A stretch of 64,000 bases of DNA from Phascolarctobacterium succinatutens CAG:287. Lineage in GTDB: Bacteria; Bacillota; Negativicutes; Acidaminococcales; Acidaminococcaceae. The notes under the pieces are model-generated. The model searched no databases, was not told where the DNA came from, and saw only the letters and a list, made by a program, of their open reading frames with translations. Both the position numbers and the translations under genes were made by a program. Location: the NCBI RefSeq assembly GCF_000434895.1, contig NZ_FR892810.1:1144-65143 (forward strand), in the 5' to 3' direction. Each line of letters begins with the position of its first letter. Within the stretch, counting starts at the first letter, position 1. Of the stretch, positions 1 through 64,000 are shown piece after piece.

Positions 1-211
1 CCTTGGCACGTCCCTTAACGCCATTGATTGCCAGGCCGGTTTCCGGCTGCAGGCCCAGGTCACGCATAAATTCTGCAACCTTGGCAGCGGTTTTGACTTC
101 CTTGAAGCCTAATTCCGGTTCATCGTTGATGCTGGCACAAATAGCCTTTATCTTATCTGCATATGCGTCAATTGCAGCACACGCTTTTTCTTTTAAAATT
201 TCTTTTGTCAT
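1..211 (-). CDS. M20-family amidohydrolase/peptidase, N-terminal fragment (C-terminus outside window)
   Basis: Reverse-strand translation from ATG at 211 gives MTKEILKEKACAAIDAYADKIKAICASINDEPELGFKEVKTAAKVAEFMRDLGLQPETGLAINGVKGRAK, the typical N-terminus of M20D amidohydrolases. The overlapping plus ORF 3..269 is low-complexity and probably spurious. Confidence 0.45.
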   Translation of the reverse strand, partial: MTKEILKEKACAAIDAYADKIKAICASINDEPELGFKEVKTAAKVAEFMRDLGLQPETGLAINGVKGRAK

Positions 212-581
212 TTTAGTGCGCCTCCAGCGTACCTGTCTTTTCAACAAGTACATAAATAAAAATTTTTAAGTATTTACCTAAATTATAGCATAATTATAGG
301 TAAAGTCAAATCAGGACACTTACAAAAGAAATCATTACCTCATAGTGTGTAATTTGATGCATTATTAGCCGTTTTTCAGAATTTTGTCCACTTTATAAGT
401 GCAGAAAAATGTTCACTAGTCATATTTTCGTTAAGTTTTACAGTTTTTCTGTTTACTATTCACTAATTTCTGTGCTAAAATATAAAAATGGTATTTGTCG
501 GCAGAAAGAGCTTGTCTTAGCGCAGCTAAATGCTGACAACTACAGCACATATTGATATAATATAAAGAAAGGAGTCTTGAC

Positions 582-1274
582 ATGTTTGCTCAGATGAAAA
601 AAGATATTGATGCCATTATGCTGCGCGACCCGGCCGCAAAAACAAGACTGGAGGCCGCAATGTGTTATCCCGGGCTACATGCCATCTGGCTCCATCGTAT
701 AGCGCATCACTTTTATCTGAAGGGCTGGGTAGTATTCCCACGCCTGCTTAATACATTTTCCCGCTTTCTTACCGGTATTGACATCCATCCCGGTGCTAAA
801 CTGGGCCCTGGTCTTTTCATTGACCACGGTATGGGACTTGTTATCGGTGAAACCGCCGAGCTTGGCAGCAATGTCACGCTCTATCAAGGCGTTACCCTTG
901 GCGGTACTGGCAAGGAAAAGGGTAAGCGCCATCCCACCATCGGCAATAATGTTGTTGTTTCCAGCGGTGCGAAGGTGCTCGGTTCCTTCAAGGTAGGCGA
1001 CAATTCCAAAATTGGCAGCGGCAGCGTAGTTCTTAAAGAGGTTCCGCCCAATTCCGTCGTTGTTGGTGTACCCGGACGTGTTGTAACACGTAACGGTGTA
1101 CGTATTGCCTCCAACAATGATGCTGAAAGCATGATTGACCTGAATCATGATAAGCTGCCCGATCCGGTAGCAGATTATGAAGAGCTGCTCGCCAAGCATA
1201 TGGAAGAAATCAACGACCGCCTCAAGGAGTTGGAAAATCTTATTTATGATACTCAAAGTAAGCATTATGACTAA
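582..1274 (+). CDS. cysE: serine O-acetyltransferase
   Basis: Left-handed beta-helix hexapeptide repeats (GIDIHPGAKLGPGLFIDHGMGLVIGETAELGSNVTLYQGVTLGG) and a CysE-type N-terminal helical domain. RBS AAGGAG upstream. Confidence 0.9.
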   Translation: MFAQMKKDIDAIMLRDPAAKTRLEAAMCYPGLHAIWLHRIAHHFYLKGWVVFPRLLNTFSRFLTGIDIHPGAKLGPGLFIDHGMGLVIGETAELGSNVTLYQGVTLGGTGKEKGKRHPTIGNNVVVSSGAKVLGSFKVGDNSKIGSGSVVLKEVPPNSVVVGVPGRVVTRNGVRIASNNDAESMIDLNHDKLPDPVADYEELLAKHMEEINDRLKELENLIYDTQSKHYD

Positions 1275-1288
1275 AAAGAGGTAGAAAA

Positions 1289-2677
1289 ATGAGCAGAACA
1301 ATGACCACAGCAGAAGCCATTCAGGAAGCACGCCGCTGCCTGAACTGTGCGCGCCCTACATGCCGCACCGGCTGTCCGATTGAAAACAATATTCCCGGCT
1401 TTATCCGTGCCTTAAGCGAGGGTAATATCGGCATGGCCTACGAAATCATTTCCGAACGCAGTAACCTGCCCGCTATCTGCGGACGTGTCTGCCCGCATGA
1501 GCGGCAGTGTGAAGCACATTGCGTGTTGACCAAAAAGAAATGCGGTATTGAAATCGGCAGCCTGGAAATGTTCGTTGCTGATTTTGCCCATAACAATGAT
1601 TTAAAGCCTACACAGCCATCAAGCAAGCTGCGCGGTAAGGTTGCCGTAATCGGCTCCGGTCCGGCAGGTCTTACTGTAGCAGGCGATTTGGCCAAGATGG
1701 ATTTTGACGTTACTATTTTTGAAGCTCAAAGCGAACCGGGCGGCGTATTGCTCTTCGGCATTCCGGAATTCCGTCTGCAAAAGGATGTTGTCCGCCGTGA
1801 AATCAGCGAGCTGCAGCACATCGGTGTAGAAATACGCACCAAGCAGCTTGCCGGTGTAGATTTTACCGTTGATGACCTTTTTGCCCAAGGCTACGATGCA
1901 ATTTTCATGGGCACAGGTACCTCCCTGCCGCGCACGCTGGATATCCCCGGCAAGGAGCTGTCCGGTATTTTGACAGCCACCTACTTCCTGCGTATGGTTG
2001 TATTGGCTGACGGAGGCAAGCTGGATGCCAGCGAAACACTGCTGCACACCGGTGACAACGTTATCGTTGTCGGCGCAGGCAACGTTGCTATGGACGCAGC
2101 CCGCACCTCTATCCGCCGCGGTGCCAAAAACGTCACCATCGTCTACCACAAAACGGAAGCTGAAATTTCTGCTTTTCCATCTGAATATGAAGCCGCTGTT
2201 GCCGAAGGTGTACAGTTCCGCTTCCTGAAACAGCCTATCGCCTACTTCAACAAAAAGCAGATGCGCGCCTTAAAGAACATCCGCCGTCAAGCTACGGCAG
2301 CGGACGAAACCGAATTGGCCGGTTTATTGCTGCAAAACATCACCAAAACCGAAAACGGTGAGTTTATTGCAGAAGGCGGTCAGGAGCTTATCCCCTGCGA
2401 CTGCGTTATCCTCGCAGTAGGCCAGAAACCCGCAGCACGTATTGTTTCCAGTACCAAAGGTATTCAGATTGATAAGCAGGGCTTTGTTATTACCCGTGAC
2501 CGTCCCTACGGCATGACCACCCGCGCCGGCGTTTTCAGCAGCGGCGATGTAGTACACGGTCCTGCTACCGTCGTATTGGCGATGAAGGAATCGAAGAAGG
2601 TAGCTGCAGGCATTGCGCAATATGTTGATGCCAAAAAGCTGCTGGAAGACTGCACTATGGATTCCACAACACTGTAA
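1289..2677 (+). CDS. glutamate synthase small-subunit-like NADPH oxidoreductase (GltD/SudA family; 4Fe-4S + FAD/NAD binding)
   Basis: N-terminal Cys cluster (CLNCARPTCRTGCP ... CGRVCPHERQCEAHC) followed by two Rossmann GxGxxG motifs (VAVIGSGPAG, VIVVGAGNVAMD), typical of the GltD/dihydropyrimidine dehydrogenase PreT/sulfide dehydrogenase family. Confidence 0.8.
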   Translation: MSRTMTTAEAIQEARRCLNCARPTCRTGCPIENNIPGFIRALSEGNIGMAYEIISERSNLPAICGRVCPHERQCEAHCVLTKKKCGIEIGSLEMFVADFAHNNDLKPTQPSSKLRGKVAVIGSGPAGLTVAGDLAKMDFDVTIFEAQSEPGGVLLFGIPEFRLQKDVVRREISELQHIGVEIRTKQLAGVDFTVDDLFAQGYDAIFMGTGTSLPRTLDIPGKELSGILTATYFLRMVVLADGGKLDASETLLHTGDNVIVVGAGNVAMDAARTSIRRGAKNVTIVYHKTEAEISAFPSEYEAAVAEGVQFRFLKQPIAYFNKKQMRALKNIRRQATAADETELAGLLLQNITKTENGEFIAEGGQELIPCDCVILAVGQKPAARIVSSTKGIQIDKQGFVITRDRPYGMTTRAGVFSSGDVVHGPATVVLAMKESKKVAAGIAQYVDAKKLLEDCTMDSTTL

Positions 2678-2694
2678 TACTTATTTTTGCATAC

Positions 2695-2737
2695 AAAAAC
2701 CGTCATTTCCCCAACAAGCTGAGGAAATGACGGTTTT
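2695..2737. terminator. bidirectional Rho-independent terminator between convergent genes
   Basis: Perfect inverted repeat aaaaccgtcatttcc...ggaaatgacggtttt flanked by T/A runs, lying between the stop of the plus gene (2677) and the stop of the minus gene (2745). Confidence 0.6.
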
Positions 2738-2744
2738 CTTTACT

Positions 2745-3557
2745 TTATTCGCTGTATTTTCTATATGCGGTGTGGTTGGTGCAGCCGACAATGTTATTGA
2801 TAGCAAAGCCATGCTTGAGCGCAGCAGTGACAAATTTCTTTGCCTGCAGCACAGCTTCCTTCATGCTCAGGCCGTCTGCCAAACCTGCAGTGATTGCTGC
2901 CGAGAAGGTGCAGCCTGCGCCATGGTTGTAGGAAGGATAAATCTTCGGCACAGCCATTTCTGTGAATTCCTTGCCATCGTAGAAAATATCAATAGCGGAA
3001 TTATCGCTCAGACGCTCGCCGCCCTTGATAACAACGCTCTTCGCACCGGCAGCAACAATTTTCACTGCTGCTTCCTTAATCTGCTCTACGGTAGTAACCT
3101 CCGGCATATCCGCAAGATAAGCAGCCTCCACGGTATTCGGGGTAATAACATCGCAGCGCGGCATCAGCAGCTTTTTGATAGCTTCTGCCGCATCCGGCAC
3201 CAAAATCAAATCGCAGCCCTTGCAGACCATAACCGGGTCAATAACCACGTTCTGCAAAGCGTACTTATCAATCGTCGCCGCAACCAGCTCTACCAGCCCA
3301 GCACTGCCCAGCATACCGGTCTTCATCGCATTGATGCCAACACCTTCAATCGCTGTCACCAGCTGCTTTTCCACCAAATCCAAAGGCAGAGGGAATACGC
3401 TGTGTTCCCAGGTAGTCGGGTGCATTGTTACAATGCAGGTCAAAGCAGGCATACCAAAAACGCCCAGCTCCTCCATAGTTTTAATATCTGCTTCCATACC
3501 GGCACCGCCGCTTGTATCGCTGCCGGCAATAGTCAATGCTTTATTCATCAAGGTCAT
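2745..3557 (-). CDS. hydroxymethylpyrimidine/phosphomethylpyrimidine kinase or pyridoxal kinase (ThiD/PdxK ribokinase-fold family)
   Basis: ALTIAGSDTSGGAGMEADIKT ... GAGCTFSAAITAGLADGL motifs of the ThiD/PdxK family. Start moved to the ATG at 3557, which has an AAGGAG RBS; the ORF-track start at 3626 lacks one. Confidence 0.85.
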   Translation of the reverse strand: MTLMNKALTIAGSDTSGGAGMEADIKTMEELGVFGMPALTCIVTMHPTTWEHSVFPLPLDLVEKQLVTAIEGVGINAMKTGMLGSAGLVELVAATIDKYALQNVVIDPVMVCKGCDLILVPDAAEAIKKLLMPRCDVITPNTVEAAYLADMPEVTTVEQIKEAAVKIVAAGAKSVVIKGGERLSDNSAIDIFYDGKEFTEMAVPKIYPSYNHGAGCTFSAAITAGLADGLSMKEAVLQAKKFVTAALKHGFAINNIVGCTNHTAYRKYSE

Positions 3558-3693
3558 AAAGACACACTCCTTCACTTTAATAATGTAATCATTATAACCT
3601 ATCGACTGGCATCTGAATAAGCTCAATTTATGGATATTTAATATGGTCAGTTCAGACTATCGTTTATAAAAGAGCAAAACTGGCGCAAACCTT

Positions 3694-5556
3694 TTAGAAG
3701 GTATAAGTGTAGGTCACATGCACCATGCGCGGCAGGCAGTAATACTTGGTAGTAGCGCCAGGATTGCTTACGATATCATCTCGGTCGAAAATATTCTCCA
3801 CGCCAAGCTCTACGCTACTGCTCTTGTCGAGCTTATAGCCGGCAATAAAGTTTACCGGCAGCAAATCGCCCCAACCGCTGGCTCTATCCGTAGTAAACAT
3901 GCCTGTCAGCGCAGCATTGAACTTAGCATCATGGTATTTAATACTTGCATTGTATTGCTCGCGTGCAAATTTACGCTCCCATACGCCTTTTTTATTTTTG
4001 CCCATAGGATTGCAGAAATTAGCGCCCAGAGAATAGCTGTATTTGCTACCGAAATCCTTCTCATAGGTCATTTCCAGACCTTTATTTTTAAAGGACATAT
4101 TACGTGTCACAGACGGATTGGAGCTGGTTCCCCTGCCTTCGTACTCAATAGTATCCAAATCCATATAATACAAAGCAGCTTTGAACATGCTTGTATTAGA
4201 TGCCTTTTTGTAACCGAACTCATAGGTCCAACCTTCTTCAGGCTCCAGAAATGGATTAGCCGCAACGTTGGTACCGCCGCCGCCGTAAATTTGGGTAAAT
4301 GTAGGCATCTTAAAAGATTTTGCCGCATTTGCATATAAGCTGCTGTTATTATCCAGCTTCTTCAGCAAAGCAAACTGCGGTGTAAAGGCATCATAACGCT
4401 TATTGGCCTCTACAACAGTTTCACGGGCACCTACGGTAGCAGTATAGCCTGCGCCAAGATCCTTAGAAAGCTGTGCAAACACAGCATAATTTGTTCTGAA
4501 TTCATTAATCTTCGTACCGGGTTTAATGTTTTTTGCTACGGTAATATCATTTTTATAGGAATCACGGGAAACCGTCGTACCAACAATAACATCACCGAAT
4601 TTACCGGTAATCTGCTTTTGCAAATCAAGGCCTATGGTATCAAAGCGTAAATGATCGGACTTGGTCCATTTAGAGCCGGTAACATTGTAGGTCTGATTTC
4701 TGCGATTGCTGCGGTTATAAAACAAATTGGCACTCACGCTGTCATCCTTATATTGCAAGCGTGAAAAATCATCAATGTAGTGGTAATTCGCATCCTCGGT
4801 AAGCTTGCTCCAGGTTTTTTCAAACTGATCATAGGAATACTTGCTGTCGTTATGCTGGTGCGAGAAGCTCCAGTTATCATCAAACTTATAGCTGGCGGTA
4901 AAGGACTTTTTGTTTAAATCGTTAATCTGCTTATAGTTACTGCTATAACCCTTCATCGGGTCGCTCTGCTCCAGCGCCACTGCCAAATTCAGCTTATCGG
5001 CATTCAATGTCAGCGCTGCCTTTTCCCTGCCGTATTCGCCCTTAGTCAGTGACAAAGTGTTAGGCATCTTCTTTTTCGTGATGATATTGATAACACCGGT
5101 AGAAGCCTCGGAACCGTAAAGAGTAGAAGCAGCGCCCTTAACTATTTCTACGCGTGCAATAGATTCCACAGGAATAGAGTCCAGATAATAGCTTTCATTG
5201 ATGTTGGCAGGCATGCCGTCAATCATCACCACGGTACCCTTGTTAGCACCACGCATCAGGATTTTGGCATTCATACCGCCAAGGGACTGGCTGCCGCCAT
5301 AGGAGTAGGTAGTTACGCCGCTTTGCAGACGCAAAGCATCAAAAAGATTAGCAGCGCCTGTTTCAACAAGCTGCTTTTGGGAAACGGTAGTAACGGAAGC
5401 AGGCGTATCTACATCACGCTTGCTTTCGCGCTGCGCGGTAACAACCATGGTGTCAAGATTGTATGTCTGCAGGCTGTCGGCAAAAGCCGGAGCCGCAAGA
5501 GATATATTAGCAGCCAGCATTGTGGCTGCCAGTAAAAACTGGGTATTTTTTCTCAT
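3694..5556 (-). CDS. TonB-dependent outer-membrane receptor
   Basis: Signal peptide; TonB box/plug region (DTMVVTAQRESKRDVDTPASVTTVS ... ILMRGANKGTVVMIDGMP ... VEIVKGAASTLYGSEASTGVINIITKK); long beta-barrel ending in aromatic ...YTYTF. Confidence 0.85.
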   Translation of the reverse strand: MRKNTQFLLAATMLAANISLAAPAFADSLQTYNLDTMVVTAQRESKRDVDTPASVTTVSQKQLVETGAANLFDALRLQSGVTTYSYGGSQSLGGMNAKILMRGANKGTVVMIDGMPANINESYYLDSIPVESIARVEIVKGAASTLYGSEASTGVINIITKKKMPNTLSLTKGEYGREKAALTLNADKLNLAVALEQSDPMKGYSSNYKQINDLNKKSFTASYKFDDNWSFSHQHNDSKYSYDQFEKTWSKLTEDANYHYIDDFSRLQYKDDSVSANLFYNRSNRRNQTYNVTGSKWTKSDHLRFDTIGLDLQKQITGKFGDVIVGTTVSRDSYKNDITVAKNIKPGTKINEFRTNYAVFAQLSKDLGAGYTATVGARETVVEANKRYDAFTPQFALLKKLDNNSSLYANAAKSFKMPTFTQIYGGGGTNVAANPFLEPEEGWTYEFGYKKASNTSMFKAALYYMDLDTIEYEGRGTSSNPSVTRNMSFKNKGLEMTYEKDFGSKYSYSLGANFCNPMGKNKKGVWERKFAREQYNASIKYHDAKFNAALTGMFTTDRASGWGDLLPVNFIAGYKLDKSSSVELGVENIFDRDDIVSNPGATTKYYCLPRMVHVTYTYTF

Positions 5557-5740
5557 ATATATTCATCCTCTCATGTGCATAAAACATCTGCCAAATATAG
5601 ATTTATAGCACTTTTAAGGATGGTTGTCAATAGGGTTTTAATATGAGAAGTGCCGCAGAAATAATAAAAACATATCTATTAATGCTTTTATTATAAAAAG
5701 CATTAACGATTCGTTCTTTTGTGCTTAATATATTTCAATG

Positions 5741-6694
5741 CTACACTATATCTCTAAAATATTGGATTGTTTTTTCCAATCCTACTTCCAAATCAACTTT
5801 TGGTTTCCATTTTAAAACATTCATAGCTAAAGAAATATCTGGACAACGTCTTTTAGGATCATCTTTTGGCAAAGCCTTATAAGAAAAATCAGAACTATTT
5901 TCACAATACAATCTGATTAAACTAGCAACATCAAAAATTGTTCTTTCATCAGGATTCCCTAAATTAACAGGTCCTTGAAATGAATCTTCCGTTGACATCA
6001 TTTTTAATAAACCATCCACCAAGTCATCAATATAGCAAAAACTTCTAGTTTGTTCTCCTCTTCCATATATAGTTAAGTTCTCTCCCCTTAACGCCTGAAC
6101 TATAAAATTAGAAATAACTCTACCATCATCAGCAGACATAAATGGGCCATACGTATTAAATATTCTTACAACCTTTACCAAAGAACCATATTTCCTCGCA
6201 TAATCAAAAATCAAGGACTCAGCACATCTTTTCCCTTCATCGTAACATGATCTGATACCTGTACAATTAACGTTTCCCAAGTAATTCTCTTTTTGTGGAA
6301 AAATTAACGGATCTCCGTAAACTTCGCTTGTACTAGCCTGTAAAAACTTTGCATGATTTTTTCGTGCCAAATTCAATAAATTCAATACACATATCGTGTT
6401 TACTTTAGTAGTATATATTGGATCTTCTTGATATTTCAATGGAGCTGCTGGACACGCAAGGTTATAAATCTCATCGATTTTATATGAAGAATCCAAAACA
6501 TCTAATATATCCAATATATCTCCATTTACTATATTAAATCTCTCAGTTTCTAACAATACTCTTACATTATTTATATTTCCAGTCGTAAGATTATCAAAAC
6601 ATATTACGTGGTTCTGTAAATTATCTAGCAGTCGACGGCATAAATTGGAACCAATAAATCCAGCTCCTCCCGTAACCAAAATAGTACTCATCAT
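5741..6694 (-). CDS. NAD-dependent epimerase/dehydratase, UDP-glucuronate decarboxylase (UXS)-like
   Basis: N-terminal GGAGFIGSNL Rossmann motif, catalytic YxxxK-like region (YDEGKR), and UXS-like blocks RIFNTYGP and LTIYGRGEQTRSFCYIDDLV. AT-rich gene. Confidence 0.8.
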   Translation of the reverse strand: MMSTILVTGGAGFIGSNLCRRLLDNLQNHVICFDNLTTGNINNVRVLLETERFNIVNGDILDILDVLDSSYKIDEIYNLACPAAPLKYQEDPIYTTKVNTICVLNLLNLARKNHAKFLQASTSEVYGDPLIFPQKENYLGNVNCTGIRSCYDEGKRCAESLIFDYARKYGSLVKVVRIFNTYGPFMSADDGRVISNFIVQALRGENLTIYGRGEQTRSFCYIDDLVDGLLKMMSTEDSFQGPVNLGNPDERTIFDVASLIRLYCENSSDFSYKALPKDDPKRRCPDISLAMNVLKWKPKVDLEVGLEKTIQYFRDIV

Positions 6695-6746
6695 TTCCTC
6701 CTAAAAACCAAACGCAGCAAATCGTCGTTGATAGTAATCATAAAAA

Positions 6747-7946
6747 TCAAAGCACTATACGATTAAAACGAGCTTCATTCGAAAGGCTAGTACGTAAAGC
6801 TTTACTACAATAAAACGGATCCAGGTTATATTCTTTCAAAATTTTATCTAATGAATAAAAATAATTAATAACAGTTTCAAATGACGGGACATCACAATCC
6901 AAACGATTTCCTTTATCAAGGTGTAACACATTTGCACTAGAAACAATACCTTGAGAAGCAAGGTATTGATTAAATTTAAGCAAATTTCCAATAGGTTCTA
7001 AACCTAAAACAAAATTAGTCCAAGAATTACCATAGCCAAATACATCAACACCTTTTTTTAAAGCATCTAAGATATGATTAAATCCGATGTTCTTTTTTCC
7101 TGGACAATATTTTGCAAAATCATCTTCATTCCCAAGCTCAAAATTAAATACTATTTTTTCAATTCCGGCTTCCTTAAAGTCTTCTAGTATGTCTAAATCA
7201 TTGGGCGGCATACAAACTGCTATAATACCTTCAGTAGACTTTTTCTCTACTAATGGCTTTATTGCCCTAACAATATCACAATAAATGTGAGCTTGCATAT
7301 CTAACACTTGATCAGATAAGTCTCCAGAAATCAGAATCACATGCATATGTTCATCATAACATTTTGACTTAATAGCCGCTTTGACTGATTTCGTGAGATA
7401 ATTTAGATATGTATCCTTATTTTCATTCCAAAAATCGGGAGAAGAAACCTGATATGCCGTAAAAATACTTGCTTTGTTTTCACCAGCAACAGTGTTTGCA
7501 CCACAGAAAAGACAACCTGCAGAAATATTGCATCCTTTCCAAGGAATTATGTTCAATTCATCCAAACCACAAGCAGATACAAAATCCTTTGCAACTAAAT
7601 CTTCTTCTAATTTATAAGAATAGTAGTCAGGTTCTTCAATAAAAGAGATTGAAATATCTTCAACTTTTCTATTATCAACAGTCGCAAATAATTCCCCATT
7701 TTTGCAATCAACCACTACTGGTTTTAACTTTCCAGGAGCCACACAAGAAGATACTGTTTCAAATCCATCCGAATGACGTATCAATAATTCTTGAGGACGG
7801 AAGTTATCTGCTCCTACCGGAGCATTGTATACCAAATTCTGAATCTTGGCATTTGTCTTACGTGCATATAAAAGAGCTTCATCAGTAAATTGTACCCCAT
7901 GCGTTAATATCATAGCTTTTAAAAAAGTTTCAGGCATTATCATCAT
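6747..7946 (-). CDS. hypothetical protein, possible radical-SAM-like enzyme with noncanonical CX5CX2C motif
   Basis: The only Cys triad is CNISAGCLFCGAN. Downstream segments (HVILISGD, NFVLGLEP) sit where the GGE-like and GxIxGxxE-like radical SAM TIM-barrel motifs would be. No canonical CX3CX2C. Confidence 0.35.
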   Translation of the reverse strand: MMIMPETFLKAMILTHGVQFTDEALLYARKTNAKIQNLVYNAPVGADNFRPQELLIRHSDGFETVSSCVAPGKLKPVVVDCKNGELFATVDNRKVEDISISFIEEPDYYSYKLEEDLVAKDFVSACGLDELNIIPWKGCNISAGCLFCGANTVAGENKASIFTAYQVSSPDFWNENKDTYLNYLTKSVKAAIKSKCYDEHMHVILISGDLSDQVLDMQAHIYCDIVRAIKPLVEKKSTEGIIAVCMPPNDLDILEDFKEAGIEKIVFNFELGNEDDFAKYCPGKKNIGFNHILDALKKGVDVFGYGNSWTNFVLGLEPIGNLLKFNQYLASQGIVSSANVLHLDKGNRLDCDVPSFETVINYFYSLDKILKEYNLDPFYCSKALRTSLSNEARFNRIVL

Positions 7947-8874
7947 TCTTATCTCCTCTTAGTATATTAAAAATCCAAACGATATGAAATATTGGAAAAA
8001 ACAACTGATAAATTACACCATAAAATAGTAGTTTATAATCTTTTCTAGTCATAAGTAAAGCGATTGCTAAAATATAAATCATTCCAGCGTACAAATTACA
8101 ATAACTAATGTATCCAATCATAAGCCAATTGACTATCCAACTAAAATGGTAAAATGCTGCATGCAATAATAATTTGCTTTGATATTCTTTTCGTTTCGGA
8201 TATGAGAATATTTGATAGAAACCTTTCGCCCAACGCTTACGTTGTCTACATAATCCCCCAAAATTTGTATTAGGTTTTTCGTAACCAAGAAGAAAAGACG
8301 ATCGTAATATACTATAGTCTTTCCTATTATTACTTATATAAGCGCCAATAGCAAGATCATCTAAAAAAGTATCAATTTGATATAATTTATCTTGAAAAGC
8401 TTTTGGTCTAATAAAAAAGCATTGTCCTGGTATACTAATTCCCATATTTAATTTCCACGATAAAGGTCTTATCAAATCATGAGATAAGTGTTTATCCGTC
8501 GCCACTAGATTTGATATAAAGCCAGACTGTGATTGGGCATAAATTCGTCCCCATCCAATATCATATTTCCCTGATAATCCTTTTTCTAAAAACTTGAGTA
8601 TTGTCTCGTCATTTACATTTATATCGTTATCAATACTCAAATATAAACAATCCTCTTGTTCTCTTTCAAATAAATACAGTAGCCTAATATACTTTGTTCC
8701 CGGAAAATTTATACTATCGATTTTTATGCCATCAAATTCAAATTTTCTATCATTATCAGTAAATATGATACAAGAGATTTTTGTATTAAGCTTTAACGAA
8801 AGCGTAAGTATCTTTTTTATATTATCATTAAAAGCCTCATTGCTTCGCATATATGTTATAATTTTCAAGTTCAT
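7930..8874 (-). CDS. membrane glycosyltransferase family 2
   Basis: DXD-like motifs (SIDNDINVND), Q-R-K-R-W motif (CRQRKRWAKG) typical of processive/inverting GT2 enzymes, and C-terminal transmembrane helices. 4-nt-scale overlaps with both neighbours. Confidence 0.7.
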   Translation of the reverse strand: MNLKIITYMRSNEAFNDNIKKILTLSLKLNTKISCIIFTDNDRKFEFDGIKIDSINFPGTKYIRLLYLFEREQEDCLYLSIDNDINVNDETILKFLEKGLSGKYDIGWGRIYAQSQSGFISNLVATDKHLSHDLIRPLSWKLNMGISIPGQCFFIRPKAFQDKLYQIDTFLDDLAIGAYISNNRKDYSILRSSFLLGYEKPNTNFGGLCRQRKRWAKGFYQIFSYPKRKEYQSKLLLHAAFYHFSWIVNWLMIGYISYCNLYAGMIYILAIALLMTRKDYKLLFYGVIYQLFFPIFHIVWIFNILRGDKNDDNA

Positions 8875-10484
8875 ATTATATCTACCTTTTCTCCATTCAT
8901 ATAAACATATTCAAGCTTCATTCTTTTGGCAGAAAGCAAAGCGTCTGATTGACTTTCTACAATAGGTTCTCCTTTGCCATTAAAAGAAGTGTTAATCAAT
9001 ACTAATTCCCCATATTTTTTCTCAAGATAATCTAAAATTTTCCAAATCAGCTTTTTATTTTGATTCTCGTATATAACTTGAATTCTAACAGTATTATCTT
9101 TATGAACCAAAGCTGGCATATAATCTATCATTTCAGGTTTAATATTTATTGCCGATAGCATAAGCGGACTAGCTATTCTATCATCAGTAATCTTTTTCAG
9201 ATTACGCTCTAATATTACACCTCCAAAAGGTCTAAAGTTTTCCCGATGCTTTATCTGTAAATTGAGCCGATCCTTCATGTTCTTACTTTTTGCAGAAGCA
9301 ATAATGCTTCGATTGCAAAGAGCTCGCGGACCATATTCCGAGCCACCTTCAAATAGTCCTATAATCTTATCATCATGTATATCTTTTATTACCTGAAATA
9401 ATACAGATTCATCATAACATATTTCACCATAACTTTTTCCTAATGCATAGTCCCACTCAATTTTACTCTTATCTTTAAATATTTTTCTAATTGCCCAAAG
9501 TCCTGCTCCTATAGAAATTCCGTCATCTCCACTTGCTGGAAAAAGACCCAATGAATTAATCAATCCACTATTTATTAATTTTCCATTGTTAAGGCAATTT
9601 AATGCAACCCCACCAGAAAAACAAAAATCTAGGACATTATATTTTTCAGAAAAATATTTAATACGGGTTTGAATGTAGCTTTCTAATTCGAATTGAAGAG
9701 CACATGCAATATTTTTTGCTGTTTGCAACTCATATGATAGTGGATAATCTTGTGAATTTAAATAATCTAACCATTCTTTACGAACATGTAATTTTTTATC
9801 AAAATACAGACATTCTGGTACATCAGCATTCCCCACACCATATGCTGCCAATGCCATAACTTTGCCAGCTGCATTATAATCCTTAAAAATCAGTCGGCTA
9901 ACATCGGCATAGGCATATCCTATGGAGTCCATATGTGATCCCCATTTGTATTTATGCTTAGATGCACTTTCATGAACAGCATATTTCTTTTCAGCTTGTA
10001 ATTCAGTTATTTCGCCATTATCCAGTAGATATAGAGATTCTGCTTCAAATAAATCTTCTTCTGATAAGCTCGAACATCCATTATCAACTGGTCTGCACCC
10101 ACGCCCATCCATTATATAAATTAATGTCTTGTCAAATTTAGCTGCTAAAGATGCTGCATATGCATGAAATAAATGATGCTCATATCTCACAATTACTTTT
10201 GAAAACTTCTTATAATAATCATCATTAATTTCAGTTGAATCATACCAATTTACACGAACAACTAACGAAATTTGATTATACGTAATACCAGCAGCTTTAA
10301 GTAAATATTCTATGCATTCAATAGGTTCTCCAGAATCATGTTTTTTTCTAGTTAATCGCTCTCTGGCAATTGCATAGAGTAATTGATTATTTTTATATAA
10401 ACATGCTGAAGAATCATGTCCACTATGAACGCCAAGTATATAACGATCCACTTGATTCCCCCCTTTACAAACGTGCTTTTTCAA
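8871..10484 (-). CDS. carbamoyltransferase (NodU/CmcH/TobZ family)
   Basis: N-terminal ASKHA/Kae1-like block ILGVHSGHDSSACLYKNNQLLYAIARERLTRKKHD and C-terminal YrdC-like carbamoyltransferase region. About 537 aa, the typical length. Confidence 0.8.
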   Translation of the reverse strand: MKKHVCKGGNQVDRYILGVHSGHDSSACLYKNNQLLYAIARERLTRKKHDSGEPIECIEYLLKAAGITYNQISLVVRVNWYDSTEINDDYYKKFSKVIVRYEHHLFHAYAASLAAKFDKTLIYIMDGRGCRPVDNGCSSLSEEDLFEAESLYLLDNGEITELQAEKKYAVHESASKHKYKWGSHMDSIGYAYADVSRLIFKDYNAAGKVMALAAYGVGNADVPECLYFDKKLHVRKEWLDYLNSQDYPLSYELQTAKNIACALQFELESYIQTRIKYFSEKYNVLDFCFSGGVALNCLNNGKLINSGLINSLGLFPASGDDGISIGAGLWAIRKIFKDKSKIEWDYALGKSYGEICYDESVLFQVIKDIHDDKIIGLFEGGSEYGPRALCNRSIIASAKSKNMKDRLNLQIKHRENFRPFGGVILERNLKKITDDRIASPLMLSAINIKPEMIDYMPALVHKDNTVRIQVIYENQNKKLIWKILDYLEKKYGELVLINTSFNGKGEPIVESQSDALLSAKRMKLEYVYMNGEKVDII

Positions 10485-11127
10485 TTGCCATACTATGTCT
10501 ACGTTTTTCTATGCAATTCGGACAATGGAAAGAATGAATTATCCCATTATACCCACAGCCTTTTTCTTCGCTAAGATTTATTTCTTTAGTTTTTTCCGGA
10601 TGCTTATCTCTGTATCTATTTTTTATTTCAACACTACATTTTATACAAGGAACATCATTTTTTTCTTTTACATATACTGCAATTCCTGTTTTATCCCATA
10701 TATTGAGTTCATCACAAGTACTACAATACGCTAAAAACCAAGGAAATCCCCCATATAAATGTGATATTAATTTTTTTGAAAAAACATACTGAAATTCTTG
10801 TATTTCAAAATCACCTTTTTCTTGAAGAGCTTCATATACCTCATTATCAAATGATTCGCCTGGCCGAAATAAAAGATAGGTATCAGATTCATCGATGTTC
10901 AAATCGCAGCTTTTATATTCATTATACCCCAAAATATCATATACTAATGCCGGAACCCATGGATATAAAATATGAGTATTATCTCTATCAATTGCTTTTA
11001 GGTCCTCATAAGTTTTAATCTTTGAAGTACACTTAATCAATTCATCTTTATCAATTTCTATTCCCTGCATTTTCATAGCTAATTTAAATGATTTTATGCA
11101 AACACTATCCATCTCAAACCTCATCAT
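10465..11127 (-). CDS. hypothetical protein with C-terminal zinc-ribbon-like Cys pairs
   Basis: CxxC...CxxC...HCPNC arrangement in the last 70 residues. No recognisable catalytic motif. Translationally coupled to neighbours by overlaps. Confidence 0.5.
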   Translation of the reverse strand: MMRFEMDSVCIKSFKLAMKMQGIEIDKDELIKCTSKIKTYEDLKAIDRDNTHILYPWVPALVYDILGYNEYKSCDLNIDESDTYLLFRPGESFDNEVYEALQEKGDFEIQEFQYVFSKKLISHLYGGFPWFLAYCSTCDELNIWDKTGIAVYVKEKNDVPCIKCSVEIKNRYRDKHPEKTKEINLSEEKGCGYNGIIHSFHCPNCIEKRRHSMAIEKARL

Positions 11128-12283
11128 GCTTAATATATTGGCTACCGATTAGTAGTCTATCTTTTATTTTCTTATAATACGCTTCTGAGAAATTATCTCC
11201 TAAACATATAGCTAATCGATTATTGGCACTAGGATCTAATCTATCAATTCTATCTCCTAATTTTTTTAATTTTATAGCCTGTAAATCGTTAATAAGAAAA
11301 TTATCATTTATTAGCGTTCCCATAGTATTAGGGATAAAATTCAACTGAAAAACATTTTGGAAATTTCCTTTATTAGCTATGCATTTTTCTCCAAACAACA
11401 CTTCTAAGGAATCCCTATATAAATTACCACCATGGTATCTCAGTAATTCTGAAATTCCTCCACCCACTCGGCATGAGAAATCAATCGGAACTAGCACATT
11501 GCTGACACTAGTAGGTGAAATAAAATCGAATTGTCCGAATGAAATATTATCATAATCAAACAACGCATTGCACCATAATTCTAAATATCTTCTTATAAGC
11601 TCTGTTGGTTCTTCTAATACATATGCTAATACACACGGAGCATTATCAATAATTGTTCTGTATTTTTTGCATACCCTAACAACAGAAATTTTACCCTGAA
11701 AGAAAAAAACATCCGCACTATATTCTACGCCATCAATAAATTCAAAACATATTGATGGTGAAGCTGTAATATCTAATACTTTTTTTACCTTTTCGTCGAC
11801 AATAGACGCATCAATTAAATACTTATCTATATTGTGATAATTTAACGCAGAAATAATTTTGACGCCGTGTCCTGAATATTGATTATCTGGTTTTATAATA
11901 TATACTTTTTGTTTATCTGACACTATTTTTTTTACATTGCTCGTTATTTCATATCTATTCGATGGCAATCCGTGTTGCATCATGCAATCCGCTAAATATT
12001 TTTTAGACCGACTAGCCTTAAATGCTTTAGTAGAAATTCTACACCTTTTTACATTCTTTTTACACCATGTTACCCAATATTCATTTAATGGCACTACTAT
12101 TGAATCTTCATCTTTAATATCATTTTTAACACTTACTTCTTTCAAATCATCTGAACTAATATATTTTGCCATTTCAGGTGTTTCAACAAATTGCAATGCG
12201 AAATCCGAATTTTTAGAAGCAGCTTTTATATCTGCCAATCCATATATGCTTGCAGCACCTGCAAATATTATTATTGTTTTCAT
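11114..12283 (-). CDS. ATP-grasp domain protein (putative ligase)
   Basis: Central block KQKVYIIKPDNQYSGHGVKII typical of the ATP-grasp fold (D-Ala-D-Ala ligase/RimK/graspetide-ligase families), about 390 aa. First gene after a 540-bp gap containing a terminator. Confidence 0.55.
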   Translation of the reverse strand: MKTIIIFAGAASIYGLADIKAASKNSDFALQFVETPEMAKYISSDDLKEVSVKNDIKDEDSIVVPLNEYWVTWCKKNVKRCRISTKAFKASRSKKYLADCMMQHGLPSNRYEITSNVKKIVSDKQKVYIIKPDNQYSGHGVKIISALNYHNIDKYLIDASIVDEKVKKVLDITASPSICFEFIDGVEYSADVFFFQGKISVVRVCKKYRTIIDNAPCVLAYVLEEPTELIRRYLELWCNALFDYDNISFGQFDFISPTSVSNVLVPIDFSCRVGGGISELLRYHGGNLYRDSLEVLFGEKCIANKGNFQNVFQLNFIPNTMGTLINDNFLINDLQAIKLKKLGDRIDRLDPSANNRLAICLGDNFSEAYYKKIKDRLLIGSQYIKHDEV

Positions 12284-12611
12284 CTCAATTTCTCCTAGAT
12301 TAACTCTAAACCCAATTATATGAAAGCTTGTGCCGTTAACAAAAAGAATATCAATAGTGATTTTTGCGTCAAACCTATTGTTCCGAAAAGTAGCGGGTAC
12401 TACATATCAATCTTATTTTAGCGCAATCGAAGCTATTAGTAAATCCTGCTACAAATTTTTTAAAGACATGATATACTTCGCGCATTCTTAAAGTTCTTAC
12501 GAATAAATATAATAAAAACGAGAAATGCCACAAAAATTACATAAGCGTCTAATAAAGTCTCCACTTACAAAGCATACAAATTAATATTACATATCTAAGC
12601 AAAAAACAAAA

Positions 12612-12662
12612 CCTCCTATTCCAGAATGTTAATATACCGAAATATACATTCTAAAAAGGAGG
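12612..12662 (-). terminator. Rho-independent terminator/attenuator downstream of small peptide gene 1
   Basis: Inverted repeat cctcctattccagaatgt...acattctaaaaaggagg, which on the minus strand is followed by a T-run (ttttgtttttt). Lies between the peptide gene and the ATP-grasp gene. Confidence 0.45.
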
Positions 12663-12821
12663 CTGAGACAGTATATCTTCCGAAAATTATATCACTAAAT
12701 TACTCAACATTAAACCATCTGAGGTGTTATCTTTAACTGGAAGCTCAAAAAAAGGTACTATTATTCTTAAGATTCACCTGAAAGTTAACGATTAGATCCA
12801 CTCAATTCCAATAACAATAAA

Positions 12822-13019
12822 TTATTGATTGAATCTTATTGAATTATTGTTTACAGACAGTAAAGCTTTACTGTGAATATCTCTAAGCATTAAACCAGAA
12901 GCAGTGCCCACAGAAAATGCTGATGCTGCACTAAGTCCGGCAACAGCGCCTACGACAGCGGGAATAGCACCCTCACTAGGATATAAATTATTAATTAATG
13001 GTTTACTATATTTTTTCAT
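12822..13019 (-). CDS. small Gly/Ala-rich peptide (candidate RiPP/bacteriocin precursor 1)
   Basis: 65 aa: MKKYSKPLINNLYPSEGAIPAVVGAVAGLSAASAFSVGTASGLMLRDIHSKALLSVNNNSIRFNQ. Its ATG overlaps the PqqD-like stop (ATGA). Paralogous to the peptide at 13310..13474, with a shared MKK[YS][SY]xKP N-terminus and an A[IF]P..VGAxxAG core. Confidence 0.5.
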   Translation of the reverse strand: MKKYSKPLINNLYPSEGAIPAVVGAVAGLSAASAFSVGTASGLMLRDIHSKALLSVNNNSIRFNQ

Positions 13020-13306
13020 TTTTTATCCTCCAATCTGATAATATTTTTCCATTGTAAATCCCTAATCAGATTTACTATGTCTTGTTCTAAACTATTTTCG
13101 TCAATTACGTAATCCTTAAGAAACATTTCTTTTATTTCTTCGATTTTTCTTTTTCCATCGCATAATTCCAGAAAATTTTTAGCCGTTTCATTTAAATAAA
13201 AAATATCTAAACCGTCTGATTCTGCTATTAAAAAATCTTCATTTTCCCTAGTCTTTAAGGCTATAACTCTAGGAATCTTATCTTTAAAAAAATCGTACAC
13301 CACCAC
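13016..13306 (-). CDS. PqqD-family protein (RiPP recognition element, peptide chaperone)
   Basis: LNETAKNFLELCDGKRKIEEIKEMFLKDY matches the PqqD/RRE signature (LNxTaxxIWeLcDGkrTveEI). About 95 aa. Probable GTG start, 3 nt after the peptide-2 stop. Confidence 0.7.
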   Translation of the reverse strand: MVVYDFFKDKIPRVIALKTRENEDFLIAESDGLDIFYLNETAKNFLELCDGKRKIEEIKEMFLKDYVIDENSLEQDIVNLIRDLQWKNIIRLEDKK

Positions 13307-13309
13307 AAT

Positions 13310-13474
13310 TCACCTACCTAAATTTTTCAGTTTTATTACAGGGCTCGCTTTCATAGCATGAGCTACTGCTCTTCCAATTACGTAACCACCAGCTAAAGCT
13401 GCACCTACCATCGGAAACGCACTTTTCCCCATATCAAAGCACATAGCCACTGGTTTTATATAACTTTTCTTCAT
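13310..13474 (-). CDS. small Gly/Ala-rich peptide (candidate precursor 2), absent from the ORF track
   Basis: Manual translation from the ATG at 13474 (RBS TAAGGAG 6 nt upstream) gives 54 aa: MKKSYIKPVAMCFDMGKSAFPMVGAALAGGYVIGRAVAHAMKASPVIKLKNLGR, stop at 13310-13312. Paralogous to peptide 1. Confidence 0.5.
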   Translation of the reverse strand: MKKSYIKPVAMCFDMGKSAFPMVGAALAGGYVIGRAVAHAMKASPVIKLKNLGR

Positions 13475-13560
13475 AGCAAACAACTCCTTATAATATCTTT
13501 TATTTTTACCGATTTTCTCGGTCTTTTGTAGTTTTTTATATTTTAAGTCAGCTTTTTGTT

Positions 13561-14601
13561 TTAGACTAAAATATCTTTATCAACATGATTTTGAATATTG
13601 CCCTTTTGAGTCTCCTCGTTTATTGAGGCAATAAATTTTTGAACTCTTTCACTCTTCCATGCATTAATTCCGTGCTTCATCCATAACTCTTTTAGTGAAG
13701 TATTTAACACATTGCCAATAATGAACGGAGCCATGCAATCTAATCGGAATTCCCCATTAGGTCTAATGATACCGCCAGCATTATTCTCTAAGCTATACCT
13801 TTTCATTTGATGCCCCAAATCAGCACTTCTTCTAATTTCTATTTTCTCGTTATACTTATTTTGAAGCTTACTAATAACTTCATACAAGCAATTTTTTTGT
13901 TCTTTCGTTAAAATAATATCTTCATTAGTAATAGCTCTTCCACTAGGCAAAACCTCACCTAAAATAATTCTGCTTGCCCCCATGCTATAAGCTAAATCTA
14001 CCATATCCTCAACTTTTCCTAGATTTTTAGGAGTTACCGTATGAGCAATTACAAGAGGTATACCAGCTTGAGAAATTTCCAAAGCACCATTTACCGCTCG
14101 TTCAAAGCTGCCTCTCACCCCCCTGAACTCGTCATGAATTTCTGCTGTTGAACCGTCAATAGATACTTGAAACCAATAATATCTATACTTACTAAAGCGT
14201 TTTACTTTTTCTTTAGTCAGCAGGTAACCGTTTGTAATAACTACAAAAGAAGTCCCATCATCATGCAAAATATCCATTATGTCAAATAGGCGATCACCTA
14301 ATAATAATGGCTCTCCGCCAGAAAGAATACATTGAAAAATACCGCCATCTTTAACTATCTCTTTAGCCAAACTGCACCATTTATCTGGTGTCATTAACGT
14401 CTCCCTATCAGCATCACCAGATCTATTATAACAATGCTTGCACGCAAGATTGCATCGTCCTGTTAATTCAAATTGTAACGTAATCGGATATGTAAATTTT
14501 TCAGGATATAAGCCTTGTTTTCTTAAATTAGTAATATTTTCTTCAATAGCCTTTAGATATTGATTATCTAACGCTCTGTTTATTTTTATATAATCTTTCA
14601 T
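13561..14601 (-). CDS. radical SAM enzyme (peptide-maturase-like, PqqE/anSME-type N-terminal domain; incomplete SPASM cysteine set)
   Basis: Canonical CNLACKHCY (CX3CX2C) at residues about 50-58, SAM-binding ILSGGEPLL, and the glycine-rich barrel motifs. The C-terminal region has only two Cys (RLDCMAPF), so no full SPASM. Start overlaps the upstream gene (ATGA). Confidence 0.85.
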   Translation of the reverse strand: MKDYIKINRALDNQYLKAIEENITNLRKQGLYPEKFTYPITLQFELTGRCNLACKHCYNRSGDADRETLMTPDKWCSLAKEIVKDGGIFQCILSGGEPLLLGDRLFDIMDILHDDGTSFVVITNGYLLTKEKVKRFSKYRYYWFQVSIDGSTAEIHDEFRGVRGSFERAVNGALEISQAGIPLVIAHTVTPKNLGKVEDMVDLAYSMGASRIILGEVLPSGRAITNEDIILTKEQKNCLYEVISKLQNKYNEKIEIRRSADLGHQMKRYSLENNAGGIIRPNGEFRLDCMAPFIIGNVLNTSLKELWMKHGINAWKSERVQKFIASINEETQKGNIQNHVDKDILV

Positions 14602-14870
14602 TCTTTTTCTCCTTTTATTATTTTACAAAAAAAGTAAATAATACGATGAAATTCACGAACACTCATATACGGAAAATACTTTTCGTAAACATACTTACCA
14701 TTGCAAGCATTCGGCCGGATAGAATAAATTGAACATCTGTTATCCACATTCAAGAATTTGCAAATACCATCGCCTCTATCAAATCCTAATAATTGCAGTA
14801 TTCTATTCACATGTTTACAACATTCCCCACAGCAATCGCATGGAAACGGATAATACTTTTGCACAATCAT
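14598..14870 (-). CDS. YkgJ-family cysteine-cluster protein (putative Zn/Fe-chelating domain, PF03692-like)
   Basis: FPCDCCGECC = CxCCxxCC motif, plus further Cys (C..C, CNGK), characteristic of the YkgJ / flagellin N-methylase-like cysteine cluster. 90 aa. Confidence 0.55.
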   Translation of the reverse strand: MIVQKYYPFPCDCCGECCKHVNRILQLLGFDRGDGICKFLNVDNRCSIYSIRPNACNGKYVYEKYFPYMSVREFHRIIYFFCKIIKGEKE

Positions 14871-14954
14871 TTCCCCTTAATAACATTGACATAAATTTGA
14901 CCTTTTTGTTTTAAGAACGTTTTATATTTAGTTTATTAATGAGAGTTTTTGATT

Positions 14955-15185
14955 TTATCCATTCTCCACCCCATCCATCAGCTCGCTCATCGTAATACCT
15001 AGTTTCTCGGCAATCTTCATTAAGGTTGAAAGTGATACGCTTTTTGTATAACCGCCATTTTCAATACGCGATAAATATTGCGGCGTAATGCCAACTTCTT
15101 CTGCAAGCTTCTCTTGTGTCATGCTCTTCAATTTTCTATAAAAAACTATCTTGGCACCTATTTTCTTATATCGCGACGCAAACAT
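14955..15185 (-). CDS. XRE-family helix-turn-helix transcriptional regulator (type a)
   Basis: LKSMTQEKLAEEVGITPQYLSRIENGGYTKSVSLSTLMKIAEKLGITMSEL is a classic Cro/C1-type HTH. Sits immediately upstream of, and co-directional with, the YkgJ/rSAM/peptide operon. Confidence 0.8.
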   Translation of the reverse strand: MFASRYKKIGAKIVFYRKLKSMTQEKLAEEVGITPQYLSRIENGGYTKSVSLSTLMKIAEKLGITMSELMDGVENG

Positions 15186-15342
15186 TTAGCTCTCACTCCT
15201 CTTACCACTATATTATCGCACATTCTCAATTTCTTATCTTTGCACAATTGTTTCATAACTTTACATATAGTTTAATTTTTTTTGCGCCTTGCTTTTTGGA
15301 GCTCGCCAATGTACTTACATCATTATTTATTTCTGCTGCTTC

Positions 15343-15585
15343 TTACTTTCTCTCCTGCATAAGCCGCACCGGGTCAACCCCCAAAGCCTGCGCCAGCAAA
15401 AATATAGACTCCATATTAAAGGGTCCCTTGCCGCATTCGATGTCTGAAACGCGCGCTCTTGACATTTTGGCCTTCTCCGCCAGCTCGCTCTGCGTCAGGC
15501 TCAATGCCCTACGATAATACATTATATTCAAGCCAATAGTTTTATATTTTTCTTCAAACAAAAAGTACCACTCCTTATCTCTCAC
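15343..15585 (-). CDS. XRE-family helix-turn-helix transcriptional regulator (type b, copy 1)
   Basis: LSLTQSELAEKAKMSRARVSDIECGKGPFNMESIFLLAQALGVDP. About 96% identical to the protein at 21719..21937. Confidence 0.8.
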   Translation of the reverse strand: MRDKEWYFLFEEKYKTIGLNIMYYRRALSLTQSELAEKAKMSRARVSDIECGKGPFNMESIFLLAQALGVDPVRLMQERK

Positions 15586-15758
15586 CTTATATTATGCACT
15601 AAAAAGGTAGCTCGTGCGGTGCTTTAAATTTTATATATGTGGAATATATTTGACATGAATGCTGTAAACTTCCTTACTTACCGCCTGCTTTTAGTATAAA
15701 TTGAAATGAGAAACAATAATACCACTATAAAATTTCTTCTTTGTGATATTTGAATAAG

Positions 15759-15811
15759 AAAAAAGCTCCCGGATTTCTCCGAGAGCCGATTGCCATAGTT
15801 GGCGGAGTGGG
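15759..15811. repeat. direct repeat: copy of the tRNA-Ser(GCU) 3' end plus terminator hairpin (att-like, distal copy)
   Basis: aaaaaagctcccggatttctccgagagccgattgccatagttggcggagtggg matches 26704..26756 at 49 of 53 positions. All four mismatches fall in the hairpin arms as two compensatory pairs, preserving the stem. Confidence 0.7.
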
Positions 15812-15864
15812 TTAAGGTCTTCTAACCCAACAACAAAGTAATGCTTACTTAATCCTATCAATTT

Positions 15865-16926
15865 TTATTTCAGCAGTGCTACTTTGGAATCTCCAACGCC
15901 GCTATTCAGCTGTGCTGTTTTTGAATTTGCAACGGCCTTACTCAGCAGGGCAACCTTTTTATCTATTTCCTTTTGGACACGCTCTTTGTAATCCTTTAAG
16001 GCCGCATCAATGGTATCGATAACCTGGGAATCGTAATCCACATAATTAATGGCGTCCTTCAAATCTCCTATATATTCTTCGCAAGCCTTATTTACATCTT
16101 TATAGCAATATTTCTCTTCATATTTATCATTACCGAAGAAGCTAGTGCCTGCATATACTTCTGTATCATCTGTATCCATATAATCCCTATAATCACTACG
16201 GGAAGTATAATTGCAGCCATTAAACTCTCTCATTACATCACTGCAGCCGCGCTCTTCAAACTCTTTAAGCCTTACATTGAGCATATACACAAGCACAGAA
16301 TCCTTCTCATTAGCACTGCCGCCCGGGAAAACCGCAAATTCTTTAAAGTCTGCCGGCAGCTTAATTCCGCCTGCAGCTGCCGCTCCGGCAAATTCCTGCA
16401 GCACATCTGCATACTGCTTGTTAATCTGCCCCCAGAAGCCGCTTTCATCAAAAGTATAAAATCTTCTCAGCTTGTCTTCCTTATATTGCACAAAAACCTC
16501 AAGAATGAATTTCTTATACTGCGAATAGCAGATACGATCAAATTCACTTTCCGCAGCACTCATAGCTCTGCTTTCGCTGGAATAATCATAACGATATTCT
16601 CCCTGCGGATAGGAGCAGGTCATACGGTAATCCTGTGCGTGCATCTCAACATCTTTTCGGGTAACATTCGGAACGGTAATCTTTGCTAAAGCGTTTTGCA
16701 GTTTTTCCGGCAGCTTGCTTAAGTCTGCGCCTTCGCCTTCCGCTATGCTTAAAGCTTGTACAGGGCAACCGGCAACAATTTCTTCAGCCTTGGCTAAAAA
16801 ATCATCACTAAAATAGCCACCATTTACAGGAACAGCCTTGCCTTCAGCATCTTCCTGCAAAAGTTTTGTTTCTAATAAGCAGTTGCCACAAGCAATGCAT
16901 TTTTCACTAACTACAAATTTTTTCAT
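15865..16926 (-). CDS. hypothetical protein with N-terminal single-cluster 4Fe-4S ferredoxin-like domain
   Basis: N-terminus CIACGNCLLET...AGCPVQAL resembles single [4Fe-4S] ferredoxin domains. The remaining roughly 290 aa have no recognisable motif. First gene downstream in a three-gene operon. Confidence 0.5.
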   Translation of the reverse strand: MKKFVVSEKCIACGNCLLETKLLQEDAEGKAVPVNGGYFSDDFLAKAEEIVAGCPVQALSIAEGEGADLSKLPEKLQNALAKITVPNVTRKDVEMHAQDYRMTCSYPQGEYRYDYSSESRAMSAAESEFDRICYSQYKKFILEVFVQYKEDKLRRFYTFDESGFWGQINKQYADVLQEFAGAAAAGGIKLPADFKEFAVFPGGSANEKDSVLVYMLNVRLKEFEERGCSDVMREFNGCNYTSRSDYRDYMDTDDTEVYAGTSFFGNDKYEEKYCYKDVNKACEEYIGDLKDAINYVDYDSQVIDTIDAALKDYKERVQKEIDKKVALLSKAVANSKTAQLNSGVGDSKVALLK

Positions 16927-16942
16927 CTTGATTCCTCCAAAT

Positions 16943-17770
16943 CTACAAATTTTTTATATCCTGCATACACTGACTGCCAATTGCCAACGCTTCCGTTGTT
17001 TCTTGCGTAACCTTTCCTTCGTCCGTAAGTACAGGAGCATCAATTATTTTTTTCAGTGTAACCGCCAGATTTATGCAGCTGCAAAAGGCCTTGCGATCGT
17101 TTTCTGTATAAGCAGCTTTGTCCCTGCCCTTAGCAGCAATCAGTTCATCTGAATAGCTGATAGCTTGCATAAACAGCCTGTTTAACCTTGGCAGTAAATC
17201 AGACACCTTATTGCAGGAAGCTATCACGCCGTCTAAAACAGCAGCTAAATTTTCAGCCTGGCTGTAGACAACACGTGAACTGCGCAGCTGCGCGCCAGCC
17301 ATTTGCAGTTCCCTTTCAGAATCATTGATAAACGCATTGCCTAAGCCAAATACGCCGAAGCCCTTTAAGATGCTGACAGCAATTTCTTTATCAGTCATTG
17401 GTCTTACAGCTGTCTGTGCCACTGCATTGATAATCTGTATCTCTTTAGGGCTAAAGCTTTGCTGGTTTAAAACTGCCAGCATCTTGTCATCACGAAAGTC
17501 AATTTTCATGAGCTTGCCATACACAGTAACAAAATTCTGCATTGAAGTAATCAATATCGAACGCTTACGGTTGGAAAGCTTCTTCATAGCATTATCTGCT
17601 GCCTGCTTCTTTACTTCCACCAGCCTGTGAGCTTCTTGCTCCATCGCAAAAGCTTTAGCATAACGCTTTCTCGTCCTGCTATCTATCTGCATTGATTTTT
17701 CTGCGCCATAAAGGCCGCTGCCCAAAACTGCCCCAAGTACCAGTCCGATCATATCATCTGCCCCCTTCAT
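16943..17770 (-). CDS. hypothetical protein (N-terminal glycine-zipper hydrophobic segment)
   Basis: MIGLVLGAVLGSGLYGAE hydrophobic GxxxG segment followed by a predicted helical region. Start overlaps the upstream gene's stop (17767/17770). Confidence 0.5.
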   Translation of the reverse strand: MKGADDMIGLVLGAVLGSGLYGAEKSMQIDSRTRKRYAKAFAMEQEAHRLVEVKKQAADNAMKKLSNRKRSILITSMQNFVTVYGKLMKIDFRDDKMLAVLNQQSFSPKEIQIINAVAQTAVRPMTDKEIAVSILKGFGVFGLGNAFINDSERELQMAGAQLRSSRVVYSQAENLAAVLDGVIASCNKVSDLLPRLNRLFMQAISYSDELIAAKGRDKAAYTENDRKAFCSCINLAVTLKKIIDAPVLTDEGKVTQETTEALAIGSQCMQDIKNL

Positions 17771-19122
17771 AATGTCAGCACCGCATCTTTATCGTCAAAA
17801 AAACTGTTAAACTCCTCCAGTGACTGAAAAGCACATTTTTGGTTAAACACCGCCAAAATATCATTCAGGCCCTGGGTGATTGCTTTATCATCTACTGCGT
17901 AAACTCCCTGCATAACAAGCTCAAAGCCACCTTCAAAGGCCGCTGTCATATATGCATCTTTTGCTTTATTGTATTCATCAATCCGCTGCTTTTGCTGCGC
18001 CAGACTTTGCAGTGCAGTATTAATAATATGCTTAAATTCCGCCTGACGTTTTTTATCCAGCCTGCGTTCCATCTGATATTTAGTGACCGCCCTGGTTATT
18101 TCCCCCACAACCAGGGAAGTAACCACTGCCGCCACCGGTCCGCCCAAGGCAAACGCCATGTTTGCTGCCAATACACCGGCAGTGCCGCAAACAATTTGCG
18201 CAGAGCATTCTTCGCCGCTGATATTGCCATCTAAATAGTTCGCCACAATGCCACCTATTTCTACAGCCATCGTCAGCTGCATAATCGGCAAATTTTTTCC
18301 TGCTAGCTTGGCGAAATCCTTCGCCCCAGCCTTTTTCGCTACTGCGACAACACCATCCTGTACTACCGAAATACCGGCAGCACTGCCAAAGCTCCTTACA
18401 GTATCCTTGCCGACATTTTTTACAGCCTGCTTAATGTCCTGTTCACCTTTCACCAAGCCCACAAGATTGGTCAAGCCGGAAACAGTTGCAGTTACAAAGG
18501 CTGCTTCCCTGCCGGCAGCAGTTGCCTTCTTGACCGATGGCGCAACTGCACCCAGCTTAGAACTGATAACTTTGCTGTTTTTTATTTCATTAACCGTATT
18601 TTCTATTTTATACTTAGTCGCCTGTGTCCGTATATGAGCCTCTGCCTTCACTTCTTCTTTCAGCATATTAACGCTCGTCACAGCATCCGGGCAGTCAACA
18701 GCTTTTTTATTTGTCTTGAAGATTTTCTTGCCAAATAAAGTCTCTGATACATCATTAATCTGCGCAGCGCCTGCTTCAGTATATTTTTTTGCTATATACT
18801 CGTGGTTATTCAGCGCACCCTTGGACTTGTTCAGCGAGGCATTGGTATTAGCAAGGTTTGCATCAGCATTAGCCATTGTTCTTATCTGCTCCGGCGTCAA
18901 ATCAGAACCATAACGCCTGATTTGCTCATCTAACGGAACAATGTGGTCAACGTTTGATTGCTTTTCATTAATATGCTTATTAGCATTATAAAAAATTCTC
19001 TTACCCGTATATTCGTCAGTTATACTTTTTTTATTGCCAAAGGATCTGTTTTTATAGCTGTCAGCCGCATTATTGCGTCTGTTAATATCATCTACCTGAC
19101 TACGCTTTATCTTATCACTCAT
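17767..19122 (-). CDS. HNH (beta-beta-alpha-Me) nuclease-motif protein with Gly/Ala-rich hydrophobic central region
   Basis: N-terminal SNVDHIVPLDEQIRRYGSDL...NASLNKSKGALNNHEY resembles the Cys-free HNH motif (compare Cas9 HNH DVDHIVPQS...DNKVLTRSDKNRGKSD). Central region GIVANYLDG...GTAGVLAANMAFALGGPVAAVVTSLVVG is glycine-zipper-like. Confidence 0.5.
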   Translation of the reverse strand: MSDKIKRSQVDDINRRNNAADSYKNRSFGNKKSITDEYTGKRIFYNANKHINEKQSNVDHIVPLDEQIRRYGSDLTPEQIRTMANADANLANTNASLNKSKGALNNHEYIAKKYTEAGAAQINDVSETLFGKKIFKTNKKAVDCPDAVTSVNMLKEEVKAEAHIRTQATKYKIENTVNEIKNSKVISSKLGAVAPSVKKATAAGREAAFVTATVSGLTNLVGLVKGEQDIKQAVKNVGKDTVRSFGSAAGISVVQDGVVAVAKKAGAKDFAKLAGKNLPIMQLTMAVEIGGIVANYLDGNISGEECSAQIVCGTAGVLAANMAFALGGPVAAVVTSLVVGEITRAVTKYQMERRLDKKRQAEFKHIINTALQSLAQQKQRIDEYNKAKDAYMTAAFEGGFELVMQGVYAVDDKAITQGLNDILAVFNQKCAFQSLEEFNSFFDDKDAVLTL

Positions 19123-19159
19123 ACGCCGCCTCCAAAATTTATTGAGAAGTATCTTCTAC

Positions 19160-19390
19160 TCCTTCCATTAGCTCACTCATCGTAATCCCTAGCTTCCTGG
19201 CAACCTATTCCTGTATCAAACTCTTCAATTGCCTGCAAGTAAGGCATCTTAGTGCCTATTTTCTTATATCTCTGTGCAAATAATTAGCATTAGCTCCCTT
19301 TCCCACTATATTATCGCACATTATCAATTTCATATCTTTGCACAATTTTTCACAATTTTACATATAGTTTAATTTCTTGCGCTTTACCTA
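19160..19390 (-). pseudogene. remnant of type-a XRE regulator gene plus its conserved downstream noncoding segment
   Basis: 19160-19270 aligns to the 5' and 3' parts of the 14955..15185 gene with about 80 nt missing internally. 19290-19390 (ctatattatcgcacattatcaatttcatatctttgcacaatttttcacaattttacatatagtttaattt) matches 15205-15290. Confidence 0.5.
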
Positions 19391-19573
19391 TTAAGCTTTG
19401 CAAGGTGCTTACGTAATTTATATTTCCGCCATGATTTTGATAATAAGTTATGGTGCATTTTTTTCAAACTCACGTCAAATCACCCATTTGCCATATGAGC
19501 ATGAATATATTTAAAGTTCAACATATTAAATAAATTTTTAGCAGGACTGCAAAACGCAGCCCTGCCTGTTACC

Positions 19574-20992
19574 TTATAGCTGTAAATAATCAATCAATAC
19601 CAAACCGGCGTTATACCCGGCCAGCGAAGCAGTTGTCCTATCCATAGGATGCCACGAACCATCATCAGCCTGATATTGAACAAGATATCCTTTACCAGTA
19701 AGCAGACCTACAATACATTGCTGTCGACTTTGCTGCCCAGTGCTACCTATTACAATCATGTCATATTGCACAATTGTTTGACCATTATTGCGCGACAAAA
19801 TTTTTGCACTGCGACAATCAACATAACGATGTGCTCCTTGTCGTTGGAATACTTCCGGTATATATTTATCGCCATTCAAAAACGCTTGCGGATGAAATAA
19901 ATTATACTTCGGTCCACTGCTATTCACATTACTATTCACATTGCTATTTGCATTGCTATTGCTGTATGTAGTTGCTTTACTATTGTTCTCTTCCTGCTGC
20001 ATGTTTAAAATGCCTTCCACATTATATTTATAGGCACCTGTATTGATGAGCAGCTTGCCTTTACCATTATCTAATTCCAACTGAGTCCAGTGTAAATTAA
20101 AGTCCTTGTATTTACTTTCTAAGAAATATTGGCACTCTACTGTCAAAACTTGCTTAGAATTCAATTTGAAGCCTTTTAAATCATTACGATCGCCAAAAGT
20201 AATAACATTAAATTTTTTAGGCGTTAGCAAGTCATTGCCAATTCTCAGGTTAACAGAAAGCTTATCAAGGTCTATTGTTTCATTTTTGCTCATATTAGTA
20301 AAAGCTATCGTTACACTATAAACCCAATCATCAATCTTGCGTCGTTCAAGCACGGCAAAGCCTAGCTTGGTATCGCCAATTTCTTGAACTCGATACGAAG
20401 CGCCACTGCAATCTAAATAAGCGGCTCCCTTATGAAATTCGCCATCATTAGCCATGCCATACCAGTTTAAATCGTGCTGCAAAACAGCATTTTGGAATTC
20501 TACCTTTTCAAAGGCTTCCATTTCCATTGGTCCATTATTGCCAGAATATTGTTCCATATTAGAGCAGACTCTTTTAAGATAAACATTATAAGCCTGCAGA
20601 TAATCCTTCACGCTTTTAGCGTAATTAGCTATTTGGTAGCGTTTGATGGCTTTCTCCCCATCCTTTTTAGAAGGACCATTATCCTTGCTGTCCATCATTT
20701 TCTTGCTGAAATCCATAAAGCTCTCATTGGCCTTCGCTTCATCATATTTTTCATCACTCAGCTTGGCGATATTCTTGTCATTTTCTTCAATTAAATTCTT
20801 AATCTGCTTGAGCATTTTCTGCTTATCAATATTGCGATTTTCCAGCATGGCCTGAGCCTGCTCTGTTTCCATCTCAGCAACCTTCGTACTGTTGTTAAGA
20901 TACATGGAATGTATTTTTTGCTCTTCTGACTTACCACAACCGGTAAGCACCACTGTTAAGATAAGCATTGCATAAAAAAACAGCTTTTTCAC
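19574..20992 (-). CDS. hypothetical lipoprotein with N-terminal coiled-coil region and N/S-rich repeat
   Basis: Signal peptide with lipobox (VLTGCGK). KATTYSNSNANSNVNSNVNSSGPKY is encoded by a 12-nt tandem repeat at about 19916-19965. Confidence 0.6.
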   Translation of the reverse strand: MKKLFFYAMLILTVVLTGCGKSEEQKIHSMYLNNSTKVAEMETEQAQAMLENRNIDKQKMLKQIKNLIEENDKNIAKLSDEKYDEAKANESFMDFSKKMMDSKDNGPSKKDGEKAIKRYQIANYAKSVKDYLQAYNVYLKRVCSNMEQYSGNNGPMEMEAFEKVEFQNAVLQHDLNWYGMANDGEFHKGAAYLDCSGASYRVQEIGDTKLGFAVLERRKIDDWVYSVTIAFTNMSKNETIDLDKLSVNLRIGNDLLTPKKFNVITFGDRNDLKGFKLNSKQVLTVECQYFLESKYKDFNLHWTQLELDNGKGKLLINTGAYKYNVEGILNMQQEENNSKATTYSNSNANSNVNSNVNSSGPKYNLFHPQAFLNGDKYIPEVFQRQGAHRYVDCRSAKILSRNNGQTIVQYDMIVIGSTGQQSRQQCIVGLLTGKGYLVQYQADDGSWHPMDRTTASLAGYNAGLVLIDYLQL

Positions 20993-21044
20993 ACTATGAC
21001 CTCCCTATATAACTTTTCCAGTTAAATGTTTTATAAAAAAAGTA

Positions 21045-21677
21045 CTATTGCAAAGGATCTGCTCCGTAGCGATTATCACCTACCGTACCAGGCGCAAACA
21101 GTAAATACAACTCAAAAAAGCCATTGAGAAGTGGCACAAAGGTTAATAATACTAATAAGCCATCTTTATCCAAATCGTGCAAGCGACGAACCGATATAGC
21201 ACTATTTATCCAAACCAATAGAGTAAAAGCTATTAAGCCAATGAAGCAAGCCAGATAATCAATTGCTTCCATATAGTAATCATCTACAAACTCGTCGATG
21301 ATGCAGGCGATAATAAAAAACACCAAACAACTACTCATGCTCTTGAGGAAATAATCCAATCTATTGATGCGTCCCTCAAAGCTCAAAAACTGCTCTTTAA
21401 AAATCTCTTTATTCAAAGCAGGTTTACGTTCGGGATTATTGCCAAAAAGTCTGCTAAAGATTTCTTTAAAATCCTTGGGATTATCATTGCTATGAGCTTT
21501 TCCCAACTGAAAACCACATTTTGTGCAAAATTTGACACCAATAGGATAAGTTGTACCGCACTTAGGGCAAATTACATTTGTCGGCTCAATCTTTGGTAAC
21601 TGATCTGTCCCGCATACCGGACAAAACCTTCCCTGGTCGTCAATTTCGGCTCCACACTTAATACAATACTTTGACAT
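21045..21677 (-). CDS. DUF805-family inner-membrane protein with N-terminal zinc-ribbon repeats
   Basis: Three CxxC...CxxC zinc-ribbon units (CIKCGAE..CPVCG; CPKCGT..CTKCG) followed by the DUF805 signature (GRINRLDYF ... RRLHDLDKDG ... GDNRYGADP). Confidence 0.7.
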   Translation of the reverse strand: MSKYCIKCGAEIDDQGRFCPVCGTDQLPKIEPTNVICPKCGTTYPIGVKFCTKCGFQLGKAHSNDNPKDFKEIFSRLFGNNPERKPALNKEIFKEQFLSFEGRINRLDYFLKSMSSCLVFFIIACIIDEFVDDYYMEAIDYLACFIGLIAFTLLVWINSAISVRRLHDLDKDGLLVLLTFVPLLNGFFELYLLFAPGTVGDNRYGADPLQ

Positions 21678-21718
21678 AATATCTGCCTCCCTCTAATATT
21701 TTTTATTGCCGCTGCTTC

Positions 21719-21937
21719 TTACTTTCTCTCCTGCAGAAGCCGCACCGGGTCAACCCCCAGGGCCTGCGCCAGCAAAAATATAGACTCCATATTAAACGGT
21801 CCCTTACCGCATTCTATATCCGAGACGCGCGCCCTTGACATTTGGGCTTTCTCCGCCAGCTCGCTCTGCGTCAGACTCAATGACCTGCGATAATACATAA
21901 TATTTAAGCCAATAGTTTTATATTTTTCTTCAAACAA
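21719..21937 (-). CDS. XRE-family helix-turn-helix transcriptional regulator (type b, copy 2)
   Basis: 72 aa, about 96% identical to 15343..15585. The roughly 190 bp on its high-coordinate side are also conserved with 15586-15758. Confidence 0.8.
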   Translation of the reverse strand: MFEEKYKTIGLNIMYYRRSLSLTQSELAEKAQMSRARVSDIECGKGPFNMESIFLLAQALGVDPVRLLQERK

Positions 21938-22208
21938 AAAGCATCACTTCTTATCTCTTCCCTTCTATTATGCACTAAAAAGATGGCTCTTGCGGTGCTT
22001 TAGATTTTATATATATGGAATATATTTGACATAAAATCCGCAAGCTTACTTGACCACCGCCTGCTTTTAGTATAAGATGAAGTCAGAAACAATAACACCA
22101 TGATAAAATTTCTTTTTTGTGATATTATAATGACGAAAAAGCAGATGCCGACAAAACATCAGCATCTGCTAGCAACATAAGATTTTAGATTTTTGCGAGG
22201 TTATACCT

Positions 22209-23375
22209 ATGACGACAATGCAACGCGCCTTTCCGGCGCCAGTGATTCCCAAATTCTTCACCAATAATATCTGCGGCAATTATCAAATTCGCCGCTTTTT
22301 TAACGGTCAGGACGACTTTATCTGCGCCCAAGGCCCCTTTCATACGCAAACTATCGCTTCACAAAGTGAGGAAGGTGCGGCAGCTTCTTCCCTGGCTATA
22401 GCCTTCGCCAATATTGACGAAAACGATAAAAAGCAGGTGCTTGCCTTCTGCAATGCCTACGGCCTGCCCTATTCTTCGCAGCGCTGCCTTGAGAAACGTG
22501 CACATCTTGATGACGAAAATCATTCTGTAATCATCAACGATTTCAGTTTTATCGACACTACCCTTTTTATGGGAGATATCCTTGCAGAAAAAGACTATGC
22601 TGCCAATGATGCCGAGGTTACCTTGAATTACACCCTGTTCGAAGTAGACGAAATGGACATTATGAGCCTGCGCCTTTTTGCCCGCTGCGTCAAAATCGTC
22701 CGCAGCCTGCTTATTGTCCAAAGCTATCTCTTCCGACACGAAGGGACACAGGCAGGCGTTATCTATGCACTTGCCTACCTGCTGCATTACAGCGCACGTT
22801 GCATTCACTACCTGCTGCCGCACATCAAAACACCTACGCTCAAGGCAGCAGAATACTTTGCTACGCACAAGCGTATTTCGCACACGCAGCTGCTCAAAAA
22901 TATCCGCAAAACAGATGCAGACTACGCCTGCCAGCTGCAAGACTTTCTCGCAGTCGTAGACAAGCATATGCTGCACACACTTGCTGATTATGACAAGGAC
23001 CTGCTGACGAAGAAACAGCTTACTGCCATGATTCTCGCTGAAGATATTCCAAGCATAAGCCTTGACAACGCTTTTGCCAGACGCATCCTGCTCGATATCA
23101 TCAACGATAATATCTATACCGCCAGACCGCAAATGGACCTGGCGCAAGAAAAATTTACCAGCCTTTGGCAATGCAGTTATCTTATGCAGGCAGTTTATCT
23201 TGATTTGTATCAGCTGCTGCTCAATCCGGGCGAATACCACCGCTGCGCCAATCCTGAATGCAGCAATTATTTTCTCATCAGCGGACGCCGTGCAGACAAA
23301 CGCTACTGCTGCAATCGCTGTGCTTCCAAAATGGGTAAGCAAGGCAAAACATATAGACCGCATAAGGAAAAATGA
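22209..23375 (+). CDS. CGNR zinc-finger domain protein
   Basis: C-terminal CANPECSNYFLISGRRADKRYCCNRCASKM matches the zf-CGNR motif. Higher GC than the surrounding genes. A palindrome and T-run terminator follow at 23457-23505. Confidence 0.65.
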   Translation: MTTMQRAFPAPVIPKFFTNNICGNYQIRRFFNGQDDFICAQGPFHTQTIASQSEEGAAASSLAIAFANIDENDKKQVLAFCNAYGLPYSSQRCLEKRAHLDDENHSVIINDFSFIDTTLFMGDILAEKDYAANDAEVTLNYTLFEVDEMDIMSLRLFARCVKIVRSLLIVQSYLFRHEGTQAGVIYALAYLLHYSARCIHYLLPHIKTPTLKAAEYFATHKRISHTQLLKNIRKTDADYACQLQDFLAVVDKHMLHTLADYDKDLLTKKQLTAMILAEDIPSISLDNAFARRILLDIINDNIYTARPQMDLAQEKFTSLWQCSYLMQAVYLDLYQLLLNPGEYHRCANPECSNYFLISGRRADKRYCCNRCASKMGKQGKTYRPHKEK

Positions 23376-23620
23376 GAAACAAATTTAAGCAACAAAAAAA
23401 TATCCGCAACTGTGCGGAGGAAATCGTCTTGATTGGACTTGTATATACTTAATCAAATGCCCGTTATCTGCTATGTTGGCTGATAACAGGCATTAGCTTT
23501 TTGATTGAGCGAACAGTCACCTAGGTGCGCCTAATAATGTATGCCCAATAGTCGCTTCTCTTCTGTCTGCCCTAAATTATCTTAGTCACTAATAGGAAGT
23601 TCTGTTTTACAGTGTCACGC

Positions 23621-25117
23621 TTACTTCTTTTGTTCTGTAAACTTATACTTGCCTTTACCTTGCCCGATGACCGCTTCAATCACTCCTGCTTCTTTTAGTT
23701 TATTTATGAGATTACCGGCAGCAGTAATAGAGATGTTTACAATGCCTATTATATCATTACGTCCAAATACACCATCGAAGCTCATGTAGGCAAACAGTTT
23801 TTTTGCGTTTTCCTTAGTATTCTTGTTTGCGTTCAAACTGTCAATCGCAGCTTCAATTAAAAGGTTTTCAGAAGCAATTAACACCTTTTCTCCGTCAACT
23901 GCAACTTTTTTCGGGTCAATTAACACCTTTTCAATTGGAACTTTGTAATTCAGATTGTAGAGCGTAGCAAAAAATGATTTGGGTGTCGATCTGAAAATTG
24001 GCTCGACTTCGGGACGATAATTAACCGCATGACGATAATCTGCCTTGATCTTCTTGAAACCGCTGCCACGACGATCCATAAAGTGCATACGGCTGAAAAT
24101 ATCAGCAATCACTGGATTACGGCGTTTGGATGCTACATTGTCCATATCAAGCTCTTGTACGATAGAGCCATCAAACATACCGCCTGGGGAATATACTTCC
24201 ATGCGGTTATCGAAAATATCAATGTGTACCTCGCTGCCGATCTCCATATAGTCACGATGAATCAGCGCATTGACAATTACCTCATGTACTGCCTGTTCGG
24301 GGTATTCGGGCATCTCCACTCGTCCATTGCCAACCTTTTTCCACCTTTTCTTGGTATTGTTCTTAACGAACTCGGTGCCGTTCTGCAACAAAGATACCAA
24401 TGAACCGCTGTATTCCTTATCGTCAAGTGCTTCAATAATACCTGAGGCTTTGTTCAAGCCATACCAACGGGTACAGAACAGGCGAGAGTGCCGCATCGGA
24501 GATTCATCCGCCAACAACATGCCTGCGTTGGTTAGCATATTGTTTTCGTCAACAAGCTCAAAGGAAATAAAATCGGAATCCGTTAACTCTGTACCTGTTC
24601 TCATACGATAAACAGAGCGCAGCTTTGTAAAGGCAAGCGATTCAAATGAATAACGCGTAGAAAGACTGTCAAAAGACGTATTGCTTCCACGCAAAACAAG
24701 CCGCTTCAAATCTACAGCACTTGCAGGGACACTCTCATTGCCGATGCGAACATAAGCTATCCTGTTACCATCGCCTGTATAGTAATAAGGAGTTTCCTGC
24801 CCTGACGGAACTCGCAATAAAACGAACTCTTTGCCGTCCTCTGCGTGGATGTTCAAAATCACTTGTGGGGCAGGATCCATTTTAGTTTTGATAGCTTCGC
24901 TAATCTTTTCAGATACGCCCTTTGCATCATCTAACCCGACAAGAACTTCATCGTTGGACACACCGAAAAACAATGCTCCACCAATCCCATTGGCAAATGC
25001 GCTTACGCTTTTTAACCAACTTTTAGGCTTGCGTTCTTCAAGCATTTCTTTCTTATCATATTCCGTAGCTTCACCTATGAAATCAGATAATTTCATATTG
25101 TTAATACCTCGTTTCAT
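23621..25117 (-). CDS. Schlafen/AlbA_2-domain plus HATPase-like plus HTH putative transcriptional regulator (so-called RecG-like DNA-binding protein)
   Basis: N-terminal AlbA_2-like region (ESWLKSVSAFANGIGGALFFGV) and a central ATPase-like region (VHEVIVNALIHRDY, an HATPase_c_4-like Bergerat motif) with C-terminal HTH. This architecture is often annotated as an ATP-dependent DNA helicase RecG-related regulator on mobile elements. Confidence 0.65.
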   Translation of the reverse strand: MKRGINNMKLSDFIGEATEYDKKEMLEERKPKSWLKSVSAFANGIGGALFFGVSNDEVLVGLDDAKGVSEKISEAIKTKMDPAPQVILNIHAEDGKEFVLLRVPSGQETPYYYTGDGNRIAYVRIGNESVPASAVDLKRLVLRGSNTSFDSLSTRYSFESLAFTKLRSVYRMRTGTELTDSDFISFELVDENNMLTNAGMLLADESPMRHSRLFCTRWYGLNKASGIIEALDDKEYSGSLVSLLQNGTEFVKNNTKKRWKKVGNGRVEMPEYPEQAVHEVIVNALIHRDYMEIGSEVHIDIFDNRMEVYSPGGMFDGSIVQELDMDNVASKRRNPVIADIFSRMHFMDRRGSGFKKIKADYRHAVNYRPEVEPIFRSTPKSFFATLYNLNYKVPIEKVLIDPKKVAVDGEKVLIASENLLIEAAIDSLNANKNTKENAKKLFAYMSFDGVFGRNDIIGIVNISITAAGNLINKLKEAGVIEAVIGQGKGKYKFTEQKK

Positions 25118-25203
25118 TTCCTATCGTTTCAGAGAGTGCGCCCGAAGCACACGCTATCGGTTTTACATTTCTGCGTTTAGCTTCTCTTTTCTCAATCTTA
25201 CCC

Positions 25204-26361
25204 TTAGCCATTTAGCAATTCTCCATGAATAAACGGTATTGCGCCATAGCGGCCTAAAAGATAACCTTTTTCAACCTTAGCATCTTTGCGTATTGAAAAA
25301 TCATAAAGAGAAAATAAATCCGTAGCTGCTGTCAAATTATCTTTTTCTGTAAACCATATCTGATCTCTACGAAGAATATCTAAATCAAGCAGATTAGTAT
25401 TATGAGAAGTAAAAATAAGCTGTGCGCCATTAGGATTAGTATCGCTATTATTGAACAGCATTACGAGATGTTTGGTTAGCAGCGGATGCAGATGAGCATC
25501 TATTTCATCAGCCACTAGCAATGTCCCCTGCTCCAAAGCTTTCTTAATAACCCCTATAAGCTTAAAATAGCTGTTTGTCCCATCAGACTCCTCAGCCATA
25601 TTAAGCACATACGTATTCGTTTCGCCAACATCATCTTGAACTGTATGCACCGTTTCTACATTAAGATAACTTATTGCTCCTTTAGACAGTTTCAACAACG
25701 GATCTATATCTCTAACCTGTAATGATTGAATACCAAAATCAGCTACCTTCAGCATAGAAGCTATCGCACTGCGATAATCACTATCCTTGAGCTGCTCTGC
25801 ATTAACACCATACGCATCTGCTACTGAATTTTTAGTAATAATCTGGCACGAAGCAAACCACTCCAAAACAGGTATTACTTTGCTATAGCTCCAATTTGAA
25901 GCAACAGAAAGATATAACTTATTAGCTGATGTACGCTCTTTAAGCACCGTCTGCTCCTCTATATCGCTCGTAAAACGATACTCAGAGCAGTTGTTCCGCT
26001 CAAATATAAGTGCTTGCCTGCCGTTAGGATAATAATATAAGTATTCTTCTACTACTTCCTTATCCGTAACAGCAAAACCATAGGTATATCTTATACCTTG
26101 AGTAATAAAGACAACCTCAAATCTAGTAGGCTGGCTTGGGGTGAGCTTGTCAAATTTAAAAGGAACACGCTCAATGCTCTTATGTAGCTGTTTTTCATGC
26201 GAAGTCAGAACGTAATTAACCATAAACCAAAATGCATTAAGGACACTTGACTTGCCAGACGCATTAGCTCCATAAATAACAGAGGATTTTAGATACCGTT
26301 TGCCTCTATCCTCAATCAAAGCTTCTTCATGCTCATTATCCTTGCTTGCCAGCATAGACAA
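25204..26361 (-). CDS. AAA_21/ABC-type ATPase (defense-island-type ATP-binding protein)
   Basis: Walker A (GANASGKSSVLNAF) near the N-terminus and Walker B / D-loop (LLVADEIDAHLHP) about 290 aa later. This split ABC-ATPase layout is typical of the AAA_21/AAA_15 proteins found in abortive-infection and OLD-like systems. Confidence 0.7.
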   Translation of the reverse strand: MSMLASKDNEHEEALIEDRGKRYLKSSVIYGANASGKSSVLNAFWFMVNYVLTSHEKQLHKSIERVPFKFDKLTPSQPTRFEVVFITQGIRYTYGFAVTDKEVVEEYLYYYPNGRQALIFERNNCSEYRFTSDIEEQTVLKERTSANKLYLSVASNWSYSKVIPVLEWFASCQIITKNSVADAYGVNAEQLKDSDYRSAIASMLKVADFGIQSLQVRDIDPLLKLSKGAISYLNVETVHTVQDDVGETNTYVLNMAEESDGTNSYFKLIGVIKKALEQGTLLVADEIDAHLHPLLTKHLVMLFNNSDTNPNGAQLIFTSHNTNLLDLDILRRDQIWFTEKDNLTAATDLFSLYDFSIRKDAKVEKGYLLGRYGAIPFIHGELLNG

Positions 26362-26703
26362 GACAATTTCTTTTTTATGGACAGATAATTCTCCACGCTA
26401 AACTGAATAAGCACAATTCTCACCTTCAAAACACTTTATACTATAATTATAGAGCTATTTTTGTGAGATTTCAACGAAAACAGTATATAAATCTAAAGTT
26501 TTTCCTTTATTGTCCTGATTAATACATCACTTATTTATTAATCAAACTATTTACAGTGATCAGTAGTATATATATGATTACCTCTCAGACTAAAAACAGT
26601 ATTTCCGTTTTTATTTTCTACTCACTTCGATTAGATACTATATTCGGGAAATTATCAACGGATTTTTCGTTTTTATTTTCTACTATCTCTTATTCTGGCA
26701 AAC

Positions 26704-26756
26704 AAAAAAGCTCTCAGATTTCTCTGAGAGCCGATTGCCATAGTTGGCGGAGTGGG
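26704..26756. repeat. direct repeat (proximal copy): terminator hairpin plus last 12 nt of tRNA-Ser(GCU)
   Basis: aaaaaagctctcagatttctctgagagccgattgccatagttggcggagtggg. The hairpin gctctcaga/tctgagagc plus A-run forms a terminator for the minus-strand tRNA. Pairs with 15759..15811. Confidence 0.7.
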
Positions 26757-26836
26757 TGGGATTCGAACCCACGCACGGGGTAAACCGTCTAACGATTTAG
26801 CAAACCGTCCTCTTCAGCCAGCTTGAGTACCACTCC
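26745..26836 (-). tRNA. tRNA-Ser (anticodon GCU)
   Basis: Minus-strand sequence GGAGTGGTACTCAAGCTGGCTGAAGAGGACGGTTTGCTAAATCGTTAGACGGTTTACCCCGTGCGTGGGTTCGAATCCCACCCACTCCGCCA. 7-bp acceptor stem, anticodon loop TTGCTAA, long variable arm, GGTTCGAATCC T-loop, encoded CCA. Confidence 0.85.
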
Positions 26837-26883
26837 ATTAGACTACTTGTTTATTATAACAGATTCTTATCTAAATTGCAAGA

Positions 26884-26973
26884 CCCTATTATAATTTTTT
26901 AATGGCGGAAAGGGTGGGATTCGAACCCACGGAAGGCTTGCACCTTCGCTAGTTTTCAAGACTAGAGCCTTCA
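26884..26973 (-). tRNA. tRNA-Ser (anticodon UGA)
   Basis: Minus-strand GGAAAGGTGGCCGAGTGGTTGAAGGCTCTAGTCTTGAAAACTAGCGAAGGTGCAAGCCTTCCGTGGGTTCGAATCCCACCCTTTCCGCCA. Anticodon loop CTTGAAA (TGA), long variable arm, encoded CCA. Confidence 0.85.
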
Positions 26974-27061
26974 ACCACTCGGCCACCTTTCCATCAGAAT
27001 TTTATTATACTTTAAAAACACGCTTACGTCAAGTACTTCTACCGCACCGAGCAATAAAGCC

Positions 27062-27694
27062 TTATTGCAACGCTTTATCCGTTACTGCAAGCAAACGGTT
27101 TTCCAAAGTCTCTGCCTCTGCCAAAAGCTGCTTCAGCTCTGCTGCAGCCTGCGCATTCCACGCTTCATCCTTGGTCAGTCCCAGGTTAATGCGCACATTG
27201 TACTCCGCACAGCGCAGCGCCGCACGCGCCAACAAACCGCTGCAAGCACCGTCAGTAATCACGCCGGGGTTTCCTGCCACTACCAGCCTGTCTGCCAGCT
27301 TCAGGACAGCAAAGGAGCTGCGGGCAATGTTCAGCGGTACGGTTGCCGCCTGCTTTGCTGCAGTGCGGATTGCCGCTGTACGTGCTGCCTTTTCTTCGTC
27401 GGTAGTCTTGGGCAGCTTATAACAGCTCATAAAGCTGTTGAAAACAGCGGCATCATCGTCTGCCAGCTGCAAAAGACGTACACGCTCTGCTTCCGCCTGC
27501 TTCAGCAGCTCTTTGACCTCCGGCTCGTGGTCGGCGAACTTTTCCTTGCCAATTGTCAGATTAGCAACCATGGAAGCAAGTGCTGCCGCCAAAGCGCCGG
27601 CCATAGCAGCGCCGCCGCCACCGCCAGGGGCGGGCGCGGCGCTTGCAAGCTCAGTTAAAAATTCCTTACAGCTTAAATCGCCAAGCTTATTCAT
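27062..27694 (-). CDS. cyclodeaminase/cyclohydrolase family protein (formiminotransferase-cyclodeaminase C-terminal-like)
   Basis: PAPGGGGGAAMAGALAAALASMVANLTIGKEKF is the hallmark motif of the FTCD_C / methenyl-THF cyclohydrolase family. All-helical, about 210 aa. Confidence 0.7.
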   Translation of the reverse strand: MNKLGDLSCKEFLTELASAAPAPGGGGGAAMAGALAAALASMVANLTIGKEKFADHEPEVKELLKQAEAERVRLLQLADDDAAVFNSFMSCYKLPKTTDEEKAARTAAIRTAAKQAATVPLNIARSSFAVLKLADRLVVAGNPGVITDGACSGLLARAALRCAEYNVRINLGLTKDEAWNAQAAAELKQLLAEAETLENRLLAVTDKALQ

Positions 27695-28104
27695 TAATTT
27701 ACTTCCTCATTTTTCTTCAGCCATCTGCGTACCTGCACAACAGCAGCATATGCATCAAGCGGCTCCGGCGGCACCAAAAGACCTAACGGCACCAGCCTGC
27801 GCCAACCCTTCGGAGGGTTCTCCTGCCAATACAGGCTACGGGCCTCTTCCGTACTGTATGCTTCACCGACAAGCTCCGGTACCAAATCCGGATAAAGCTC
27901 ACGCAAAACTGCGCCTATAGCCTTATTATTGGTACCGTTGCCCATAATAATTCCCTGCAGCTTAGCTGAACCGACAAACTGTCGCAGCTCTGCAGCAAGA
28001 TTATCCGTCATAGCGATATGCAGGCTCAAGATTTTGCCATCAGCGGCAACTAATGCCAATCCTGTTTTGCTGCGCCCCGGATCTACGCCAAGATAACTAC
28101 TCAT
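27694..28104 (-). CDS. RNase H-fold resolvase-like protein (RuvC/YqgF-like)
   Basis: N-terminus YLGVDPGRSKTGLALV resembles the RuvC/YqgF LGIDPGxxxxGxAV motif. Short (136 aa). Overlaps neighbours at both ends. Function uncertain. Confidence 0.4.
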   Translation of the reverse strand: MSSYLGVDPGRSKTGLALVAADGKILSLHIAMTDNLAAELRQFVGSAKLQGIIMGNGTNNKAIGAVLRELYPDLVPELVGEAYSTEEARSLYWQENPPKGWRRLVPLGLLVPPEPLDAYAAVVQVRRWLKKNEEVN

Positions 28105-29275
28105 TGACCGGAACCACCTCCAGCCTTACCCTTACAGGTCCGGCTGTCGTAATATCGCCTTTAGCATAAGCACGCAGAATAAAGCTGCCTCTGGTACGAC
28201 GCATCGAATTTGCTGCTTCAATCATCGTAGCTGCATCCATACTGCCAACCTTACCCGTCATCGGATCCGGCAGCACACCGGCCTTTACTGCATTATGGTT
28301 AATCTGTGTCAGGAATTCCATAAGCACGCTTTCATAGCTCGAGCCGTTATTACCAAGATTATACTGCTCACTGAAAATCAAGGTTCCGTCAGGATAAACG
28401 AGCTGATTATCTACCATTTCAATATCGCATACTGCCAGCTCGCCAACTATGATATTAGCAACAGCACGGATACGGAAAAGCATATTACCCTTGCTTTTAT
28501 CCAATCTTGCTACAGCATTATCGACAACGTTTTTACCAATCCAGATAGCCTGCAGAGGCTTTTGTTCATCGTGGATAACACCCAAGCGCTGCAATGCTGC
28601 TTCATTTGCATTTTGCAACAGCCAGTTCATCTGAATCATGTTTTCCTCATGCTTCAGACCACCGCGCATAATACCGGCAAAGACAACCTCACCGGCGCGG
28701 TAATATACCTGGCCTTCACGCATATTGATGATACCCTTACGCAAAGCCTCGGTGGTTTTTTCCAGCTCGTCAATTTCATTCGTCAGCTGCAGCTTGGAAT
28801 GTGTAAGCGAATTTACCTCATTCTGTGCCTGGCTGTACATGTCATTAACCTGGGCCAGCTTGATTTCCATCGCATCATTTTCGGCAACTGCTTCTTTGAT
28901 TTTAGCATCAAGCTCACTGATTTTTTTATTCTGCTCATCAACCTTGCCTTTGGCCTGCTCAAGTGCAGCATTCGTATCTGCCTTTTCTTTGTTTAAAAGC
29001 AGCAGCTCCTGCTGAATTTTTTCCATGCCAAACAAGGCTGTACGCGCACTCTGTGATGCTATTGCCATAACACTGATAGTCAGAACAGCAATAATGGTAC
29101 CGCCGAGTACTGTAAGTAATATTGACGTATGCTTTGGACGCAGGCCAAATACCGACATTCTCTTCTTGCCTATTTTACTGCCCATTTTATCGGCAAGATA
29201 GGCAATCAGGCCACCTACAACGGCCATAATGATAATTAATCTTATACCTACCAAGTACTCACCTCCATGACTCAC
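28097..29275 (-). CDS. DUF3084-like membrane-anchored coiled-coil protein
   Basis: N-terminal TM helix, long coiled-coil (EQAKGKVDEQNKKISELDAKIKEA...), conserved C-terminal globular part. Architecture matches DUF3084 proteins of Negativicutes and cyanobacteria. Call made from architecture only. Confidence 0.45.
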   Translation of the reverse strand: MSHGGEYLVGIRLIIIMAVVGGLIAYLADKMGSKIGKKRMSVFGLRPKHTSILLTVLGGTIIAVLTISVMAIASQSARTALFGMEKIQQELLLLNKEKADTNAALEQAKGKVDEQNKKISELDAKIKEAVAENDAMEIKLAQVNDMYSQAQNEVNSLTHSKLQLTNEIDELEKTTEALRKGIINMREGQVYYRAGEVVFAGIMRGGLKHEENMIQMNWLLQNANEAALQRLGVIHDEQKPLQAIWIGKNVVDNAVARLDKSKGNMLFRIRAVANIIVGELAVCDIEMVDNQLVYPDGTLIFSEQYNLGNNGSSYESVLMEFLTQINHNAVKAGVLPDPMTGKVGSMDAATMIEAANSMRRTRGSFILRAYAKGDITTAGPVRVRLEVVPVNE

Positions 29276-29288
29276 TCATCTAAATTAT

Positions 29289-30380
29289 TTAGGCATTTTT
29301 CTTTTTCATCAGATAAAGACCTGCGCCTAAGCAAAGAATATTAGGCAGCATGCAGGCCAGCAGCGGCGGCATTGCACCACCCTTGCCCAATCCGGTAGTA
29401 AAGGTCATTACCGCGTAATAGATAAATATTACGATAATACTGATGCCAAGGCCAATAGAAGAGCTGGTACGCTGCTTTTGAGTACCCAGGCAGGCACCAA
29501 TCATAGCAAAGAAGAAGCTTGCCAGCGGAATATTGATTCTCATAAAGATTTCGCACCATTGACGTGCTGCCGAGGAATGCTGGGATTCCAGCATACTGAT
29601 ATATTCGCGTAATTCGCGGATAGTCATTTCCTCAGGCTCCTTTTGCTCCCAGGAAATCTGCTTAGGCGAGAAGTTCAAAGGAATAATCTGTTCCTTGAAT
29701 TTGGCACTGCTTTGTACGCCATCCTTGTCATCCAACGCAAAAACGTTGCCATCTACAATACGCCAGCTGCCGTTTTCCCAGTAGCCTTCCTTAGCAGTCT
29801 GAATGCGGGAAATCTTGCCCTTATTGAACTCTTCAATAGTGATATCGGTCATCTTGCCAAGCTTTTCATCAAATCTGTTAGCATATGTTACACGCTGGGT
29901 ATCACCGCTGATAGTTTTGATAATAATATGGTCCTGCGTTGTCGGACGCGTATTGTGGCGTATTTCCTCGTTAAGGATCCGTGACGCCGTCGCCTTCGAC
30001 GTAGGCACTACCTTTTCTGCCCAAATTACAGAGAACATGCTGACAAAGAAGCCAACTACCAACACCGGTGCAACAATACGGTAGTAGCTGATACCACCGG
30101 CCTTCATTGCCGTAATCTCACTGGAACCGGAAAGCTTGCCAAAGGCCATCAGCGCCGCCAACAGCATAGACATCGGGAAGGTGTAGTTGATGATCTCCGG
30201 CAGATTATACATAAATAAACGTGCTACAGTCTCCAGCGGAGCACCGTATTTAGTCATGTATTGCGTAATTTTAAACAGCATCGTGCTGGCAATAAAAATA
30301 CTGGAGAAAGCAGCGATGCCGAAAACGAAGGGGTATAAAAGCTCCTTCAGTACATAACGGTCTAATAATCGTAAGCGCAC
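29289..30380 (-). CDS. LPS export ABC transporter permease (LptF/LptG, YjgP/YjgQ family)
   Basis: N-terminus MRLRLLDRYVLKELLYPFVFGIAAFSSIF is typical of LptF/G. Six TM helices with a large periplasmic beta-jellyroll insert. Adjacent to lptB. Confidence 0.8.
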   Translation of the reverse strand: MRLRLLDRYVLKELLYPFVFGIAAFSSIFIASTMLFKITQYMTKYGAPLETVARLFMYNLPEIINYTFPMSMLLAALMAFGKLSGSSEITAMKAGGISYYRIVAPVLVVGFFVSMFSVIWAEKVVPTSKATASRILNEEIRHNTRPTTQDHIIIKTISGDTQRVTYANRFDEKLGKMTDITIEEFNKGKISRIQTAKEGYWENGSWRIVDGNVFALDDKDGVQSSAKFKEQIIPLNFSPKQISWEQKEPEEMTIRELREYISMLESQHSSAARQWCEIFMRINIPLASFFFAMIGACLGTQKQRTSSSIGLGISIIVIFIYYAVMTFTTGLGKGGAMPPLLACMLPNILCLGAGLYLMKKKNA

Positions 30381-30394
30381 TTTTCTTCCTCCTG

Positions 30395-31114
30395 TTACAT
30401 GCTAAAGTTATCGCCAAGATAATATTTACGCGCAACGGGATCATTAGCGATTGTTTCGCTGTCACCATGCAGCAAAATATGACCTTCAGCCAAAATATAG
30501 GCCTTATCAACGATGCTCAATGTTTCACGAACGTTATGGTCCGTAATCAGCACGCCGATGCCACGCTGTGCCAGATGTGCAATCATGCCCTGGATATCCG
30601 CTACGGCGATAGGATCGATGCCGGCAAACGGTTCGTCCAGCAGAATGAAGGCCGGGTCGGTAGCCAGCGCACGAGCAATCTCTACGCGGCGACGTTCACC
30701 GCCGGAAAGCGCCTTGCCTTCACTCTTGCGTACATGATTCAGACGGAACTCATCCAGCAGAGCGTTCATCTTCGCTTCTCGCTCGGATGCATTCAAATCA
30801 GTTGTTTCCAGAATCGCCATGATGTTATCTTCTACCGTCATTTTGCTGAAAATAGAAGCCTCCTGCGGCAGATAGCCGATACCTGCACGCGCTCTTTGAT
30901 ACATGGGCATTGCGGAAATATCCTTGCCGTCAAGCATCACGGTACCTGCATCAGGCTTTTCAATACCGACAATCATATAGAAGGTTGTCGTCTTGCCGGC
31001 ACCGTTAGGACCGAGAAGTCCTACTACGCTGCCCTGCTCTACGCTGATGCTTACTCCGTCAACAACGTGACGGGTATTATAAATTTTTACCAGATTATCT
31101 GTTGTTATAACCAA
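30395..31114 (-). CDS. lptB: LPS export ABC transporter ATP-binding protein
   Basis: Walker [10 protein letters not shown], signature [15 protein letters not shown], Walker B ILLDEP, H-loop. About 240 aa. Follows lptA/lptC as in canonical lptCAB. Confidence 0.9.
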
Positions 31115-31132
31115 AACTTTGCCCTCCGCTTC

Positions 31133-31903
31133 TTAGGCTAAAGCTTTATCATCTGCGCTCTGCTTTTCTTTACCGGGCAGCGCAGGCTGCTTTTCAGGAA
31201 TATAGATAATATCTACATTACCGTCGGCAATAGCCACGTTGGTATTGGTCAGGCGCAGCTTGTCGCCGGCAACGCTGTTGCCATTCTGGGTTGCTTTGGC
31301 ATTGCCGATAAGCTCTACGTAACCGCTGTTATCAGTTTTGTAGACAGCGCTGTCAGCAGAAGCTGTCAGGCTACGCGCATCGCTACGGATATCAACACCG
31401 CCATAAGCATTGGCAACACCCTGTGCCATATTGTAATCAATTCTTGCCGCATTCAACACACTGCCGTCGCTGTCGGTAAGACGCGCCCAGCCGCCGATTG
31501 TTTCGGCAAATTCGCGCGCCTTGTAGTAATCAACTCTGTCAGAGCTCAGGCTTTTGCCTGCTTTGGTAATCATAGCGCCGCCTACGGCAGACAGGTCATT
31601 TTCATTGTGCACGATAAACTCATTGCACACAATATGTGCGTCATCGCGGTCAGCAATAACATTGCCGGTTAAAACACCGCTCTTGCTTTTGCTGTTGAAT
31701 TTGGCGTAGTCGGCAGTAGCTCTGCCGCCATCCTGCATCAATACAACATTTCCTTTTGCCACAGCTTCACCGCTGCCCAGATCGTATTCCAGCTCATCAG
31801 CCTTAACGCTGAAATTGCCCGGAGCCGCAAAAGCAGTTGCTGTTATGCCTGCTGCCAGCATAGCTGCCGCCAGTGTCAGCAGTAATCTATTTTTGTAAGC
31901 CAT
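31133..31903 (-). CDS. lptA: LptA/OstA-family periplasmic LPS transport protein
   Basis: Signal peptide then OstA-like beta-jellyroll repeats (GNVVLMQDGGRATADYAKFNSKS, GNVIADRDDAHI). Start set at ATG 31903 (RBS GGAGAAAGG), 1 nt after the lptC stop. Confidence 0.7.
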   Translation of the reverse strand: MAYKNRLLLTLAAAMLAAGITATAFAAPGNFSVKADELEYDLGSGEAVAKGNVVLMQDGGRATADYAKFNSKSKSGVLTGNVIADRDDAHIVCNEFIVHNENDLSAVGGAMITKAGKSLSSDRVDYYKAREFAETIGGWARLTDSDGSVLNAARIDYNMAQGVANAYGGVDIRSDARSLTASADSAVYKTDNSGYVELIGNAKATQNGNSVAGDKLRLTNTNVAIADGNVDIIYIPEKQPALPGKEKQSADDKALA

Positions 31904-31904
31904 C

Positions 31905-32459
31905 TTATTCGCCGCCTTTCTCCACTTTAGCATTACCCTTAAGCTTAATATGCTTAAAAGCACTGGTAGTTACAGCACTATCCGCAGTTGCGGTATAGGC
32001 ATCCTTATGCATTTTAAAATGTCCTGTTGCCGTAATAAGCTCTTTTTCTTGATTCCAGCTTATTTTATCGGCATAAAGCTCGCCGCCGGTATTCAGTACA
32101 GCCTTAATATTACCCTCCAGGAAAAAGTCATTGCTCTTCATGCCGGCACTGCCTTTATCGGCAGAAATATCGATAAAGCTGCCGTCCGCACGATAAACTT
32201 TGCCTTTGATGCCCTTCAGATAGGCTGTGTTTTTAGCCTTATCGTTAACGACCTCTTCTACTGTAAACTCCCACAGCTTTTTGCCATCCTTTTCCCTTTT
32301 AACCATACTGTTTTTTAAGGAAGCATTAATCTGCGCTGTAACACCATCACCCGGTTTTACAGTTATAGGTTTATCGCCGCTCAGCATCAGCCAGGCAATA
32401 ATTGCACCGGCAATTACAATGCCTGCCAATACTGACAGAATTACTTTCTTATTTTTCAT
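31905..32459 (-). CDS. lptC: LptC-like LPS export protein
   Basis: N-terminal TM anchor (ILSVLAGIVIAGAIIAWLM) plus a beta-jellyroll of about 150 aa. Positioned immediately upstream of lptA/lptB. Confidence 0.65.
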   Translation of the reverse strand: MKNKKVILSVLAGIVIAGAIIAWLMLSGDKPITVKPGDGVTAQINASLKNSMVKREKDGKKLWEFTVEEVVNDKAKNTAYLKGIKGKVYRADGSFIDISADKGSAGMKSNDFFLEGNIKAVLNTGGELYADKISWNQEKELITATGHFKMHKDAYTATADSAVTTSAFKHIKLKGNAKVEKGGE

Positions 32460-33351
32460 CTGGCTGCTTTTCCTCCTCCGGTGGGGTGTATGGTGTATTC
32501 CAGCGATGCTGGAACCACAACCAGTTATCAGGATATTCCTTGATTATTTTTTCAACTTCCTGAGTCATTTTCAGGGTAACATTATAATCATCCAGCTTTT
32601 GGTCGCCGGTGAATTCATAATGGATAGGGTCGCGTACAATCGCTTTATGGCCATAGCCGTCAGGCTTACGTACTATAAAAATCGGCACAATAGGTGCTTT
32701 GAATTTACGGGAAAAATATGCCGGACCGTTAGGTGTAGATGCCATCTTACCCAGGAAGGGAACGAAAATGCCATCATAACCGCCATCCTGGTCAGCTATC
32801 AGTCCCAGCATACGGCCCTTCTTCATAGCTCGCGCACAGCCAAGGATTTCACTTGTACCGCGTGAAAAGATTTCCTGGCCAACGCCCTTGCGCAGCTCAT
32901 TCATAAAATCACTATACACACGATTGGGCTGCGGTTTTTCTACTGCACTCAGCGGAAAACCGTTCAGCGCCAGTGCAGCGCCCAGCCATTCCCAGTTATC
33001 CATATGGCAGGCCAGCATAACAACGCCATGCTTCTCCTTAAGCGCATCCCACAGGACCTCCGGACGGTCAAAGGTTACCAGACCGCGGATATTGTCCTTG
33101 TTCAGTGCCGGCATGTACATGATTTCCATAAAGGTTATGCCAAGCTTCACAAACAGCGATTTGATTGTAGCCTCAGCCTGCTCCTGACTATAGCCTAAAC
33201 GCTCGCGGATAGTTTCCTCAGCACGCACACGCTGCTTCTTGGCAATTTTATGATAGAGGTGGCCCATAACCTTACCAATAACCACAACTGCCTTATAGGG
33301 CAGCCAGGAAATTACGGTACTCATAGTTTTTAATAAATAATAAAGCCACAT
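32449..33351 (-). CDS. lipid A biosynthesis (Kdo-dependent) acyltransferase, LpxL/HtrB family
   Basis: LPLAT/LpxL family blocks (VVMLACHMDNWEWLG ... GLIADQDGG ... PNGPAYFSRKFKAPIVP). About 300 aa. Within the kds/lpt cluster. Confidence 0.75.
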   Translation of the reverse strand: MWLYYLLKTMSTVISWLPYKAVVVIGKVMGHLYHKIAKKQRVRAEETIRERLGYSQEQAEATIKSLFVKLGITFMEIMYMPALNKDNIRGLVTFDRPEVLWDALKEKHGVVMLACHMDNWEWLGAALALNGFPLSAVEKPQPNRVYSDFMNELRKGVGQEIFSRGTSEILGCARAMKKGRMLGLIADQDGGYDGIFVPFLGKMASTPNGPAYFSRKFKAPIVPIFIVRKPDGYGHKAIVRDPIHYEFTGDQKLDDYNVTLKMTQEVEKIIKEYPDNWLWFQHRWNTPYTPPEEEKQPDEK

Positions 33352-34031
33352 TATTGTCTATCTCCTTGTCCGGAATTAATGTAGGAATCAATAACAGACT
33401 CCAACTTTCCCTGTGCATCTAACAGCAGATCAACAGCCTCTCTTACAGCACCTTTACCGCCATCATTAATCAATACAAAGTCACACATATCAATTACTGC
33501 ATCAGCAGCATCGGCCGGAGCAAAGGACAGTCCGCAAATATTCATAGGTGCAAGGTCATTGAGGTCATCGCCTACATAAGCAATTTCCTCTAAATCAAGT
33601 CTGTAGGAATCAGCTATTTTTTCTAACGCCGCTGCCTTATCACGCACACCCTCCAGTACGCAGGTAATGCCTAATTCCGCAGCCCTTCTGCGTACAATCT
33701 CGCTTTTACGCCCGGTAATTATGCAAACATCAATGCCGTTGCGCATAGCATAGCTTATGCCCATGCCATCCTTAGCATTAAAGCCCTTGAACAGCTCACC
33801 GTCATTGCCCATGTAAATTGTGCCATCAGTCAGCACGCCATCTACATCAAGAGCCAGCATACGAATCCCTTGTGCTGCATCAGCAAACTCTTCCATGAAC
33901 TCATCGAATTCACAGAAATCATCATCCTCGTCATCTTCATCAAATATAGATTCTATCTCATCATCAAAAGACAACATTTCTTCATGTTTGTTTTGCTTAT
34001 TGCCAAAGGGAAATTCTAAGATTTTTTTCAT
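33351..34031 (-). CDS. kdsC: 3-deoxy-D-manno-octulosonate 8-phosphate phosphatase (HAD family) with acidic N-terminal extension
   Basis: HAD motif I LALDVDGVLTD, plus ITGRKS and YVGDDLNDL motifs of KdsC. Preceded by an unusual D/E-rich extension of about 50 aa (FDDEIESIFDEDDEDDDFCEFDEFMEEF). Confidence 0.8.
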   Translation of the reverse strand: MKKILEFPFGNKQNKHEEMLSFDDEIESIFDEDDEDDDFCEFDEFMEEFADAAQGIRMLALDVDGVLTDGTIYMGNDGELFKGFNAKDGMGISYAMRNGIDVCIITGRKSEIVRRRAAELGITCVLEGVRDKAAALEKIADSYRLDLEEIAYVGDDLNDLAPMNICGLSFAPADAADAVIDMCDFVLINDGGKGAVREAVDLLLDAQGKLESVIDSYINSGQGDRQ

Positions 34032-35005
34032 TACACCACTCCCTGTCTTACCAGGTCGGTCATATGCAGCAGGCCTATAACCTTATTGTCTTTGTCAATA
34101 ACAGGCAACACGGTAATCGGTTTCGGTTTGTTGCTTTCCATAAGATGCAGAGCCTGCGCTGCCAGCTTGTCTTCGGTAATTGTTTTCGGAGATTTCGTCA
34201 TCAGCTCGCAAACAGGACGCTGCAGGAAATCAACACCCTTGCTCAGACCGCGGCGGATATCACCATCAGTCAGCACACCCTGCATAACGCCGTCTGCATC
34301 CACAACGGATACAGCACCGAGGCCTTTATCGGTAATAACAAACAATGCATCCTGTACCTTGGTATCTGCCAATACAGTCGGATTATCCTCGCCCTTATGC
34401 ATAATGCTGCCTACAGTCAAAAGCAGCTTGCGTCCCAGGCTGCCGCCCGGATGGAAGATAGCAAACTGGCTTGCGGTAAAGTTATGCTTTTTAAGCAGCG
34501 CCAAGGCCAGCGCATCGCCGTAGGCCAGCGCTGCAGTCGTGCTGCTCGTCGGAGCAAGACCAAGCGGACAAGCCTCCTTGCTGACACCAACATCAAGTAC
34601 CACGTCAGCATTTTTGCCTAAGGTAGAATCAGGCTTGCCGACCATAGCGATAATCTTGGCACCAATGCGGCGCAAAGACGGCAGGATATTCAAAACCTCA
34701 CCGGTTTCACCGCTGTTGGAAAGCGCAATAACAACATCGCTTTCGGTAACCATGCCCAGGTCACCGTGAATGCCCTCTGCAGGATGCAGATAAAAGGACG
34801 GTGTACCTGTGCTGGCTAAGGTTGCTGCCATTTTGCGGCCAATCAGACCGGATTTGCCCATACCGGTAATAACAGTACGGCCCTGGCAATCTAAAATCAG
34901 TTTTACTGCCGCAGCGAAATTTTCATCTACACGCGGCACCAGCTCTAAAACTGCTTCTGCCTCCATGCGCAAAACATCCTGTGCATGCTTTAGCATTGCT
35001 TCCAT
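34031..35005 (-). CDS. kdsD: arabinose-5-phosphate isomerase (SIS + tandem CBS domains)
   Basis: SIS-domain motifs (GRTVITGMGKSGLIGRKMAATLASTGTPSFYLHPAEGIHGDLGM) and C-terminal CBS pair. KpsF/GutQ family. Adjacent to kdsA/kdsC. Confidence 0.9.
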   Translation of the reverse strand: MEAMLKHAQDVLRMEAEAVLELVPRVDENFAAAVKLILDCQGRTVITGMGKSGLIGRKMAATLASTGTPSFYLHPAEGIHGDLGMVTESDVVIALSNSGETGEVLNILPSLRRIGAKIIAMVGKPDSTLGKNADVVLDVGVSKEACPLGLAPTSSTTAALAYGDALALALLKKHNFTASQFAIFHPGGSLGRKLLLTVGSIMHKGEDNPTVLADTKVQDALFVITDKGLGAVSVVDADGVMQGVLTDGDIRRGLSKGVDFLQRPVCELMTKSPKTITEDKLAAQALHLMESNKPKPITVLPVIDKDNKVIGLLHMTDLVRQGVV

Positions 35006-35020
35006 GTTCTCACCCTACCT

Positions 35021-35839
35021 TTAGCCACGTACAATCTTGTCAATGGCAAGTACGTCGGTCAATAATTTTTCCAGATTATCCAGCTTAACCATGTTTGGAC
35101 CATCGCTCAATGCTTCTGCCGGATTATCATGCACCTCTAAGAAAAGAGCATCGATGCCAACAGCAGCAGCAGCACGTGCCATATGCGGAACATATTGGCT
35201 CTGACCACCGCTGGAGGTACCCTGACCGCCAGGAATCTGTACGCTGTGAGTAGCATCCATAACTACGGGATAACCAAGCTCACGCATAATGGCCAGACCA
35301 CGCATATCGGTTACCAATGTGTTGTAGCCGAAGCTTGCACCGCGCTCGGTCAGCATAATGTTATGATTGCCTGCTTCCTCAACCTTTTTGATAACATTCT
35401 TCATGTCCCAAGGTGCGAGGAACTGGCCTTTTTTTACATTAACAGTCTTGCCGGTTTTGGCAGCTGCATAAACCAAATCAGTCTGACGGCACAGGAAAGC
35501 CGGGATTTGCAGAATATCTACAACCTCGGCAGCCTTATCAGCCTGCCAGGGCTCGTGGATATCGGTTACTACAGGAACGCCCAGATCCTTTTTAATCTGT
35601 GCCAGAAGCTTTAAGCCCTCTTCAATGCCGGGTCCGCGGAAAGAAGCATAAGAGGAACGGTTAGCCTTATCAAAGGAAGCCTTAAATACATAGGGAATGC
35701 CCAGCTTGTCGCAGATTGCTTTTGTACGCTGACCAATCATCAGGCTGCGCTCATAGCCTTCGAGCACGCAGGGACCTGCCATCAGCATCAGGGGATGGCC
35801 CTGACCTACTTCATAATTACCAACTTTAACGATTTGCAT
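35021..35839 (-). CDS. kdsA: 2-dehydro-3-deoxyphosphooctonate aldolase (Kdo-8-phosphate synthase)
   Basis: DAHP/KDO8P synthase TIM-barrel motifs ([32 protein letters not shown]). About 270 aa. Confidence 0.9.
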
Positions 35840-35853
35840 AAGTATCCTCCAGC

Positions 35854-36588
35854 TTATTTATTCATTTTAGCAAACAGCTCATTGACTGCTGCCAAATCCT
35901 CGGGGGTATCAACACCGATGCCCTGGAAATCGCTTTCCAGAACTTTAATCTTATAACCATTTTCCAGCGCACGCAGCTGCTCCAGGCTTTCCGCTCTTTC
36001 CAGCGGTGTCGGCTGCAGTGCTGCATATTTCAGCAGGAAGCTGCGGCGGTAAGCATAAATGCCTACATGCTTGTAAACCTTGTAGCCTTCAGGCTTATTG
36101 CGCGGATACGGCATCAGGCTGCGGGAGAAATACAGTGCATAGCCGTTAAGGTCGGTTACAACCTTTACGGCAGCAGGATTGTTGTAATCCTCCTCGTCCA
36201 TAGCAACCTTCAATGTTGCCATCTGCAGCTCGCTGTCACCGGTAAAGCATTCAGCAAGACGGTCAATAACCTCAGCCGGAATCATCGGCTCATCACCCTG
36301 TACGTTAACAATAACATCAACATCAGGATAGTTCAGCGCTACCTCGGCCAAACGGTCAGTGCCGCTCGGATGGTCGGGAGAAGTCATCATTGCTTTGCCG
36401 CCAAAGCTGTCTACAGCCTTTTTGACAAGCTCATTATCAGTAGCTACAACTACCTCGTCCGGCAGCTTAGCCTGACAGGCACGCTCATAAACGTGCTGAA
36501 TCATCGGCTTGCCTGCAATCAGGGAAAGCGGTTTGCCCGGAAGACGGGTAGAAGCATAACGTGCGGGAATTACGCATAAAACTTTCAT
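35854..36588 (-). CDS. kdsB: 3-deoxy-manno-octulosonate cytidylyltransferase (CMP-Kdo synthetase)
   Basis: N-terminus [20 protein letters not shown] plus IVNVQGDEP motif of KdsB. About 245 aa. Confidence 0.9.
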
Positions 36589-39116
36589 TTTTTATCAAGC
36601 TCCTTTTTAATGGCATGATCAATATATTCTTTGAACTTATCCATACCCTCGGTAATACAGATATCCATGTTCAGGATATACAGAGGAATTTCGCGGGCAG
36701 AATAAATAAATTCAGTCGGAATCTTAACAGCATCCTTCGCCGTAGTAACCATCGCTACAGCCTTCAGGCTGCTGGCACGCTCGTTGATGTACTGCATTTC
36801 CAGCATACCGTAATCGTGATGGTCGGGATAGCGTACAGCCTCCATGATATTCAAACCTATACTTGACAGCGTCTGTTCAAAGGAGGACGGGTTGCCTATT
36901 GCGGAAAAGACCATAACATCCTTACCGCGCAGCTCTTCCAGATCCTTGATATTTTCGGAAATACCCTTGTACCAGTCGGCAATTTCCACAAAATTTTTCG
37001 GATGGTGAATACTTTCCACTACCGGTGCCTTGTCATTATATTTGGCAATAGTATGACGTAGCTGAATGCGGCTCAGCTTACTGCTCTGGTCGGTTTTAGT
37101 CAGCAGAAACAAATCGCCGCGACTCAGGTTTTCGAGCGGCTCACGCAGAGTACCACGCGGCAGCACACAACCGTTGCCGAACATATTCAGCGTATCTACC
37201 AGAACTACATCCAGGTCGCGTTCCAGCTGCCAGTGCTGATAGCCATCGTCCATAATGATAACCTCGGCATCCAGCTTTTCGACAGCATAGCGGCCGGTAA
37301 CAGCACGGTTTTTGCCGATGATAACAGGAATTCCCGGCAAAGTCTTGGCCATCAGGTAAGCTTCGTCACCTGCTTCATAGGCAGTCATGAAAATCTTATT
37401 GCCGTCGGAAACTACGCCCAGCTCCTTGCCCCAATGCGAACGGTAGCCGCGATTCAGGATAACAACGCGATAGCCCATAGACTTGATAATTGCCGCCATC
37501 TTCTGGGCGGTAGGAGTTTTACCGGTGCCGCCGACGGTAATATTACCGATAGAGATAACGCAGCAGTTCAGCTTTTCTCTGTGCAGCAGACCGCAATTAT
37601 ACATAGACAGCTTGCAGCAGACACCAAACTCATATAAATAAGACATGCCACGCAGAACTGCCAGCAGCAGCCAGCCGAAGAACGGAGTTTCCGGTCCATA
37701 GGCAACCTGCATAACATATTGGATAATCGCATCACCGTGACGCAGGCGTCCGCCGCCCTCATCCGTCAGGTTACGCGTATTAATCGGATAGCTTTTGTAT
37801 TCACGGGCAGGCACAGCAGTTAAATCAAGCAGCTCCTTGAGATAACGGATACTGCGCACATCTGCGCCGCGGTTCTCTTTGATAACCTGCAAGGAAGCCG
37901 CACCCATCTGCGCACGACGCTCATCATTGCCCAGAATGTCCAGCATTTCCTTCGTCAGCTCATCATTGTTGTTCACCATCTTGCAGGCCTTAACCTTGCT
38001 TAACAGTGCATAGGAATCCTTAAAGTTCTGCATGCTCGGGCCAACGAGAATCGGTTTGGCATGAGCAGCAGGCTCCAGTACGTTGTGACCGCCGGTATTG
38101 CTGAAGGAGCCGCCGACAAAAACAACATCGCCTACAGCATAAATACGTCCCAGCTCACCGATTGTATCAATAATCAGCAAAGGATATTCCTTACGCTCGC
38201 CGCTTTCCTCCAGCATTTTGGAACGGAAGCCTGTTTCATAGCCGTAATGACTTGCCAGCTTGGCAATTTCATCTGCTCTGGCAGTTTTACGCGGTGCGAT
38301 AATCAAACGCGCATGAGGATATTTTTCACGGATAGCCTTAAAGGATTCAAGCAGTACCTTTTCTTCACCCGGATGCGTAGAACCGGCAACGATAATAGGA
38401 TAATTCTCCTTCAAGCCAAGCTCAAAGCGATATTTTGCCAAATCCTCCGGCGTAACCTCGGCGTAGGTCTGGTCAAACTTGGTATTGCCGGTAACAAAGA
38501 TTTTGCTGCGGTCAGCACCAAGATGCGCAATATAGTCGGCATCAATGCTGGACTGCATGCAGAAGCGGGTTACGGTATTGAGCATATCATCCCAAATACC
38601 ATAAAGATATTTGTAGTTTTTAACGGATTTTTCGGAAATACGGCCATTTACCATCATTACGGGAATATGGCGTTCGCGGATAGCACGCAGGAAGTTAGGC
38701 CACAGCTCGGTTTCTACCGGCATGAATACACCTGGATGAATACGCTTGACCAAGGATTCTGCGACAAACGGTAAATCCAGCGGGAAGTAGATGATAGCAT
38801 CTGCTTCAGGAATAATTTGTTTAGCCATGTTATAGCCGCCTACGGTAAAAGCAGATACCAGCACCGGACGCTCCGGCATTTCCTTGCGGATTTGTTTAAC
38901 CAGCGGACTGGTGGCAACAATTTCACCTACGGACGCACCATGAATCCAAACACAGTCCTTGCCGATAACCTTAGCGATTTCCTTTTCATCTACACAGCCC
39001 AGACTCTGCTTAAAGCGCAAAGCGAAGCCTTTTTCTGTAAACAGGCGGTAAGTGTAATAGGGGACAATAAAAATTACCAACACTATTAAAATAAGAATAT
39101 TGTAGAGTATATACAT
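36585..39116 (-). CDS. bifunctional Kdo transferase (WaaA/KdtA) fused to tetraacyldisaccharide 4'-kinase (LpxK)
   Basis: N-terminal roughly 430 aa are a GT30 Kdo transferase (N-terminal TM helix; GASVGEIV..., HPGEE...). The C-terminal roughly 400 aa carry the LpxK P-loop SIGNITVGGTGKTP and LpxK C-terminal block (VTTAKDAVKIP). Single uninterrupted 843-aa ORF. Confidence 0.85.
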   Translation of the reverse strand: MYILYNILILIVLVIFIVPYYTYRLFTEKGFALRFKQSLGCVDEKEIAKVIGKDCVWIHGASVGEIVATSPLVKQIRKEMPERPVLVSAFTVGGYNMAKQIIPEADAIIYFPLDLPFVAESLVKRIHPGVFMPVETELWPNFLRAIRERHIPVMMVNGRISEKSVKNYKYLYGIWDDMLNTVTRFCMQSSIDADYIAHLGADRSKIFVTGNTKFDQTYAEVTPEDLAKYRFELGLKENYPIIVAGSTHPGEEKVLLESFKAIREKYPHARLIIAPRKTARADEIAKLASHYGYETGFRSKMLEESGERKEYPLLIIDTIGELGRIYAVGDVVFVGGSFSNTGGHNVLEPAAHAKPILVGPSMQNFKDSYALLSKVKACKMVNNNDELTKEMLDILGNDERRAQMGAASLQVIKENRGADVRSIRYLKELLDLTAVPAREYKSYPINTRNLTDEGGGRLRHGDAIIQYVMQVAYGPETPFFGWLLLAVLRGMSYLYEFGVCCKLSMYNCGLLHREKLNCCVISIGNITVGGTGKTPTAQKMAAIIKSMGYRVVILNRGYRSHWGKELGVVSDGNKIFMTAYEAGDEAYLMAKTLPGIPVIIGKNRAVTGRYAVEKLDAEVIIMDDGYQHWQLERDLDVVLVDTLNMFGNGCVLPRGTLREPLENLSRGDLFLLTKTDQSSKLSRIQLRHTIAKYNDKAPVVESIHHPKNFVEIADWYKGISENIKDLEELRGKDVMVFSAIGNPSSFEQTLSSIGLNIMEAVRYPDHHDYGMLEMQYINERASSLKAVAMVTTAKDAVKIPTEFIYSAREIPLYILNMDICITEGMDKFKEYIDHAIKKELDKK

Positions 39117-39135
39117 TTACTAACCTCTTTTCGCC

Positions 39136-40869
39136 TTACTTGGCTTCCTTGCTGCGATACTGAATCTTATACAGATGCGCGTACAGCCCGTCCATAGCCA
39201 TTAGCTCATCATGGTTACCTTGCTCGATAAGCTGGCCCTTTTCCAGAACCATAATCTTATCGGCATTTTTAATCGTTGAAAGACGATGCGCAATAACAAA
39301 GGATGTTCTGCCTACCATCAGGCGGTCCAGAGCCTCCTGTACCACGCGCTCGCTTTCCGTATCTAGTGCAGAGGTTGCCTCGTCGAGAATCAGAATCTGC
39401 GGGTTTTTCAATATTGCCCGGGCAATGGAAATACGCTGACGCTGGCCACCGGAAATATTCATGCCACGGTCACCCAGCATTGTTTCGTATCCATCAGGCA
39501 ATTGCATAATAAAGTCGTGGGCATTAGCAGCCTTTGCTGCTGCCTCTACCTCCTCACGAGTCGCATCAAGGCGGCCGTAAAGAATGTTATCATAAACAGA
39601 GCCGTTGAACAGCACTGTTTCCTGCGGTACGATACCAACCTGCTCACGCAGGGAATCAAGCGTAACCTTGCGGATATCCTGACCGTCAATCGTAATGCTG
39701 CCGTTAATCGCATCGTAGAACCGCGGCAACAGGCTGGCTACGGTAGATTTACCAGCACCGGAAGGACCGACAAAGGCAACCATTTCGCCTGGCTTAACCT
39801 CAAAGGAAACATGGCTCAGCACCTCTTCGTTTTCGTTGTAAGCAAAGCTTACATCATTGAAGCGTACATCACCCTTCACCTTCGGCAGAGCTTTGGCATC
39901 AGGTGCATTTTTAATATCTTCCGGTAAATCAAGTACGTCAAAAACACGCTGCGCTGCAGCCAATGCCTTCTGAATATTGCCGATAACGCGGCTCAAACGT
40001 TTAATCGGGTTAGAAATATTAACAGCATAGGTCAGGAAGGCTACCAGAGAGCCTGCGGTGATACTGCCATTGATAACGCTGTTGCCGCCGTACCAGAGAA
40101 TAATGGAAACGCCGACAGCCGCAACAAATTCAATCGTCGGAGTAAGCGTTGAGGAAAGCTGTGCATACTTCATATTAGCACGGAAGTTGTTCATATTTTC
40201 CTTGTCAAAACGGTCCACTTCATAGCCTTCACGCACAAAGGATTTGATTACGCGCGGAGAGGAAGCAACCTCCTGCAGTACAGAGGTAATATCAGCAGCA
40301 GCCTCCTGAATACGACTACCGGATTTACGGATGCGTTTGCCAAAACTGTCGATAAAGAAGAGTACCACCGGAAAGGTTGCAAAGGTTACAAGAAACAGCT
40401 TCCAGTCCAAATAAATCATCATGACAATAGAAGCTACCAAAATCACTGTTTCAGTAATCATTTCCACAACGTTGTCCACCATCGCAGATTGCAATGCACT
40501 TACGTCGTTGGTCACATAGCTCATAATCGTACCGGTTTTATGCTTGTCGTAAAAGCTCATGCTCAGGCGCTGCAGCTTTTCAAAAACGGCCTTACGGATA
40601 TCAATAATCACGCGCTGACCGACATAGTTCATCAGATAGCTCTGACCATAATAAGCAATACCACGAATAACAAATACAACAATAATGCTTAATACTATCC
40701 AATTCAGCATAGTTGTATTTTTTTCACTCAACACCTGGTCAACCATATCCTTGATAACAAACGGCAAATAAGCTGTACCACCTGCAGCAATAATAGTACA
40801 AATTCCAGCTGCCAAGCCTCGTTTCCAATATGGTTTAATATATTTCAATGCTCGAAAGTATAAATTCAT
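39136..40869 (-). CDS. msbA: lipid A export ABC transporter permease/ATPase
   Basis: Six-TM exporter domain plus NBD with Walker A GPSGAGKST, signature ISGGQRQRISIARA, Walker B ILILDEATSALD. Within the lpx cluster. Confidence 0.85.
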   Translation of the reverse strand: MNLYFRALKYIKPYWKRGLAAGICTIIAAGGTAYLPFVIKDMVDQVLSEKNTTMLNWIVLSIIVVFVIRGIAYYGQSYLMNYVGQRVIIDIRKAVFEKLQRLSMSFYDKHKTGTIMSYVTNDVSALQSAMVDNVVEMITETVILVASIVMMIYLDWKLFLVTFATFPVVLFFIDSFGKRIRKSGSRIQEAAADITSVLQEVASSPRVIKSFVREGYEVDRFDKENMNNFRANMKYAQLSSTLTPTIEFVAAVGVSIILWYGGNSVINGSITAGSLVAFLTYAVNISNPIKRLSRVIGNIQKALAAAQRVFDVLDLPEDIKNAPDAKALPKVKGDVRFNDVSFAYNENEEVLSHVSFEVKPGEMVAFVGPSGAGKSTVASLLPRFYDAINGSITIDGQDIRKVTLDSLREQVGIVPQETVLFNGSVYDNILYGRLDATREEVEAAAKAANAHDFIMQLPDGYETMLGDRGMNISGGQRQRISIARAILKNPQILILDEATSALDTESERVVQEALDRLMVGRTSFVIAHRLSTIKNADKIMVLEKGQLIEQGNHDELMAMDGLYAHLYKIQYRSKEAK

Positions 40870-42002
40870 TTTCTCTCCTCAGTCATTTTTAAGATTAATT
40901 GAGCGACACGATTTACCGCACCGGGTTCACCAAGTCTGTGCTTCATATATGACAAATCGCTTTGCATCTGTGCCTGACGCTCAGGCTGCAACAGCTCTAC
41001 TGCAGTTTTCGCTAATTTTTCCGGGGTGAAGTCCTCCTGCAGCAGCTCCGGCATAATTGTTCTGCCGGCTACGATATTAGGTAAGCCGATATTGGGAATG
41101 TTAATTACCAGACGCGCTATAAATGCATTCAGTGCCGATGTACGATAGACAATCACGCTCGGCAGTCCGCATAAAGCAGCCTCCAGCGTTACTGTGCCGC
41201 TGGTTGCCAGCGCCAGGTCCGCCACACTGAACAAATCATAGTTATGGCCTTCGGTAATTTTCACCTCAATGCCATACGCCGCAATTTTTTCCTGCAGCAT
41301 GAGCAGCGGAATAGTATTGGCACGCGGCATAACAAACTGCACATCTGGCATTTGCTTCTGTAAAAGCTTGGCGCCTGCCAGCAGCGTCGGCAGCATTTTT
41401 TCAATTTCCATCAGACGGCTGCCGGGCATCAGCAGCACCAGCTTTTTGCCGGGCTGCTTGCCGGCCCAGGCTTCAGCCTCGGCCTTTGTCATTGTAGGAT
41501 GTACAATATCCAGCAGCGGATGACCTACAAACTCTACGGGAGCACCTGCTTCCTTATACACATCGTATTCAAAAGGAAAGATGCAGGCAACCTTATCCAC
41601 TATTTTCGCAACCTTTTTGGCACGGCCCTTGTTCCAGGCCCATGCCGACGGAGCAATATATGATACAACGGGAATTCCTTTATCATGAGCCAGCTTAGCC
41701 AGCTTCATATTAAAACCGGGGTAATCGACAACCACTAGACAGTCCGGCTTGCGTTCGTCCATAATGCGCGCAAAATCACTGCGCAGGCGGAATAAATCCG
41801 GCAGCTTGCGGATAACCTCCACAAAGCCCATTACGCCATGGTCCTTAATGTCCCACAGCACCTCGCCGCCAGCCTGACGCAGAGCGTCGCCGCCCATGCC
41901 AAAGACCTCAGCCTTGCTATCAAGTTTTTTTATAGCAGCAGTCACAGCAGCTGCATGGATATCGCCAGAGGCTTCTCCGGCAGATATTAATATTTTCGCC
42001 AT
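40866..42002 (-). CDS. lpxB: lipid-A-disaccharide synthase
   Basis: GT19 N-terminus KILISAGEASGDIHAA... and a central PGSR block. Start set to the ATG at 42002, which has an AAGGAGA RBS; the first ATG (42017) lies within the RBS. Confidence 0.9.
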   Translation of the reverse strand: MAKILISAGEASGDIHAAAVTAAIKKLDSKAEVFGMGGDALRQAGGEVLWDIKDHGVMGFVEVIRKLPDLFRLRSDFARIMDERKPDCLVVVDYPGFNMKLAKLAHDKGIPVVSYIAPSAWAWNKGRAKKVAKIVDKVACIFPFEYDVYKEAGAPVEFVGHPLLDIVHPTMTKAEAEAWAGKQPGKKLVLLMPGSRLMEIEKMLPTLLAGAKLLQKQMPDVQFVMPRANTIPLLMLQEKIAAYGIEVKITEGHNYDLFSVADLALATSGTVTLEAALCGLPSVIVYRTSALNAFIARLVINIPNIGLPNIVAGRTIMPELLQEDFTPEKLAKTAVELLQPERQAQMQSDLSYMKHRLGEPGAVNRVAQLILKMTEERK

Positions 42003-42106
42003 GATGTCTCCTTGCATTTACCTATATATATTCAGTATATATTATAACACAAAAAGCGGCTGACATAAGCTATCAGCCGCTAAGAAATACGAAATTTTTA
42101 CGATAT

Positions 42107-42913
42107 TTATTTTACAAGAATGGTAATATTGTGCTCATCTGCCAGCGCAATCACCTTTTCGCGCTCCGGAATGATAGTATTACCTGCTTCAATGATAGCT
42201 CCGGTAGCACCGGCATGAATCATAGATTCAATCGTTGTCGTACCAAAACCGGGAATATCAAAGCGTTGATCCTGCTTCGGCTTGGCAGCCTTGGCTACAA
42301 TCACACCGCCCTTGCCTAAAAAACCGCCGCGCAAAATGCAGGCATCAGTGCCTTCAATTGCTTCTACTGCCATCACAGCACGATTTTTTACAACTACGGT
42401 CTGACCAATATCAAGTCCGCCGATAGCCTTCGCCATCTCAAAGCCAAATTCCATATCCGCAAGCTCTGCCTCTGTAGGCTTACGCTTTGTCAGAACGCCA
42501 GGCTGTGGCAAAAGCGGTTTGATCAGCAAGGTCTGATCCATAACCTCAATGCCTTCGTCCTCCAGCTCCTTAACAATCGCATTCATGATAGTATCATCCT
42601 TACGGTTCGGAATAGTAGCTAAAATTTTTATCGCCCGCAGATCAGGAACAATCCTGCCTGCTTTGTACAAAACTTCCTTTGTTACCTTACCGATCATGGT
42701 GACCTTGGTAACCTTATTTTTTTTCAGCGTAGAAATAATCTTGCCAATTTTGCCGATGTTGATATCGTAATAAGCATCAACACTGCCAGGCAGCTCCTCG
42801 TCAATCCCGGGAACAACACCTACAGCGACAACATGGTAACCCAGCTCCTTTGCCGAGCGTGCTACCTCTACCGGCAGATGTCCGACACCTGAAAGTACGC
42901 CCAGCACCTCCAT
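42107..42913 (-). CDS. lpxI: UDP-2,3-diacylglucosamine pyrophosphatase LpxI (DUF1009 family)
   Basis: Two-domain LpxI-like sequence (LGVLSGVGHLPVEVA ... GGLDIGQTVVVKNRAVMAVEAIEGTD ... RFDIPGFGTTT), between lpxA and lpxB as in lpxI-type clusters. Start chosen at ATG 42913 (GAGG RBS) rather than 42955. Confidence 0.7.
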   Translation of the reverse strand: MEVLGVLSGVGHLPVEVARSAKELGYHVVAVGVVPGIDEELPGSVDAYYDINIGKIGKIISTLKKNKVTKVTMIGKVTKEVLYKAGRIVPDLRAIKILATIPNRKDDTIMNAIVKELEDEGIEVMDQTLLIKPLLPQPGVLTKRKPTEAELADMEFGFEMAKAIGGLDIGQTVVVKNRAVMAVEAIEGTDACILRGGFLGKGGVIVAKAAKPKQDQRFDIPGFGTTTIESMIHAGATGAIIEAGNTIIPEREKVIALADEHNITILVK

Positions 42914-42917
42914 AGCC

Positions 42918-43724
42918 TTAGCCTCTGCGTGTACGGATAATACCGCGTTCAACATTGCGCAGGAAACGCAGCAGATGTTCCATCGGCTCGGAGCTTGTCA
43001 GCTCCTGCTCCATAGTGCTGATTGCCTCCTGCAGTGGCAGGCCGCTGCGATAAAGAATGCGGAAAGCCTTTTTCAGCTCGCTGCGCTCTTCTACCGGCAT
43101 ACCGGCACGGGAAAGACCAACGCTGTTCAGGCCGGAAACAAAGGCAGGATCACCGGCGCAGATCATGAACGGAGGAACATCCTGGGTTACACGTGCCATA
43201 CCGCCAATCATTGCGTTACGGCCAATCTTGCAGAACTGGTGTACTGCAGACAAGCCGCCGATAACGGCACGGTCCTCAACGATAACGTGGCCTGCAAGCG
43301 TAGCAACATTGGACATGATAACATTATTGCCTACAATGCAGTTATGCGCTACATGGGTATAGGCCATCATCAGGATATTGTTGCCGATACGGGTTTCGTT
43401 GCCTTCGCCGCATGCACGATGAACAGTGCAACATTCACGGAAGCTGCCGCCATCCCCGATAATGGTATAGCTTTTTTCACCTACAAATTTTAAATCCTGC
43501 GGTACTGCGCCAATAGAGCAGCCCGGGAAAAAGTGGCAATTCTTGCCGATTTTAGTATATGGATGGATAGTCACATGTGCGCCAATCACGCAGCCGTCGC
43601 CAATCTCCGTATCTTCGTCGATAACAGCATAAGGACCTACGCTAACGTCCTTGCCGATTTTAGCAGACGGATGAATGATTGCAGTTTCATGGATACCACT
43701 AGTTGGCATAATAACCGAACTCAT
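42918..43724 (-). CDS. lpxA: acyl-ACP--UDP-N-acetylglucosamine O-acyltransferase
   Basis: Hexapeptide-repeat left-handed beta-helix (IHPSAKIGKDVSVGPYAVIDEDTEIGDGCVIGAHV...) and C-terminal LpxA helical domain. Start chosen at ATG 43724 (GGGGAG RBS); the ORF-track start at 43733 is a GTG. Confidence 0.9.
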   Translation of the reverse strand: MSSVIMPTSGIHETAIIHPSAKIGKDVSVGPYAVIDEDTEIGDGCVIGAHVTIHPYTKIGKNCHFFPGCSIGAVPQDLKFVGEKSYTIIGDGGSFRECCTVHRACGEGNETRIGNNILMMAYTHVAHNCIVGNNVIMSNVATLAGHVIVEDRAVIGGLSAVHQFCKIGRNAMIGGMARVTQDVPPFMICAGDPAFVSGLNSVGLSRAGMPVEERSELKKAFRILYRSGLPLQEAISTMEQELTSSEPMEHLLRFLRNVERGIIRTRRG

Positions 43725-43900
43725 TATTTTCACTCCCCAAACAAGATGTTAATCAAGCAATTAAATATAAATATAATACTATAATCACAGGTATCCACGA
43801 TTTTTAACATTACAAAAATCACAGTTAAATGAAATTAGCATTAATTTTAGCTGTATTGCTCGCTTATTCTACCAATTACAGCTTTTTTGTATTTTGCTGA

Positions 43901-44347
43901 TTAATTTTCTTTCGGGTCCATAATAGCAAAGGTGCAATCGCATTCGCAGGCAACCTTGCCGTCAACCTTACCCTCGCAATGAATGATACCCATGCTGCCG
44001 CGCATAATTTTAGTTACCTCAGCGGTGGTTACAACCTGGTCACCGGGCACAACCTGCTTGCGGAAGCGCACATTGTCTATTTTAGCGAAAACAGCAATCT
44101 TGCCGCGGTTTTCTTCCGGATACAGCATAGCAACGCCGCCAACCTGAGCCATAGCCTCAATCAGCAGAACGCCGGGCATAATCGGTTCATTAGGGAAATG
44201 ACCTAAGAACTGCATTTCATTAGCGGTAATATTTTTAATACCTACTGCGCGCTTCATAGGCTCAACTTCCAGAATGCGGTCAACCAAAAGCATCGGATAA
44301 CGATGCGGCAGAATCTTTTTAATTTCGTTAATATCTAATACTGTCAT
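43901..44347 (-). CDS. fabZ: 3-hydroxyacyl-ACP dehydratase
   Basis: Hot-dog fold with [15 protein letters not shown] ... [22 protein letters not shown] signature. 148 aa. Classical lpxD-fabZ-lpxA linkage. Confidence 0.9.
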
Positions 44348-44350
44348 TTA

Positions 44351-45199
44351 TTACTCCCCCTTTGTTCTGTAAGCCTGTATTTGCTTAGCGATTGCGGAAT
44401 TAAAGGCATGGCCTGTTTTTACGGCAATAACATGCGCTTTAATCGGTCCCAGCAGATACAAGTCGCCGATGGCATCAAGTATCTTGTGTCTGATCAGTTC
44501 ATCGTCAAAACGCGGCACAGAAAGAATTTTTTCATCATCAAAAACAACTACATTCTCTAACGAACCGCCAAGTCCCAGTCCCATCTTACGCAGCATTTCC
44601 AGCTCGGAAGTAAAAGCCACTGTTCTGGCAGCCATAATATCCTTTTTAAAGCTCTCCTTATCGAGCAGGATATCGAAATACTGGGTTCCCAGCATCGGAT
44701 GACTGTTGATGGATGTAAAAGAAATTCTGTAGCCGTCATAAGGTAAAATAACGATATAACGGTCATTGTCATAAACGGAAAATGCTTTATCAACGGCATA
44801 TATATGACGTTCTGCCTCCTGCTGCACCGGTTCTGCTTTTTCAATCAGCTCGCAGAAAACCTTAGCACTGCCGTCGGTTACCGGCGGTTCCGGGGAAGAC
44901 ATTTCAATACGGATATTGTCAATCGCCATCATAGACAGCGCACCCATAAGATGCTCAACTGTAAAAACCTCAGCACCATTGGCACTAAGTGTTGTTGCCT
45001 TTACCGTGGAGCTTACATTCTCCGGCAAAGCTTTTATTTCCGGTCTGTCAGGTAAATCGGTACGGATGAAGATGATGCCTGTATCAGGTGCTGCAGGCTT
45101 CAGCGTCATCAGCACATCCTTGCCGGAATGCAGACCAATGCCAGAATAGGATACCTCTTTAGCAATTGTATGCTGGTATTCCTTTTTTTGTTCGGTCAT
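44351..45199 (-). CDS. lpxC: UDP-3-O-acyl-N-acetylglucosamine deacetylase
   Basis: LpxC motifs (SGIGLHSGKDV ... TVEHLMGAL ... HKILDAIGDL). About 280 aa. Confidence 0.9.
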   Translation of the reverse strand: MTEQKKEYQHTIAKEVSYSGIGLHSGKDVLMTLKPAAPDTGIIFIRTDLPDRPEIKALPENVSSTVKATTLSANGAEVFTVEHLMGALSMMAIDNIRIEMSSPEPPVTDGSAKVFCELIEKAEPVQQEAERHIYAVDKAFSVYDNDRYIVILPYDGYRISFTSINSHPMLGTQYFDILLDKESFKKDIMAARTVAFTSELEMLRKMGLGLGGSLENVVVFDDEKILSVPRFDDELIRHKILDAIGDLYLLGPIKAHVIAVKTGHAFNSAIAKQIQAYRTKGE

Positions 45200-45220
45200 T
45201 TTGCTCCTCCTTTATCAAAT

Positions 45221-46111
45221 TTATTTTTTTCTGCCAAACCGCTGGCGTCCGTCCTTCCAACGGTCATGCACCCAGAACCACATTTCCGGATGCGCAATAA
45301 TCTCATGCTCCAGAATTGTAACCAGTTCACGGGTTACTGCGTAAAAATCCTGCTCCTTGTTTTTCGTTTTCGGGGTGTACAAGGGAGGATAAATTTTAGC
45401 AGTACAGCTGCCATCTGCATTGTTGTGCAGAAAGATTGGTAAAATCGGTGAACCGTAAATACGCGAAAGCGCCGCCGGTCCCATCGGGATAACAGAATCC
45501 TTGCCGAACAGATCAATGCGCACGCCATCATCATTCGTATCCTGGTCGTAAAGAATACCCAGAAGATTTTTTTCACGCAGCATACGGCTGATTGCCAGCA
45601 AGCCATGCTCACCACGGTTATAGGTAACCTTTTGTCCTACCATCTGGCGGAATTCATTGATGAGCTTATCCATGTGACCATTATTCTGCTTACGCGTAAT
45701 GGAAAGCATAGGATAGCCATGCAGCGCTACAGTTGCGCCTAAAAGCTCCCAGTTACCGTAATGGCCGGTAGCCATAATGACGCCCTTGCCCTGTGCATAG
45801 GCAGCCTCCAGATATTCCAGGCCTTCTACCATTACTTTTTGGTCAATATTATCCTTATTCAGCAAGGGGAAGCGCATAACCTCCACGACCATGCGACCAA
45901 AGCGATGCAGGCTTTCTTCAGCGATTTGGGCCGCTCTTGCTTCATCAACCCCCAGGCATTCGCGAATGTTGGCCTCTGCCATCTGCATACGCCAGCGCGG
46001 TACAACCATTACTGCTACGCTGCCCAGAAATTTTGCCACCAGCTTGCGCAGCCACAGGGGTGAAACACACATAAATTTACTAAAAAGCTTGACTATATAA
46101 TAACCTAACAA
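45221..46111 (-). CDS. second lipid A biosynthesis acyltransferase (LpxL/LpxM family)
   Basis: Paralog of 32449..33351 (VIMATGHYGNWELLG ... GILYDQDTNDDG ... PMGPAALSRIYGSPILP). About 295 aa. Confidence 0.7.
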   Translation of the reverse strand: MLGYYIVKLFSKFMCVSPLWLRKLVAKFLGSVAVMVVPRWRMQMAEANIRECLGVDEARAAQIAEESLHRFGRMVVEVMRFPLLNKDNIDQKVMVEGLEYLEAAYAQGKGVIMATGHYGNWELLGATVALHGYPMLSITRKQNNGHMDKLINEFRQMVGQKVTYNRGEHGLLAISRMLREKNLLGILYDQDTNDDGVRIDLFGKDSVIPMGPAALSRIYGSPILPIFLHNNADGSCTAKIYPPLYTPKTKNKEQDFYAVTRELVTILEHEIIAHPEMWFWVHDRWKDGRQRFGRKK

Positions 46112-46126
46112 GCCTTCACCACCTAC

Positions 46127-47149
46127 TTATTTTTTCAGCTCTGCCAGTTCCTTTTCCAGAGCCTTAATGCGCTTGAGCATATCGCCCACCTTGCGCAAAT
46201 TTGCTTCCTGGCGCAGCCATTCCTTCATTGGCATTGCAGGGAAGCCACCCATAACAGAGTTATCAGGAACATTGTTGGTAATGCCGGTTTTGCCACCAAA
46301 TACGCAGTTGTTGCCAATGGTAATATGACCGACAGTACCAACCTGGCCAGCAAAGGTAACATTATTGCCAACAGTTACGCTGCCGGAAATACCCACATGC
46401 GCAACAACAAGACAGTTTTCACCTAAGATATCGTTGTGGCCCAGATGTACCAGATTATCAATCTTGGTGCCCTTGCCAACAATCGTGCTGTCCACGGTAG
46501 CACGGTCAATGCAGGTGTTGTTGCCAATCTCTACATCATCCTGCAGCACTACATTACCGGTTTGCAGCACCTTGCTGTGCTTGCCGTTCTGAGTAATATA
46601 GCCGAAGCCATCACCGCCGATAACAGAACCGGACTGCAGAATAACCCTGTCGCCCAGCACGCAATCCTCACGGATGGTGGTATTAGGATAAAGAGTGCAA
46701 TCCTTGCCCATTTTTACGCGTTTGCCAACATAAGCGTGTGGATAAATAACGCAGCCGTCACCAATCTCAGCATCGTCCTCTACTACCGCAAAGGGTTGGA
46801 TAGCAACATTGCTGCCGATTTTTGCTTTTTTGGATACATAAGCATAGGGACTGATAACGCGCTCTACCTTCTCCTGCGGGCGGAACAGCTCCAGCAGGGC
46901 AGCGAAAGCTGCACGCGGGTTAGCAACTCTGATAACCGGACGACCATCAAGCTCCGGATCCTCAGGGCTCAGAACCATTACACCGGCCTTGCTGAGATGA
47001 CAATGCTCTACATGAGGCGGCACAGCAAAGGAAATATCCTTCGGACCTGCCTCCACCAGTCCATTGACACCGGTAATGAGCAATTCGGGGTTATCATGCT
47101 CTACTGTACCTTTTAAAAACTCAGCTAATTCTTGTACACTCTTCTCCAT
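46127..47149 (-). CDS. lpxD: UDP-3-O-(3-hydroxyacyl)glucosamine N-acyltransferase
   Basis: N-terminal LpxD domain plus long hexapeptide-repeat beta-helix and C-terminal coiled-coil (KRIKALEKELAELKK). About 340 aa. Confidence 0.9.
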   Translation of the reverse strand: MEKSVQELAEFLKGTVEHDNPELLITGVNGLVEAGPKDISFAVPPHVEHCHLSKAGVMVLSPEDPELDGRPVIRVANPRAAFAALLELFRPQEKVERVISPYAYVSKKAKIGSNVAIQPFAVVEDDAEIGDGCVIYPHAYVGKRVKMGKDCTLYPNTTIREDCVLGDRVILQSGSVIGGDGFGYITQNGKHSKVLQTGNVVLQDDVEIGNNTCIDRATVDSTIVGKGTKIDNLVHLGHNDILGENCLVVAHVGISGSVTVGNNVTFAGQVGTVGHITIGNNCVFGGKTGITNNVPDNSVMGGFPAMPMKEWLRQEANLRKVGDMLKRIKALEKELAELKK

Positions 47150-47218
47150 TTCATACCTCCACCATAAAGCTACTTACGCAAAAAGCGGACGGACTACCCG
47201 CCCGCTTCAGGGTGCTGC

Positions 47219-47641
47219 TTATTTCATTTTTGCAATTACATCACTAGTAACATCAGTACCGCCTTGTGGAACAGCGCGCTTATCTAAAATAGCGCCCAGC
47301 TTTTTCTCATCGGAAACCTGCTTCAGTGCAGTATCCAGGCTGGCCTTCAGTTTATTTTGAGCCTCGCTTTGAATCAGCTTAGCCTTAGCACCATAATCTT
47401 CGGCAACCTTTTTGGCATCATCGCCGGTTTTGCCTGCCATATCCTTATCCATCTGGGTTTTCAGGTCAGTCATTTTTTTAGTAACATCTTCCTGAGTTGT
47501 TTTTACGATAGGAGCTTCAGCTTCAATCTTGCTCATATCAACAGTACCAAAATCAGCATTGCGTCCGCTGCAGCCAAAAGTAAACATAGATGCTGCAATC
47601 ATCAAACCAGCAATAATTTTTTTCATAATTTTTAACCTCAC
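47219..47641 (-). CDS. OmpH/Skp-family periplasmic chaperone lipoprotein (paralog 1)
   Basis: Signal peptide with lipobox (MFTFGCS) and Lys/Asp/Ala-rich helical region of about 130 aa. Lies between lpxD and bamA, like skp/hlpA. Confidence 0.65.
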   Translation of the reverse strand: MRLKIMKKIIAGLMIAASMFTFGCSGRNADFGTVDMSKIEAEAPIVKTTQEDVTKKMTDLKTQMDKDMAGKTGDDAKKVAEDYGAKAKLIQSEAQNKLKASLDTALKQVSDEKKLGAILDKRAVPQGGTDVTSDVIAKMK

Positions 47642-47680
47642 TTAATTATAGCATGAATCAGGCCCGGGCACGTGAACGTA

Positions 47681-48601
47681 TCACGTCTTTTTTAAGGCCT
47701 TGATTATGGCATCGGTAATATCCTCCGCCTTCATATTAACTCTAAACTTATTAAAAACAATAGTATAACCGCGTTCATGCGCCAGCTTCACAGCCTGACT
47801 TTCGATATCCTGATTGATTTGCTTCTTCAAGCTATCATTCTTCTCCTGCTGCTTATCAATTTCTCTGTCGATAACACTCAGCGCATTGTTTAAGGCCTTC
47901 GGTGCCGTATCAAGCATTTCCTTGTCGCGTTCCTCCGGCGATTTGAGCTGCTGCATAGCCTGAGCATGATACTTCTGTGCCATCTCACGCATCCGCTGCT
48001 CAGCCTGCTCTTTATAAGGCAGTACCTTGGCATCAACCAGGCGTCGTTTTTCCGCCTGCAGCTCACCAATCTGCACACCACGCTCCTGCTGCAAATGCTG
48101 CAGCTGCTTTTCAACCGCCTGACGTTCATCAGGCTTCATTTTTACGGTCTCCAGCAGCGCGCGTAAATTAAACAGCTTCAGCTTATAGGCTTCTTCAACC
48201 TCTGTTTTGCGTGCAGCCAGCTTGCTGTCTGCTTCTGCCTCAGCCTGTGCTACAAACTTCTGTAGCTTAGCATTTTCAATCTCCCTCTGTTCTACCATCC
48301 GGGTATTGAAATCAGCCTCCATGAAGCTTTGCTGGCTGAGCTGCCGCAGACTGCGCAGCTTATTCAAGCTGCTTAGCTGCGCCTTGGCCAACTCCTCCTG
48401 CCCCTTGCGCTTGTTCAGCAGATCCTGCAGGATTTTTTCGCCCTGCTCCAGCTTAGTATACTGAGGATGGGCGCTTACCGCCTGCTCCCAGTTGATAACA
48501 GCAATTTTTTCCTGCGGTCCCCGGACATTGGTACTGCATGCCGAAATCAGCAGAGCAGCTGCAATAATAGCACTTATTTTTACCAGCTTGTTCTTCTTCA
48601 T
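47681..48601 (-). CDS. OmpH/Skp-like coiled-coil periplasmic lipoprotein (paralog 2, long)
   Basis: Start set at ATG 48601 (GGAGG RBS), giving MKKNKLVKISAIIAAALLISACS with lipobox. Extensive coiled-coil region (QLQHLQQERGVQIGELQAEKRRL...). Confidence 0.6.
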   Translation of the reverse strand: MKKNKLVKISAIIAAALLISACSTNVRGPQEKIAVINWEQAVSAHPQYTKLEQGEKILQDLLNKRKGQEELAKAQLSSLNKLRSLRQLSQQSFMEADFNTRMVEQREIENAKLQKFVAQAEAEADSKLAARKTEVEEAYKLKLFNLRALLETVKMKPDERQAVEKQLQHLQQERGVQIGELQAEKRRLVDAKVLPYKEQAEQRMREMAQKYHAQAMQQLKSPEERDKEMLDTAPKALNNALSVIDREIDKQQEKNDSLKKQINQDIESQAVKLAHERGYTIVFNKFRVNMKAEDITDAIIKALKKT

Positions 48602-48706
48602 TCCTGCCTCCAATAACATTGCTGTACATCCGTAAATACCGCGATTAAATTGACATTGCGCAAGGCAATCTGCCAACTTCAGAGCAGCAATGCGCTGCAG
48701 AAGCTG

Positions 48707-49192
48707 TTATTTTCCTGCCTGCATAGCCTTGGCAACCTCATCGGTAATATCTACACCGCCGAAAACAACAGTGTTCTTATCTACTACAACTGCCAAACCT
48801 TTTTTGTCAGCAATCTTTTTGATGCTAGCTTCAATTTTCTTCAGTACGGGGTCCATAAGCTCTTTTTGCTTATTAGCCAGACGTTCCTGAGTCTGGGTAT
48901 AGTACTTTCTCTTTTCTGCCTCATTCATGGTTTTGCTTTTCTCATTGAAATCCTTTTGGGCAGATTCGATTTCTTTGTTCATAGCTTCGTTAACTTTGCT
49001 CAAATCCGGGCTTTGTGCTACCAGCATCTGATAGTTAACTACACCGATAGCAGATTCGCTGGAGGCTGCAAAAGCACTCTTGCCAACACCGCTCTGCGTT
49101 ACAGAAAGCGCAAAGCAGCCCAGTACAAAAATGGCTGCAATAAACAAGGAGATCAGTTTTACATTTTTAGGGTTACGCAATTTCTGCATCAT
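48707..49192 (-). CDS. OmpH/Skp-family periplasmic chaperone (paralog 3)
   Basis: Signal peptide, about 160 aa, Skp-like helical tentacle region (NEKSKTMNEAEKRKYYTQTQERLANKQKELMDPVLKKIEASIKKIADKKG) and a C-terminal LAVVVDKNTVVFGG block typical of OmpH. Confidence 0.7.
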   Translation of the reverse strand: MMQKLRNPKNVKLISLFIAAIFVLGCFALSVTQSGVGKSAFAASSESAIGVVNYQMLVAQSPDLSKVNEAMNKEIESAQKDFNEKSKTMNEAEKRKYYTQTQERLANKQKELMDPVLKKIEASIKKIADKKGLAVVVDKNTVVFGGVDITDEVAKAMQAGK

Positions 49193-49342
49193 AATCTAAA
49201 TCCCTACCTTCTTTTCCTCATACAAAAATTCAGAAGCGGCAAGAGCAGAAAACAACAGTAAGCTGCTGTCATCTGCTTCTGTCCCGTCTGTTGCAATAAT
49301 ATATCTTATTATATCAGTCTACGCTCATTCTTTCAAGAATTG

Positions 49343-50614
49343 CTACAGATTTCCTATAAGACGCAGGTAAAATTCCTGCCCGCCATAAATATATTCCGCA
49401 CTTAGGAACTCATGAATACGGTAGCGCACGCCAAATTCGTTACGGTCATCACCGGAAAAATGTTCCGCCCGCAAGCGCCATTTAGGACTCAGGCAATATT
49501 CCAGACGGTAATTGTTGTCACCCATAGGCATACGCCGTACATAGCTCCAGCTGCTCTTGCCCCAATAATGCGTATAACCGGTGCCGAAGCGCCACTGGAC
49601 ATCATCCAGGATAACCTCTGCCTCGCCAAAAATCTCGTCACGCGGCGAAATAAATTTACCAAGATGCGCCTTGCCGGAAAGGTTATCCTTATCACGGCCG
49701 ATATCACCATAGCCTTCAAACCAGATTTTGTAATCATCTGATTCAATCATAATGCTGACACCCAGATCCGCACCCGGGGTGATTTTCACCTGTGGCCGCA
49801 GCTGATAGTTTTTTACCTCCGGTTCAGTCATAAGCTTCTCTAAAAGCTGCTGCTCCAGCTCCTGTCGGTGCCGCTGCACATAAGCCACCGGCAAGCCGCG
49901 CAGCTTGTCGCACTCACCGGCATATTTGTACTTCATCTGCATCAAAAGCACATTGGGAATATCCTCACTGCGCAGCTCATAGCGAATGTCGCGCACCAAC
50001 TGCCCTACGGGATAGATAACAACCTGCACTACAGTGCGTCCGTCCTCCTGCAGCACGTCAACAGCCGGCTTAAATTCAGGCAGCTGTGCCTGCACCTCGC
50101 TGCGTACCAGCTTGCGCAGTACGCCGCCAGCCCAGTCACCTGCATCTACCGAGGCACCGCTGATGGCCTGCTCCAGCTGAGCCTGCAGCGCCGGAATACG
50201 CCGCTCAAGCAAAGCTGCTGTCTGCGGCTCTACGCCGGAAAACTGCAAATCGATAAAGGGCTTTTCGATAACCTTGTTCCAGGGACGTGCATACAAGCAC
50301 ACCTGTGTCGCTTCACCTACATCAAGCTGAACATCAGTCAGCTCGTAGCCGGTAAATACCCTGTCACCGATTTCCGTCAGCAACCTGGCATAATCCTCCC
50401 TGGCTGCAGCAATTTTCACCGCATCCTTATCAAGAAACAGCTGGTCTGCGACCACCTGCATGCTATCGCTCATCTTTTGCAGCAGCAGCTGGCTGGTGCC
50501 ACCGTTTGTATCTATAACCTGCACCTCTACTCTGTTAACCGGTGCAGAAAAAGCATGCTGCAATGGCAAGATGCTTGTCATTGCAGCACAGAACAGAATC
50601 TTATTCAGCTTCAT
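49343..50614 (-). CDS. hypothetical secreted/outer-membrane-associated protein
   Basis: Cleavable signal peptide (MKLNKILFCAAMTSILPLQHAFSA), 423 aa, and a beta-rich C-terminal half with alternating aromatic/hydrophobic residues. Between skp paralogs and bamA. No recognisable motif. Confidence 0.45.
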   Translation of the reverse strand: MKLNKILFCAAMTSILPLQHAFSAPVNRVEVQVIDTNGGTSQLLLQKMSDSMQVVADQLFLDKDAVKIAAAREDYARLLTEIGDRVFTGYELTDVQLDVGEATQVCLYARPWNKVIEKPFIDLQFSGVEPQTAALLERRIPALQAQLEQAISGASVDAGDWAGGVLRKLVRSEVQAQLPEFKPAVDVLQEDGRTVVQVVIYPVGQLVRDIRYELRSEDIPNVLLMQMKYKYAGECDKLRGLPVAYVQRHRQELEQQLLEKLMTEPEVKNYQLRPQVKITPGADLGVSIMIESDDYKIWFEGYGDIGRDKDNLSGKAHLGKFISPRDEIFGEAEVILDDVQWRFGTGYTHYWGKSSWSYVRRMPMGDNNYRLEYCLSPKWRLRAEHFSGDDRNEFGVRYRIHEFLSAEYIYGGQEFYLRLIGNL

Positions 50615-50636
50615 AGCCTAAATATTCTCCGCAAAA

Positions 50637-52526
50637 TCAGAACTGTCCACCAAAGCTGAAGTGGAATTTGCCGCCATCTTCACCATAGCCATAGTCCAGC
50701 TTAACCGGTCCCAAAGGAGAGTTGATACGCAGGCCTACGCCGTAGCTGTTCTTGAGCAGGCCCATATCAAATTCATCCTCATGACGTTTATCCCAGGCAT
50801 AACCGTTATCGGTGAAGAGCACGCCCTGTACCTTCTTGACAATCGGGAAGCGGTATTCCAAAGTAGCCTTCAGCATGCTGTTGCCGCGGAACTGGTCATC
50901 CTCGTAGCCACGCAGGGTATCGCTGCCGCCCATGGTGAAGCGTTGAGACAACGGCATATCGCCGCTGGCATAGCCTACACCCAGGTTCAGTGCCCAAACG
51001 CTTTCGCCGCCTGCACGATAGTAATAGCGCCAATCAGCGGTCCATTTGGTGAAGTCAAAGTCACCGCCCATGCCGCCGGCCCATTCTACGCTGTAGCCGA
51101 TGCGCTTACCTTCATGCGGATCATAGATGTTGTCGCGGGAATCATATACACGGCCGAAGGTAATACTGCGGGTAACACCAAAGTTTTCCTTACGGCGTTC
51201 ACGATAATCTTCAGGCATCCAGTCCTTCTCAAATTTATCACTTTTGTTAAATCCAGGTTCGTAATATTGGTTAGAATCGCCTTCGTAGCCGTCAGCTTCG
51301 CCCTTGTAGATATCATCACGGTTTTTAAGCGTAATGTAGTTACTTACGAACTCATTATGGGTTTTACGGCTGAAGGTAATTTCCTGACCGCGACGCTTTT
51401 TGTCGTAGCGGGCAATTTCGTCACCATCGATATTGTAATCGGCATATTCGTTAGTGATATCATAAAGGTTAATGGTAGCACTGGTTTCCTTGTCGTCCAG
51501 CCAGGGGCGGGTATAGCTGAAGTCATAGTTCTTGTTATCCTCACCGCCGAACTCCCAGCGTACATTAATCTTATCGCCAATACCGCGGAAGTTCTTATCA
51601 CCGATAGAAACCATACCGACAAAGCCGTCAGCATTACTGTAGCCTGCGCCAATGCCAAAGGTACCGGTGTTCATTTCTACTACCGAAATCTCCACCTCAA
51701 CGCCGTTAGGCTCACGGCCAGGGTTCAGCTTGATGTTAACGTCTTCAAAATAGCCCAGGTTATAGACACGCTGCATGCTGCGGCGTGCAGCCTTGGCATT
51801 AAAGGGTTCGCCCTTTTTCAGCTTCATTTCACGGGTAACAACATAATCCTTTGTCTTAACATTACCCTTAACCTTAAAGCCTTCTACGATGCCCTCGTTG
51901 GCAGTAACCTTCAAGGTACCGTCCGGCTCCATATGCACGTCAGTAACACGCGCCAGGATATAGCCGTTGGAACGGTATTCCTCCTCCAGCTTCTGGACGC
52001 ATTTATTGATATCCTTCAGGTTAGCAATCTTACCCTGCTCCAGGTCAAAGAAGCCTGCCACCTTCTGCTTATTCAGCACAGTGTTGCCCTCAACCTCAGT
52101 TTTCTGGTAAACGGGGTTTTCCATCACATGATAGATTACCTGTACGCCTTCCGGAACCAGCTTGAATTCCGGGCGCAGGTCATAGAACCAGCCCATGTCA
52201 TAAATAGCACTCAAATCCTCGCTCAGGCCAGCTTCAGTAAATTGCATGCCAGGCTTGGTTTTCAAAGCAGCAGCAATCTCTGCCTCAGGCACAGTCTTAT
52301 TACCGGCAATAATCTGCTTGGTAATGGTCTTTCCCAAATATGGTGCCAGGCTTGTTTCTTGCTGGCTTTCCGGTGCAGTCTGCGTTACAGAGGTACCAGC
52401 ACCTGCAGCAGGTGTCGGGATTTCTTCGGCGTAAACAGGAGCAGCCAGCAGCATTGCTGCCAGGCCTACTGTCAAAGGCCGCCATAAGTATTGTTTCTTC
52501 AATCGATATTCCTCCTCATGATTCAT
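50637..52526 (-). CDS. bamA: outer membrane protein assembly factor BamA (POTRA domains + Omp85 barrel)
   Basis: Signal peptide, POTRA repeats, 16-strand barrel region with conserved VRGY-like motif (LRGYEDDQFRGNSM) and C-terminal ...HFSFGGQF ending in Phe. Confidence 0.9.
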   Translation of the reverse strand: MNHEEEYRLKKQYLWRPLTVGLAAMLLAAPVYAEEIPTPAAGAGTSVTQTAPESQQETSLAPYLGKTITKQIIAGNKTVPEAEIAAALKTKPGMQFTEAGLSEDLSAIYDMGWFYDLRPEFKLVPEGVQVIYHVMENPVYQKTEVEGNTVLNKQKVAGFFDLEQGKIANLKDINKCVQKLEEEYRSNGYILARVTDVHMEPDGTLKVTANEGIVEGFKVKGNVKTKDYVVTREMKLKKGEPFNAKAARRSMQRVYNLGYFEDVNIKLNPGREPNGVEVEISVVEMNTGTFGIGAGYSNADGFVGMVSIGDKNFRGIGDKINVRWEFGGEDNKNYDFSYTRPWLDDKETSATINLYDITNEYADYNIDGDEIARYDKKRRGQEITFSRKTHNEFVSNYITLKNRDDIYKGEADGYEGDSNQYYEPGFNKSDKFEKDWMPEDYRERRKENFGVTRSITFGRVYDSRDNIYDPHEGKRIGYSVEWAGGMGGDFDFTKWTADWRYYYRAGGESVWALNLGVGYASGDMPLSQRFTMGGSDTLRGYEDDQFRGNSMLKATLEYRFPIVKKVQGVLFTDNGYAWDKRHEDEFDMGLLKNSYGVGLRINSPLGPVKLDYGYGEDGGKFHFSFGGQF

Positions 52527-53014
52527 TTAGAGTCACTCAACTCAACTCGCGCTGACTGCACTAATTTGTGCATATCGGCTTTAGATATAGTAACACGGTC
52601 GGAAGCGCCTTGCTTCTCCCGTACCGGTGTATCCTTAGCAGGCTGTTTCTGTATAGCTGCAGTCTTGGGCACAGAATCCTGTACCGGCATTTTCTGCTCC
52701 GGCTTAACCACGGGTGCTGCCGCAGGCGGCGGCAACACGGCCTGCGCCTTGGCACGGTAATGGTTTCTGGCAAAACACCAGCCGCCAAAACCAGCAGCTA
52801 CTAACAAAAATGCTGCACAGACTGCCAGAACCTGACGGTTCCAGCTCCAGGGGCGGTCCTTTTTCCGACGCAGGTTTTTCAGCTCGGCCTCCGCCAGCAT
52901 CAAATCAAGCTCGCCCCGTATATCCTTATTATCCATAAAGCTTTGCTCCGCCTTATCCAGACTACTTTTTATGCAGCGAATGCGATGGAACAATGTGCGG
53001 CTTGGCTGCGTCAT
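52523..53014 (-). CDS. single-pass membrane protein, possible anti-sigma factor
   Basis: Cytoplasmic N-terminal helix region, one TM segment (VLAVCAAFLLVAAGFGGWCF), Pro/Ala-rich periplasmic tail. Located directly downstream of a sigma-70-family gene; its stop overlaps the bamA start. Confidence 0.35.
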   Translation of the reverse strand: MTQPSRTLFHRIRCIKSSLDKAEQSFMDNKDIRGELDLMLAEAELKNLRRKKDRPWSWNRQVLAVCAAFLLVAAGFGGWCFARNHYRAKAQAVLPPPAAAPVVKPEQKMPVQDSVPKTAAIQKQPAKDTPVREKQGASDRVTISKADMHKLVQSARVELSDSK

Positions 53015-53171
53015 GCTTTTACCCCTTTCTGTACATAATTGTTTTTAATAACTATGTCTTATATAATCAGCTGACGTCCTGTATTTTCACAAGCCATTTA
53101 AGATGATTACAGCAGATTTAGTAAGGCTAACTGGCAATTTCGCTATTTTTCGTCATATATTGACTTATATA

Positions 53172-53807
53172 TTATTCCTTGTTAAATTCATGGATGAAGC
53201 GTGAAAGCATGCCGCGGATGCGACGAACTCCCTGCTTCTGCAGGCGGTAAACATGACCGAGGCTTACATCAATAGCGTCGGCAACTGCCTGCGCCGGCCT
53301 GTCCTCCAGATACATGCCCTGCAGCACCTGCTGCTCCTTCAGCGGCAGGCGGTCCATAGCCTGCGCCACCTTTTCGCAAAGCAGCTGCTGTTCGGCAACC
53401 TCGCTGGGCGAAGCCAGCTCCGAAGGCAACGCATCACTGAGGGTAAAACCATTGGACAATTCACTGTCCAGGTAAAGCATGCCCTTTTCTGAGCTTTTCC
53501 TCAGATAATCCACCATGCTTCCCTTAATGCGATAGGAAGCAAACAGGCTGAAGGCTACCTGCCGCTTGTAATCGTAGCTTTCTGCAGCCTCCAGCAGGCC
53601 AACCATGCCCTCCTGAATCAGCTCCATTGTCTCTGCCTCCGGCAGCCTGAAGCTGGCAGCAATTTTAAAAACTAACGGCTGATAAGCCGTCATCAGGCGT
53701 TGGTGCGCCGCTTCGTCACCGTCAGCATCACGCCGCCAAAGCTCCAGCTCTTCCTCCGGCTCCAGCAGCAAAGTCTTTCTCAGCTCTTCCAAATAGCCTT
53801 GCAGCAT
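53172..53807 (-). CDS. RNA polymerase sigma factor, sigma-70 family (regions 2 and 4)
   Basis: Region 2 (HQRLMTAYQPLVFKIAASFR ... MELIQEGMVGLLEAAESYD) and region 4 HTH (QAVADAIDVSLGHVYRLQKQGVRRIR). Start set at ATG 53807 with a GGGAGGTG RBS. Confidence 0.75.
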   Translation of the reverse strand: MLQGYLEELRKTLLLEPEEELELWRRDADGDEAAHQRLMTAYQPLVFKIAASFRLPEAETMELIQEGMVGLLEAAESYDYKRQVAFSLFASYRIKGSMVDYLRKSSEKGMLYLDSELSNGFTLSDALPSELASPSEVAEQQLLCEKVAQAMDRLPLKEQQVLQGMYLEDRPAQAVADAIDVSLGHVYRLQKQGVRRIRGMLSRFIHEFNKE

Positions 53808-53847
53808 CTGTTCACCTCCCTTCTTATCTACATTTGCACAGCAATGC

Positions 53848-56800
53848 TCAGAACGATATCTTATATTCCAGGCCATACCAATCCTTGGGATCCTTGGCCA
53901 GGTCATAGCTGCGGGAATATGTTATATTCATGTGCTTACTGATATCATACTGTCCGAAAATACTTCTGTCGACAGCATCGAAGCTTGTTGTATAACCAAT
54001 CATAAAGTTATTATTCAGATATTTGCTTACTAGAACATTATACTGGTTTTTCTCGTCTGCCGTCAACTCTTTATTACGGTCATGAACGCTTTCAAAGCCT
54101 ATGCCAGAGCGCGTTTTACCGGTATAAATGCGGAACTGATCCAAGCCCAGTGTCTGCTTGACAAACATTTCTACGTCACCGAGCACCGTCATCTGCAGGC
54201 CAACTGTCATCAGATTTGCCATATCATCACTGGTAACCTCATTGCTGCCGGCACTTTCGCGCTGCAGCGTCAGCATACGCACAATCGTATTTTGCGTCAG
54301 CGGCGGATCACTGGTAAGCTGCAGATCCATTTCGCTTACCGGCCCATTAATCTTCATAAAAATGTTATAACGGCTGAAGCGCGCCGTGCTGTCGAGGCTG
54401 ACATTCGGCAAAAAGCTTCCCGGATCAACCCATACCAGACTGGCATTATTCAGCTTAAAGTCGGTACGTAAATATTTAACAGTGCCCTTATCAGCTTTAA
54501 TCGTACCGTCAATCATTGGGAAGAGCGTGCTGCCCTTGATATCAATACCGCCCTTAAGCCAGATATCATACAGATAGCTGTTATAAAGGTGCACCTTCGG
54601 CCCCAGTATTAGCTTCATATCCAGGCCGATATTGCTGTCCCCCTCGCTCAGCTCGGGAACCGTCGGCATATTAATCAGCACGTCATCCAGACGCAGACTG
54701 CCGCTGATACGCGGGCGGAAGGCCATAGGCGGCGCAGCATTGCCCTTGCGGTTTTTCATATCGGGGTATTTTTCCGGCTGCAGAGTTACGTCACTGGTAA
54801 TCGTACCGGTGAAAATCTTGGAGGCCAGCTGCGCCTTATCTGCCTTGATATGCAGACTGTAGGCTGTATCAGCATCGGTATGCAGTGCATAGCTGCCTTC
54901 GGCACTGAGCATGCCCTTGCCTAACTTAGCAGACAGGTTCTTCAGCTGTACAGTATTACCGTTAAACAGTACGTCCAGATTGATATCATCAAAAACAGTA
55001 TTTATATATTTAACCTTAACACTGCCGCCGGCGATTTTTACCGAACCGAACAGCAGTGGCTCCTCCAGCGTGCCTGCCAAACGGATTTTGCCCTGCGTAT
55101 CGCCTACGCCCCATTCTACCATTTTGGTAAGCGCCGGCAAAATTCCCAAGCGCGCCTTATCCAGGTCCATCACAATGTTCATCTGCGCATCAGGGTTATG
55201 ACGCTGCTTTTTATCACGGAACAGATCCAGCGGAATATCACCGGAAGCACTGACGCCATAAGCATCCTTCGTCGCAATCAGCTGCTGCAGCTTAATGTTA
55301 TCATCTGCCAAAGCCAGCATCGCCGTCATATCGTCTACACTTACGCCTGCAACAGAACCGTTGGCAATTTCCAGCGAAGCAGTTCCCTTGGGATTATCAA
55401 AGCTGCCCTGCACCTGCACCAGCATATCGGTTTCGCCCTTAATTTCCGGCGGATCCTTCATAACTGCCGTAACAATCGCCGGGTTAGCCTTCACTGCTGC
55501 AACCTCGATATCCAGCATTCTTTGCTTAAGATCTACCGAACCGCCGACAGCAATAATTCCTCTATCGCTTACGCCATCCTGCTCCTGCATTTTGACGTTG
55601 TCAAAATGCAGCACGCCGCCCTTATCAATGCGTCCTTCAAAACGCATTTGCGCGTAGTTCAAATCATGGATTTTGACGTTATCAGCAGCAGCTTTAATTT
55701 TTACACCCTCGCCATGGCCTTTGTAGCTGAACAGCAGCTCTCCCTGCATCAGGCCATTGATATCGTAATCCTGGCGCGCCATGCGCAGCAGGCCACCAAT
55801 ATCGCCCCAAAGGTTTTCTACTTTGCCTTCAATAAAGTGCTGAACCAGGTTAATATTAAGATCTGCACTATACAGGCCATAGTTGATTGGATCATCACGA
55901 TAAGGCTGCTTAAAGGAAGCGTTCAGCTTATTCACATCACGACCATTGCTGGCCAGCGTACCCTTGAGCTCCGTCAACGGTTCATCGTTAATCGTTATTC
56001 TGTCACTGCTGACTTCACCATCAAAGAAGGGAGCTGTCAGTGTACCGCTCAGATGTCCCTTGGCATTAACCTTGCCGCCTAAAGCAACTGTTTCGTCACT
56101 AATTGGCAAATGCTCCAGATCTACATTTTGGGCATCCATAACAAAGTTCAGCCTACGGTCGACAGTCATCGTGCCATCCAAGGTAAGACGTCCATAGAAG
56201 GCATCTACTACAAAATCCTGCAAGCGCAGCAGGCCGTCCTCATAAGCATAATGACCGCTGATATTATTAAACAGCTGCTTAGCGGCACTGCCGTCGGACG
56301 CATGCACTTCACCATGAATATAGGGGTGACTGAGGCTGCCCTTTACCTGCATCACATTATCAAGATTACCGGTAACTATATCGGGCTTGCCCACAAGCAC
56401 CATCAGCGGCTCAATGCGCACATTCTTCGTTGTCAGCATAAGGTCCGCCACAGGCTCTGCACCCTGCAGGTTAACTGTACCGTTAAGAATATGCTGTCCC
56501 TGATCCATATGCGCGGTAAAATCCTTAAAGCCCAGGATATTATCCCTCATGCTGATAATGCCATGCGCTTCGTTAAGCTTCTGCGACATAAATTCTGCCT
56601 GCGTCAGCTGTACCATGCCGGAAAACTCTGGTGCATCCAGCGTACCGCCGACATCAAAGCCGGTAGAGCACAGACCACGTCCATCCTGACCGGCTGCTGC
56701 CAGCACAGGATCAATCGGGAAATCGGCCATACGTCCGTGAACAGCCAAAGCGCCATCCTTGGCAACACGTCCTTTGGCAGCCAAGGTACCGCCGCCGTCG

Positions 56801-58137
56801 GCAAAAAAGCTGAGGTCATCAATATTAAGGCCCTTGCTGTCATAGCTGCCATCAAAGGCTAAGCGTTTAAGCTTCAGGCTGCGCCAGCCGATATCCATTG
56901 TATCGGCAGCAGCGTGCAGCGTAAGCTTGTCCTGCACCAGCTTGGCCAGAACAGCCAGCTTACCGTTGATATGTACCTGCTCCTGCTGTTTGCCGGGCAA
57001 ATTCTGCGTAACCTGCTGCAGCTGTGCGTCTGCCGTCAGTACCTGCTCCTTAAGGTCATACGTACCGTTAGCGGTAATCGTACCGCCGCCGTATTGCGCA
57101 CTCACGTCATAGAGCTGCACAACGTCCTTAGATACATCAAACGGCACACGCAGCTTTTCCGCCTTATAGCCTTTATAGGCCAAGGCATCACTGCTCAGCA
57201 CACCAAATCCTGAAGGCGCGTCAGTATCACGCAAATCCGCTTCACCCTCCAGGTGTAGCTTCTGCCCGTCAACCACAGCGTCAATACTGCTGACGCTGAT
57301 AAGGTTTTCATCCGCGCGTACCAAGCCGTCCAGCTGCAGGCTGTGCTGCTCGCCCGCCAGGCTCAGCTTACCGCTGAGCGCTGCCAGCTTCACTTCACCG
57401 CTAAAGCGCTGCTTGCCGTTCTTATTCACATAAAGCAGAGTGAGCTTGCCTAAGCCGCCCTGCAGCTCATCAACATTACCGTATTGCTTGGCCAAAGCAG
57501 CATAGGGTGCCAATGCCAGCTTATCGCCGGTCAGCTTCATGCGGCCCTCGCCCTTAGTAGTCATCGTGCCGGCCAGCTTCAGCTTATCGGCGCCGCTTGT
57601 CACAGCCAAATCCACGGCAAAATCAGGATTGGCACCGCCGTCGATATTGCCTTCCACGCCAAACTGCCACTTGCCCTGCGGCATAGTTACCACCAGCTCG
57701 CCCTTGTCTACCGCCAGCGTACCGTAAAAAGGCGTTTCCTCAGAATCCGACGGCTTCAGCAGATTCTGCATATTCCATTTATTTTTGTCATTCATTGTGA
57801 GATATATTTTCGGGCGCATTACATCAATCCTGCTCAGCGCACGCTCAGGCTTCTGCATAGCAAGCCAGGGTCGCAGCGTAAGCACAGTACGCGGCAGCTC
57901 CGCTACCTTCTCGCCCTTGGCATCCTTTACGACAACGTCCGTCAGCTCGGCAGTAAGACCGCCTTCCCATTTCAGGCCGCCGACAGAAACACTGCCGTTG
58001 ATGTATTCCGTTGCCAGCTGCTGGAGCTGCGGTATGGCCTGCTTAATATACTTAGGCATCACCGTATGGACTAAAAAGATATAGCCTGCCGCAAGCAGAA
58101 TGATTAATGCTCCTATAAATTGCAGATATTTTTTCAT
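53848..58137 (-). CDS. tamB: translocation and assembly module protein TamB (AsmA-like, DUF490 C-terminus)
   Basis: 1429 aa; N-terminal signal anchor (ALIILLAAGYIFLV), long beta-taco repeat region, and a conserved DUF490 C-terminal domain ending ...WYGLEYKISF. Immediately upstream of the sigma/bamA genes, as in the Negativicutes OM cluster. Confidence 0.85.
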   Translation of the reverse strand: MKKYLQFIGALIILLAAGYIFLVHTVMPKYIKQAIPQLQQLATEYINGSVSVGGLKWEGGLTAELTDVVVKDAKGEKVAELPRTVLTLRPWLAMQKPERALSRIDVMRPKIYLTMNDKNKWNMQNLLKPSDSEETPFYGTLAVDKGELVVTMPQGKWQFGVEGNIDGGANPDFAVDLAVTSGADKLKLAGTMTTKGEGRMKLTGDKLALAPYAALAKQYGNVDELQGGLGKLTLLYVNKNGKQRFSGEVKLAALSGKLSLAGEQHSLQLDGLVRADENLISVSSIDAVVDGQKLHLEGEADLRDTDAPSGFGVLSSDALAYKGYKAEKLRVPFDVSKDVVQLYDVSAQYGGGTITANGTYDLKEQVLTADAQLQQVTQNLPGKQQEQVHINGKLAVLAKLVQDKLTLHAAADTMDIGWRSLKLKRLAFDGSYDSKGLNIDDLSFFADGGGTLAAKGRVAKDGALAVHGRMADFPIDPVLAAAGQDGRGLCSTGFDVGGTLDAPEFSGMVQLTQAEFMSQKLNEAHGIISMRDNILGFKDFTAHMDQGQHILNGTVNLQGAEPVADLMLTTKNVRIEPLMVLVGKPDIVTGNLDNVMQVKGSLSHPYIHGEVHASDGSAAKQLFNNISGHYAYEDGLLRLQDFVVDAFYGRLTLDGTMTVDRRLNFVMDAQNVDLEHLPISDETVALGGKVNAKGHLSGTLTAPFFDGEVSSDRITINDEPLTELKGTLASNGRDVNKLNASFKQPYRDDPINYGLYSADLNINLVQHFIEGKVENLWGDIGGLLRMARQDYDINGLMQGELLFSYKGHGEGVKIKAAADNVKIHDLNYAQMRFEGRIDKGGVLHFDNVKMQEQDGVSDRGIIAVGGSVDLKQRMLDIEVAAVKANPAIVTAVMKDPPEIKGETDMLVQVQGSFDNPKGTASLEIANGSVAGVSVDDMTAMLALADDNIKLQQLIATKDAYGVSASGDIPLDLFRDKKQRHNPDAQMNIVMDLDKARLGILPALTKMVEWGVGDTQGKIRLAGTLEEPLLFGSVKIAGGSVKVKYINTVFDDINLDVLFNGNTVQLKNLSAKLGKGMLSAEGSYALHTDADTAYSLHIKADKAQLASKIFTGTITSDVTLQPEKYPDMKNRKGNAAPPMAFRPRISGSLRLDDVLINMPTVPELSEGDSNIGLDMKLILGPKVHLYNSYLYDIWLKGGIDIKGSTLFPMIDGTIKADKGTVKYLRTDFKLNNASLVWVDPGSFLPNVSLDSTARFSRYNIFMKINGPVSEMDLQLTSDPPLTQNTIVRMLTLQRESAGSNEVTSDDMANLMTVGLQMTVLGDVEMFVKQTLGLDQFRIYTGKTRSGIGFESVHDRNKELTADEKNQYNVLVSKYLNNNFMIGYTTSFDAVDRSIFGQYDISKHMNITYSRSYDLAKDPKDWYGLEYKISF

Positions 58138-58297
58138 GACACTTCACCATTTAATAGTTTAACAAAATTCTATGACAAAAATATGACAAGACTGTTTTTT
58201 ATATACTCCGACTTCTATTTATTCGACATCAGCAGAAAACATCCTCTTATTGAGAAGAAATTTCTTTTATCCGCTGAAATCTCGGCTAAAGCCGCAT

Positions 58298-58330
58298 AAA
58301 AAAGCCGGTGAGATTTATGCCCCACCGGCC
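58298..58330 (-). terminator. Rho-independent terminator downstream of the TolC-family gene
   Basis: On the minus strand, ggccggtggggcataaatctcaccggc followed by ttttttat. Confidence 0.5.
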
Positions 58331-58365
58331 TGATTGTGTCACTGTTTATTAAATTTACGCCTTAA

Positions 58366-59778
58366 TTATTTGGCAGTCTCTTCGGTTTTTTCTTCGGTTG
58401 CTTTAACAGCTTTCGCAGTTTTGGCAGCCTGCACCTTTACAGCAGTCACAGGATTTTCCATCGGCACGCCGATAGAGGTTTCCAGTGCTGTCTTGGAGGT
58501 ATTGTAATCATACAGAGCCTGCGTATAGTTGGTCTTGGCCTGAGTCAGCGCAACCTGAGCATCTAGCACGTCAGTGTTGGTGCCAACACCGGACATATAA
58601 CGCAGCTGAGCGATACGGTAATCCTCATCAGCCTGCTCTACAGCCAGCTTAGTGGTGCTGATACGTTTTTCTGCTTCGCGCAGTCCCAGATAATTGCTGC
58701 GAACATCAAGGTTTACAGCATTCACGGTATCGCGATATGTTTCCTCAGCCTTTTTCAAATCAGCCTCGGCACCATGAATCTTGGACAGGGTTACACCGGT
58801 ATCGAAAACGTTCAGGCTGACATTTACGCCCACGCCCCATTTGCCATCTTCATCACCAGGCCAGTTGCTGTCACTCCATTGCTGGGTAGCACTAGCAGCA
58901 ACCTGCGGCATATGACCGCTGCGAGCAACCATCAAGGCGCCCTTAGCAGCGTCAACACCGTATTTAGCCTGCATCAGCTCCGGACGATGCTCGGCAGCAT
59001 AAGCCAGGCAGTCATCCATGTTTTGATCATAGGCATTATAAACCAGCAGATTGTCGAGCTTCAGAGTGGTGTCCATCGGCAGGCCGACGATTTTGTTCAT
59101 GTTTGCTTCAGCAACCTGATAGGAATTTTCAGCCTGAATCAGGGTTTGCTTAGCATTGGCCAGCTCAACCTGAGAACGCAGCACATCTACCTTGGCTACC
59201 ACGCCAACGTCATACTGTGCCTGAACATTTTTCAGATGGTCTTCCAGACGGGTAACGGATTCAGCACTAAGCTTTTGCATATTATCAGCCTGCAGCATTT
59301 TGAAATAACCGTCGGTAACGGTAGAACGCATTTCGTTATAGGTACGCTGTACGCCAACCTCATTGTATTGATAGTTAGCCTTTGCCTGTTTAATAGTACC
59401 GCTTAATTTACCGCCGGTAAAAATCGGCAGAGAAGCAGTCAGGCTGTTGGCATGATTGTTGCCGATTCCCTTGGTCCAAAGACCGGGAGCAGCTTCATGA
59501 GCATCATCATAACCGCCGCGCTGAGTAGTATGGTTGGCACTGATGCTGATACCGCGGCTCTGGCGGGCAGCGTTGTAGCTGGCACGTGCGCTGTCAAGCT
59601 CGTATTGAGCAATGCTTACGGTCGGATTGGACTGGAATGCCCGCAGCATAGCGTCGTCCAGATTTAAAGCAACAGTTTCACCTGCAAAAGCACTTTGCCC
59701 CAGTGCCATGGTCAGTGCTGCAGATAAAAGCAAGAAACGTTTGGTTAATTTATTTCTATTCATCCGAAAAACCTCCAT
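58366..59778 (-). CDS. TolC-family outer membrane efflux protein
   Basis: Signal peptide, two-repeat OEP architecture with helical-hairpin signatures (LDDAMLRAFQSNPTV ... SQVELANAKQTLIQAENSYQVA ... LDAQVALTQAKTNYTQALYDY). Confidence 0.85.
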   Translation of the reverse strand: MEVFRMNRNKLTKRFLLLSAALTMALGQSAFAGETVALNLDDAMLRAFQSNPTVSIAQYELDSARASYNAARQSRGISISANHTTQRGGYDDAHEAAPGLWTKGIGNNHANSLTASLPIFTGGKLSGTIKQAKANYQYNEVGVQRTYNEMRSTVTDGYFKMLQADNMQKLSAESVTRLEDHLKNVQAQYDVGVVAKVDVLRSQVELANAKQTLIQAENSYQVAEANMNKIVGLPMDTTLKLDNLLVYNAYDQNMDDCLAYAAEHRPELMQAKYGVDAAKGALMVARSGHMPQVAASATQQWSDSNWPGDEDGKWGVGVNVSLNVFDTGVTLSKIHGAEADLKKAEETYRDTVNAVNLDVRSNYLGLREAEKRISTTKLAVEQADEDYRIAQLRYMSGVGTNTDVLDAQVALTQAKTNYTQALYDYNTSKTALETSIGVPMENPVTAVKVQAAKTAKAVKATEEKTEETAK

Positions 59779-59847
59779 TTTCTAAAACTGACTAATCAGT
59801 CAGTAGTAAAATTATATATTTATTTAGGGCTGTTTGTCAAATATTTT

Positions 59848-61116
59848 TTAGAAATAAGTACGCACACCCATATAAGTATTAGCTTTATTACCGCGCACAT
59901 CCATGGTTTCGCCGTAAAGCGACAGGTTATCATGCAAACGGAATTCGCCGCCCAAACGCACCTTGAAATCATCAAAGTCATATAACTGAGAATACAACCT
60001 GAAGTCCCTGCCTAAATCGTAGCTGGCGCCGACCCCGAAGTCACCCTGCATCGCACCCATGCTGAAGGCTGCGTTGCCATACTGACGGCCTACAAGAAAA
60101 TCAAATTTATTGGCATTGCCGATGTCATAACCGCCCATATAAAGGAAGGTATCATCTGCCGGGTGCAGCGTTACGCCCAAGCTACCGCGCCAATCGCCGC
60201 CCTTGGCGGCAAAGCCGGCGTCAGTTGAAACCTTCGCCTCAGTAAGCGTTCCCAAAATCCTGTTGGCACGCTCACTCGTTTCCTTGACGTTAACCAGCGT
60301 TTCCTTCAGCGATTTCTGTGTTACCGGGTCCTTCGCTACCGTTTCCAGCACCTCGACGATATTTTCCATACGCTGGCTGGTGTCTGCCATATTCTGGGCA
60401 ATCGCAGCCACATTCTGGCCCGTCTTGCCGTTATTGTCCACACCGGCCATAATGCTTTCGATATGGGCCGCCGTGCCGTTCATACGATGGCTCAGCTCGT
60501 TAATCTGATGAATCATCGAAGTAATATCCTGCTGGTTAGCTACTGCCACATCAGCCATTACCTTCGTGAAGGTATTCATGTTCTCAGCGATATCATTCAT
60601 ATTCTTAAAGCCGGATTTCATGGACTGCTGGACTTCCTTATCGCCAAAAACATTTTCAAAGGCATTGGCGATATTTTCCATACGCTTCACCAAATCACCG
60701 GAGGAAGCAAAGAATTCATCAATACCACCGCCGGCAACACCATTAATCGTGCTGCCTTCGGCTACATAACCCTGTCCCTGCTTGGCAGGCGGGATAACGC
60801 TGACATATTTTTCACCCATAATACCGTCAGAAGAAATCGTAAAGGTTGCTCCCTGCGGTATTTTGATATCGTCATTAATTTCTGTGATAACCTCTACCTT
60901 ATCCGGTGCCACATTAATCTTTTTGACCGTGCCCACCTGCACGCCTGCATAGCGCACAACATGTCCTGGCATCAGGCCGCTGACCTGAGGATAGTTAATG
61001 CGCAGCTCATAGCCCTTTTTGCCAAAGCTGAAAGCACCCATAAAGGTAATAATGCCTGCCAGCACTACTGCGCCGCCTAACGCAAAGGCACCAACCTTAA
61101 CCTCACTGCTGCTCAT
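59848..61116 (-). CDS. mlaD: MlaD/MCE-domain protein with long C-terminal extension ending in a barrel-like segment
   Basis: N-terminal TM plus MCE domain (ELRINYPQVSGLMPGHVVRYAGVQVGTVKKI), a roughly 170-aa helical region, then a beta-rich C-terminus ending ...NTYMGVRTYF (terminal Phe). 422 aa, versus about 180 aa for a canonical MlaD. Confidence 0.8.
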   Translation of the reverse strand: MSSSEVKVGAFALGGAVVLAGIITFMGAFSFGKKGYELRINYPQVSGLMPGHVVRYAGVQVGTVKKINVAPDKVEVITEINDDIKIPQGATFTISSDGIMGEKYVSVIPPAKQGQGYVAEGSTINGVAGGGIDEFFASSGDLVKRMENIANAFENVFGDKEVQQSMKSGFKNMNDIAENMNTFTKVMADVAVANQQDITSMIHQINELSHRMNGTAAHIESIMAGVDNNGKTGQNVAAIAQNMADTSQRMENIVEVLETVAKDPVTQKSLKETLVNVKETSERANRILGTLTEAKVSTDAGFAAKGGDWRGSLGVTLHPADDTFLYMGGYDIGNANKFDFLVGRQYGNAAFSMGAMQGDFGVGASYDLGRDFRLYSQLYDFDDFKVRLGGEFRLHDNLSLYGETMDVRGNKANTYMGVRTYF

Positions 61117-61873
61117 TTTTCTCCTCCTCTTTCAATTCCATGCCGTTAATAAAAGCCTTCACGACTGGATTAGTACTGTTTTTTATCTCCGCCACTGTGC
61201 CCAGCTGCACAATGCGTCCATTATATAGCATAGCGATACGGTCTGCGGCATAATAGGCCGATTCCATATCGTGTGTTACCAAAACCGATGTTACTCCCAG
61301 CGTCTGCTGGGTTTTGCGTATCAGCCTGCTGATGGTCATCGTCATCACCGGGTCCAGACCGGAGGTCGGCTCATCATAAAAAACCATCTGCGGCTGCATG
61401 GCCAGCGCCCGCGCCAGGCCAACGCGCTTTTTCATACCGCCGGAAAGCTCTGCCGGCATCATCTTCTGCGTACCCGGCATGCCTACCATCTCCAGCAGCT
61501 TGCCGACGCGTTCCTGTATTTCCTCCTCCGGCAGCTTAAAATGCCGCCGCAGGCCGAAGGCTACATTCTCTCCTACGTTCAGAAAGTCGAATAAGGCGGA
61601 ATACTGGAACACTACGCCCATATGCTGGCGCAGCCCATCCCATTCATCCTCAGTGAAAGCGCTTGCGTCCTGCCCGTCGATAACAATACTGCCGGAAGTA
61701 GGTGCCAGCAGTCCTGTCAGCAACTTGATGATGGTACTCTTGCCGGTGCCTGAGGGACCGATAACTGCCAGCGTTTCCCCTTGACGTACATTCAAATCCA
61801 GATTATCAAGAATCACCTTGCTGCCAAAGGCCATTTTAAGTTGTCGGAGCTGAATCATTGCTGCATTTGACAT
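61103..61873 (-). CDS. mlaF: phospholipid ABC transporter ATP-binding protein
   Basis: Walker A GPSGTGKST, signature LSGGMKKRVGLARAL, Walker B VFYDEPTSGLD. Overlaps the mlaD start. Confidence 0.85.
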   Translation of the reverse strand: MSNAAMIQLRQLKMAFGSKVILDNLDLNVRQGETLAVIGPSGTGKSTIIKLLTGLLAPTSGSIVIDGQDASAFTEDEWDGLRQHMGVVFQYSALFDFLNVGENVAFGLRRHFKLPEEEIQERVGKLLEMVGMPGTQKMMPAELSGGMKKRVGLARALAMQPQMVFYDEPTSGLDPVMTMTISRLIRKTQQTLGVTSVLVTHDMESAYYAADRIAMLYNGRIVQLGTVAEIKNSTNPVVKAFINGMELKEEEKNEQQ

Positions 61874-61885
61874 TTTTCCGGCTCC

Positions 61886-62656
61886 TTACACATACAAAAT
61901 AATCGAAAGAAAATAGTTGGTGATAAACACCAGAATAATCGAAAGCACTACCGAGGCTGTAGTCGCCAGGCCAACGCCTTCCGCGCCATTCGGCGCGTTC
62001 AGGCCCTTATAGCAGCCTACGATAGCAATTATCGCACCAAAGACACAGCTTTTGACCATACCGCCAAACACGTCATAGAACTCCGCTAGTGTCCTGATAG
62101 AATTTTCATAAGTAAAGCTGCCGATGCCGGCGTAATAATGCGCCACCACCCAGCCGCCGATATTACCGATAAGGTTAGCAAAAAGCACCAATAAAGGCAT
62201 CATCAGCACCAGCGCAATAAAGCGCGGCACCACCAGATAGCTCACCGGATTGGCAGCCATAACACGCAGCGCGTCAATCTGCTCGGTAACCTTCATCGTG
62301 CCAAGCTCCGCTGCAATCGCCGCACCGATACGGCCGGCAACAACAACGCCTGTCAGCACCGGCACCAGCTCACGCGCCATGGCGATAGCCACAATGCCGC
62401 CTACGGTAGAGGACGCGCCCAGACGCACGAACTCCTTGGCTGTCTGTACGGAAAAAACCATACCGGTACAGAGAATCGTCATCATCACAATCGGCAGCGA
62501 ATCTGCTCCCAAAAGTGCCATCTGACGCACAACCTCCTTCGCATCAGCGTCCTTCAGACGACGCAGCGTCGCCAAAAGCAGCAGCGTCAGCCTGCCGCTG
62601 GCCGCGCAAAAGGCCAATATTCTGTTGCCCATTGCTTCACAGATAGATTTCAGCAT
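61886..62656 (-). CDS. mlaE: phospholipid ABC transporter permease
   Basis: MlaE/YrbE permease family with 5-6 TM helices (LVPVLTGVVVAGRIGAAIAAELGTMKVTEQIDAL motif). Confidence 0.85.
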   Translation of the reverse strand: MLKSICEAMGNRILAFCAASGRLTLLLLATLRRLKDADAKEVVRQMALLGADSLPIVMMTILCTGMVFSVQTAKEFVRLGASSTVGGIVAIAMARELVPVLTGVVVAGRIGAAIAAELGTMKVTEQIDALRVMAANPVSYLVVPRFIALVLMMPLLVLFANLIGNIGGWVVAHYYAGIGSFTYENSIRTLAEFYDVFGGMVKSCVFGAIIAIVGCYKGLNAPNGAEGVGLATTASVVLSIILVFITNYFLSIILYV

Positions 62657-62781
62657 TTTTATATCCTTATCTTCAGCTTTTTCTACTTAATTATTATACC
62701 GCCAAATTATGGCGAATGTATGACACAAAGAGGCCGTACTGTTACAGTAACGGGAAAATTTTTGTTAACCGCCAGACAAAA

Positions 62782-64000
62782 TTATTTGTCAACGGTGAGC
62801 ACAATCTCGCTTTCACCGTCAATAATAAAATCAAAGGGGTACTTCTGCTTGAACGGCGAGCCCTGCAGCATACCCGCAAGGCCTGCATCGTTAGCAGCAG
62901 CCTCCGGATTCGGCGGCTGCATTTGTCCCATCGCCACATCAATAATCAGCTCATTATTCTTGTCGGCCGTATTCACGCTCTTGATATAATCGCTGAGCTT
63001 GTGACGTGTTTCCTTCTTCTTGGCTGCAGGAACACCTTCAGCCTGCTGCTTGCGCAGCAATTCGATAGCCCATGCCATGCTGCTGCCACCGCGTACATTC
63101 AGCGCCAGCTTGCCGCCCGGATGATCCTTAGGCACCTTGAAATAAACCGTCTTGGTAAATTCTTCGCCACGGTAAGGCTTCATCGTAACATCAACAGCTA
63201 CCTTATCACCAGGCTTAACCCTGGCATTCTTGGCGCGCACGTTAAGAATTTCCGCAACCTGTACCGCATTGCTGACCTCAACCTCTACGTTGATGCCATA
63301 AAGCTGCACCGGCTCAAACTTATTCTGCATCAGAATCGTTACCGCCTCCGTCAGCTCTGCATCGAGGTTCTTCAGCAGCGCGTCATTGGAATAATACATA
63401 TTTTCGCGGTCAATCGACAGCATTTCCTTCTTGCTGTCCACGCCGGTGATTGTAAAATGCAGTTTGGCTGTGCCCCCGCCATTACGGTCCACAGTCTTGC
63501 TCACAGTATTGACTACTGCTGCATCGACCATCGAAGGCACCAGCTGCGGATCATCAATTAGGCGCATACGCATGCTGTTGGCCTGACCGCGGCTGCTGTC
63601 GTTAACCGTAACAAACATCGGAATAGAATCGGGCTGCTTGCCGACTACGCCGCCGATACCGCTGGCACGGTCCTGCGTAATGCTGCCGATAGCCTCACCA
63701 AGATTGCCTACCTTATAGCTGCTTTGCAGGTTAGGCACTACGCCCAGCACCCACACCTTATTCATAAAGAAGTTGCTGCTGCCGCGCTGCATAAAGGGGT
63801 GGCCGAATGCCAGAACCTTACCGCTATCATCGGTCCAGGTAACAGTACCGAGAGCACCAAGAGTCATATCACCCTGCATCAGAGCCACGCCGACACTGCT
63901 GCCCGGCTCCAGCGGCTTAGCGCTGGAAGCGCCGGCAGCACCGCTGTTGATTGCTGTAAGGCCGAAGGGCTGCAGCTTCTCCTGCAGATATTCCATGCCG
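62782..64000 (-). CDS. S55 (SpoIVB-like) serine peptidase family protein, partial (N-terminus outside window)
   Basis: GALGTVTWTDDSGKVLAFGHPF resembles the SpoIVB/S55 GxxT..D....G.GA.GH block. The ORF continues past the window end. Assignment is tentative. Confidence 0.4.
   Translation of the reverse strand, partial: GMEYLQEKLQPFGLTAINSGAAGASSAKPLEPGSSVGVALMQGDMTLGALGTVTWTDDSGKVLAFGHPFMQRGSSNFFMNKVWVLGVVPNLQSSYKVGNLGEAIGSITQDRASGIGGVVGKQPDSIPMFVTVNDSSRGQANSMRMRLIDDPQLVPSMVDAAVVNTVSKTVDRNGGGTAKLHFTITGVDSKKEMLSIDRENMYYSNDALLKNLDAELTEAVTILMQNKFEPVQLYGINVEVEVSNAVQVAEILNVRAKNARVKPGDKVAVDVTMKPYRGEEFTKTVYFKVPKDHPGGKLALNVRGGSSMAWAIELLRKQQAEGVPAAKKKETRHKLSDYIKSVNTADKNNELIIDVAMGQMQPPNPEAAANDAGLAGMLQGSPFKQKYPFDFIIDGESEIVLTVDK

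Follow-up and report, generated by a model that had tools for sequence, protein, structure and literature searches.

The window, the 64-kb stretch of DNA that was analysed, holds six co-directional, overlapping minus-strand genes at positions 5741-12283, which form one operon as the earlier note had proposed; all six open reading frames were found. In 5' to 3' order on the minus strand, they encode an ATP-grasp enzyme, a protein named p220, a carbamoyltransferase, a GT2 glycosyltransferase, a radical SAM enzyme and a UDP-xylose synthase (UXS), proteins that the databases name only as "hypothetical", "radical SAM protein" or "glycosyltransferase" (Table 1). Junction distances were computed with the gene starts called in other assemblies. 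The ATP-grasp and p220 genes are separated by 1 nt (they overlap by 14 nt if the longest reading frame is used), and p220 and the carbamoyltransferase gene by 13 nt. The carbamoyltransferase and GT2 genes overlap by 4 nt, the GT2 and radical SAM genes by 14-17 nt, and a gap of 52-55 nt precedes the UXS gene. An AGGAGA ribosome-binding site was found 8 nt 5' of the ATP-grasp ATG.

Table 1. Genes and transcription signals of the operon
Feature	Position	Strand	Remark
AT-rich hairpin followed by a U-rich tract, 3' of the UXS stop codon	5666..5718	-	dG -18.4 kcal/mol, z -4.28
UDP-glucuronate decarboxylase (UDP-xylose synthase, UXS), last operon gene	5741..6694	-	human UXS1 match
Variant radical SAM enzyme, CX5CX2C, 399 aa	6747..7946	-	NF045502 "variant_rSAM"
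Membrane GT2, minimal cellulose/hyaluronan-synthase-like fold, 314 aa	7930..8874	-	Glyco_trans_2_3
O-carbamoyltransferase, TobZ/NodU/CmcH family (Kae1-like + YrdC-like domains)	8871..10484	-	probable start 10451, 526 aa
p220, putative ATP-grasp partner protein, 220 aa	10465..11127	-	probable start 11112, 215 aa
ATP-grasp carboxylate-amine ligase, first operon gene, 389 aa	11114..12283	-	weak ATP-grasp_4 and GARS_A matches
Promoter-like boxes of the operon: TTGACG-16-TATTCT with TG; TTGTTA-16-TATAAT	12315..12372	-	consensus match only
Intrinsic-terminator-like hairpin with U-tract, end of the peptide module	12600..12664	-	dG -25.1 kcal/mol, z -2.98

The GC content of the operon genes is 0.29-0.33 (GC3 0.20-0.22), compared with about 0.48 in the host and 0.45-0.52 (GC3 0.49-0.56) in the adjacent TonB, ThiD and GltD-like genes, in good agreement with the earlier description of an operon far poorer in GC than the flanking chromosome. 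The neighbouring RiPP-like genes are also low in GC (GC3 0.20-0.29), so that the low-GC tract is wider than the operon; because of this, low GC alone neither separates nor joins the two modules. The operon was horizontally acquired by its host, the gut bacterium Phascolarctobacterium succinatutens.

Family and profile matches supported the earlier assignments of the UXS, CX5CX2C radical SAM, GT2, carbamoyltransferase and ATP-grasp proteins. The UXS protein matched human UXS1 over residues 4-315 (E 9e-91, 308 bits), the next PDB family being found at 1e-38. It carries GGAGFIGS at residues 9-16 (Rossmann GxxGxxG) and YDEGK (catalytic YxxxK), and on its sequence the operon SDR is taken to be a true UXS orthologue. 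Relatives carry UDP-glucose dehydrogenase beside UXS; no gene for this dehydrogenase was found within the 64-kb window. The carbamoyltransferase was recognized by Carbam_trans_C (E 4e-50, 170 bits, cut-off 27) and Carbam_trans_N (E 1e-26, 94.6 bits, cut-off 24), and its PDB matches were 7xb6, TobZ, GdmN and NovN. EHHLFHA aligns with QHHLAHA of TobZ and MDGRG with VDGQG, and the metal site of the Kae1-like domain (HxxxH...D) is retained. The protein is not a NodU equivalog, as it scored 116 bits against a curated cut-off of 1000.

The radical SAM enzyme exceeded the cut-off of NF045502 (143.8 against 125 bits) and showed the radical SAM barrel fold. The motif C139-x5-C145-x2-C148 (CX5CX2C) is invariant across 40 homologues, and four more invariant cysteines (C68, C126, C281 and C380) are dispersed along the chain. 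The enzyme resembles the lipoyl and biotin synthases (the group of LipA, BioB, HydE/G, PylB, ThiH and NosL), but that group has CX3CX2C, its gene context is cofactor-type whereas the context here is glycan-type, and LipA lacks the N-terminal domain of about 130 residues. An assignment as lipoyl synthase (LipA/LipS) was rejected: the LipS2 model gave 15.7 bits against a cut-off of 270, the extra cysteines are dispersed and an N-terminal CX4CX5C auxiliary-cluster motif was not found. A CX5CX2C megacluster (4-10) is among the motif variations in RadicalSAM.org (PMC9477430).

The GT2 is predicted to consist of a cytoplasmic GT-A domain, an interface helix and about three C-terminal transmembrane helices. 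Its D82-N-D84, D168/D173 and Q211-R-x-R-W215 residues (D, DxD, D, Q(Q/R)xRW) are invariant across 45 homologues. The fold is nearest to HAS and BcsA, and nearer to this class than to the polyprenyl-phosphate GT2s. About three helices, compared with at least six for the channel of a processive synthase, are too few for the GT2 alone to form a translocation channel. Synthase-dependent glycan operons (streptococcal hasABC for hyaluronan, pneumococcal type 3 cps3DS, NodC) likewise hold a single membrane GT2 with D, DxD, D and QxxRW, placed beside UDP-sugar donor enzymes (UXS here, UDP-glucose dehydrogenase in the relatives) in a small operon without Wzx, Wzy or ABC machinery. A GT2 synthase together with a NodU-family O-carbamoyltransferase is also found among the Nod-factor decoration genes (NodC with NodU and NodS), and in one relative of the cassette a methyltransferase replaces the carbamoyltransferase. 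Unlike the nod clusters, the operon has no NodA or NodB homologues, and its ATP-grasp, p220, radical SAM and UXS proteins have no counterpart there.

A profile built from 29 ATP-grasp homologues matched the L-amino-acid ligase BL00235, PurD and GshAB in the PDB. The adjacent p220, which had been described as a zinc-ribbon protein, gave no match in Pfam, NCBIfam, PADLOC or PDB, and neither its 13-16 homologues nor the fused forms conserve its cysteine pairs, so that this description was abandoned. Homologues of the ATP-grasp enzyme and p220 are fused in P0008, P0011, P0013 and L044; p220 aligns with the C-terminal half of the 598-aa fusion P0008 (33% identity, E 2e-29). The motifs YGG.pW..Y, KN..R and FH.P..EN are invariant in p220, which is, as far as sequence can tell, a partner of the ATP-grasp enzyme.

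In L011, a 94%-identical lineage, the promoter-like boxes of the operon are kept, and the first of them is TTGACA. The terminator hairpin that had been postulated between the peptide reading frame and the operon is present, complete with its U-tract. It lies downstream of the 65-aa reading frame and 320 nt before the operon start codon, and is invariant in four lineages. The hairpin 3' of the UXS gene, which none of 200 shuffled sequences equalled in stability, is likely the operon terminator; beyond it lies the TTGACA-17-TATAAA box of the TonB receptor gene. With its promoter-like boxes and a terminator hairpin on either side, the operon seems to have its own transcription signals.

Outside Phascolarctobacterium, the neighbourhoods of 41 independent loci were compared. 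The ATP-grasp, GT2, carbamoyltransferase and radical SAM homologues stay together as one cassette in Spirochaetales, Cupriavidus, Janthinobacterium, Acetobacter, Zoogloea, Aliivibrio, Salegentibacter and Desulfonema, and in many metagenomic contigs. The order that recurs across phyla is ATP-grasp, p220, carbamoyltransferase, GT2 and radical SAM, while the position of UXS varies. In all 41 loci the GT2 and radical SAM genes are no more than 2.5 kb apart. This adjacent pair is the invariant core, around which the accessory sets are interchangeable; in a second architecture, ADP/GDP-heptose genes and a GT9 are swapped in.

The cassette has integrases on both of its sides in L063, a plasmid-like TrfA replicon in L058 and an IS element in L050. 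Its repeated horizontal transfer is supported by its GC content, which is lower than that of the flanks in several hosts and equal in others. The cassette was not found in phage, plasmid and IMG/VR collections, an absence that is neutral on a role in defence. Among the 132 proteins that neighbour 17 related cassettes, neither O-antigen or capsule export machinery nor a flippase, exporter, polymerase or ligase recurred. Likewise, positions 1-27 kb of the window hold no Wzx/Wzy/Wzz, ABC export system, initiating phosphoglycosyltransferase or multiple GT1/GT2/GT4 genes. The alternative raised in the earlier note, a horizontally acquired surface-glycan locus, stands as regards horizontal transfer and sugar chemistry, but in relatives the cassette has no O-antigen or capsule genes beside it.

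Homologues of the peptide, PqqD, SPASM and CxxCxxCC genes were found in none of the 41 loci by tblastn, which is insensitive to divergent SPASM and PqqD proteins and in L054 overlooked a distant SPASM gene lying 4.5 kb downstream. As the cassette occurs in many unrelated bacteria without peptide genes, its own sugar-containing product is most likely, and not peptide tailoring. The best reading of this product is a xylose-containing, carbamoylated glycan or glycolipid made at the membrane.

The following account of the donor sugar and the acceptor, of the sequence in which the enzymes act, of the radical chemistry and of where the product is located and what it does is inferred. Host UDP-glucuronate would be converted by UXS to UDP-xylose, from which the GT2 would transfer the sugar to a growing oligosaccharide or a lipid-linked group at the inner face of the cytoplasmic membrane. 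The radical SAM enzyme, as obligate partner of the GT2, may carry out a radical modification of its sugar product, and has enough cysteines for a possible second Fe-S cluster. A hydroxyl would be O-carbamoylated by the carbamoyltransferase via carbamoyl-AMP, and the ATP-grasp/p220 pair would attach an amide-linked group, e.g. an amino acid. As a counterpoint, however, xylose has no carboxylate on which an ATP-grasp enzyme could act. The end product would most likely be a decorated glycan or glycolipid that is envelope-associated or exported.

The product is unlikely to be a diffusible small molecule that is released after synthesis in the cytoplasm or at the membrane, such as a decorated oligosaccharide signal of the Nod-factor type or a sugar-nucleoside antibiotic, although this reading fares best among the alternatives. 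The GT2 fold is nearest to polymer synthases, no exporter or self-resistance gene is recurrent, the cassette of this window lacks the TruD-like, PP-loop and kinase genes, and the gene set matches no known nucleoside pathway.

It is clearly unlikely that the cassette is an island specific for lipopolysaccharide (LPS), decorating the lipid A-core or O-antigen of this diderm Firmicute. In other bacteria, pentose modification of LPS draws on UXS-type enzymes; the present host, a Negativicute, has an outer membrane, most hosts of the cassette are diderm, and the insertion lies beside tRNA-Ser, about 2 kb from a lipid A/Kdo/Lpt gene cluster (29-58 kb). The six genes themselves, however, are separated from the LPS genes by 17-23 kb that include defence-type genes, and no periplasmic transferase or flippase was found. 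The cassettes of relatives are not beside LPS, O-antigen or capsule genes, and the GT2-radical SAM core is also present in Lachnospiraceae and in a Ruminococcus-like contig that bears a sortase (Gram-positive type).

Anti-phage defence exerted by the product, e.g. by receptor masking or through a toxic sugar-nucleotide, would account for the place of the cassette in defence islands. Its neighbours include GmrSD_C/PDC-M40B, SLFN_AlbA_2 and AAA_21 in the window and helicase+DUF2726, WYL, DUF4145, type I restriction-modification and SLFN helicase genes in relatives; upstream content differs between strains and the cassette moves by horizontal transfer. Nevertheless, location in a variable island counts for little, no PADLOC-DB 2.0 model (E≤0.01) was matched by any of the six proteins and no sensor/effector logic was seen, which makes this role very unlikely.

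Peptide tailoring was one of the two readings that the earlier note weighed equally. In this host, the recruited cassette would add sugar, carbamoyl and ligated groups to the peptides encoded at 12822-13019 and 13310-13483, giving a heavily modified peptide. In all Phascolarctobacterium contigs examined, the two modules lie side by side and point the same way, also in a lineage whose ATP-grasp enzyme is only 94% identical, and both are AT-rich. The peptides are rich in Ser, Thr, Ala and Gly. The sole nearby regulator, an XRE-type HTH protein, lies upstream of the RiPP genes, and in L060 an XRE HTH gene is directly upstream of the cassette; the L060 protein, however, is no detectable homologue of that in the window. 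The arrangement recalls graspetide and glycocin pathways, with an ATP-grasp enzyme and a GT2 near small reading frames and a PqqD/radical SAM pair, but the cassette is without the peptides in 41 of 41 other loci. Neither peptide has a homologue in 15-17 other ATP-grasp-bearing cassettes, where the upstream genes differ by locus, and PqqD is not among the families matched by at least two of the 132 neighbouring proteins. A graspetide pathway was rejected, the ligase being of the amino-acid-ligase/PurD type and travelling without a precursor peptide; its profile matched no graspetide ligase (MdnB/MdnC/PsnB/CdnC) in the PDB at sequence level (E≤1). A glycocin pathway was rejected as well: the GT2 is of the membrane-anchored synthase type and not a soluble SunS/ThuS-like S/O-glycosyltransferase, no SunS-type chain was found in the top 50-60 structural hits, the 65-aa reading frame has no cysteine and the 57-aa one a single cysteine. 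With a terminator hairpin and separate promoter-like boxes between the modules, and a uniform GC3 of 0.20-0.22 in the cassette against 0.25-0.28 in the RiPP enzymes, peptide tailoring is the least probable reading, with a small probability left for co-option of the cassette in this host.

The cassette is an autonomous mobile module, to which a horizontally acquired glycan locus comes nearer than peptide tailoring. On balance, the six genes probably constitute one autonomous, horizontally acquired operon of P. succinatutens that builds a product of its own from nucleotide sugars, rather than being dedicated to the RiPP-like module.

The six minus-strand open reading frames of the cassette were found exactly where they had been described. 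With start codons as called by independent assemblies, neighbouring genes share 4-17 nt at some junctions and show gaps of 1-55 nt at others. The low GC content was borne out, with values of 0.29-0.33 for the cassette genes versus a mean of 0.48 for the remainder of the window. GC3 was very uniform (0.20-0.22). The adjoining TonB-receptor, ThiD and GltD-like genes displayed GC contents of 0.45-0.52 and GC3 values of 0.49-0.56, and a sharp GC boundary is located at 5.6-5.7 kb.

Features of the window and of the compared loci (L numbers denote homologous loci or contigs)
Feature	Location	Strand	Description
ThiD	window 2745-3626		PfkB/ThiD-family kinase, past the TonB receptor gene
UXS	window 5741-6694	-	human UXS1, 308 bits, E 9e-91; next SDR family E 1e-38; GGAGFIGS and YDEGK motifs
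Radical SAM	window 6747-7946	-	CX5CX2C motif
GT2	window 7930-8874	-	
Carbamoyltransferase	window 8871-10484	-	TobZ/NodU/CmcH family; both domains above threshold; Kae1-type metal motif kept
p220 (220 aa)	window 10465-11127	-	without family in Pfam, NCBIfam, PADLOC, PDB
ATP-grasp	window 11114-12283	-	profile resembling L-amino-acid ligases and PurD
Promoter-like box pairs (two)	window 12372-12315		
Hairpin with U-tract	window, about 12664-12600		dG -25 kcal/mol, z -3.0
Precursor-like ORF	window 12822-13019	-	65 aa
Precursor-like ORF	window 13310-13483	-	54/57 aa
Defence-type stretch	window 15865-26361		GmrSD_C/PDC-M40B-like 451-aa protein; 275-, 353- and 472-aa proteins without assigned role; SLFN_AlbA_2 with HATPase_c_4; AAA_21 ATPase
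Tandem tRNA-Ser pair	window 26745-26992		GCT and TGA anticodons
Negativicute LPS/outer-membrane cluster	window 29289-58137		past the tRNAs; LptF/G, LptB, LpxL-like acyltransferase, KdsD, KdsA, 843-aa WaaA-LpxK fusion, MsbA, LpxB, 1429-aa TamB-like protein
Shortened p220 (134 aa)	L003 11172-11576; L008 4305-4709		some P. succinatutens strains
Cassette of Cupriavidus gilardii J11	L053 147-8910		
ATP-grasp paralogue locus	L056 10001-16571		
PfkB/ThiD-family kinase, Aliivibrio	L063 11338-12327		
Second architecture	L123 1420-13601; L084 2663-13800; L062 2679-13621		HldE-like, GHMP-kinase/nucleotidyltransferase (heptose-nucleotide), thymidylate-kinase-like, GT9, class V aminotransferase (NifS-like), 600-aa protein, MBL hydrolase, P-loop kinase

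Every cassette enzyme can be placed in a known superfamily; UXS and carbamoyltransferase are typical members of their own. The earlier assignments of both were upheld: the match to human UXS1 suggests that the SDR protein is a genuine UDP-glucuronate decarboxylase, and the NodU/CmcH-type call for the carbamoyltransferase agrees with its domain scores and retained metal motif. The label of zinc ribbon for p220 had to be abandoned, because its cysteine pairs are not conserved and the ribbon is a lineage-specific appearance. In several relatives ATP-grasp and p220 form one protein, with p220 at the C-terminal end (595-608 aa; 33% identity, E 2e-29), and therefore the two proteins are taken to work together. 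A nucleoside-diphosphate-kinase-like domain was considered for p220, as its GIIHSFHxPNxIEN resembles the NDK motif NIIHGSDS; the idea was dropped when a 13-sequence profile aligned to E. coli Ndk with hhalign gave a probability of 0.1. Searches of the PDB by sequence with p220 and with GT2 returned no significant match, and a PADLOC run on all six cassette proteins gave zero matches. GT2 shares motif and fold with the membrane synthases, at a much smaller size.

The radical SAM enzyme is the best-conserved protein of the cassette, with 48-69% identity across phyla. Its family is small, comprising about 83 representatives at E<=1e-30 among 1.84 billion, and belongs to an uncharacterised variant-motif branch; a CX5CX2C megacluster is among the motif variations listed by RadicalSAM.org (PMC9477430). 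No match to the family or the cassette was obtained in plasmid, phage and IMG/VR collections.

In order to evaluate the conservation of the neighbourhood, two sets of loci were compared, 42 from an ATP-grasp profile scan of one genome per species and 55 from a radical SAM profile scan of metagenomes, together with exact-protein look-ups. The order ATP-grasp, p220, carbamoyltransferase, GT2, radical SAM was recurrent and the position of UXS varied. Hosts included a Spirochaetales genome, Cupriavidus gilardii, Janthinobacterium and several gut and environmental contigs. The Acetobacter cassette is devoid of the carbamoyltransferase, the Aliivibrio one is flanked by two integrases, and one copy lies on a TrfA-bearing plasmid-like contig. 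GT2 was found at 2.5 kb or less from the radical SAM gene in all 41 independent loci, namely those outside Phascolarctobacterium with sequence present on both sides. Homologues of the two peptides, PqqD, the SPASM enzyme and the CxxCxxCC protein of the RiPP-like module were detected in 0/41 of these loci by tblastn (E<=1e-3), which is blind to divergent SPASM enzymes. The gene-neighbourhood check proposed by the earlier note thus speaks against its peptide-tailoring reading, since the cassette recurs and the RiPP homologues do not. Locus L054 does have a SPASM gene, an unrelated one that lies 4.5 kb downstream on the far side of dynamin-like genes. When 132 non-core neighbours taken from 17 of these loci were scanned against Pfam, the only functional additions to recur were TruD, UDP-glucose dehydrogenase and PP-loop; the families matched two or more times did not include PqqD, nor any of Wzx/Wzy or capsule type. 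Of the other earlier reading, a horizontally acquired surface-glycan locus, the acquisition is supported and the company of Wzx/Wzy-type or capsule genes is not.

The Treponema homologues of the ATP-grasp enzyme were set aside as uninformative for the cassette, being mostly stand-alone paralogues beside a large TPR protein. Such paralogues (32-38% identity) are widespread in Treponema/Spirochaetales, with about 30 Treponema loci (L012-L043). At L056/L057 the paralogue adjoins an 1800-aa TPR protein and a Bmp-type ABC transporter, with no other cassette gene. A PfkB/ThiD-family kinase is encoded a few kb from ATP-grasp in Aliivibrio, in the window and at several Treponema loci (L012-L023), which may be a coincidence. 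In Cupriavidus gilardii J11 the cassette directly follows flagellar flgF-flgL and a 436-aa protein without assigned role that is common to Janthinobacterium (65% identity); the arrangement, seen in that lineage only, might point to flagellar glycosylation.

When neighbours were clustered, the invariant GT2-radical SAM pair proved to be set in two architectures. The window type carries ATP-grasp, p220, carbamoyltransferase and UXS, at times with a PP-loop ATPase, a TruD-like protein or UDP-glucose dehydrogenase. The second type, found in Desulfonema limicola and gut contigs, one of them also with a sortase, at times also includes UXS, UDP-glucose dehydrogenase and carbamoyltransferase. Its MBL hydrolase gave a weak match to Anti-Pycsar Apyc1, and the N-terminus of its 600-aa protein matched a SufU-like PDB entry weakly (E 0.34-0.38), a possible lead rather than a finding. 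The GC content of the cassette ranged from 0.28 to 0.66, well below the flanks in several hosts and equal to them in others, which points to repeated horizontal transfer. The Zoogloea copy is broken by an IS element, and accessory genes show decay in places: the Aliivibrio carbamoyltransferase is truncated, and in some P. succinatutens strains p220 is shortened with the other five genes intact, suggesting relaxed selection on, or decay of, an accessory gene.

Phascolarctobacterium succinatutens is a common succinate consumer of the human gut. The cassette was present in every contig of this species examined; GT2 is 99% identical to a P. succinatutens protein, the exact ATP-grasp protein has index entries in 74 data blocks, and the entire region occurs in a Phascolarctobacterium MAG at 82-99% protein identity. 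In a search for empty sites with the exact TonB-receptor protein, all contigs carried the cassette and no presence/absence polymorphism was seen. The tract of low or intermediate GC spans from 5.7 kb to the two tRNA-Ser genes at 26.7-27.0 kb, where GC regains the host level; the pair probably marks the edge at which the whole 5.7-26.7 kb island was integrated. Besides the RiPP-like module, the island holds defence-type genes of strain-variable content, the 353-, 275- and 451-aa genes being absent from some strains or replaced by an IS110 element.

The hairpin and U-tract previously placed 3' of the 65-aa ORF were confirmed. The two promoter-like box pairs follow about 230-290 nt past it, and an AGGAGA site precedes the ATP-grasp ATG. 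In a lineage with a 94% identical ATP-grasp, the whole spacer holding these signals is conserved to about 94%. Past the UXS stop codon lies another hairpin, also followed by U-rich sequence (dG -18.4, z -4.3), and a TTGACA-17-TATAAA box for the TonB-receptor gene comes after it. An Rfam scan of 5400-15700 for riboswitch or leader RNAs gave only sub-threshold chance matches. As sequence predictions, these signals would set off 12372-5666 as a separate transcription unit.

In the proposed pathway, UXS would convert host UDP-glucuronate into UDP-xylose; no UDP-glucose dehydrogenase was found within the 64-kb window. The minimal synthase-type GT2 would transfer a sugar at the membrane, and the radical SAM enzyme, its obligate partner, would modify the sugar product. 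The carbamoyltransferase would add a carbamoyl group and the ATP-grasp/p220 ligase an amide-linked group. The outcome would be a glycan or glycolipid with these decorations, made independently of the adjacent peptide. Donor, acceptor, order of steps and radical chemistry are given as we infer them. Sulfur insertion or a comparably demanding radical step is a reasonable guess and no more; it draws on the likeness of the radical SAM fold to lipoyl and biotin synthases, on the four extra invariant cysteines of the enzyme, and on the presence in the second architecture of a NifS-like gene together with a domain weakly similar to SufU (E about 0.3).

It is tentatively proposed, with low confidence, that the GT2-variant radical SAM pair represents an undescribed, rare and mobile class of nucleotide-sugar pathway. 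A radical SAM enzyme resembling lipoyl/biotin synthases and equipped with an auxiliary Fe-S cluster would rewrite the sugar made by the minimal synthase-type GT2; the chemistry could, for instance, be insertion of sulfur, yielding a thiosugar, or closure of a carbocycle. The accessory sets would be interchangeable, UXS/carbamoyltransferase/ATP-grasp on one side and heptose-nucleotide genes/GT9/NifS-like/weakly SufU-like protein on the other, and the pathway would give gut commensals an envelope glycoconjugate or secreted glycan of a new type. As the cassette occupies defence and variable islands, this product may play a part in interactions with phages or competitors.

The rival explanations partly overlap with the main reading, the proposed glycan or glycolipid pathway, and differ in the attachment and purpose of the product. 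A diffusible, Nod-factor-like or nucleoside-like small molecule is unlikely, though worth entertaining. An LPS-specific modification is improbable, and a defence function of the product slightly more so. Tailoring of the RiPP by co-option in this host is the most doubtful: the two modules are always adjacent within Phascolarctobacterium, and therefore distribution alone is compatible with linkage here, but tblastn detected no RiPP homologues in the 41 other loci. The two precursor-like ORFs both begin MKK..KP, contain a Gly/Ala-rich hydrophobic stretch and are 79-83% identical between Phascolarctobacterium lineages, versus 93-99% for the surrounding enzymes.

The searchable literature gave no description of the cassette by gene combination, CX5CX2C motif or P. 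succinatutens clusters, and no source gave a functional name for any member. We regard it as a biosynthetic cassette based on sugar nucleotides, whose core enzyme pair is unstudied. The result carries a warning for genome mining: ATP-grasp, GT2 and carbamoyltransferase genes beside a PqqD/SPASM module need a neighbourhood test before they are assigned to RiPP tailoring. The CX5CX2C radical SAM enzyme and its constant companion, the minimal HAS-like GT2, offer a clean and compact test case, of two to six genes, for new sugar radical chemistry. Should the product prove to be a surface glycan or glycolipid, it would help to determine phage susceptibility, immune recognition or colonisation in a diderm Firmicute in ways as yet unstudied.

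Follow-up and report, generated by a model that had tools for sequence, protein, structure and literature searches.

What is made by a run of short, tightly packed genes in Phascolarctobacterium succinatutens CAG:287, in which two small Gly/Ala-rich peptides lie on either side of a PqqD-like protein and next to a radical SAM (rSAM) enzyme, and does it belong to any known class of RiPPs? These genes are situated on the minus strand of the window, by which we mean the whole stretch of 64,000 nucleotides that was analyzed. We put at roughly three in four the probability that they are a self-contained module for an undescribed family of rSAM RiPPs which depends on a RiPP recognition element (RRE). 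The first-pass annotation listed five minus-strand open reading frames, all of which were found where it had placed them, and an XRE-type HTH gene, a member of the cassette in many loci, can be added to its gene list. The cassette is about 2.3 kb long and is read in the order XRE regulator, YkgJ-like protein, rSAM enzyme, peptide A, PqqD-type RRE and peptide B (Table 1).

Table 1. Features of the cassette in the window, in their order on the minus strand.
Feature	Position	Strand	Characteristics
XRE-family HTH regulator, 76 aa	14955..15185	-	PF01381 E = 1.6e-17
Small cysteine-cluster protein of the YkgJ / CxxCxxCC family, 90 aa	14598..14870	-	CDCCGECC; PF03692 21.5 bits (cut-off 23)
Radical SAM enzyme, 346 aa	13561..14601	-	PF04055 E = 9e-26; CNLACKHC, SGGEP
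rSAM-to-peptide A spacer, 86 nt	13475..13560	-	5-bp hairpin at 13508-13522 and AAGGAG ribosome-binding site
Precursor peptide A, 54 aa, MKKSYIKPVAMCFDMGKSAFPMVGAALAGGYVIGRAVAHAMKASPVIKLKNLGR	13310..13474	-	rSAM-proximal peptide type
PqqD-family RiPP recognition element, 96 aa	13016..13306	-	PF05402 39.9 bits (cut-off 23.4)
Precursor peptide B, 65 aa, MKKYSKPLINNLYPSEGAIPAVVGAVAGLSAASAFSVGTASGLMLRDIHSKALLSVNNNSIRFNQ	12822..13019	-	post-PqqD peptide type

The junctions are as they had been described: the YkgJ stop and the rSAM start share an ATGA overlap, as do the PqqD stop and the start of peptide B, and there is one 3-nt spacer and one 86-nt gap, the latter between rSAM and peptide A, where only about 15-40 nt are found in other loci. 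The peptide genes have good ribosome-binding sites (the peptide A ATG at 13474 is preceded by AAGGAG, then 9 nt to the start) and are translationally coupled to PqqD. The YkgJ start is probably the GTG at 14864, judging by the spacing of the ribosome-binding site and by the N-termini of homologues (MQKYYPF). A hairpin terminator had also been proposed 3' of the last peptide. This is unsupported: the minus strand is without a terminator-like site, and the region downstream of peptide B folds no better than shuffled sequence (z = +1.5). The hairpin in the spacer was rejected as a terminator too, being listed on the opposite strand only and followed by A residues on the coding strand.

The gene order recurs among 48 non-redundant rSAM lineages from Phascolarctobacterium, Megasphaera, Selenomonadaceae, Synergistaceae and Epulopiscium, and the full series of YkgJ, rSAM, peptide, PqqD and peptide is present in Megasphaera stantonii and in representatives of the other four groups, as well as on many metagenome contigs. 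Adjacency was counted in those 28 non-redundant rSAM lineages whose flanking DNA was long enough. PqqD is downstream of rSAM in all 28, a peptide is nested between the two in 24 and another is found 3' of PqqD in 21, so that the peptide genes are indeed kept beside rSAM and PqqD homologues in related genomes, on which the first-pass annotation had made its reading depend. YkgJ is immediately 5' of rSAM in 20 lineages and is not adjacent in the other eight, which indicates that it is not strictly required in cis. An arrangement repeated in identical order at dozens of independent loci goes far beyond what chance would give. The cassette is real and compact, and anaerobic bacteria of the gut and rumen have conserved it widely.

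The surroundings of the cassette are variable. The only families recurring in the flanks of the 48 lineages are the cassette genes themselves and the XRE HTH; the HTH family which includes the window's XRE type recurs in 10 rSAM lineages, and in loci L004-L008 a small HTH_3 gene is situated immediately 5' of YkgJ. Within 5 kb, these 48 lineages have no recurrent family of transporters, proteases or immunity proteins, and for a bacteriocin that is secreted and acts on membranes it would be unusual to have no conserved leader peptidase, exporter or immunity gene. The cassette is patchily distributed, in contexts that are variable, low in GC or mobile: the Megasphaera cassette has IS-type transposases on both flanks, an AIPR gene is near the cassette of locus L007, WYL and helicase genes are near that of a Synergistaceae locus, and in the window the neighbors are Schlafen-like and AAA_21 genes. 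The compactness of the cassette, these mobile contexts, the XRE regulator at the cassette head and the missing exporter, leader protease and immunity gene would all fit a mobile intracellular system (addiction, abortive infection or stress), in which the modified peptides enter the membrane of the producer under XRE control. We regard this as unlikely, because PADLOC models match no component beyond the generic rSAM and HTH, the cassette was not found on the phage contigs searched, the argument from neighborhood is guilt by association, and the fast, mostly non-synonymous change of the peptide cores would rather be expected of secreted peptides with an antagonistic role. This last pattern is evident from a comparison of the window with locus L008, where the peptide B core shows 11 nonsynonymous and 3 synonymous codon differences and the XRE regulator 1 and 18, respectively; generally, codon changes are mostly synonymous in the enzymes and the regulator, and mostly non-synonymous in the peptide cores.

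Two distinct types of peptide are found side by side even in distant branches. Both share an architecture of leader motif, invariant Pro, hydrophobic Ala/Gly-rich segment and conserved polar tail, while the consensus includes GYAxGRAV...KAxxAxPxxKL for the A type, whose member in the window has the leader Y5-x-x-P8-x-A and the conserved Pro21, and is MKKYxKPxI...GIIPLAA...AG...DIxS...L for the B type, in which Y4, P7 and P20 are invariant in the family alignment. The patterns MKK[YS][SY]xKP[LV] and A-[IF]-P-x-V-G-A-x-x-A-G, which the two peptides of the window had been said to share, hold only approximately; what they truly have in common is Y-x-K-P-x-[ILV], one Gly, and an invariant Pro that follows the Tyr at a distance of about 16 residues. 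The leader motif [YW]xxPx[LVIFA] is present in 104 of 109 cassette peptides and in 4.4% of background ORFs, i.e. at about 24 times the background rate, and the spacing from Tyr to Pro is exactly 16 in 58 peptides. The best 19-residue hydropathy has a median of 1.78 in both types, Ala and Gly make up 44-50% of residues 21-45, and both ends of the peptides carry net positive charge. Some loci possess extra peptides which are without the Ala/Gly-rich middle and still have the leader and the C-terminal tail, and for this reason the polar tail could be the true target of modification. As only one Pro (Pro20) and one Gly are invariant in the core, no modification site can be named.

These properties bear on whether the peptides are modified at all. 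Class II microcins of diderm bacteria are also Gly/Ala-rich and resemble the cassette peptides in composition, so one could imagine chance ORFs, or unmodified peptides of the microcin kind, beside an unrelated rSAM operon. Such an explanation is very improbable given the strong enrichment of the RRE motif, the ribosome-binding sites and the coupling to PqqD; chance ORFs are refuted by the conservation of position and architecture across the 48 rSAM lineages from several phyla, and against an unmodified microcin stands the lack of a double-glycine leader and of a peptidase-containing ABC exporter. Two co-conserved hydrophobic Gly/Ala-rich peptides with GxxxG-like spacing do recall two-peptide bacteriocins such as thuricin CD and class IIb, and the Gly/Ala-rich class II microcins. 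Assignment to class IIb or to the class II microcins was nevertheless rejected, in view of the YxxP leaders and the flanks without a transporter or immunity family, while thuricin CD depends on Cys and on a pair of SPASM enzymes.

A thioether (sactipeptide or ranthipeptide) cluster, which the first-pass annotation had considered as a resemblance, should likewise be weighed here. Subtilosin and thuricin CD are brought to mind by hydrophobic Ala/Gly-rich peptides, and SkfB, a sactisynthase, is the closest solved relative of the rSAM enzyme. However, Cys is found in only 22 of 78 close-family peptides (12 of 39 of type A and 10 of 39 of type B) with no conserved Cys column, the single Cys of peptide A is replaced by Ser in locus L012, and the enzyme is without the auxiliary-cluster cysteines on which known sactisynthases depend. 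This makes a thioether identity untenable, and we give it hardly any weight.

The PqqD-type protein is a clear member of the PqqD/RRE family, scoring well over the Pfam cut-off, and in the window it has only weak, sub-cut-off matches to the PqqD, GeoRSP-PqqD, WgkC and lasso PqqD models. A motif of the YxxPx[L/V/I/F/A] type is bound by the discrete RREs of lasso and LPP systems (PMC13381572), and in lasso leaders the RRE motif is found at positions -17 to -12 (PMC10368454). The cassette shares with these systems the [Y/W]xxPx[L/V/I/F/A] leader motif and the discrete PqqD-like RRE, and its Tyr is situated 16-17 residues before the putative leader end, much as in lasso precursors. It differs from them in having neither a lasso cyclase, B2 protease, kinase nor signal-peptidase-like gene, and in its modifier, which is an rSAM enzyme. 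Although leader and RRE are present, the lasso class was therefore rejected, since the flanks have no recurring family of proteases or cyclases.

The rSAM enzyme belongs to the radical SAM superfamily (PF04055, 91.5 bits against a cut-off of 29.5), and its cluster motif C50-x3-C54-x2-C57 and S94-G-G-E97 are invariant. The search of its AlphaFold model (pLDDT 82) and of its sequence against PDB gave SkfB as the best match (sequence 1e-21 and 9e-24; Foldseek 2.8e-14, TM 0.63), followed by SuiB and anSME. Grouping with cofactor or sulfatase maturases, which had been named as an outcome that would speak against a peptide maturase, was not observed, as all NCBIfam matches are far below their cut-offs (AhbD 121 against 500, PqqE TIGR02109 105 against 381, MftC TIGR03962 107 against 265). 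A peptide-derived redox cofactor, made as PQQ is from pqqA-D-E or as mycofactocin is, is thus highly improbable, even though the cassette combines, as both pathways do, a small peptide with a discrete chaperone of the PqqD family and an rSAM of SPASM lineage, and the matches to PqqD, PqqE and MftC, however weak, point the same way. PqqD TIGR03859 also scores under its cut-off (34 against 46), and no cofactor-processing gene of the PqqB, PqqC, PqqF, MftD or MftE type recurs in the flanks. The peptides too are of another kind, being 50-100 aa long, hydrophobic, fast-evolving and present in at least two diverging copies, with neither a conserved Glu/Tyr pair nor a C-terminal Val-Tyr; their C-termini are unrelated to that of mycofactocin, and the patchy distribution in mobile contexts does not suit a cofactor. 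PQQ and mycofactocin biosynthesis were both rejected on these grounds.

It had been stated that the enzyme is without a full set of SPASM cysteines, and the alignment shows this to be correct. SPASM PF13186 is matched only under cut-off (E = 0.079). The hairpin 'IIRPNGxFRLDC...GNV...W' aligns to 'NCGAG...PNGDVRPC...GNI...W' of true SPASM enzymes, with 'NCGAG' changed to 'NAGG', the downstream CX2CX5CX3C block absent and only the hairpin Cys, C289, kept. To judge from this alignment, the C-terminal domain is SPASM-derived and cluster-less. Every member of the core rSAM family has C289, and nearly all of the wider clade does too, a few very distant relatives being the exceptions, while of the other non-cluster cysteines C91 is kept in 15 of 29 and C76 in 2 of 29. 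By analogy with other SPASM structures the C289 hairpin would face the substrate site, although the residue may be a structural relic. The likeness to SkfB and other sactisynthases thus comprises the best sequence and fold match, a small ribosomal peptide as substrate and the kept hairpin 'PNGxxR..C...GN[IV]...W', whereas the RRE of the cassette is a separate protein and not an N-terminal domain, all auxiliary-cluster cysteines but one are lost, and the substrates are without conserved Cys. SCIFF-type pairs are, like the cassette, a minimal unit of rSAM and peptide without exporter or protease. In SCIFF, however, six cysteines of the peptide are conserved and the maturase is a full SPASM enzyme, and the cassette has neither conserved peptide cysteines nor auxiliary clusters.

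The YkgJ-like protein falls slightly under the family cut-off in the window, and 21 of its 28 homologues match the family (best E 1.5e-7). Its cysteines C11, C14, C17, C18, C37, C46, C56 and C82 are invariant or at least 90% conserved. No homology of YkgJ to SPASM was detected, and no solved structure with a YkgJ-like fold was found. In FliB a related, PF03692-like cysteine motif binds an oxygen-sensitive [4Fe-4S] cluster (PMC8598068), and by analogy the YkgJ-like protein presumably binds an Fe-S cluster.

To judge from homology and synteny, it is almost certain that two small peptides, Ala/Gly-rich and of membrane type, are substrates for modification by the rSAM enzyme and its peptide-binding chaperone. 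The discrete PqqD-type RRE would bind each leader through Y-x-x-P-x-[ILVFA], as in the lasso and LPP precedents, and the leader would be about 20 residues long and end at the conserved [IV]-Pro. The RRE would then hand the peptide over to the rSAM enzyme, as family and synteny suggest, which would reductively cleave SAM and take an H atom from the peptide. Sactisynthases and epimerases both abstract a Calpha-H and differ in whether a Cys of the substrate or of the enzyme traps the radical (PMC8326336). Because the substrates are without conserved Cys or aromatic residues, the auxiliary-cluster cysteines are lost and C289 is retained, we tentatively favor Calpha epimerization to D-residues as the chemistry. 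C289 could act as the H-atom donor, like Cys223 in EpeE and Cys372 in PoyD, and the YkgJ-type Fe-S protein may supply an electron, re-reducing the thiyl or reducing the SAM cluster; EpeE's auxiliary cluster has been suggested to serve as reductant of the thiyl radical (PMC13012085). The likeness to the epimerases EpeE/YydG and PoyD/OspD would accordingly reside in the proposed Calpha-H abstraction and in quenching by a single conserved enzyme Cys. EpeE differs in that it keeps an auxiliary [4Fe-4S] cluster and has Cys223 on a flexible loop (PMC13012085), while C289 is in the twitch hairpin, and proteusins differ in their large nitrile-hydratase-like leaders.

In fold, a likeness to EpeE is detectable, with E about 1e-7 over roughly 205-220 columns. 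The case for epimerization is weakened by the low sequence similarity to EpeE, which amounts to about 30 bits and is confined to the N-terminal core; kinship to SkfB would fit a cross-linker equally well. With a similarly low probability, what the enzyme introduces is instead a desaturation or a C-C, C-O or C-N cross-link within the peptide, for which the target could be the polar tail (D-I-[YH]-S-K or IDSxHT) or the Gly-Tyr-x-x-Gly-Arg of peptide A. Most SPASM/twitch RiPP maturases make cross-links or desaturations, the nearest sequence and fold relatives SkfB and SuiB are cross-linking enzymes, and the tails are conserved per peptide type and kept in the extra peptides without the Ala/Gly-rich middle. 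On the other hand, once the leader is set aside, the family as a whole has no conserved aromatic, Cys, Lys or other reactive side chain, and those maturases of this clade which are known to cross-link retain one auxiliary cluster or more, while the cassette enzyme has none.

Whichever modification is made, the two, sometimes more, modified peptides would act jointly in a membrane, as suggested by the positive N-terminal end, the Ala/Gly-rich hydrophobic segment of about 20-25 residues and the polar tail with net positive charge. The target could be competitors, in a bacteriocin- or microcin-like manner, or the producer's own membrane, in addiction, defense or stress. Among the products of such epimerases, those of the polytheonamide type are hydrophobic and membrane-active, and epipeptides permeabilize membranes. 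In contrast to the cassette, the operon for epipeptides has genes for a protease and an ABC transporter. We give a small chance to the more far-reaching proposal of a new RiPP class in which an rSAM enzyme without auxiliary clusters and a separate YkgJ-type Fe-S protein epimerize Cys-free, Ala/Gly-rich peptide pairs or alter their backbone in some other way. Its cassette would spread as a minimal mobile unit with neither exporter nor immunity gene, and the modified peptides would act on the producer membrane (e.g. in XRE-controlled addiction or anti-phage response) rather than as a classical bacteriocin.

The suggestion that the locus matches no RiPP class holds on present evidence: no Pfam or NCBIfam model matched the window peptides, all of their database homologues are unnamed or 'hypothetical', and our literature search found no paper on the peptide/rSAM family and no curated model which covers it. 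The family occurs widely in Negativicutes of the gut and rumen, in Synergistaceae and in some clostridia, and rSAM RiPPs have been a rich source both of novel peptide chemistry and of microbiome antibiotics with a narrow spectrum. What sets the cassette apart is its unusual mix of a SPASM-derived enzyme without an auxiliary cluster, a dedicated YkgJ partner, lasso-type leaders on Cys-free membrane-like cores and at least two co-conserved precursors. To our knowledge there is almost no biochemistry of the YkgJ family. The cassette is small enough to be directly testable by heterologous expression, and its characterization would probably define a new RiPP class, could assign a function, for the first time, to a YkgJ protein that is small and stands alone, and could show how an rSAM maturase works without an auxiliary cluster.

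The minus-strand cassette works like an RRE-dependent radical SAM RiPP pathway, and we put at roughly 0.75 the probability that it is such a module and acts on the adjacent peptides. The gene set proposed in the first-pass annotation, two small peptides around a PqqD-type RRE with a radical SAM enzyme (rSAM) and a YkgJ-like protein, was found in full when ORFs were listed in six frames and the minus strand was read, as were its coupled junctions (ATGA overlaps, a 3-nt spacer, an 86-nt gap); the start codon of the YkgJ gene is probably a GTG at 14864. The hairpin terminator placed 3' of peptide B did not hold up, as the coding strand has no terminator-like site there and folding is no better than in shuffled sequence. 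The 86-nt gap between rSAM and peptide A is unusually long, with about 15-40 nt found at most other loci, and contains a 5-bp GC-containing hairpin, ACCGAGAAAATCGGT (coding strand, 13508-13522), which has no U-run after it and may act in processing or stability.

Genes of the cassette and of the adjoining islands (positions in the window)
Feature	Position	Strand	Evidence or content
XRE HTH	14955-15185	minus	PF01381, E = 1.6e-17
YkgJ-like, 90 aa	14598-14870	minus	CDCCGECC; Pfam CxxCxxCC 21.5 bits vs 23-bit cut-off
Radical SAM, 346 aa	13561-14601	minus	PF04055, E = 9e-26; SPASM only 0.079
Peptide A, 54 aa	13310-13474	minus	no Pfam/NCBIfam family at or above cut-off
PqqD, 96 aa	13016-13306	minus	PF05402, 39.9 bits vs cut-off 23.4
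Peptide B, 65 aa	12822-13019	minus	no Pfam/NCBIfam family
Polysaccharide-type cluster	5741-12283		NAD-dependent epimerase, 399-aa ORF without Pfam match, GT2, carbamoyltransferase, 220-aa unknown, ATP-grasp (11114-12283)
Variable island	15343-26361		lower GC
Second XRE HTH	15343-15585
353-aa protein	15865-16926		N-terminal 4Fe-4S ferredoxin domain
Four ORFs	16943-17770, 17767-19122, 19574-20992, 22209-23375		no significant Pfam match
Double-zinc-ribbon + DUF805 protein	21045-21677
Schlafen/AlbA_2 + HATPase_c_4 protein	23621-25117
AAA_21 ATPase	25204-26361

The module DNA is low in GC (0.30-0.34 vs 0.45-0.54 for core genes). Directly downstream lies the polysaccharide-type cluster (GC 0.30-0.33), whose ATP-grasp, 220-aa, carbamoyltransferase and GT2 genes were considered as tailoring genes and rejected, since they accompany the module in no other lineage; they look like a polysaccharide cluster. 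The variable island on the upstream side, with its Schlafen-like and AAA_21 genes, looks like a defence or mobile island.

The radical SAM enzyme has over 1,600 relatives in the databases, the best 120 all about 346 aa long and 67-77% identical, among them named proteins of Megasphaera stantonii and Selenomonas sp. KH1T6. The window itself comes closest, at 95% identity, to a Phascolarctobacterium MAG. Gene neighbourhoods of four relatives have the identical order HTH, YkgJ, radical SAM, peptide, PqqD, peptide. A scan of a genome collection with a single protein as query gave only three loci, therefore metagenomes were scanned with an alignment, which yielded 77 further loci with enzyme identity down to 38%. 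All loci were searched with a profile of each component and collapsed at 90% enzyme identity into 48 lineages, and neighbours were counted over the 28 lineages for which sufficient flanking DNA was available. PqqD is situated 3' of the enzyme in all 28, and the association of peptide genes with this pair, on which the first-pass annotation had made its reading depend, is conserved: a peptide lies between the enzyme and PqqD in 24 lineages and after PqqD in 21. YkgJ is directly upstream of the enzyme in 20 and absent beside eight. In an all-against-all comparison of flanking ORFs the XRE HTH was the only other recurrent family (10 lineages), and no transporter, protease or immunity gene was recurrent.

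Searches started from the peptides found the same cassette in a Synergistaceae genome and, in another organism, inserted between the ATP synthase and nrf genes; peptide homologues were also recorded in Epulopiscium, and all database entries are unnamed or "hypothetical". The Megasphaera cassette has IS-type transposases on both sides. No relative was found in IMG/VR and the cassette was on no viral contig, PHROGs gave generic radical SAM matches only, and the sole plasmid match was an enzyme of 34% identity belonging to another cluster, so carriage by phages or plasmids was rejected. A known defence system was also rejected, because PADLOC gave only generic viperin-type radical SAM and HTH matches. 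One complete module, with a 69%-identical enzyme, is located on a 2.5-kb contig (L009, DEKL01000039.1) binned as "Alphaproteobacteria bacterium UBA2723"; since every other host with a name belongs to the Negativicutes, Synergistaceae or clostridia, the assignment probably reflects faulty binning rather than a proteobacterial occurrence. Directly 3' of the module, four rSAM lineages carry an ORF some 133-139 aa long (MFL..L...Q.EAFL...; L009 1968-2369; L059 3812-4231), which from its appearance may be TerB-like, and a DUF1232 membrane protein adjoins the module in loci L007 and L091.

The peptides were collected as a set of 109 non-identical sequences of 40-105 aa. The patterns first described as common to both window peptides stand only as approximations: in an alignment of 35 diverse peptides four columns are invariant or nearly so, namely Tyr4, Pro7, Pro20 and one Gly. 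A [YW]xxPx[LVIFA] motif near the N-terminus is present in 104 of the 109, compared with 4.4% of background ORFs, and in 58 peptides the next conserved Pro follows exactly 16 residues past the Tyr, usually with Ile/Val before it and Leu/Ala after. It is known that discrete RREs of lasso peptides and LPP recognise this same motif (PMC13381572), which in lasso leaders occupies positions -17 to -12 (PMC10368454). This register would give a leader of about 20 residues ending in [IV]-Pro. The segment after the Pro, about 25 residues long, is 44-50% Ala + Gly (median best 19-residue hydropathy of the peptides 1.78) and is followed by a polar tail, with net positive charge at both ends of the peptide. 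The peptide proximal to the enzyme is of the type GYAxGRAV...KAxxAxPxxKL and the distal one of the type GIIPLAA...DIxS...L; distant branches keep two distinct types, both before PqqD, and the number of peptides rises to three to six at some loci. Cysteine occurs in 22 of the 78 close-family peptides and is not conserved, the sole Cys of window peptide A being Ser at a 96%-identical locus.

Compared codon by codon with the 95%-identical locus L008, the window has 17 nonsynonymous and 38 synonymous differences in the enzyme and 1 and 18 in the HTH, while in peptide A there are 9 and 7 and in peptide B 11 and 3. The pattern of the peptides is opposite to that of the enzyme, and their changes cluster in the hydrophobic core. 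The peptides are genuine genes whose cores change fast, as expected of RiPP precursors.

Extra peptides at some Selenomonadaceae-type loci (L010 5302-5529; L021 2885-3034; L026 2902-3069) have no Ala/Gly-rich hydrophobic middle and keep the YxxP leader and a C-terminal L-T-x-R-K tail, and because the tail is kept in them it may be functionally important, or even a modification site. In the Synergistaceae/L055 subgroup (L091 5001-5864; L055 5114-5917) each of the three peptides terminates in a conserved tail of the type [LAP]-[ED]-[PC]-C (LEPCVD, LEPCELCID, PECVIA, LDPCID), a subgroup-specific C-terminal Cys absent in the rest of the family.

Among solved proteins, the radical SAM enzyme (AlphaFold model with mean pLDDT 82) best matches the RiPP maturase SkfB, whether compared by sequence (1e-21), profile (9e-24) or fold (Foldseek 2.8e-14), followed by SuiB and anSME, with the epimerase EpeE scoring lower in sequence and fold. 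No NCBIfam equivalog describes it, all best matches being far under their cut-offs (AhbD 121/500, NirJ2 117/500, GeoRSP 109/400, MftC 107/265, PqqE 105/381, SkfB 102/300). Besides the three cluster ligands, the cysteines C91 and C289 are invariant and C76 is nearly so. The C-terminal domain of genuine SPASM relatives reads NCGAG...PNGDVRPC...GNI...W...CX2CX5CX3C, whereas the aligned domain here reads NAGG-IIRPNGxFRLDC...GNV...W with no later cysteines. The missing part of the SPASM cysteine set, pointed out earlier for the window enzyme, is missing in every member examined, down to 38% identity. When 1.84 billion cluster representatives were searched at full sensitivity, 146 proteins matched with E no higher than 1e-30, and the hairpin signature was present in 28 full-length representatives; in this wider clade C91 is kept in 15 of 29 sequences and C76 in two of 29, and the hairpin Cys is nearly universal, with a few distant exceptions. 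The retained Cys lies within one alignment column of the SPASM hairpin Cys that ligates auxiliary cluster I. By the C-terminal alignment and this cysteine conservation, the family is a SPASM-lineage clade in which the auxiliary clusters were lost and a single cysteine was retained. The plasmid-borne enzyme (L095; Clostridium tagluense plasmid pCM022-58, NZ_CP086158.1 15256-26140) is without the hairpin Cys, and its cluster, which holds two identical 44-aa peptides, a ThiF-family adenylyltransferase, a second radical SAM enzyme, a 125-aa unannotated ORF and two ABC transporter ATP-binding proteins, is probably of RiPP type and different from the module.

YkgJ homologues have eight conserved cysteines, and 21 of 28 match PF03692; no solved structure resembles YkgJ by sequence or, with the model searched against the PDB, by fold. 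FliB has a related cysteine motif, and there it binds a [4Fe-4S] cluster that is oxygen-sensitive (PMC8598068). We considered whether YkgJ is the missing auxiliary-cluster domain supplied in trans, a "split SPASM". This was rejected, as the hhalign probability against SPASM C-terminal domains is 0.3%, which indicates no homology, and YkgJ is missing beside 8 of 28 lineages; it may be a purely functional replacement of that domain. More distant small YkgJ proteins are found in unrelated WYL-regulated cassettes. One of these, conserved at L088 (2679-5329), L089 and L090, has a WYL regulator, 132-aa, 439-aa, YkgJ (83-aa protein P0140) and 357-aa genes and then short ORFs, with no Pfam match for its other genes; it may represent a further mobile system, likewise uncharacterised, with a small YkgJ protein at its centre.

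In the proposed mechanism PqqD would bind the YxxP leader and hand the peptide to the radical SAM enzyme, which would take a hydrogen atom from it. Abstraction of Calpha-H is common to sactisynthases and radical SAM epimerases, the radical trap being a substrate cysteine in the former and an enzyme cysteine in the latter (PMC8326336), and for EpeE it has been proposed that the thiyl radical so formed is reduced again by the auxiliary cluster (PMC13012085). By analogy, the SkfB-like enzyme, the Cys-free substrates and the lone cysteine kept at the auxiliary-cluster-I position make epimerisation our preferred chemistry, tentatively and at well below even odds; a cross-link or desaturation instead would be about equally likely. 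The putative Fe-S protein YkgJ would act as an external electron carrier.

The first-pass annotation could name no RiPP class for the locus, and this is in accordance with the failure of the defining tests for PQQ, mycofactocin, sacti-/ranthipeptides and lasso peptides; the likeness to sacti- and ranthipeptide loci suggested at the same time finds no support, Cys not being conserved in the peptides. The module also failed the defining tests of class II bacteriocins. That two membrane-type peptides are conserved together and have rapidly changing cores suggests a membrane-active toxin of two components. There is also room for an intracellular role, given the lack of recurrent exporter, peptidase or immunity genes, the XRE control and the mobile or defence-island contexts. 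None of the curated models or source annotations describes the family, nor was it found in the literature on YkgJ with radical SAM and PqqD, on Negativicutes RiPPs and on cluster-less RiPP radical SAM enzymes. Uncharacterised radical SAM RiPP families are numerous and none of the present results demonstrates unprecedented chemistry; the cassette is directly testable and of interest to RiPP and radical SAM specialists.

Follow-up and report, generated by a model that had tools for sequence, protein, structure and literature searches.

Several described systems combine a small precursor gene with a stand-alone PqqD protein and a SPASM/twitch-class radical SAM enzyme, among them PqqA/PqqD/PqqE, MftA/MftB/MftC and WgkA/WgkC/WgkB, and the locus reported here is alike in these three components. 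YydF/YydG (EpeX/EpeE) and the proteusin epimerases are comparable in that their substrate is short and contains much Val, Ile and Ala; what an epimerase requires is a hydrogen-donor cysteine and not a redox auxiliary cluster. Thuricin CD and the class IIb bacteriocins (lactococcin G) resemble the locus in that two different small, cationic and hydrophobic peptides are found side by side. GxxxG/small-xxx-small motifs mediate helix pairing in class IIb bacteriocins, and both peptides of our cassette carry motifs of this kind. Lasso peptides and linear polyphosphorylated peptides (LPP) offer a further comparison, at the level of the leader. Discrete PqqD-like RREs bind a YxxP-type leader motif in lasso and LPP peptides, and mutation of the Tyr and the Pro of this motif weakens RRE binding (PMC13381572). 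The motif of these leaders, [Y/W]xxPx[L/V/I/F/A] (PMC13381572), also occurs in both peptides of the cassette and in their family.

We examined the cassette in a 64,000-nucleotide stretch of Phascolarctobacterium succinatutens CAG:287 DNA, hereafter the window. On the sequence comparisons presented below, we put at about 70% the probability that a 54-aa product, peptide 2, is translated and represents type A of a pair of homologous RiPP-type substrates of the radical SAM enzyme encoded in the same cassette.

Reading frame and operon of peptide 2

The initial annotation had described, without giving a strand, a 54-aa ORF with a clean ATG, a TAAGGAG ribosome binding site and a stop codon 3 nt ahead of the GTG of a PqqD-like gene. 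All three elements are found on the minus strand: the ATG at 13474-13472, TAAGGAG at 13490-13484, 9 nt from the ATG, and a TGA followed by 3 nt (13309-13307) and then by GTG 13306 of the PqqD-family gene. The features of the region, in the order in which they are read, are as follows.

14955..15185, minus strand: XRE-family HTH regulator of 76 aa, next to the cassette on its upstream side; Pfam HTH_3 E 1.6e-17
14598..14870, minus strand: YkgJ-type CxxCxxCC protein (90 aa); Pfam PF03692 E 3.9e-4, just under the cut-off
13561..14601, minus strand: radical SAM enzyme (346 aa); Pfam Radical_SAM E 9e-26
13492..13560, minus strand: AT-rich insertion of 69 nt, placed after the radical SAM stop and before the peptide 2 RBS, in some alleles only
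13484..13490, minus strand: Shine-Dalgarno sequence of peptide 2, TAAGGAG, read directly
13310..13474, minus strand: peptide 2 (54 aa, type A, precursor-like), MKKSYIKPVAMCFDMGKSAFPMVGAALAGGYVIGRAVAHAMKASPVIKLKNLGR; ATG 13474-13472, TGA 13312-13310
13016..13306, minus strand: discrete PqqD-family protein (96 aa), presumed RRE; Pfam PqqD 39.9 bits against a cut-off of 23.4
12822..13019, minus strand: peptide 1 (65 aa, type B, precursor-like); ATG overlaps the PqqD stop (ATGA)
12599..12664, minus strand: long hairpin followed by UUUUGUUUUUU, a probable intrinsic terminator, about 160 nt past peptide 1

When ORFs were listed mechanically, the upstream TTG 13483 was used as the start, giving 57 aa. 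We take the ATG as the real start because the TTG abuts the Shine-Dalgarno sequence and all homologues begin with MK. The claim that the ORF was unannotated held for the earlier ORF track only; gene finders have already called the exact 54-aa product in public human-gut metagenome assemblies (440 blocks in the index), and eight of these loci, L001 to L008, were read. Homologues of peptide 2 in NCBI carry the name 'hypothetical protein'.

The genes form a tight operon in the order XRE regulator, YkgJ-like gene, radical SAM gene, peptide 2, PqqD, peptide 1 and terminator. The stop of the YkgJ-like gene overlaps the radical SAM start by 4 nt, and an HTH gene is present at the same position in five other loci (L009, L010, L014, L052 and L053). 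The terminator hairpin has a folding energy of -24.8 kcal/mol (z -3.9; 0/200 shuffles equally stable) and is conserved in 8 alleles; it has a long loop and was found by folding, having been missed by the promoter/terminator scan. The same scan returned promoter-like sites no more numerous than in shuffled sequence. The 69-nt insertion is present in the window and in L004, and the alignment shows it to be absent from L001, L009 and L010. It contains a small hairpin, GACCGAGAAAATCGGT, no promoter match was found inside it, and its RNA fold is unremarkable (z -1.76), so we attribute no function to it. A search of positions 11500-16000 against Rfam gave only a sub-threshold Bacilli-1 match (28 bits, cut-off 55.6), located where the ATP-grasp coding sequence begins, and we treated it as due to chance.

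Past the terminator lie an ATP-grasp gene (11114-12283) and genes for an unknown 220-aa protein, a carbamoyltransferase, a GT2 glycosyltransferase, an unknown 399-aa protein and a UXS-like epimerase, after which comes a TonB-dependent receptor gene. The region from about 5.7 to 15 kb has a G+C content of 30-34%, compared with 40-50% in its flanks. A role in tailoring the peptides was weighed for the ATP-grasp, carbamoyltransferase, GT2 and UXS-like genes, and we did not adopt this link because the set lies beyond the terminator, is preceded by promoter-like matches, is absent from cassettes of other genera and has a different recombination history. In L009, for example, the ATP-grasp gene is 100% identical to that of the window, and the cassette is about 94% identical.

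Conservation of the gene and of the peptide family

Diverged orthologues of peptide 2, with protein identities of 96, 89 and 78%, each comprise precisely 54 codons and no indel. No frameshift or stop of the kind that would speak against a gene was therefore found in these orthologous loci. At the DNA level, 10-13% of bases differ between peptide 2 and its counterparts in three diverged cassettes, with 0 indels. The changes comprise 8-10 synonymous and 7-13 non-synonymous ones, so that synonymous changes are over-represented; dN/dS is 0.41, 0.16 and 0.35 in the three comparisons (Fisher p 0.058, 0.0005 and 0.032, respectively). For comparison, dN/dS is approximately 0.1 for the neighbouring enzymes and 0.4-0.65 for peptide 1. 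These ratios indicate that both peptides evolve faster than the enzymes and yet are under constraint; RiPP precursors are usually faster-evolving than their enzymes. The Shine-Dalgarno sequence and the ATG of peptide 2 are conserved although the spacer upstream bears the 69-nt indel, and 22 of 25 distinct homologues have an SD-like motif ahead of them. The spacer at 12284-12821 served as a negative control. Its 34-aa and 52-aa ORFs are broken in other alleles, by a 25-nt deletion in L002 and by a 1-nt deletion in L001 and L012, and we read them as non-coding because of these indels.

Relatives of the cassette were sought in genome and metagenome collections with the radical SAM enzyme as query, and about 40 further loci emerged. 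The samples behind them are from human gut, goat and rumen, and Selenomonadaceae and Megasphaera are represented; the radical SAM enzyme is 62-77% identical in the divergent related loci and 95% identical in the closest named genome, an uncultured Phascolarctobacterium MAG. In all 41 related loci with enough flanking sequence to score, the radical SAM gene and PqqD enclose at least one type A gene, and PqqD is followed by at least one of type B; these counts (41/41 for each) are partly circular because the peptides used to build the profiles had been sorted by position. Some loci carry 2-3 copies of type A and of type B.

These observations bear on the alternative of a chance ORF, a frame that happens to stay open in the stretch separating the radical SAM gene from PqqD. 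The frame is short. The chance of 54 codons staying open is 0.007 at the local composition (about 31% G+C), and roughly 1% of shuffled 254-nt radical SAM-PqqD gaps hold an ATG ORF of at least 54 aa. We nevertheless give a chance origin practically no credence. The frame is intact at 13% DNA divergence and shows a synonymous bias, profile searches against 1.8 billion proteins return E-values down to 1e-21, the Shine-Dalgarno sequence is conserved and a homologue sits in the same slot in 41/41 loci (with the circularity just mentioned), whereas the small ORFs of the neighbouring 12284-12821 spacer are broken by indels. The earlier view that this is a gene and not noise is thus borne out, and the sequence comparisons show that peptide 2 is a real, conserved gene under purifying selection.

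A profile search of a 5.8-billion-protein collection recovered 72 clusters, all of 54-76 aa, without a Pfam domain and named 'hypothetical protein'. HMMER over 1.84 billion representatives recovered 155 clusters (50% identity) at E up to 0.001; among the 150 listed, lengths were 44-102 aa and none was named. Scans of both peptides with Pfam, NCBIfam and PADLOC gave nothing meaningful, and matches to nqrD and HblD (E about 0.1) were taken as noise. Nor did literature searches on Negativicutes radical SAM/RiPP systems and on YkgJ/RiPP turn up a description of the peptides or the cassette. The peptide family is therefore unnamed and without a Pfam or NCBIfam model, and comprises at least 155 clusters.

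The initial annotation had also proposed that peptide 2 is a paralog of the 65-aa peptide downstream. Pairwise the similarity is weak (BLASTP E 0.005, 10/27 identities, at the N-terminus only), but between profiles of the two types it is strong (hhalign probability 97.8%, E 8e-13, 63 columns), in agreement with that proposal. By these profiles, peptides 2 and 1 fall into two distinct subfamilies, type A being encoded ahead of PqqD and type B behind it.

Leader-like motif, radical SAM enzyme and cysteine-rich partner

Both peptide types open with [M-K-x-x]-Y-x-x-P-x-[I/V/L/A]. The motif reads M-K-K-S-Y5-I-K-P8-V-A10 in peptide 2, and the corresponding residues of peptide 1 are Y4, P7 and I9. 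Near the N-terminus, [YW]xxPx[LVIFA] is present in 67/72 family matches and [YWF]xxP in 145/145 additional representatives. About 13 residues past the YxxP motif, both types share G-x-[I/V/F]-P, after which they diverge into Ala/Gly-rich hydrophobic cores. Among type A sequences, M1, K2, Y5, P8 and P21 are invariant, G30, G34 and L52 are nearly so, and the core is strongly conserved as L-A-G-Y-A-x-G-R-A-V-x-x-A-x-K-A-x-P-x-x-K-L-x-x-L. Residues 22-54 of peptide 2 include five basic and 0 acidic residues, and A26, G30, G34 and A38 form a small-xxx-small ladder. As would be expected of a RiPP precursor, then, peptide 2 carries an RRE-type leader motif (Y5-I-K-P8-V-A10) and is a small ORF syntenic with a modifying enzyme and a recognition protein (41/41 loci, a partly circular count).

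The same sequence features could be read differently, with peptide 2 as a real but unmodified small membrane protein (an accessory protein, an immunity or scaffold subunit, or the partner of a true substrate, peptide 1) whose conserved N-terminus would serve another purpose. The core is highly conserved, more so than in many RiPP families, and could instead belong to an unmodified structural peptide; the small-xxx-small ladder is typical of membrane helix packing, and the cassette lacks a protease or exporter. Furthermore, in the two Megasphaera micronuciformis loci examined, gene calling splits the radical SAM gene into two, while the peptide genes are intact. However, the N-terminus of peptide 2 has a hydrophilic, basic character and does not represent a signal or anchor sequence, and both types share the N-terminal YxxPx[LVIA] and the conserved Pro about 13 residues on, which is hard to explain unless the same recognition protein reads both peptides. 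In addition, the copy number of both types varies together while the rest of the cassette is unchanged. We therefore consider an unmodified membrane protein rather unlikely and favour a precursor.

If the peptides are precursors, thioether chemistry is one candidate, in which the radical SAM enzyme would join a cysteine to a carbon as in sactipeptides or ranthipeptides. Maturases of the SkfB, AlbA and StsB type are among the enzyme matches, and peptide 2 has one cysteine, C12. In L016, a cassette that is 96% identical, this residue is Ser, and most homologues lack it; peptide 1 has 0 Cys, and alignments of homologues reveal no conserved cysteine in the peptide families. Sequence thus contradicts a thioether, and the enzyme also lacks the auxiliary-cluster cysteines that such maturases use; we regard this chemistry as highly improbable.

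The radical SAM enzyme itself has the CxxxCxxC motif expected of a maturase (C50/C54/C57), and these three residues together with C91 and C289 are the only invariant cysteines in a 26-sequence alignment. C76, which like C91 lies in the core, is conserved in at least 90% of the sequences; C289, in the C-terminal hairpin, is the one conserved cysteine past residue 91. Pfam gives no SPASM match in the enzyme, and the seven-Cys SPASM motif is absent. Sequence matches include SkfB (E 1e-21), PqqE (E 1e-11) and YydG (E 1e-5), and the closest Foldseek matches of the AlphaFold (AF2) model (pLDDT 85) are SkfB, SuiB, PqqE, anSME and EpeE/YydG. On the basis of this model, the enzyme is predicted to have the SPASM/twitch-like fold of a peptide maturase but without the cysteines for an auxiliary cluster. 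The best NCBIfam matches (AhbD, NirJ2, GeoRSP, MftC, PqqE and SkfB) all fall far under their cut-offs; for instance, scores with the PqqE and MftC models reach 105-107 bits, where 265-381 would be required. The enzyme is thus not a standard member of the maturase families that it resembles, since every SPASM/twitch cysteine but one is missing. PADLOC also returned pVip (viperin) matches, which reflect the generic core only (65 bits with the NCBIfam model, cut-off 180), and no defence assignment was made. The PqqD protein likewise scores under the cut-offs of the NCBIfam PqqD, GeoRSP-PqqD, WgkC and lasso-PqqD models, and has weak sequence matches in the PDB to PqqD and TbiB1.

The presence of MftC and PqqE among the best NCBIfam and PDB matches, the pairing of a discrete PqqD with a radical SAM enzyme as in the PQQ and mycofactocin pathways, and the lack of an exporter would all suit a different kind of precursor, one that is processed intracellularly to a cofactor or small molecule like PqqA and MftA. 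Such a role seems quite improbable because the further pathway enzymes are missing: in the loci examined, no peptidase, oxidase, PqqB/C or MftD/E/F is conserved nearby. Moreover, the peptides are long (54-100 aa), hydrophobic and conserved throughout, without a short C-terminal reactive motif, the matches to the PQQ and mycofactocin models lie far under their cut-offs, and the peptides themselves have no NCBIfam or Pfam match.

The YkgJ-like protein has eight invariant cysteines in 7 homologues. Its gene lies upstream of the radical SAM gene in L009, L010, L014, L040, L050, L052 and L054, that is, in Phascolarctobacterium (L009/L010), Selenomonadaceae, M. micronuciformis (L050) and two unassigned loci (L040/L054), and most loci with sequence beyond the radical SAM start contain it. 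No YkgJ-like gene was called in the Megasphaera stantonii locus (L056).

A precursor model and comparison with known systems

Our model builds on the conservation of the gene under purifying selection, its invariant synteny, the presence of the leader motif and the maturase fold of the enzyme. On these grounds the peptides are very probably substrates of the adjacent radical SAM enzyme and PqqD chaperone. The YkgJ-like, radical SAM, peptide A, PqqD and peptide B genes would be transcribed as a single unit, with translation tightly coupled through the 4-nt overlaps and the 3-nt spacer. The approximately 20 N-terminal residues of each peptide would act as the leader, whose YxxPx[L/V/I/F/A] would dock on PqqD as in lasso and LPP peptides. 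PqqD would then hand the peptide to the radical SAM enzyme, which would abstract a hydrogen atom and modify at least one residue of the core; in peptide 2 this core would run from Pro21 through the A26-G30-G34-A38 ladder, G-Y-x-x-G-R and K-A-x-P-x-x-K-L. Because the enzyme lacks auxiliary-cluster cysteines of its own, we propose that Fe-S chemistry may be contributed in trans by the YkgJ-like protein with its eight cysteines, whose translation would be coupled to that of the enzyme. A reaction without an auxiliary cluster is the alternative, with epimerisation as one candidate, for which C289 could be the hydrogen donor. A crosslink through the conserved Tyr/Phe and Arg/Lys of G-Y-x-x-G-R is another candidate. 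The two cationic, hydrophobic small-xxx-small products would probably act jointly in the membrane, like a two-peptide bacteriocin.

In the Phascolarctobacterium, Selenomonadaceae and Megasphaera loci, the flanks of the cassette have no conserved peptidase, ABC transporter, exporter or immunity gene. The neighbours vary by lineage, with ATP-grasp, carbamoyltransferase and GT2 genes here and TerB, DUF1232 and DUF4230 in Selenomonadaceae, and the Megasphaera stantonii cassette sits between transposases. Genes for leader peptidases and export can lie elsewhere in the genome, and for this reason their absence from the cassette lowers the claim that the peptides are precursors without excluding it. 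More tentatively, the cassette might define a new RiPP class restricted to diderm Firmicutes (Negativicutes), in which a cluster-less SPASM-fold enzyme and a coupled 8-Cys YkgJ-type subunit, guided by PqqD, would place an undescribed modification on two homologous, distinct classes of precursor; the products would be a two-peptide membrane agent or an endogenous membrane component, made without dedicated protease or export genes. Taken as a whole, we consider this extended reading possible but on balance doubtful.

The cassette does not represent a new kind of biology, since the logic of a precursor, a PqqD-type recognition protein and a radical SAM enzyme is familiar. The libraries and literature searched contain no description of these families of precursors, of a cluster-less maturase accompanied by a cysteine-rich protein, or of the fixed order A-PqqD-B. 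Three unusual traits come together: two precursor classes around a chaperone gene, a maturase without auxiliary Fe-S cysteines and a small cysteine-cluster partner. Among the Negativicutes that abound in the human gut, the mouth and the rumen (Phascolarctobacterium, Megasphaera and Selenomonadaceae), the peptide family is common. If the peptides are modified, the cassette would provide a compact unit of five genes in which to look for new radical SAM peptide chemistry and would allow testing of whether auxiliary clusters can come in trans; if the products are antimicrobial, they would have a bearing on competition within the gut microbiota. For annotation, the lesson is that ORFs of sub-threshold length that adjoin PqqD and radical SAM genes should be kept.

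How the cassette departs from the systems introduced above differs from case to case. The radical SAM fold resembles that of EpeE, albeit with low similarity (E 1e-5, core only), and an epimerase-type hydrogen donor would fit the single invariant C-terminal Cys289. Unlike the cassette enzyme, however, EpeE does carry an auxiliary cluster (PDB titles refer to '[4Fe-4S] clusters'), and the cassette has no homologues of the YydH protease or the YydIJ transporter of the epipeptide system. Compared with thuricin CD and the class IIb bacteriocins, the peptides lack thioether cysteines, and there is one radical SAM enzyme and not two. There is also no double-glycine leader, C39-peptidase ABC transporter or recognisable immunity gene, and the hosts of the cassette are diderm Negativicutes. 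The lasso and LPP systems differ in that the cassette lacks a lasso cyclase, B2 protease, kinase and SpI-like peptidase; the modifying enzyme here is a radical SAM protein, and the motif is located at the very N-terminus (residue 4-5).

The Pqq, Mft and Wgk systems also resemble the cassette in model matches: MftC, PqqE and WgkB are among the best model matches of the enzyme, and WgkC and PqqD are the best for the chaperone. Even so, the matches of the cassette lie far under the family cut-offs, the enzyme is without auxiliary-cluster cysteines, and no peptidase or further tailoring enzymes are conserved at the cassette. To the organization of these systems the cassette adds, in most loci, an 8-Cys YkgJ-like neighbour and, in a fixed order, two homologous precursor classes that flank PqqD.

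The radical SAM enzyme, its YkgJ-type partner and the following spacer

The radical SAM enzyme of the cassette (13561-14601) has a SPASM/twitch-like fold, and C289 alone is retained at the positions where auxiliary-cluster cysteines are expected. Upstream, and overlapping the radical SAM gene, lies the gene for a YkgJ-type protein of 90 aa (14598-14870) with eight invariant cysteines, which may be an auxiliary cluster subunit provided in trans. In two Megasphaera micronuciformis loci (L050 and L051), the cassette radical SAM gene is called in two pieces (6944-7984; 205/224 aa and 129 aa), despite which the type A (peptide 2 family), PqqD and type B (peptide 1 family) genes are intact. The split could reflect decay of the enzyme gene, or else a frameshift or sequencing artefact.

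Two further features were also recorded:

13492-13560, immediately 3' of the radical SAM stop codon: AT-rich insertion of 69 nt
12599-12664, minus strand: strong hairpin followed by a U-run, a probable terminator

The insertion, within which a short hairpin (GACCGAGAAAATCGGT) is found, is carried by the window allele and by four of the human-gut loci with the exact peptide 2 (L004, L006, L007 and L008). It is absent from the other four (L001-L003 and L005) and from the further loci L009-L012, where the spacer between the radical SAM gene and peptide 2 is 17 nt. The consensus terminator scan overlooked the probable terminator because its stem is long and imperfect.

A low-G+C island and mosaic ancestry within it

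The cassette belongs to an island of low G+C (window positions ~5700-15000; 30-34% vs. 40-50% in the flanks) that also holds ATP-grasp, carbamoyltransferase, GT2 and UXS-like genes and is adjoined by a TonB-dependent receptor gene. This suggests that the island was acquired horizontally. One further product is:

6747-7946, minus strand: 399-aa protein without a Pfam match, whose sequence includes CNISAGCLFC (motif C-x5-C-x2-C)

This protein, encoded in the glycan-type gene set downstream, is a possible non-canonical Fe-S enzyme or radical SAM-like enzyme. At the 5' end of the ATP-grasp gene, within its coding sequence, Rfam gives a match to the Bacilli-1 sRNA that stays below threshold (12218-12266, minus strand; 28.1 bits vs. 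a gathering score of 55.6) and is probably due to chance.

In L009, a Phascolarctobacterium locus, the ATP-grasp gene (11114-12283) is 100% identical to that of the window, but the neighbouring cassette (12822-14870) is merely ~94% identical; L001 has the opposite pattern. The ancestry of this stretch is mosaic, and the recombination breakpoints appear to be situated near the 12284-12821 spacer.

Variable genes near the cassette

A neighbouring block is flanked by a pair of small HTH genes of the XRE type that are almost identical to each other:

15343-15585, minus strand: XRE-type HTH gene, 80 aa
21719-21937, minus strand: XRE-type HTH gene, 72 aa

Both share the sequence ...EEKYKTIGLNIMYYRR.LSLTQSELAEKA.MSRARVSDIECGKGPFNMESIFLLAQALGVDPVRL.QERK. 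The genes between them vary among the metagenome loci compared (L001, L006 and L008), and the block may be a variable cargo region.

Selenomonadaceae-type loci (L013, L014, L031, L034, L052 and L053) carry varying combinations of genes after the cassette: TerB-like (L013 and L014), DUF1232 (L014, L034, L052 and L053) and DUF4230 (L052 and L053). These genes are candidates for peptide-linked immunity or membrane-stress functions.
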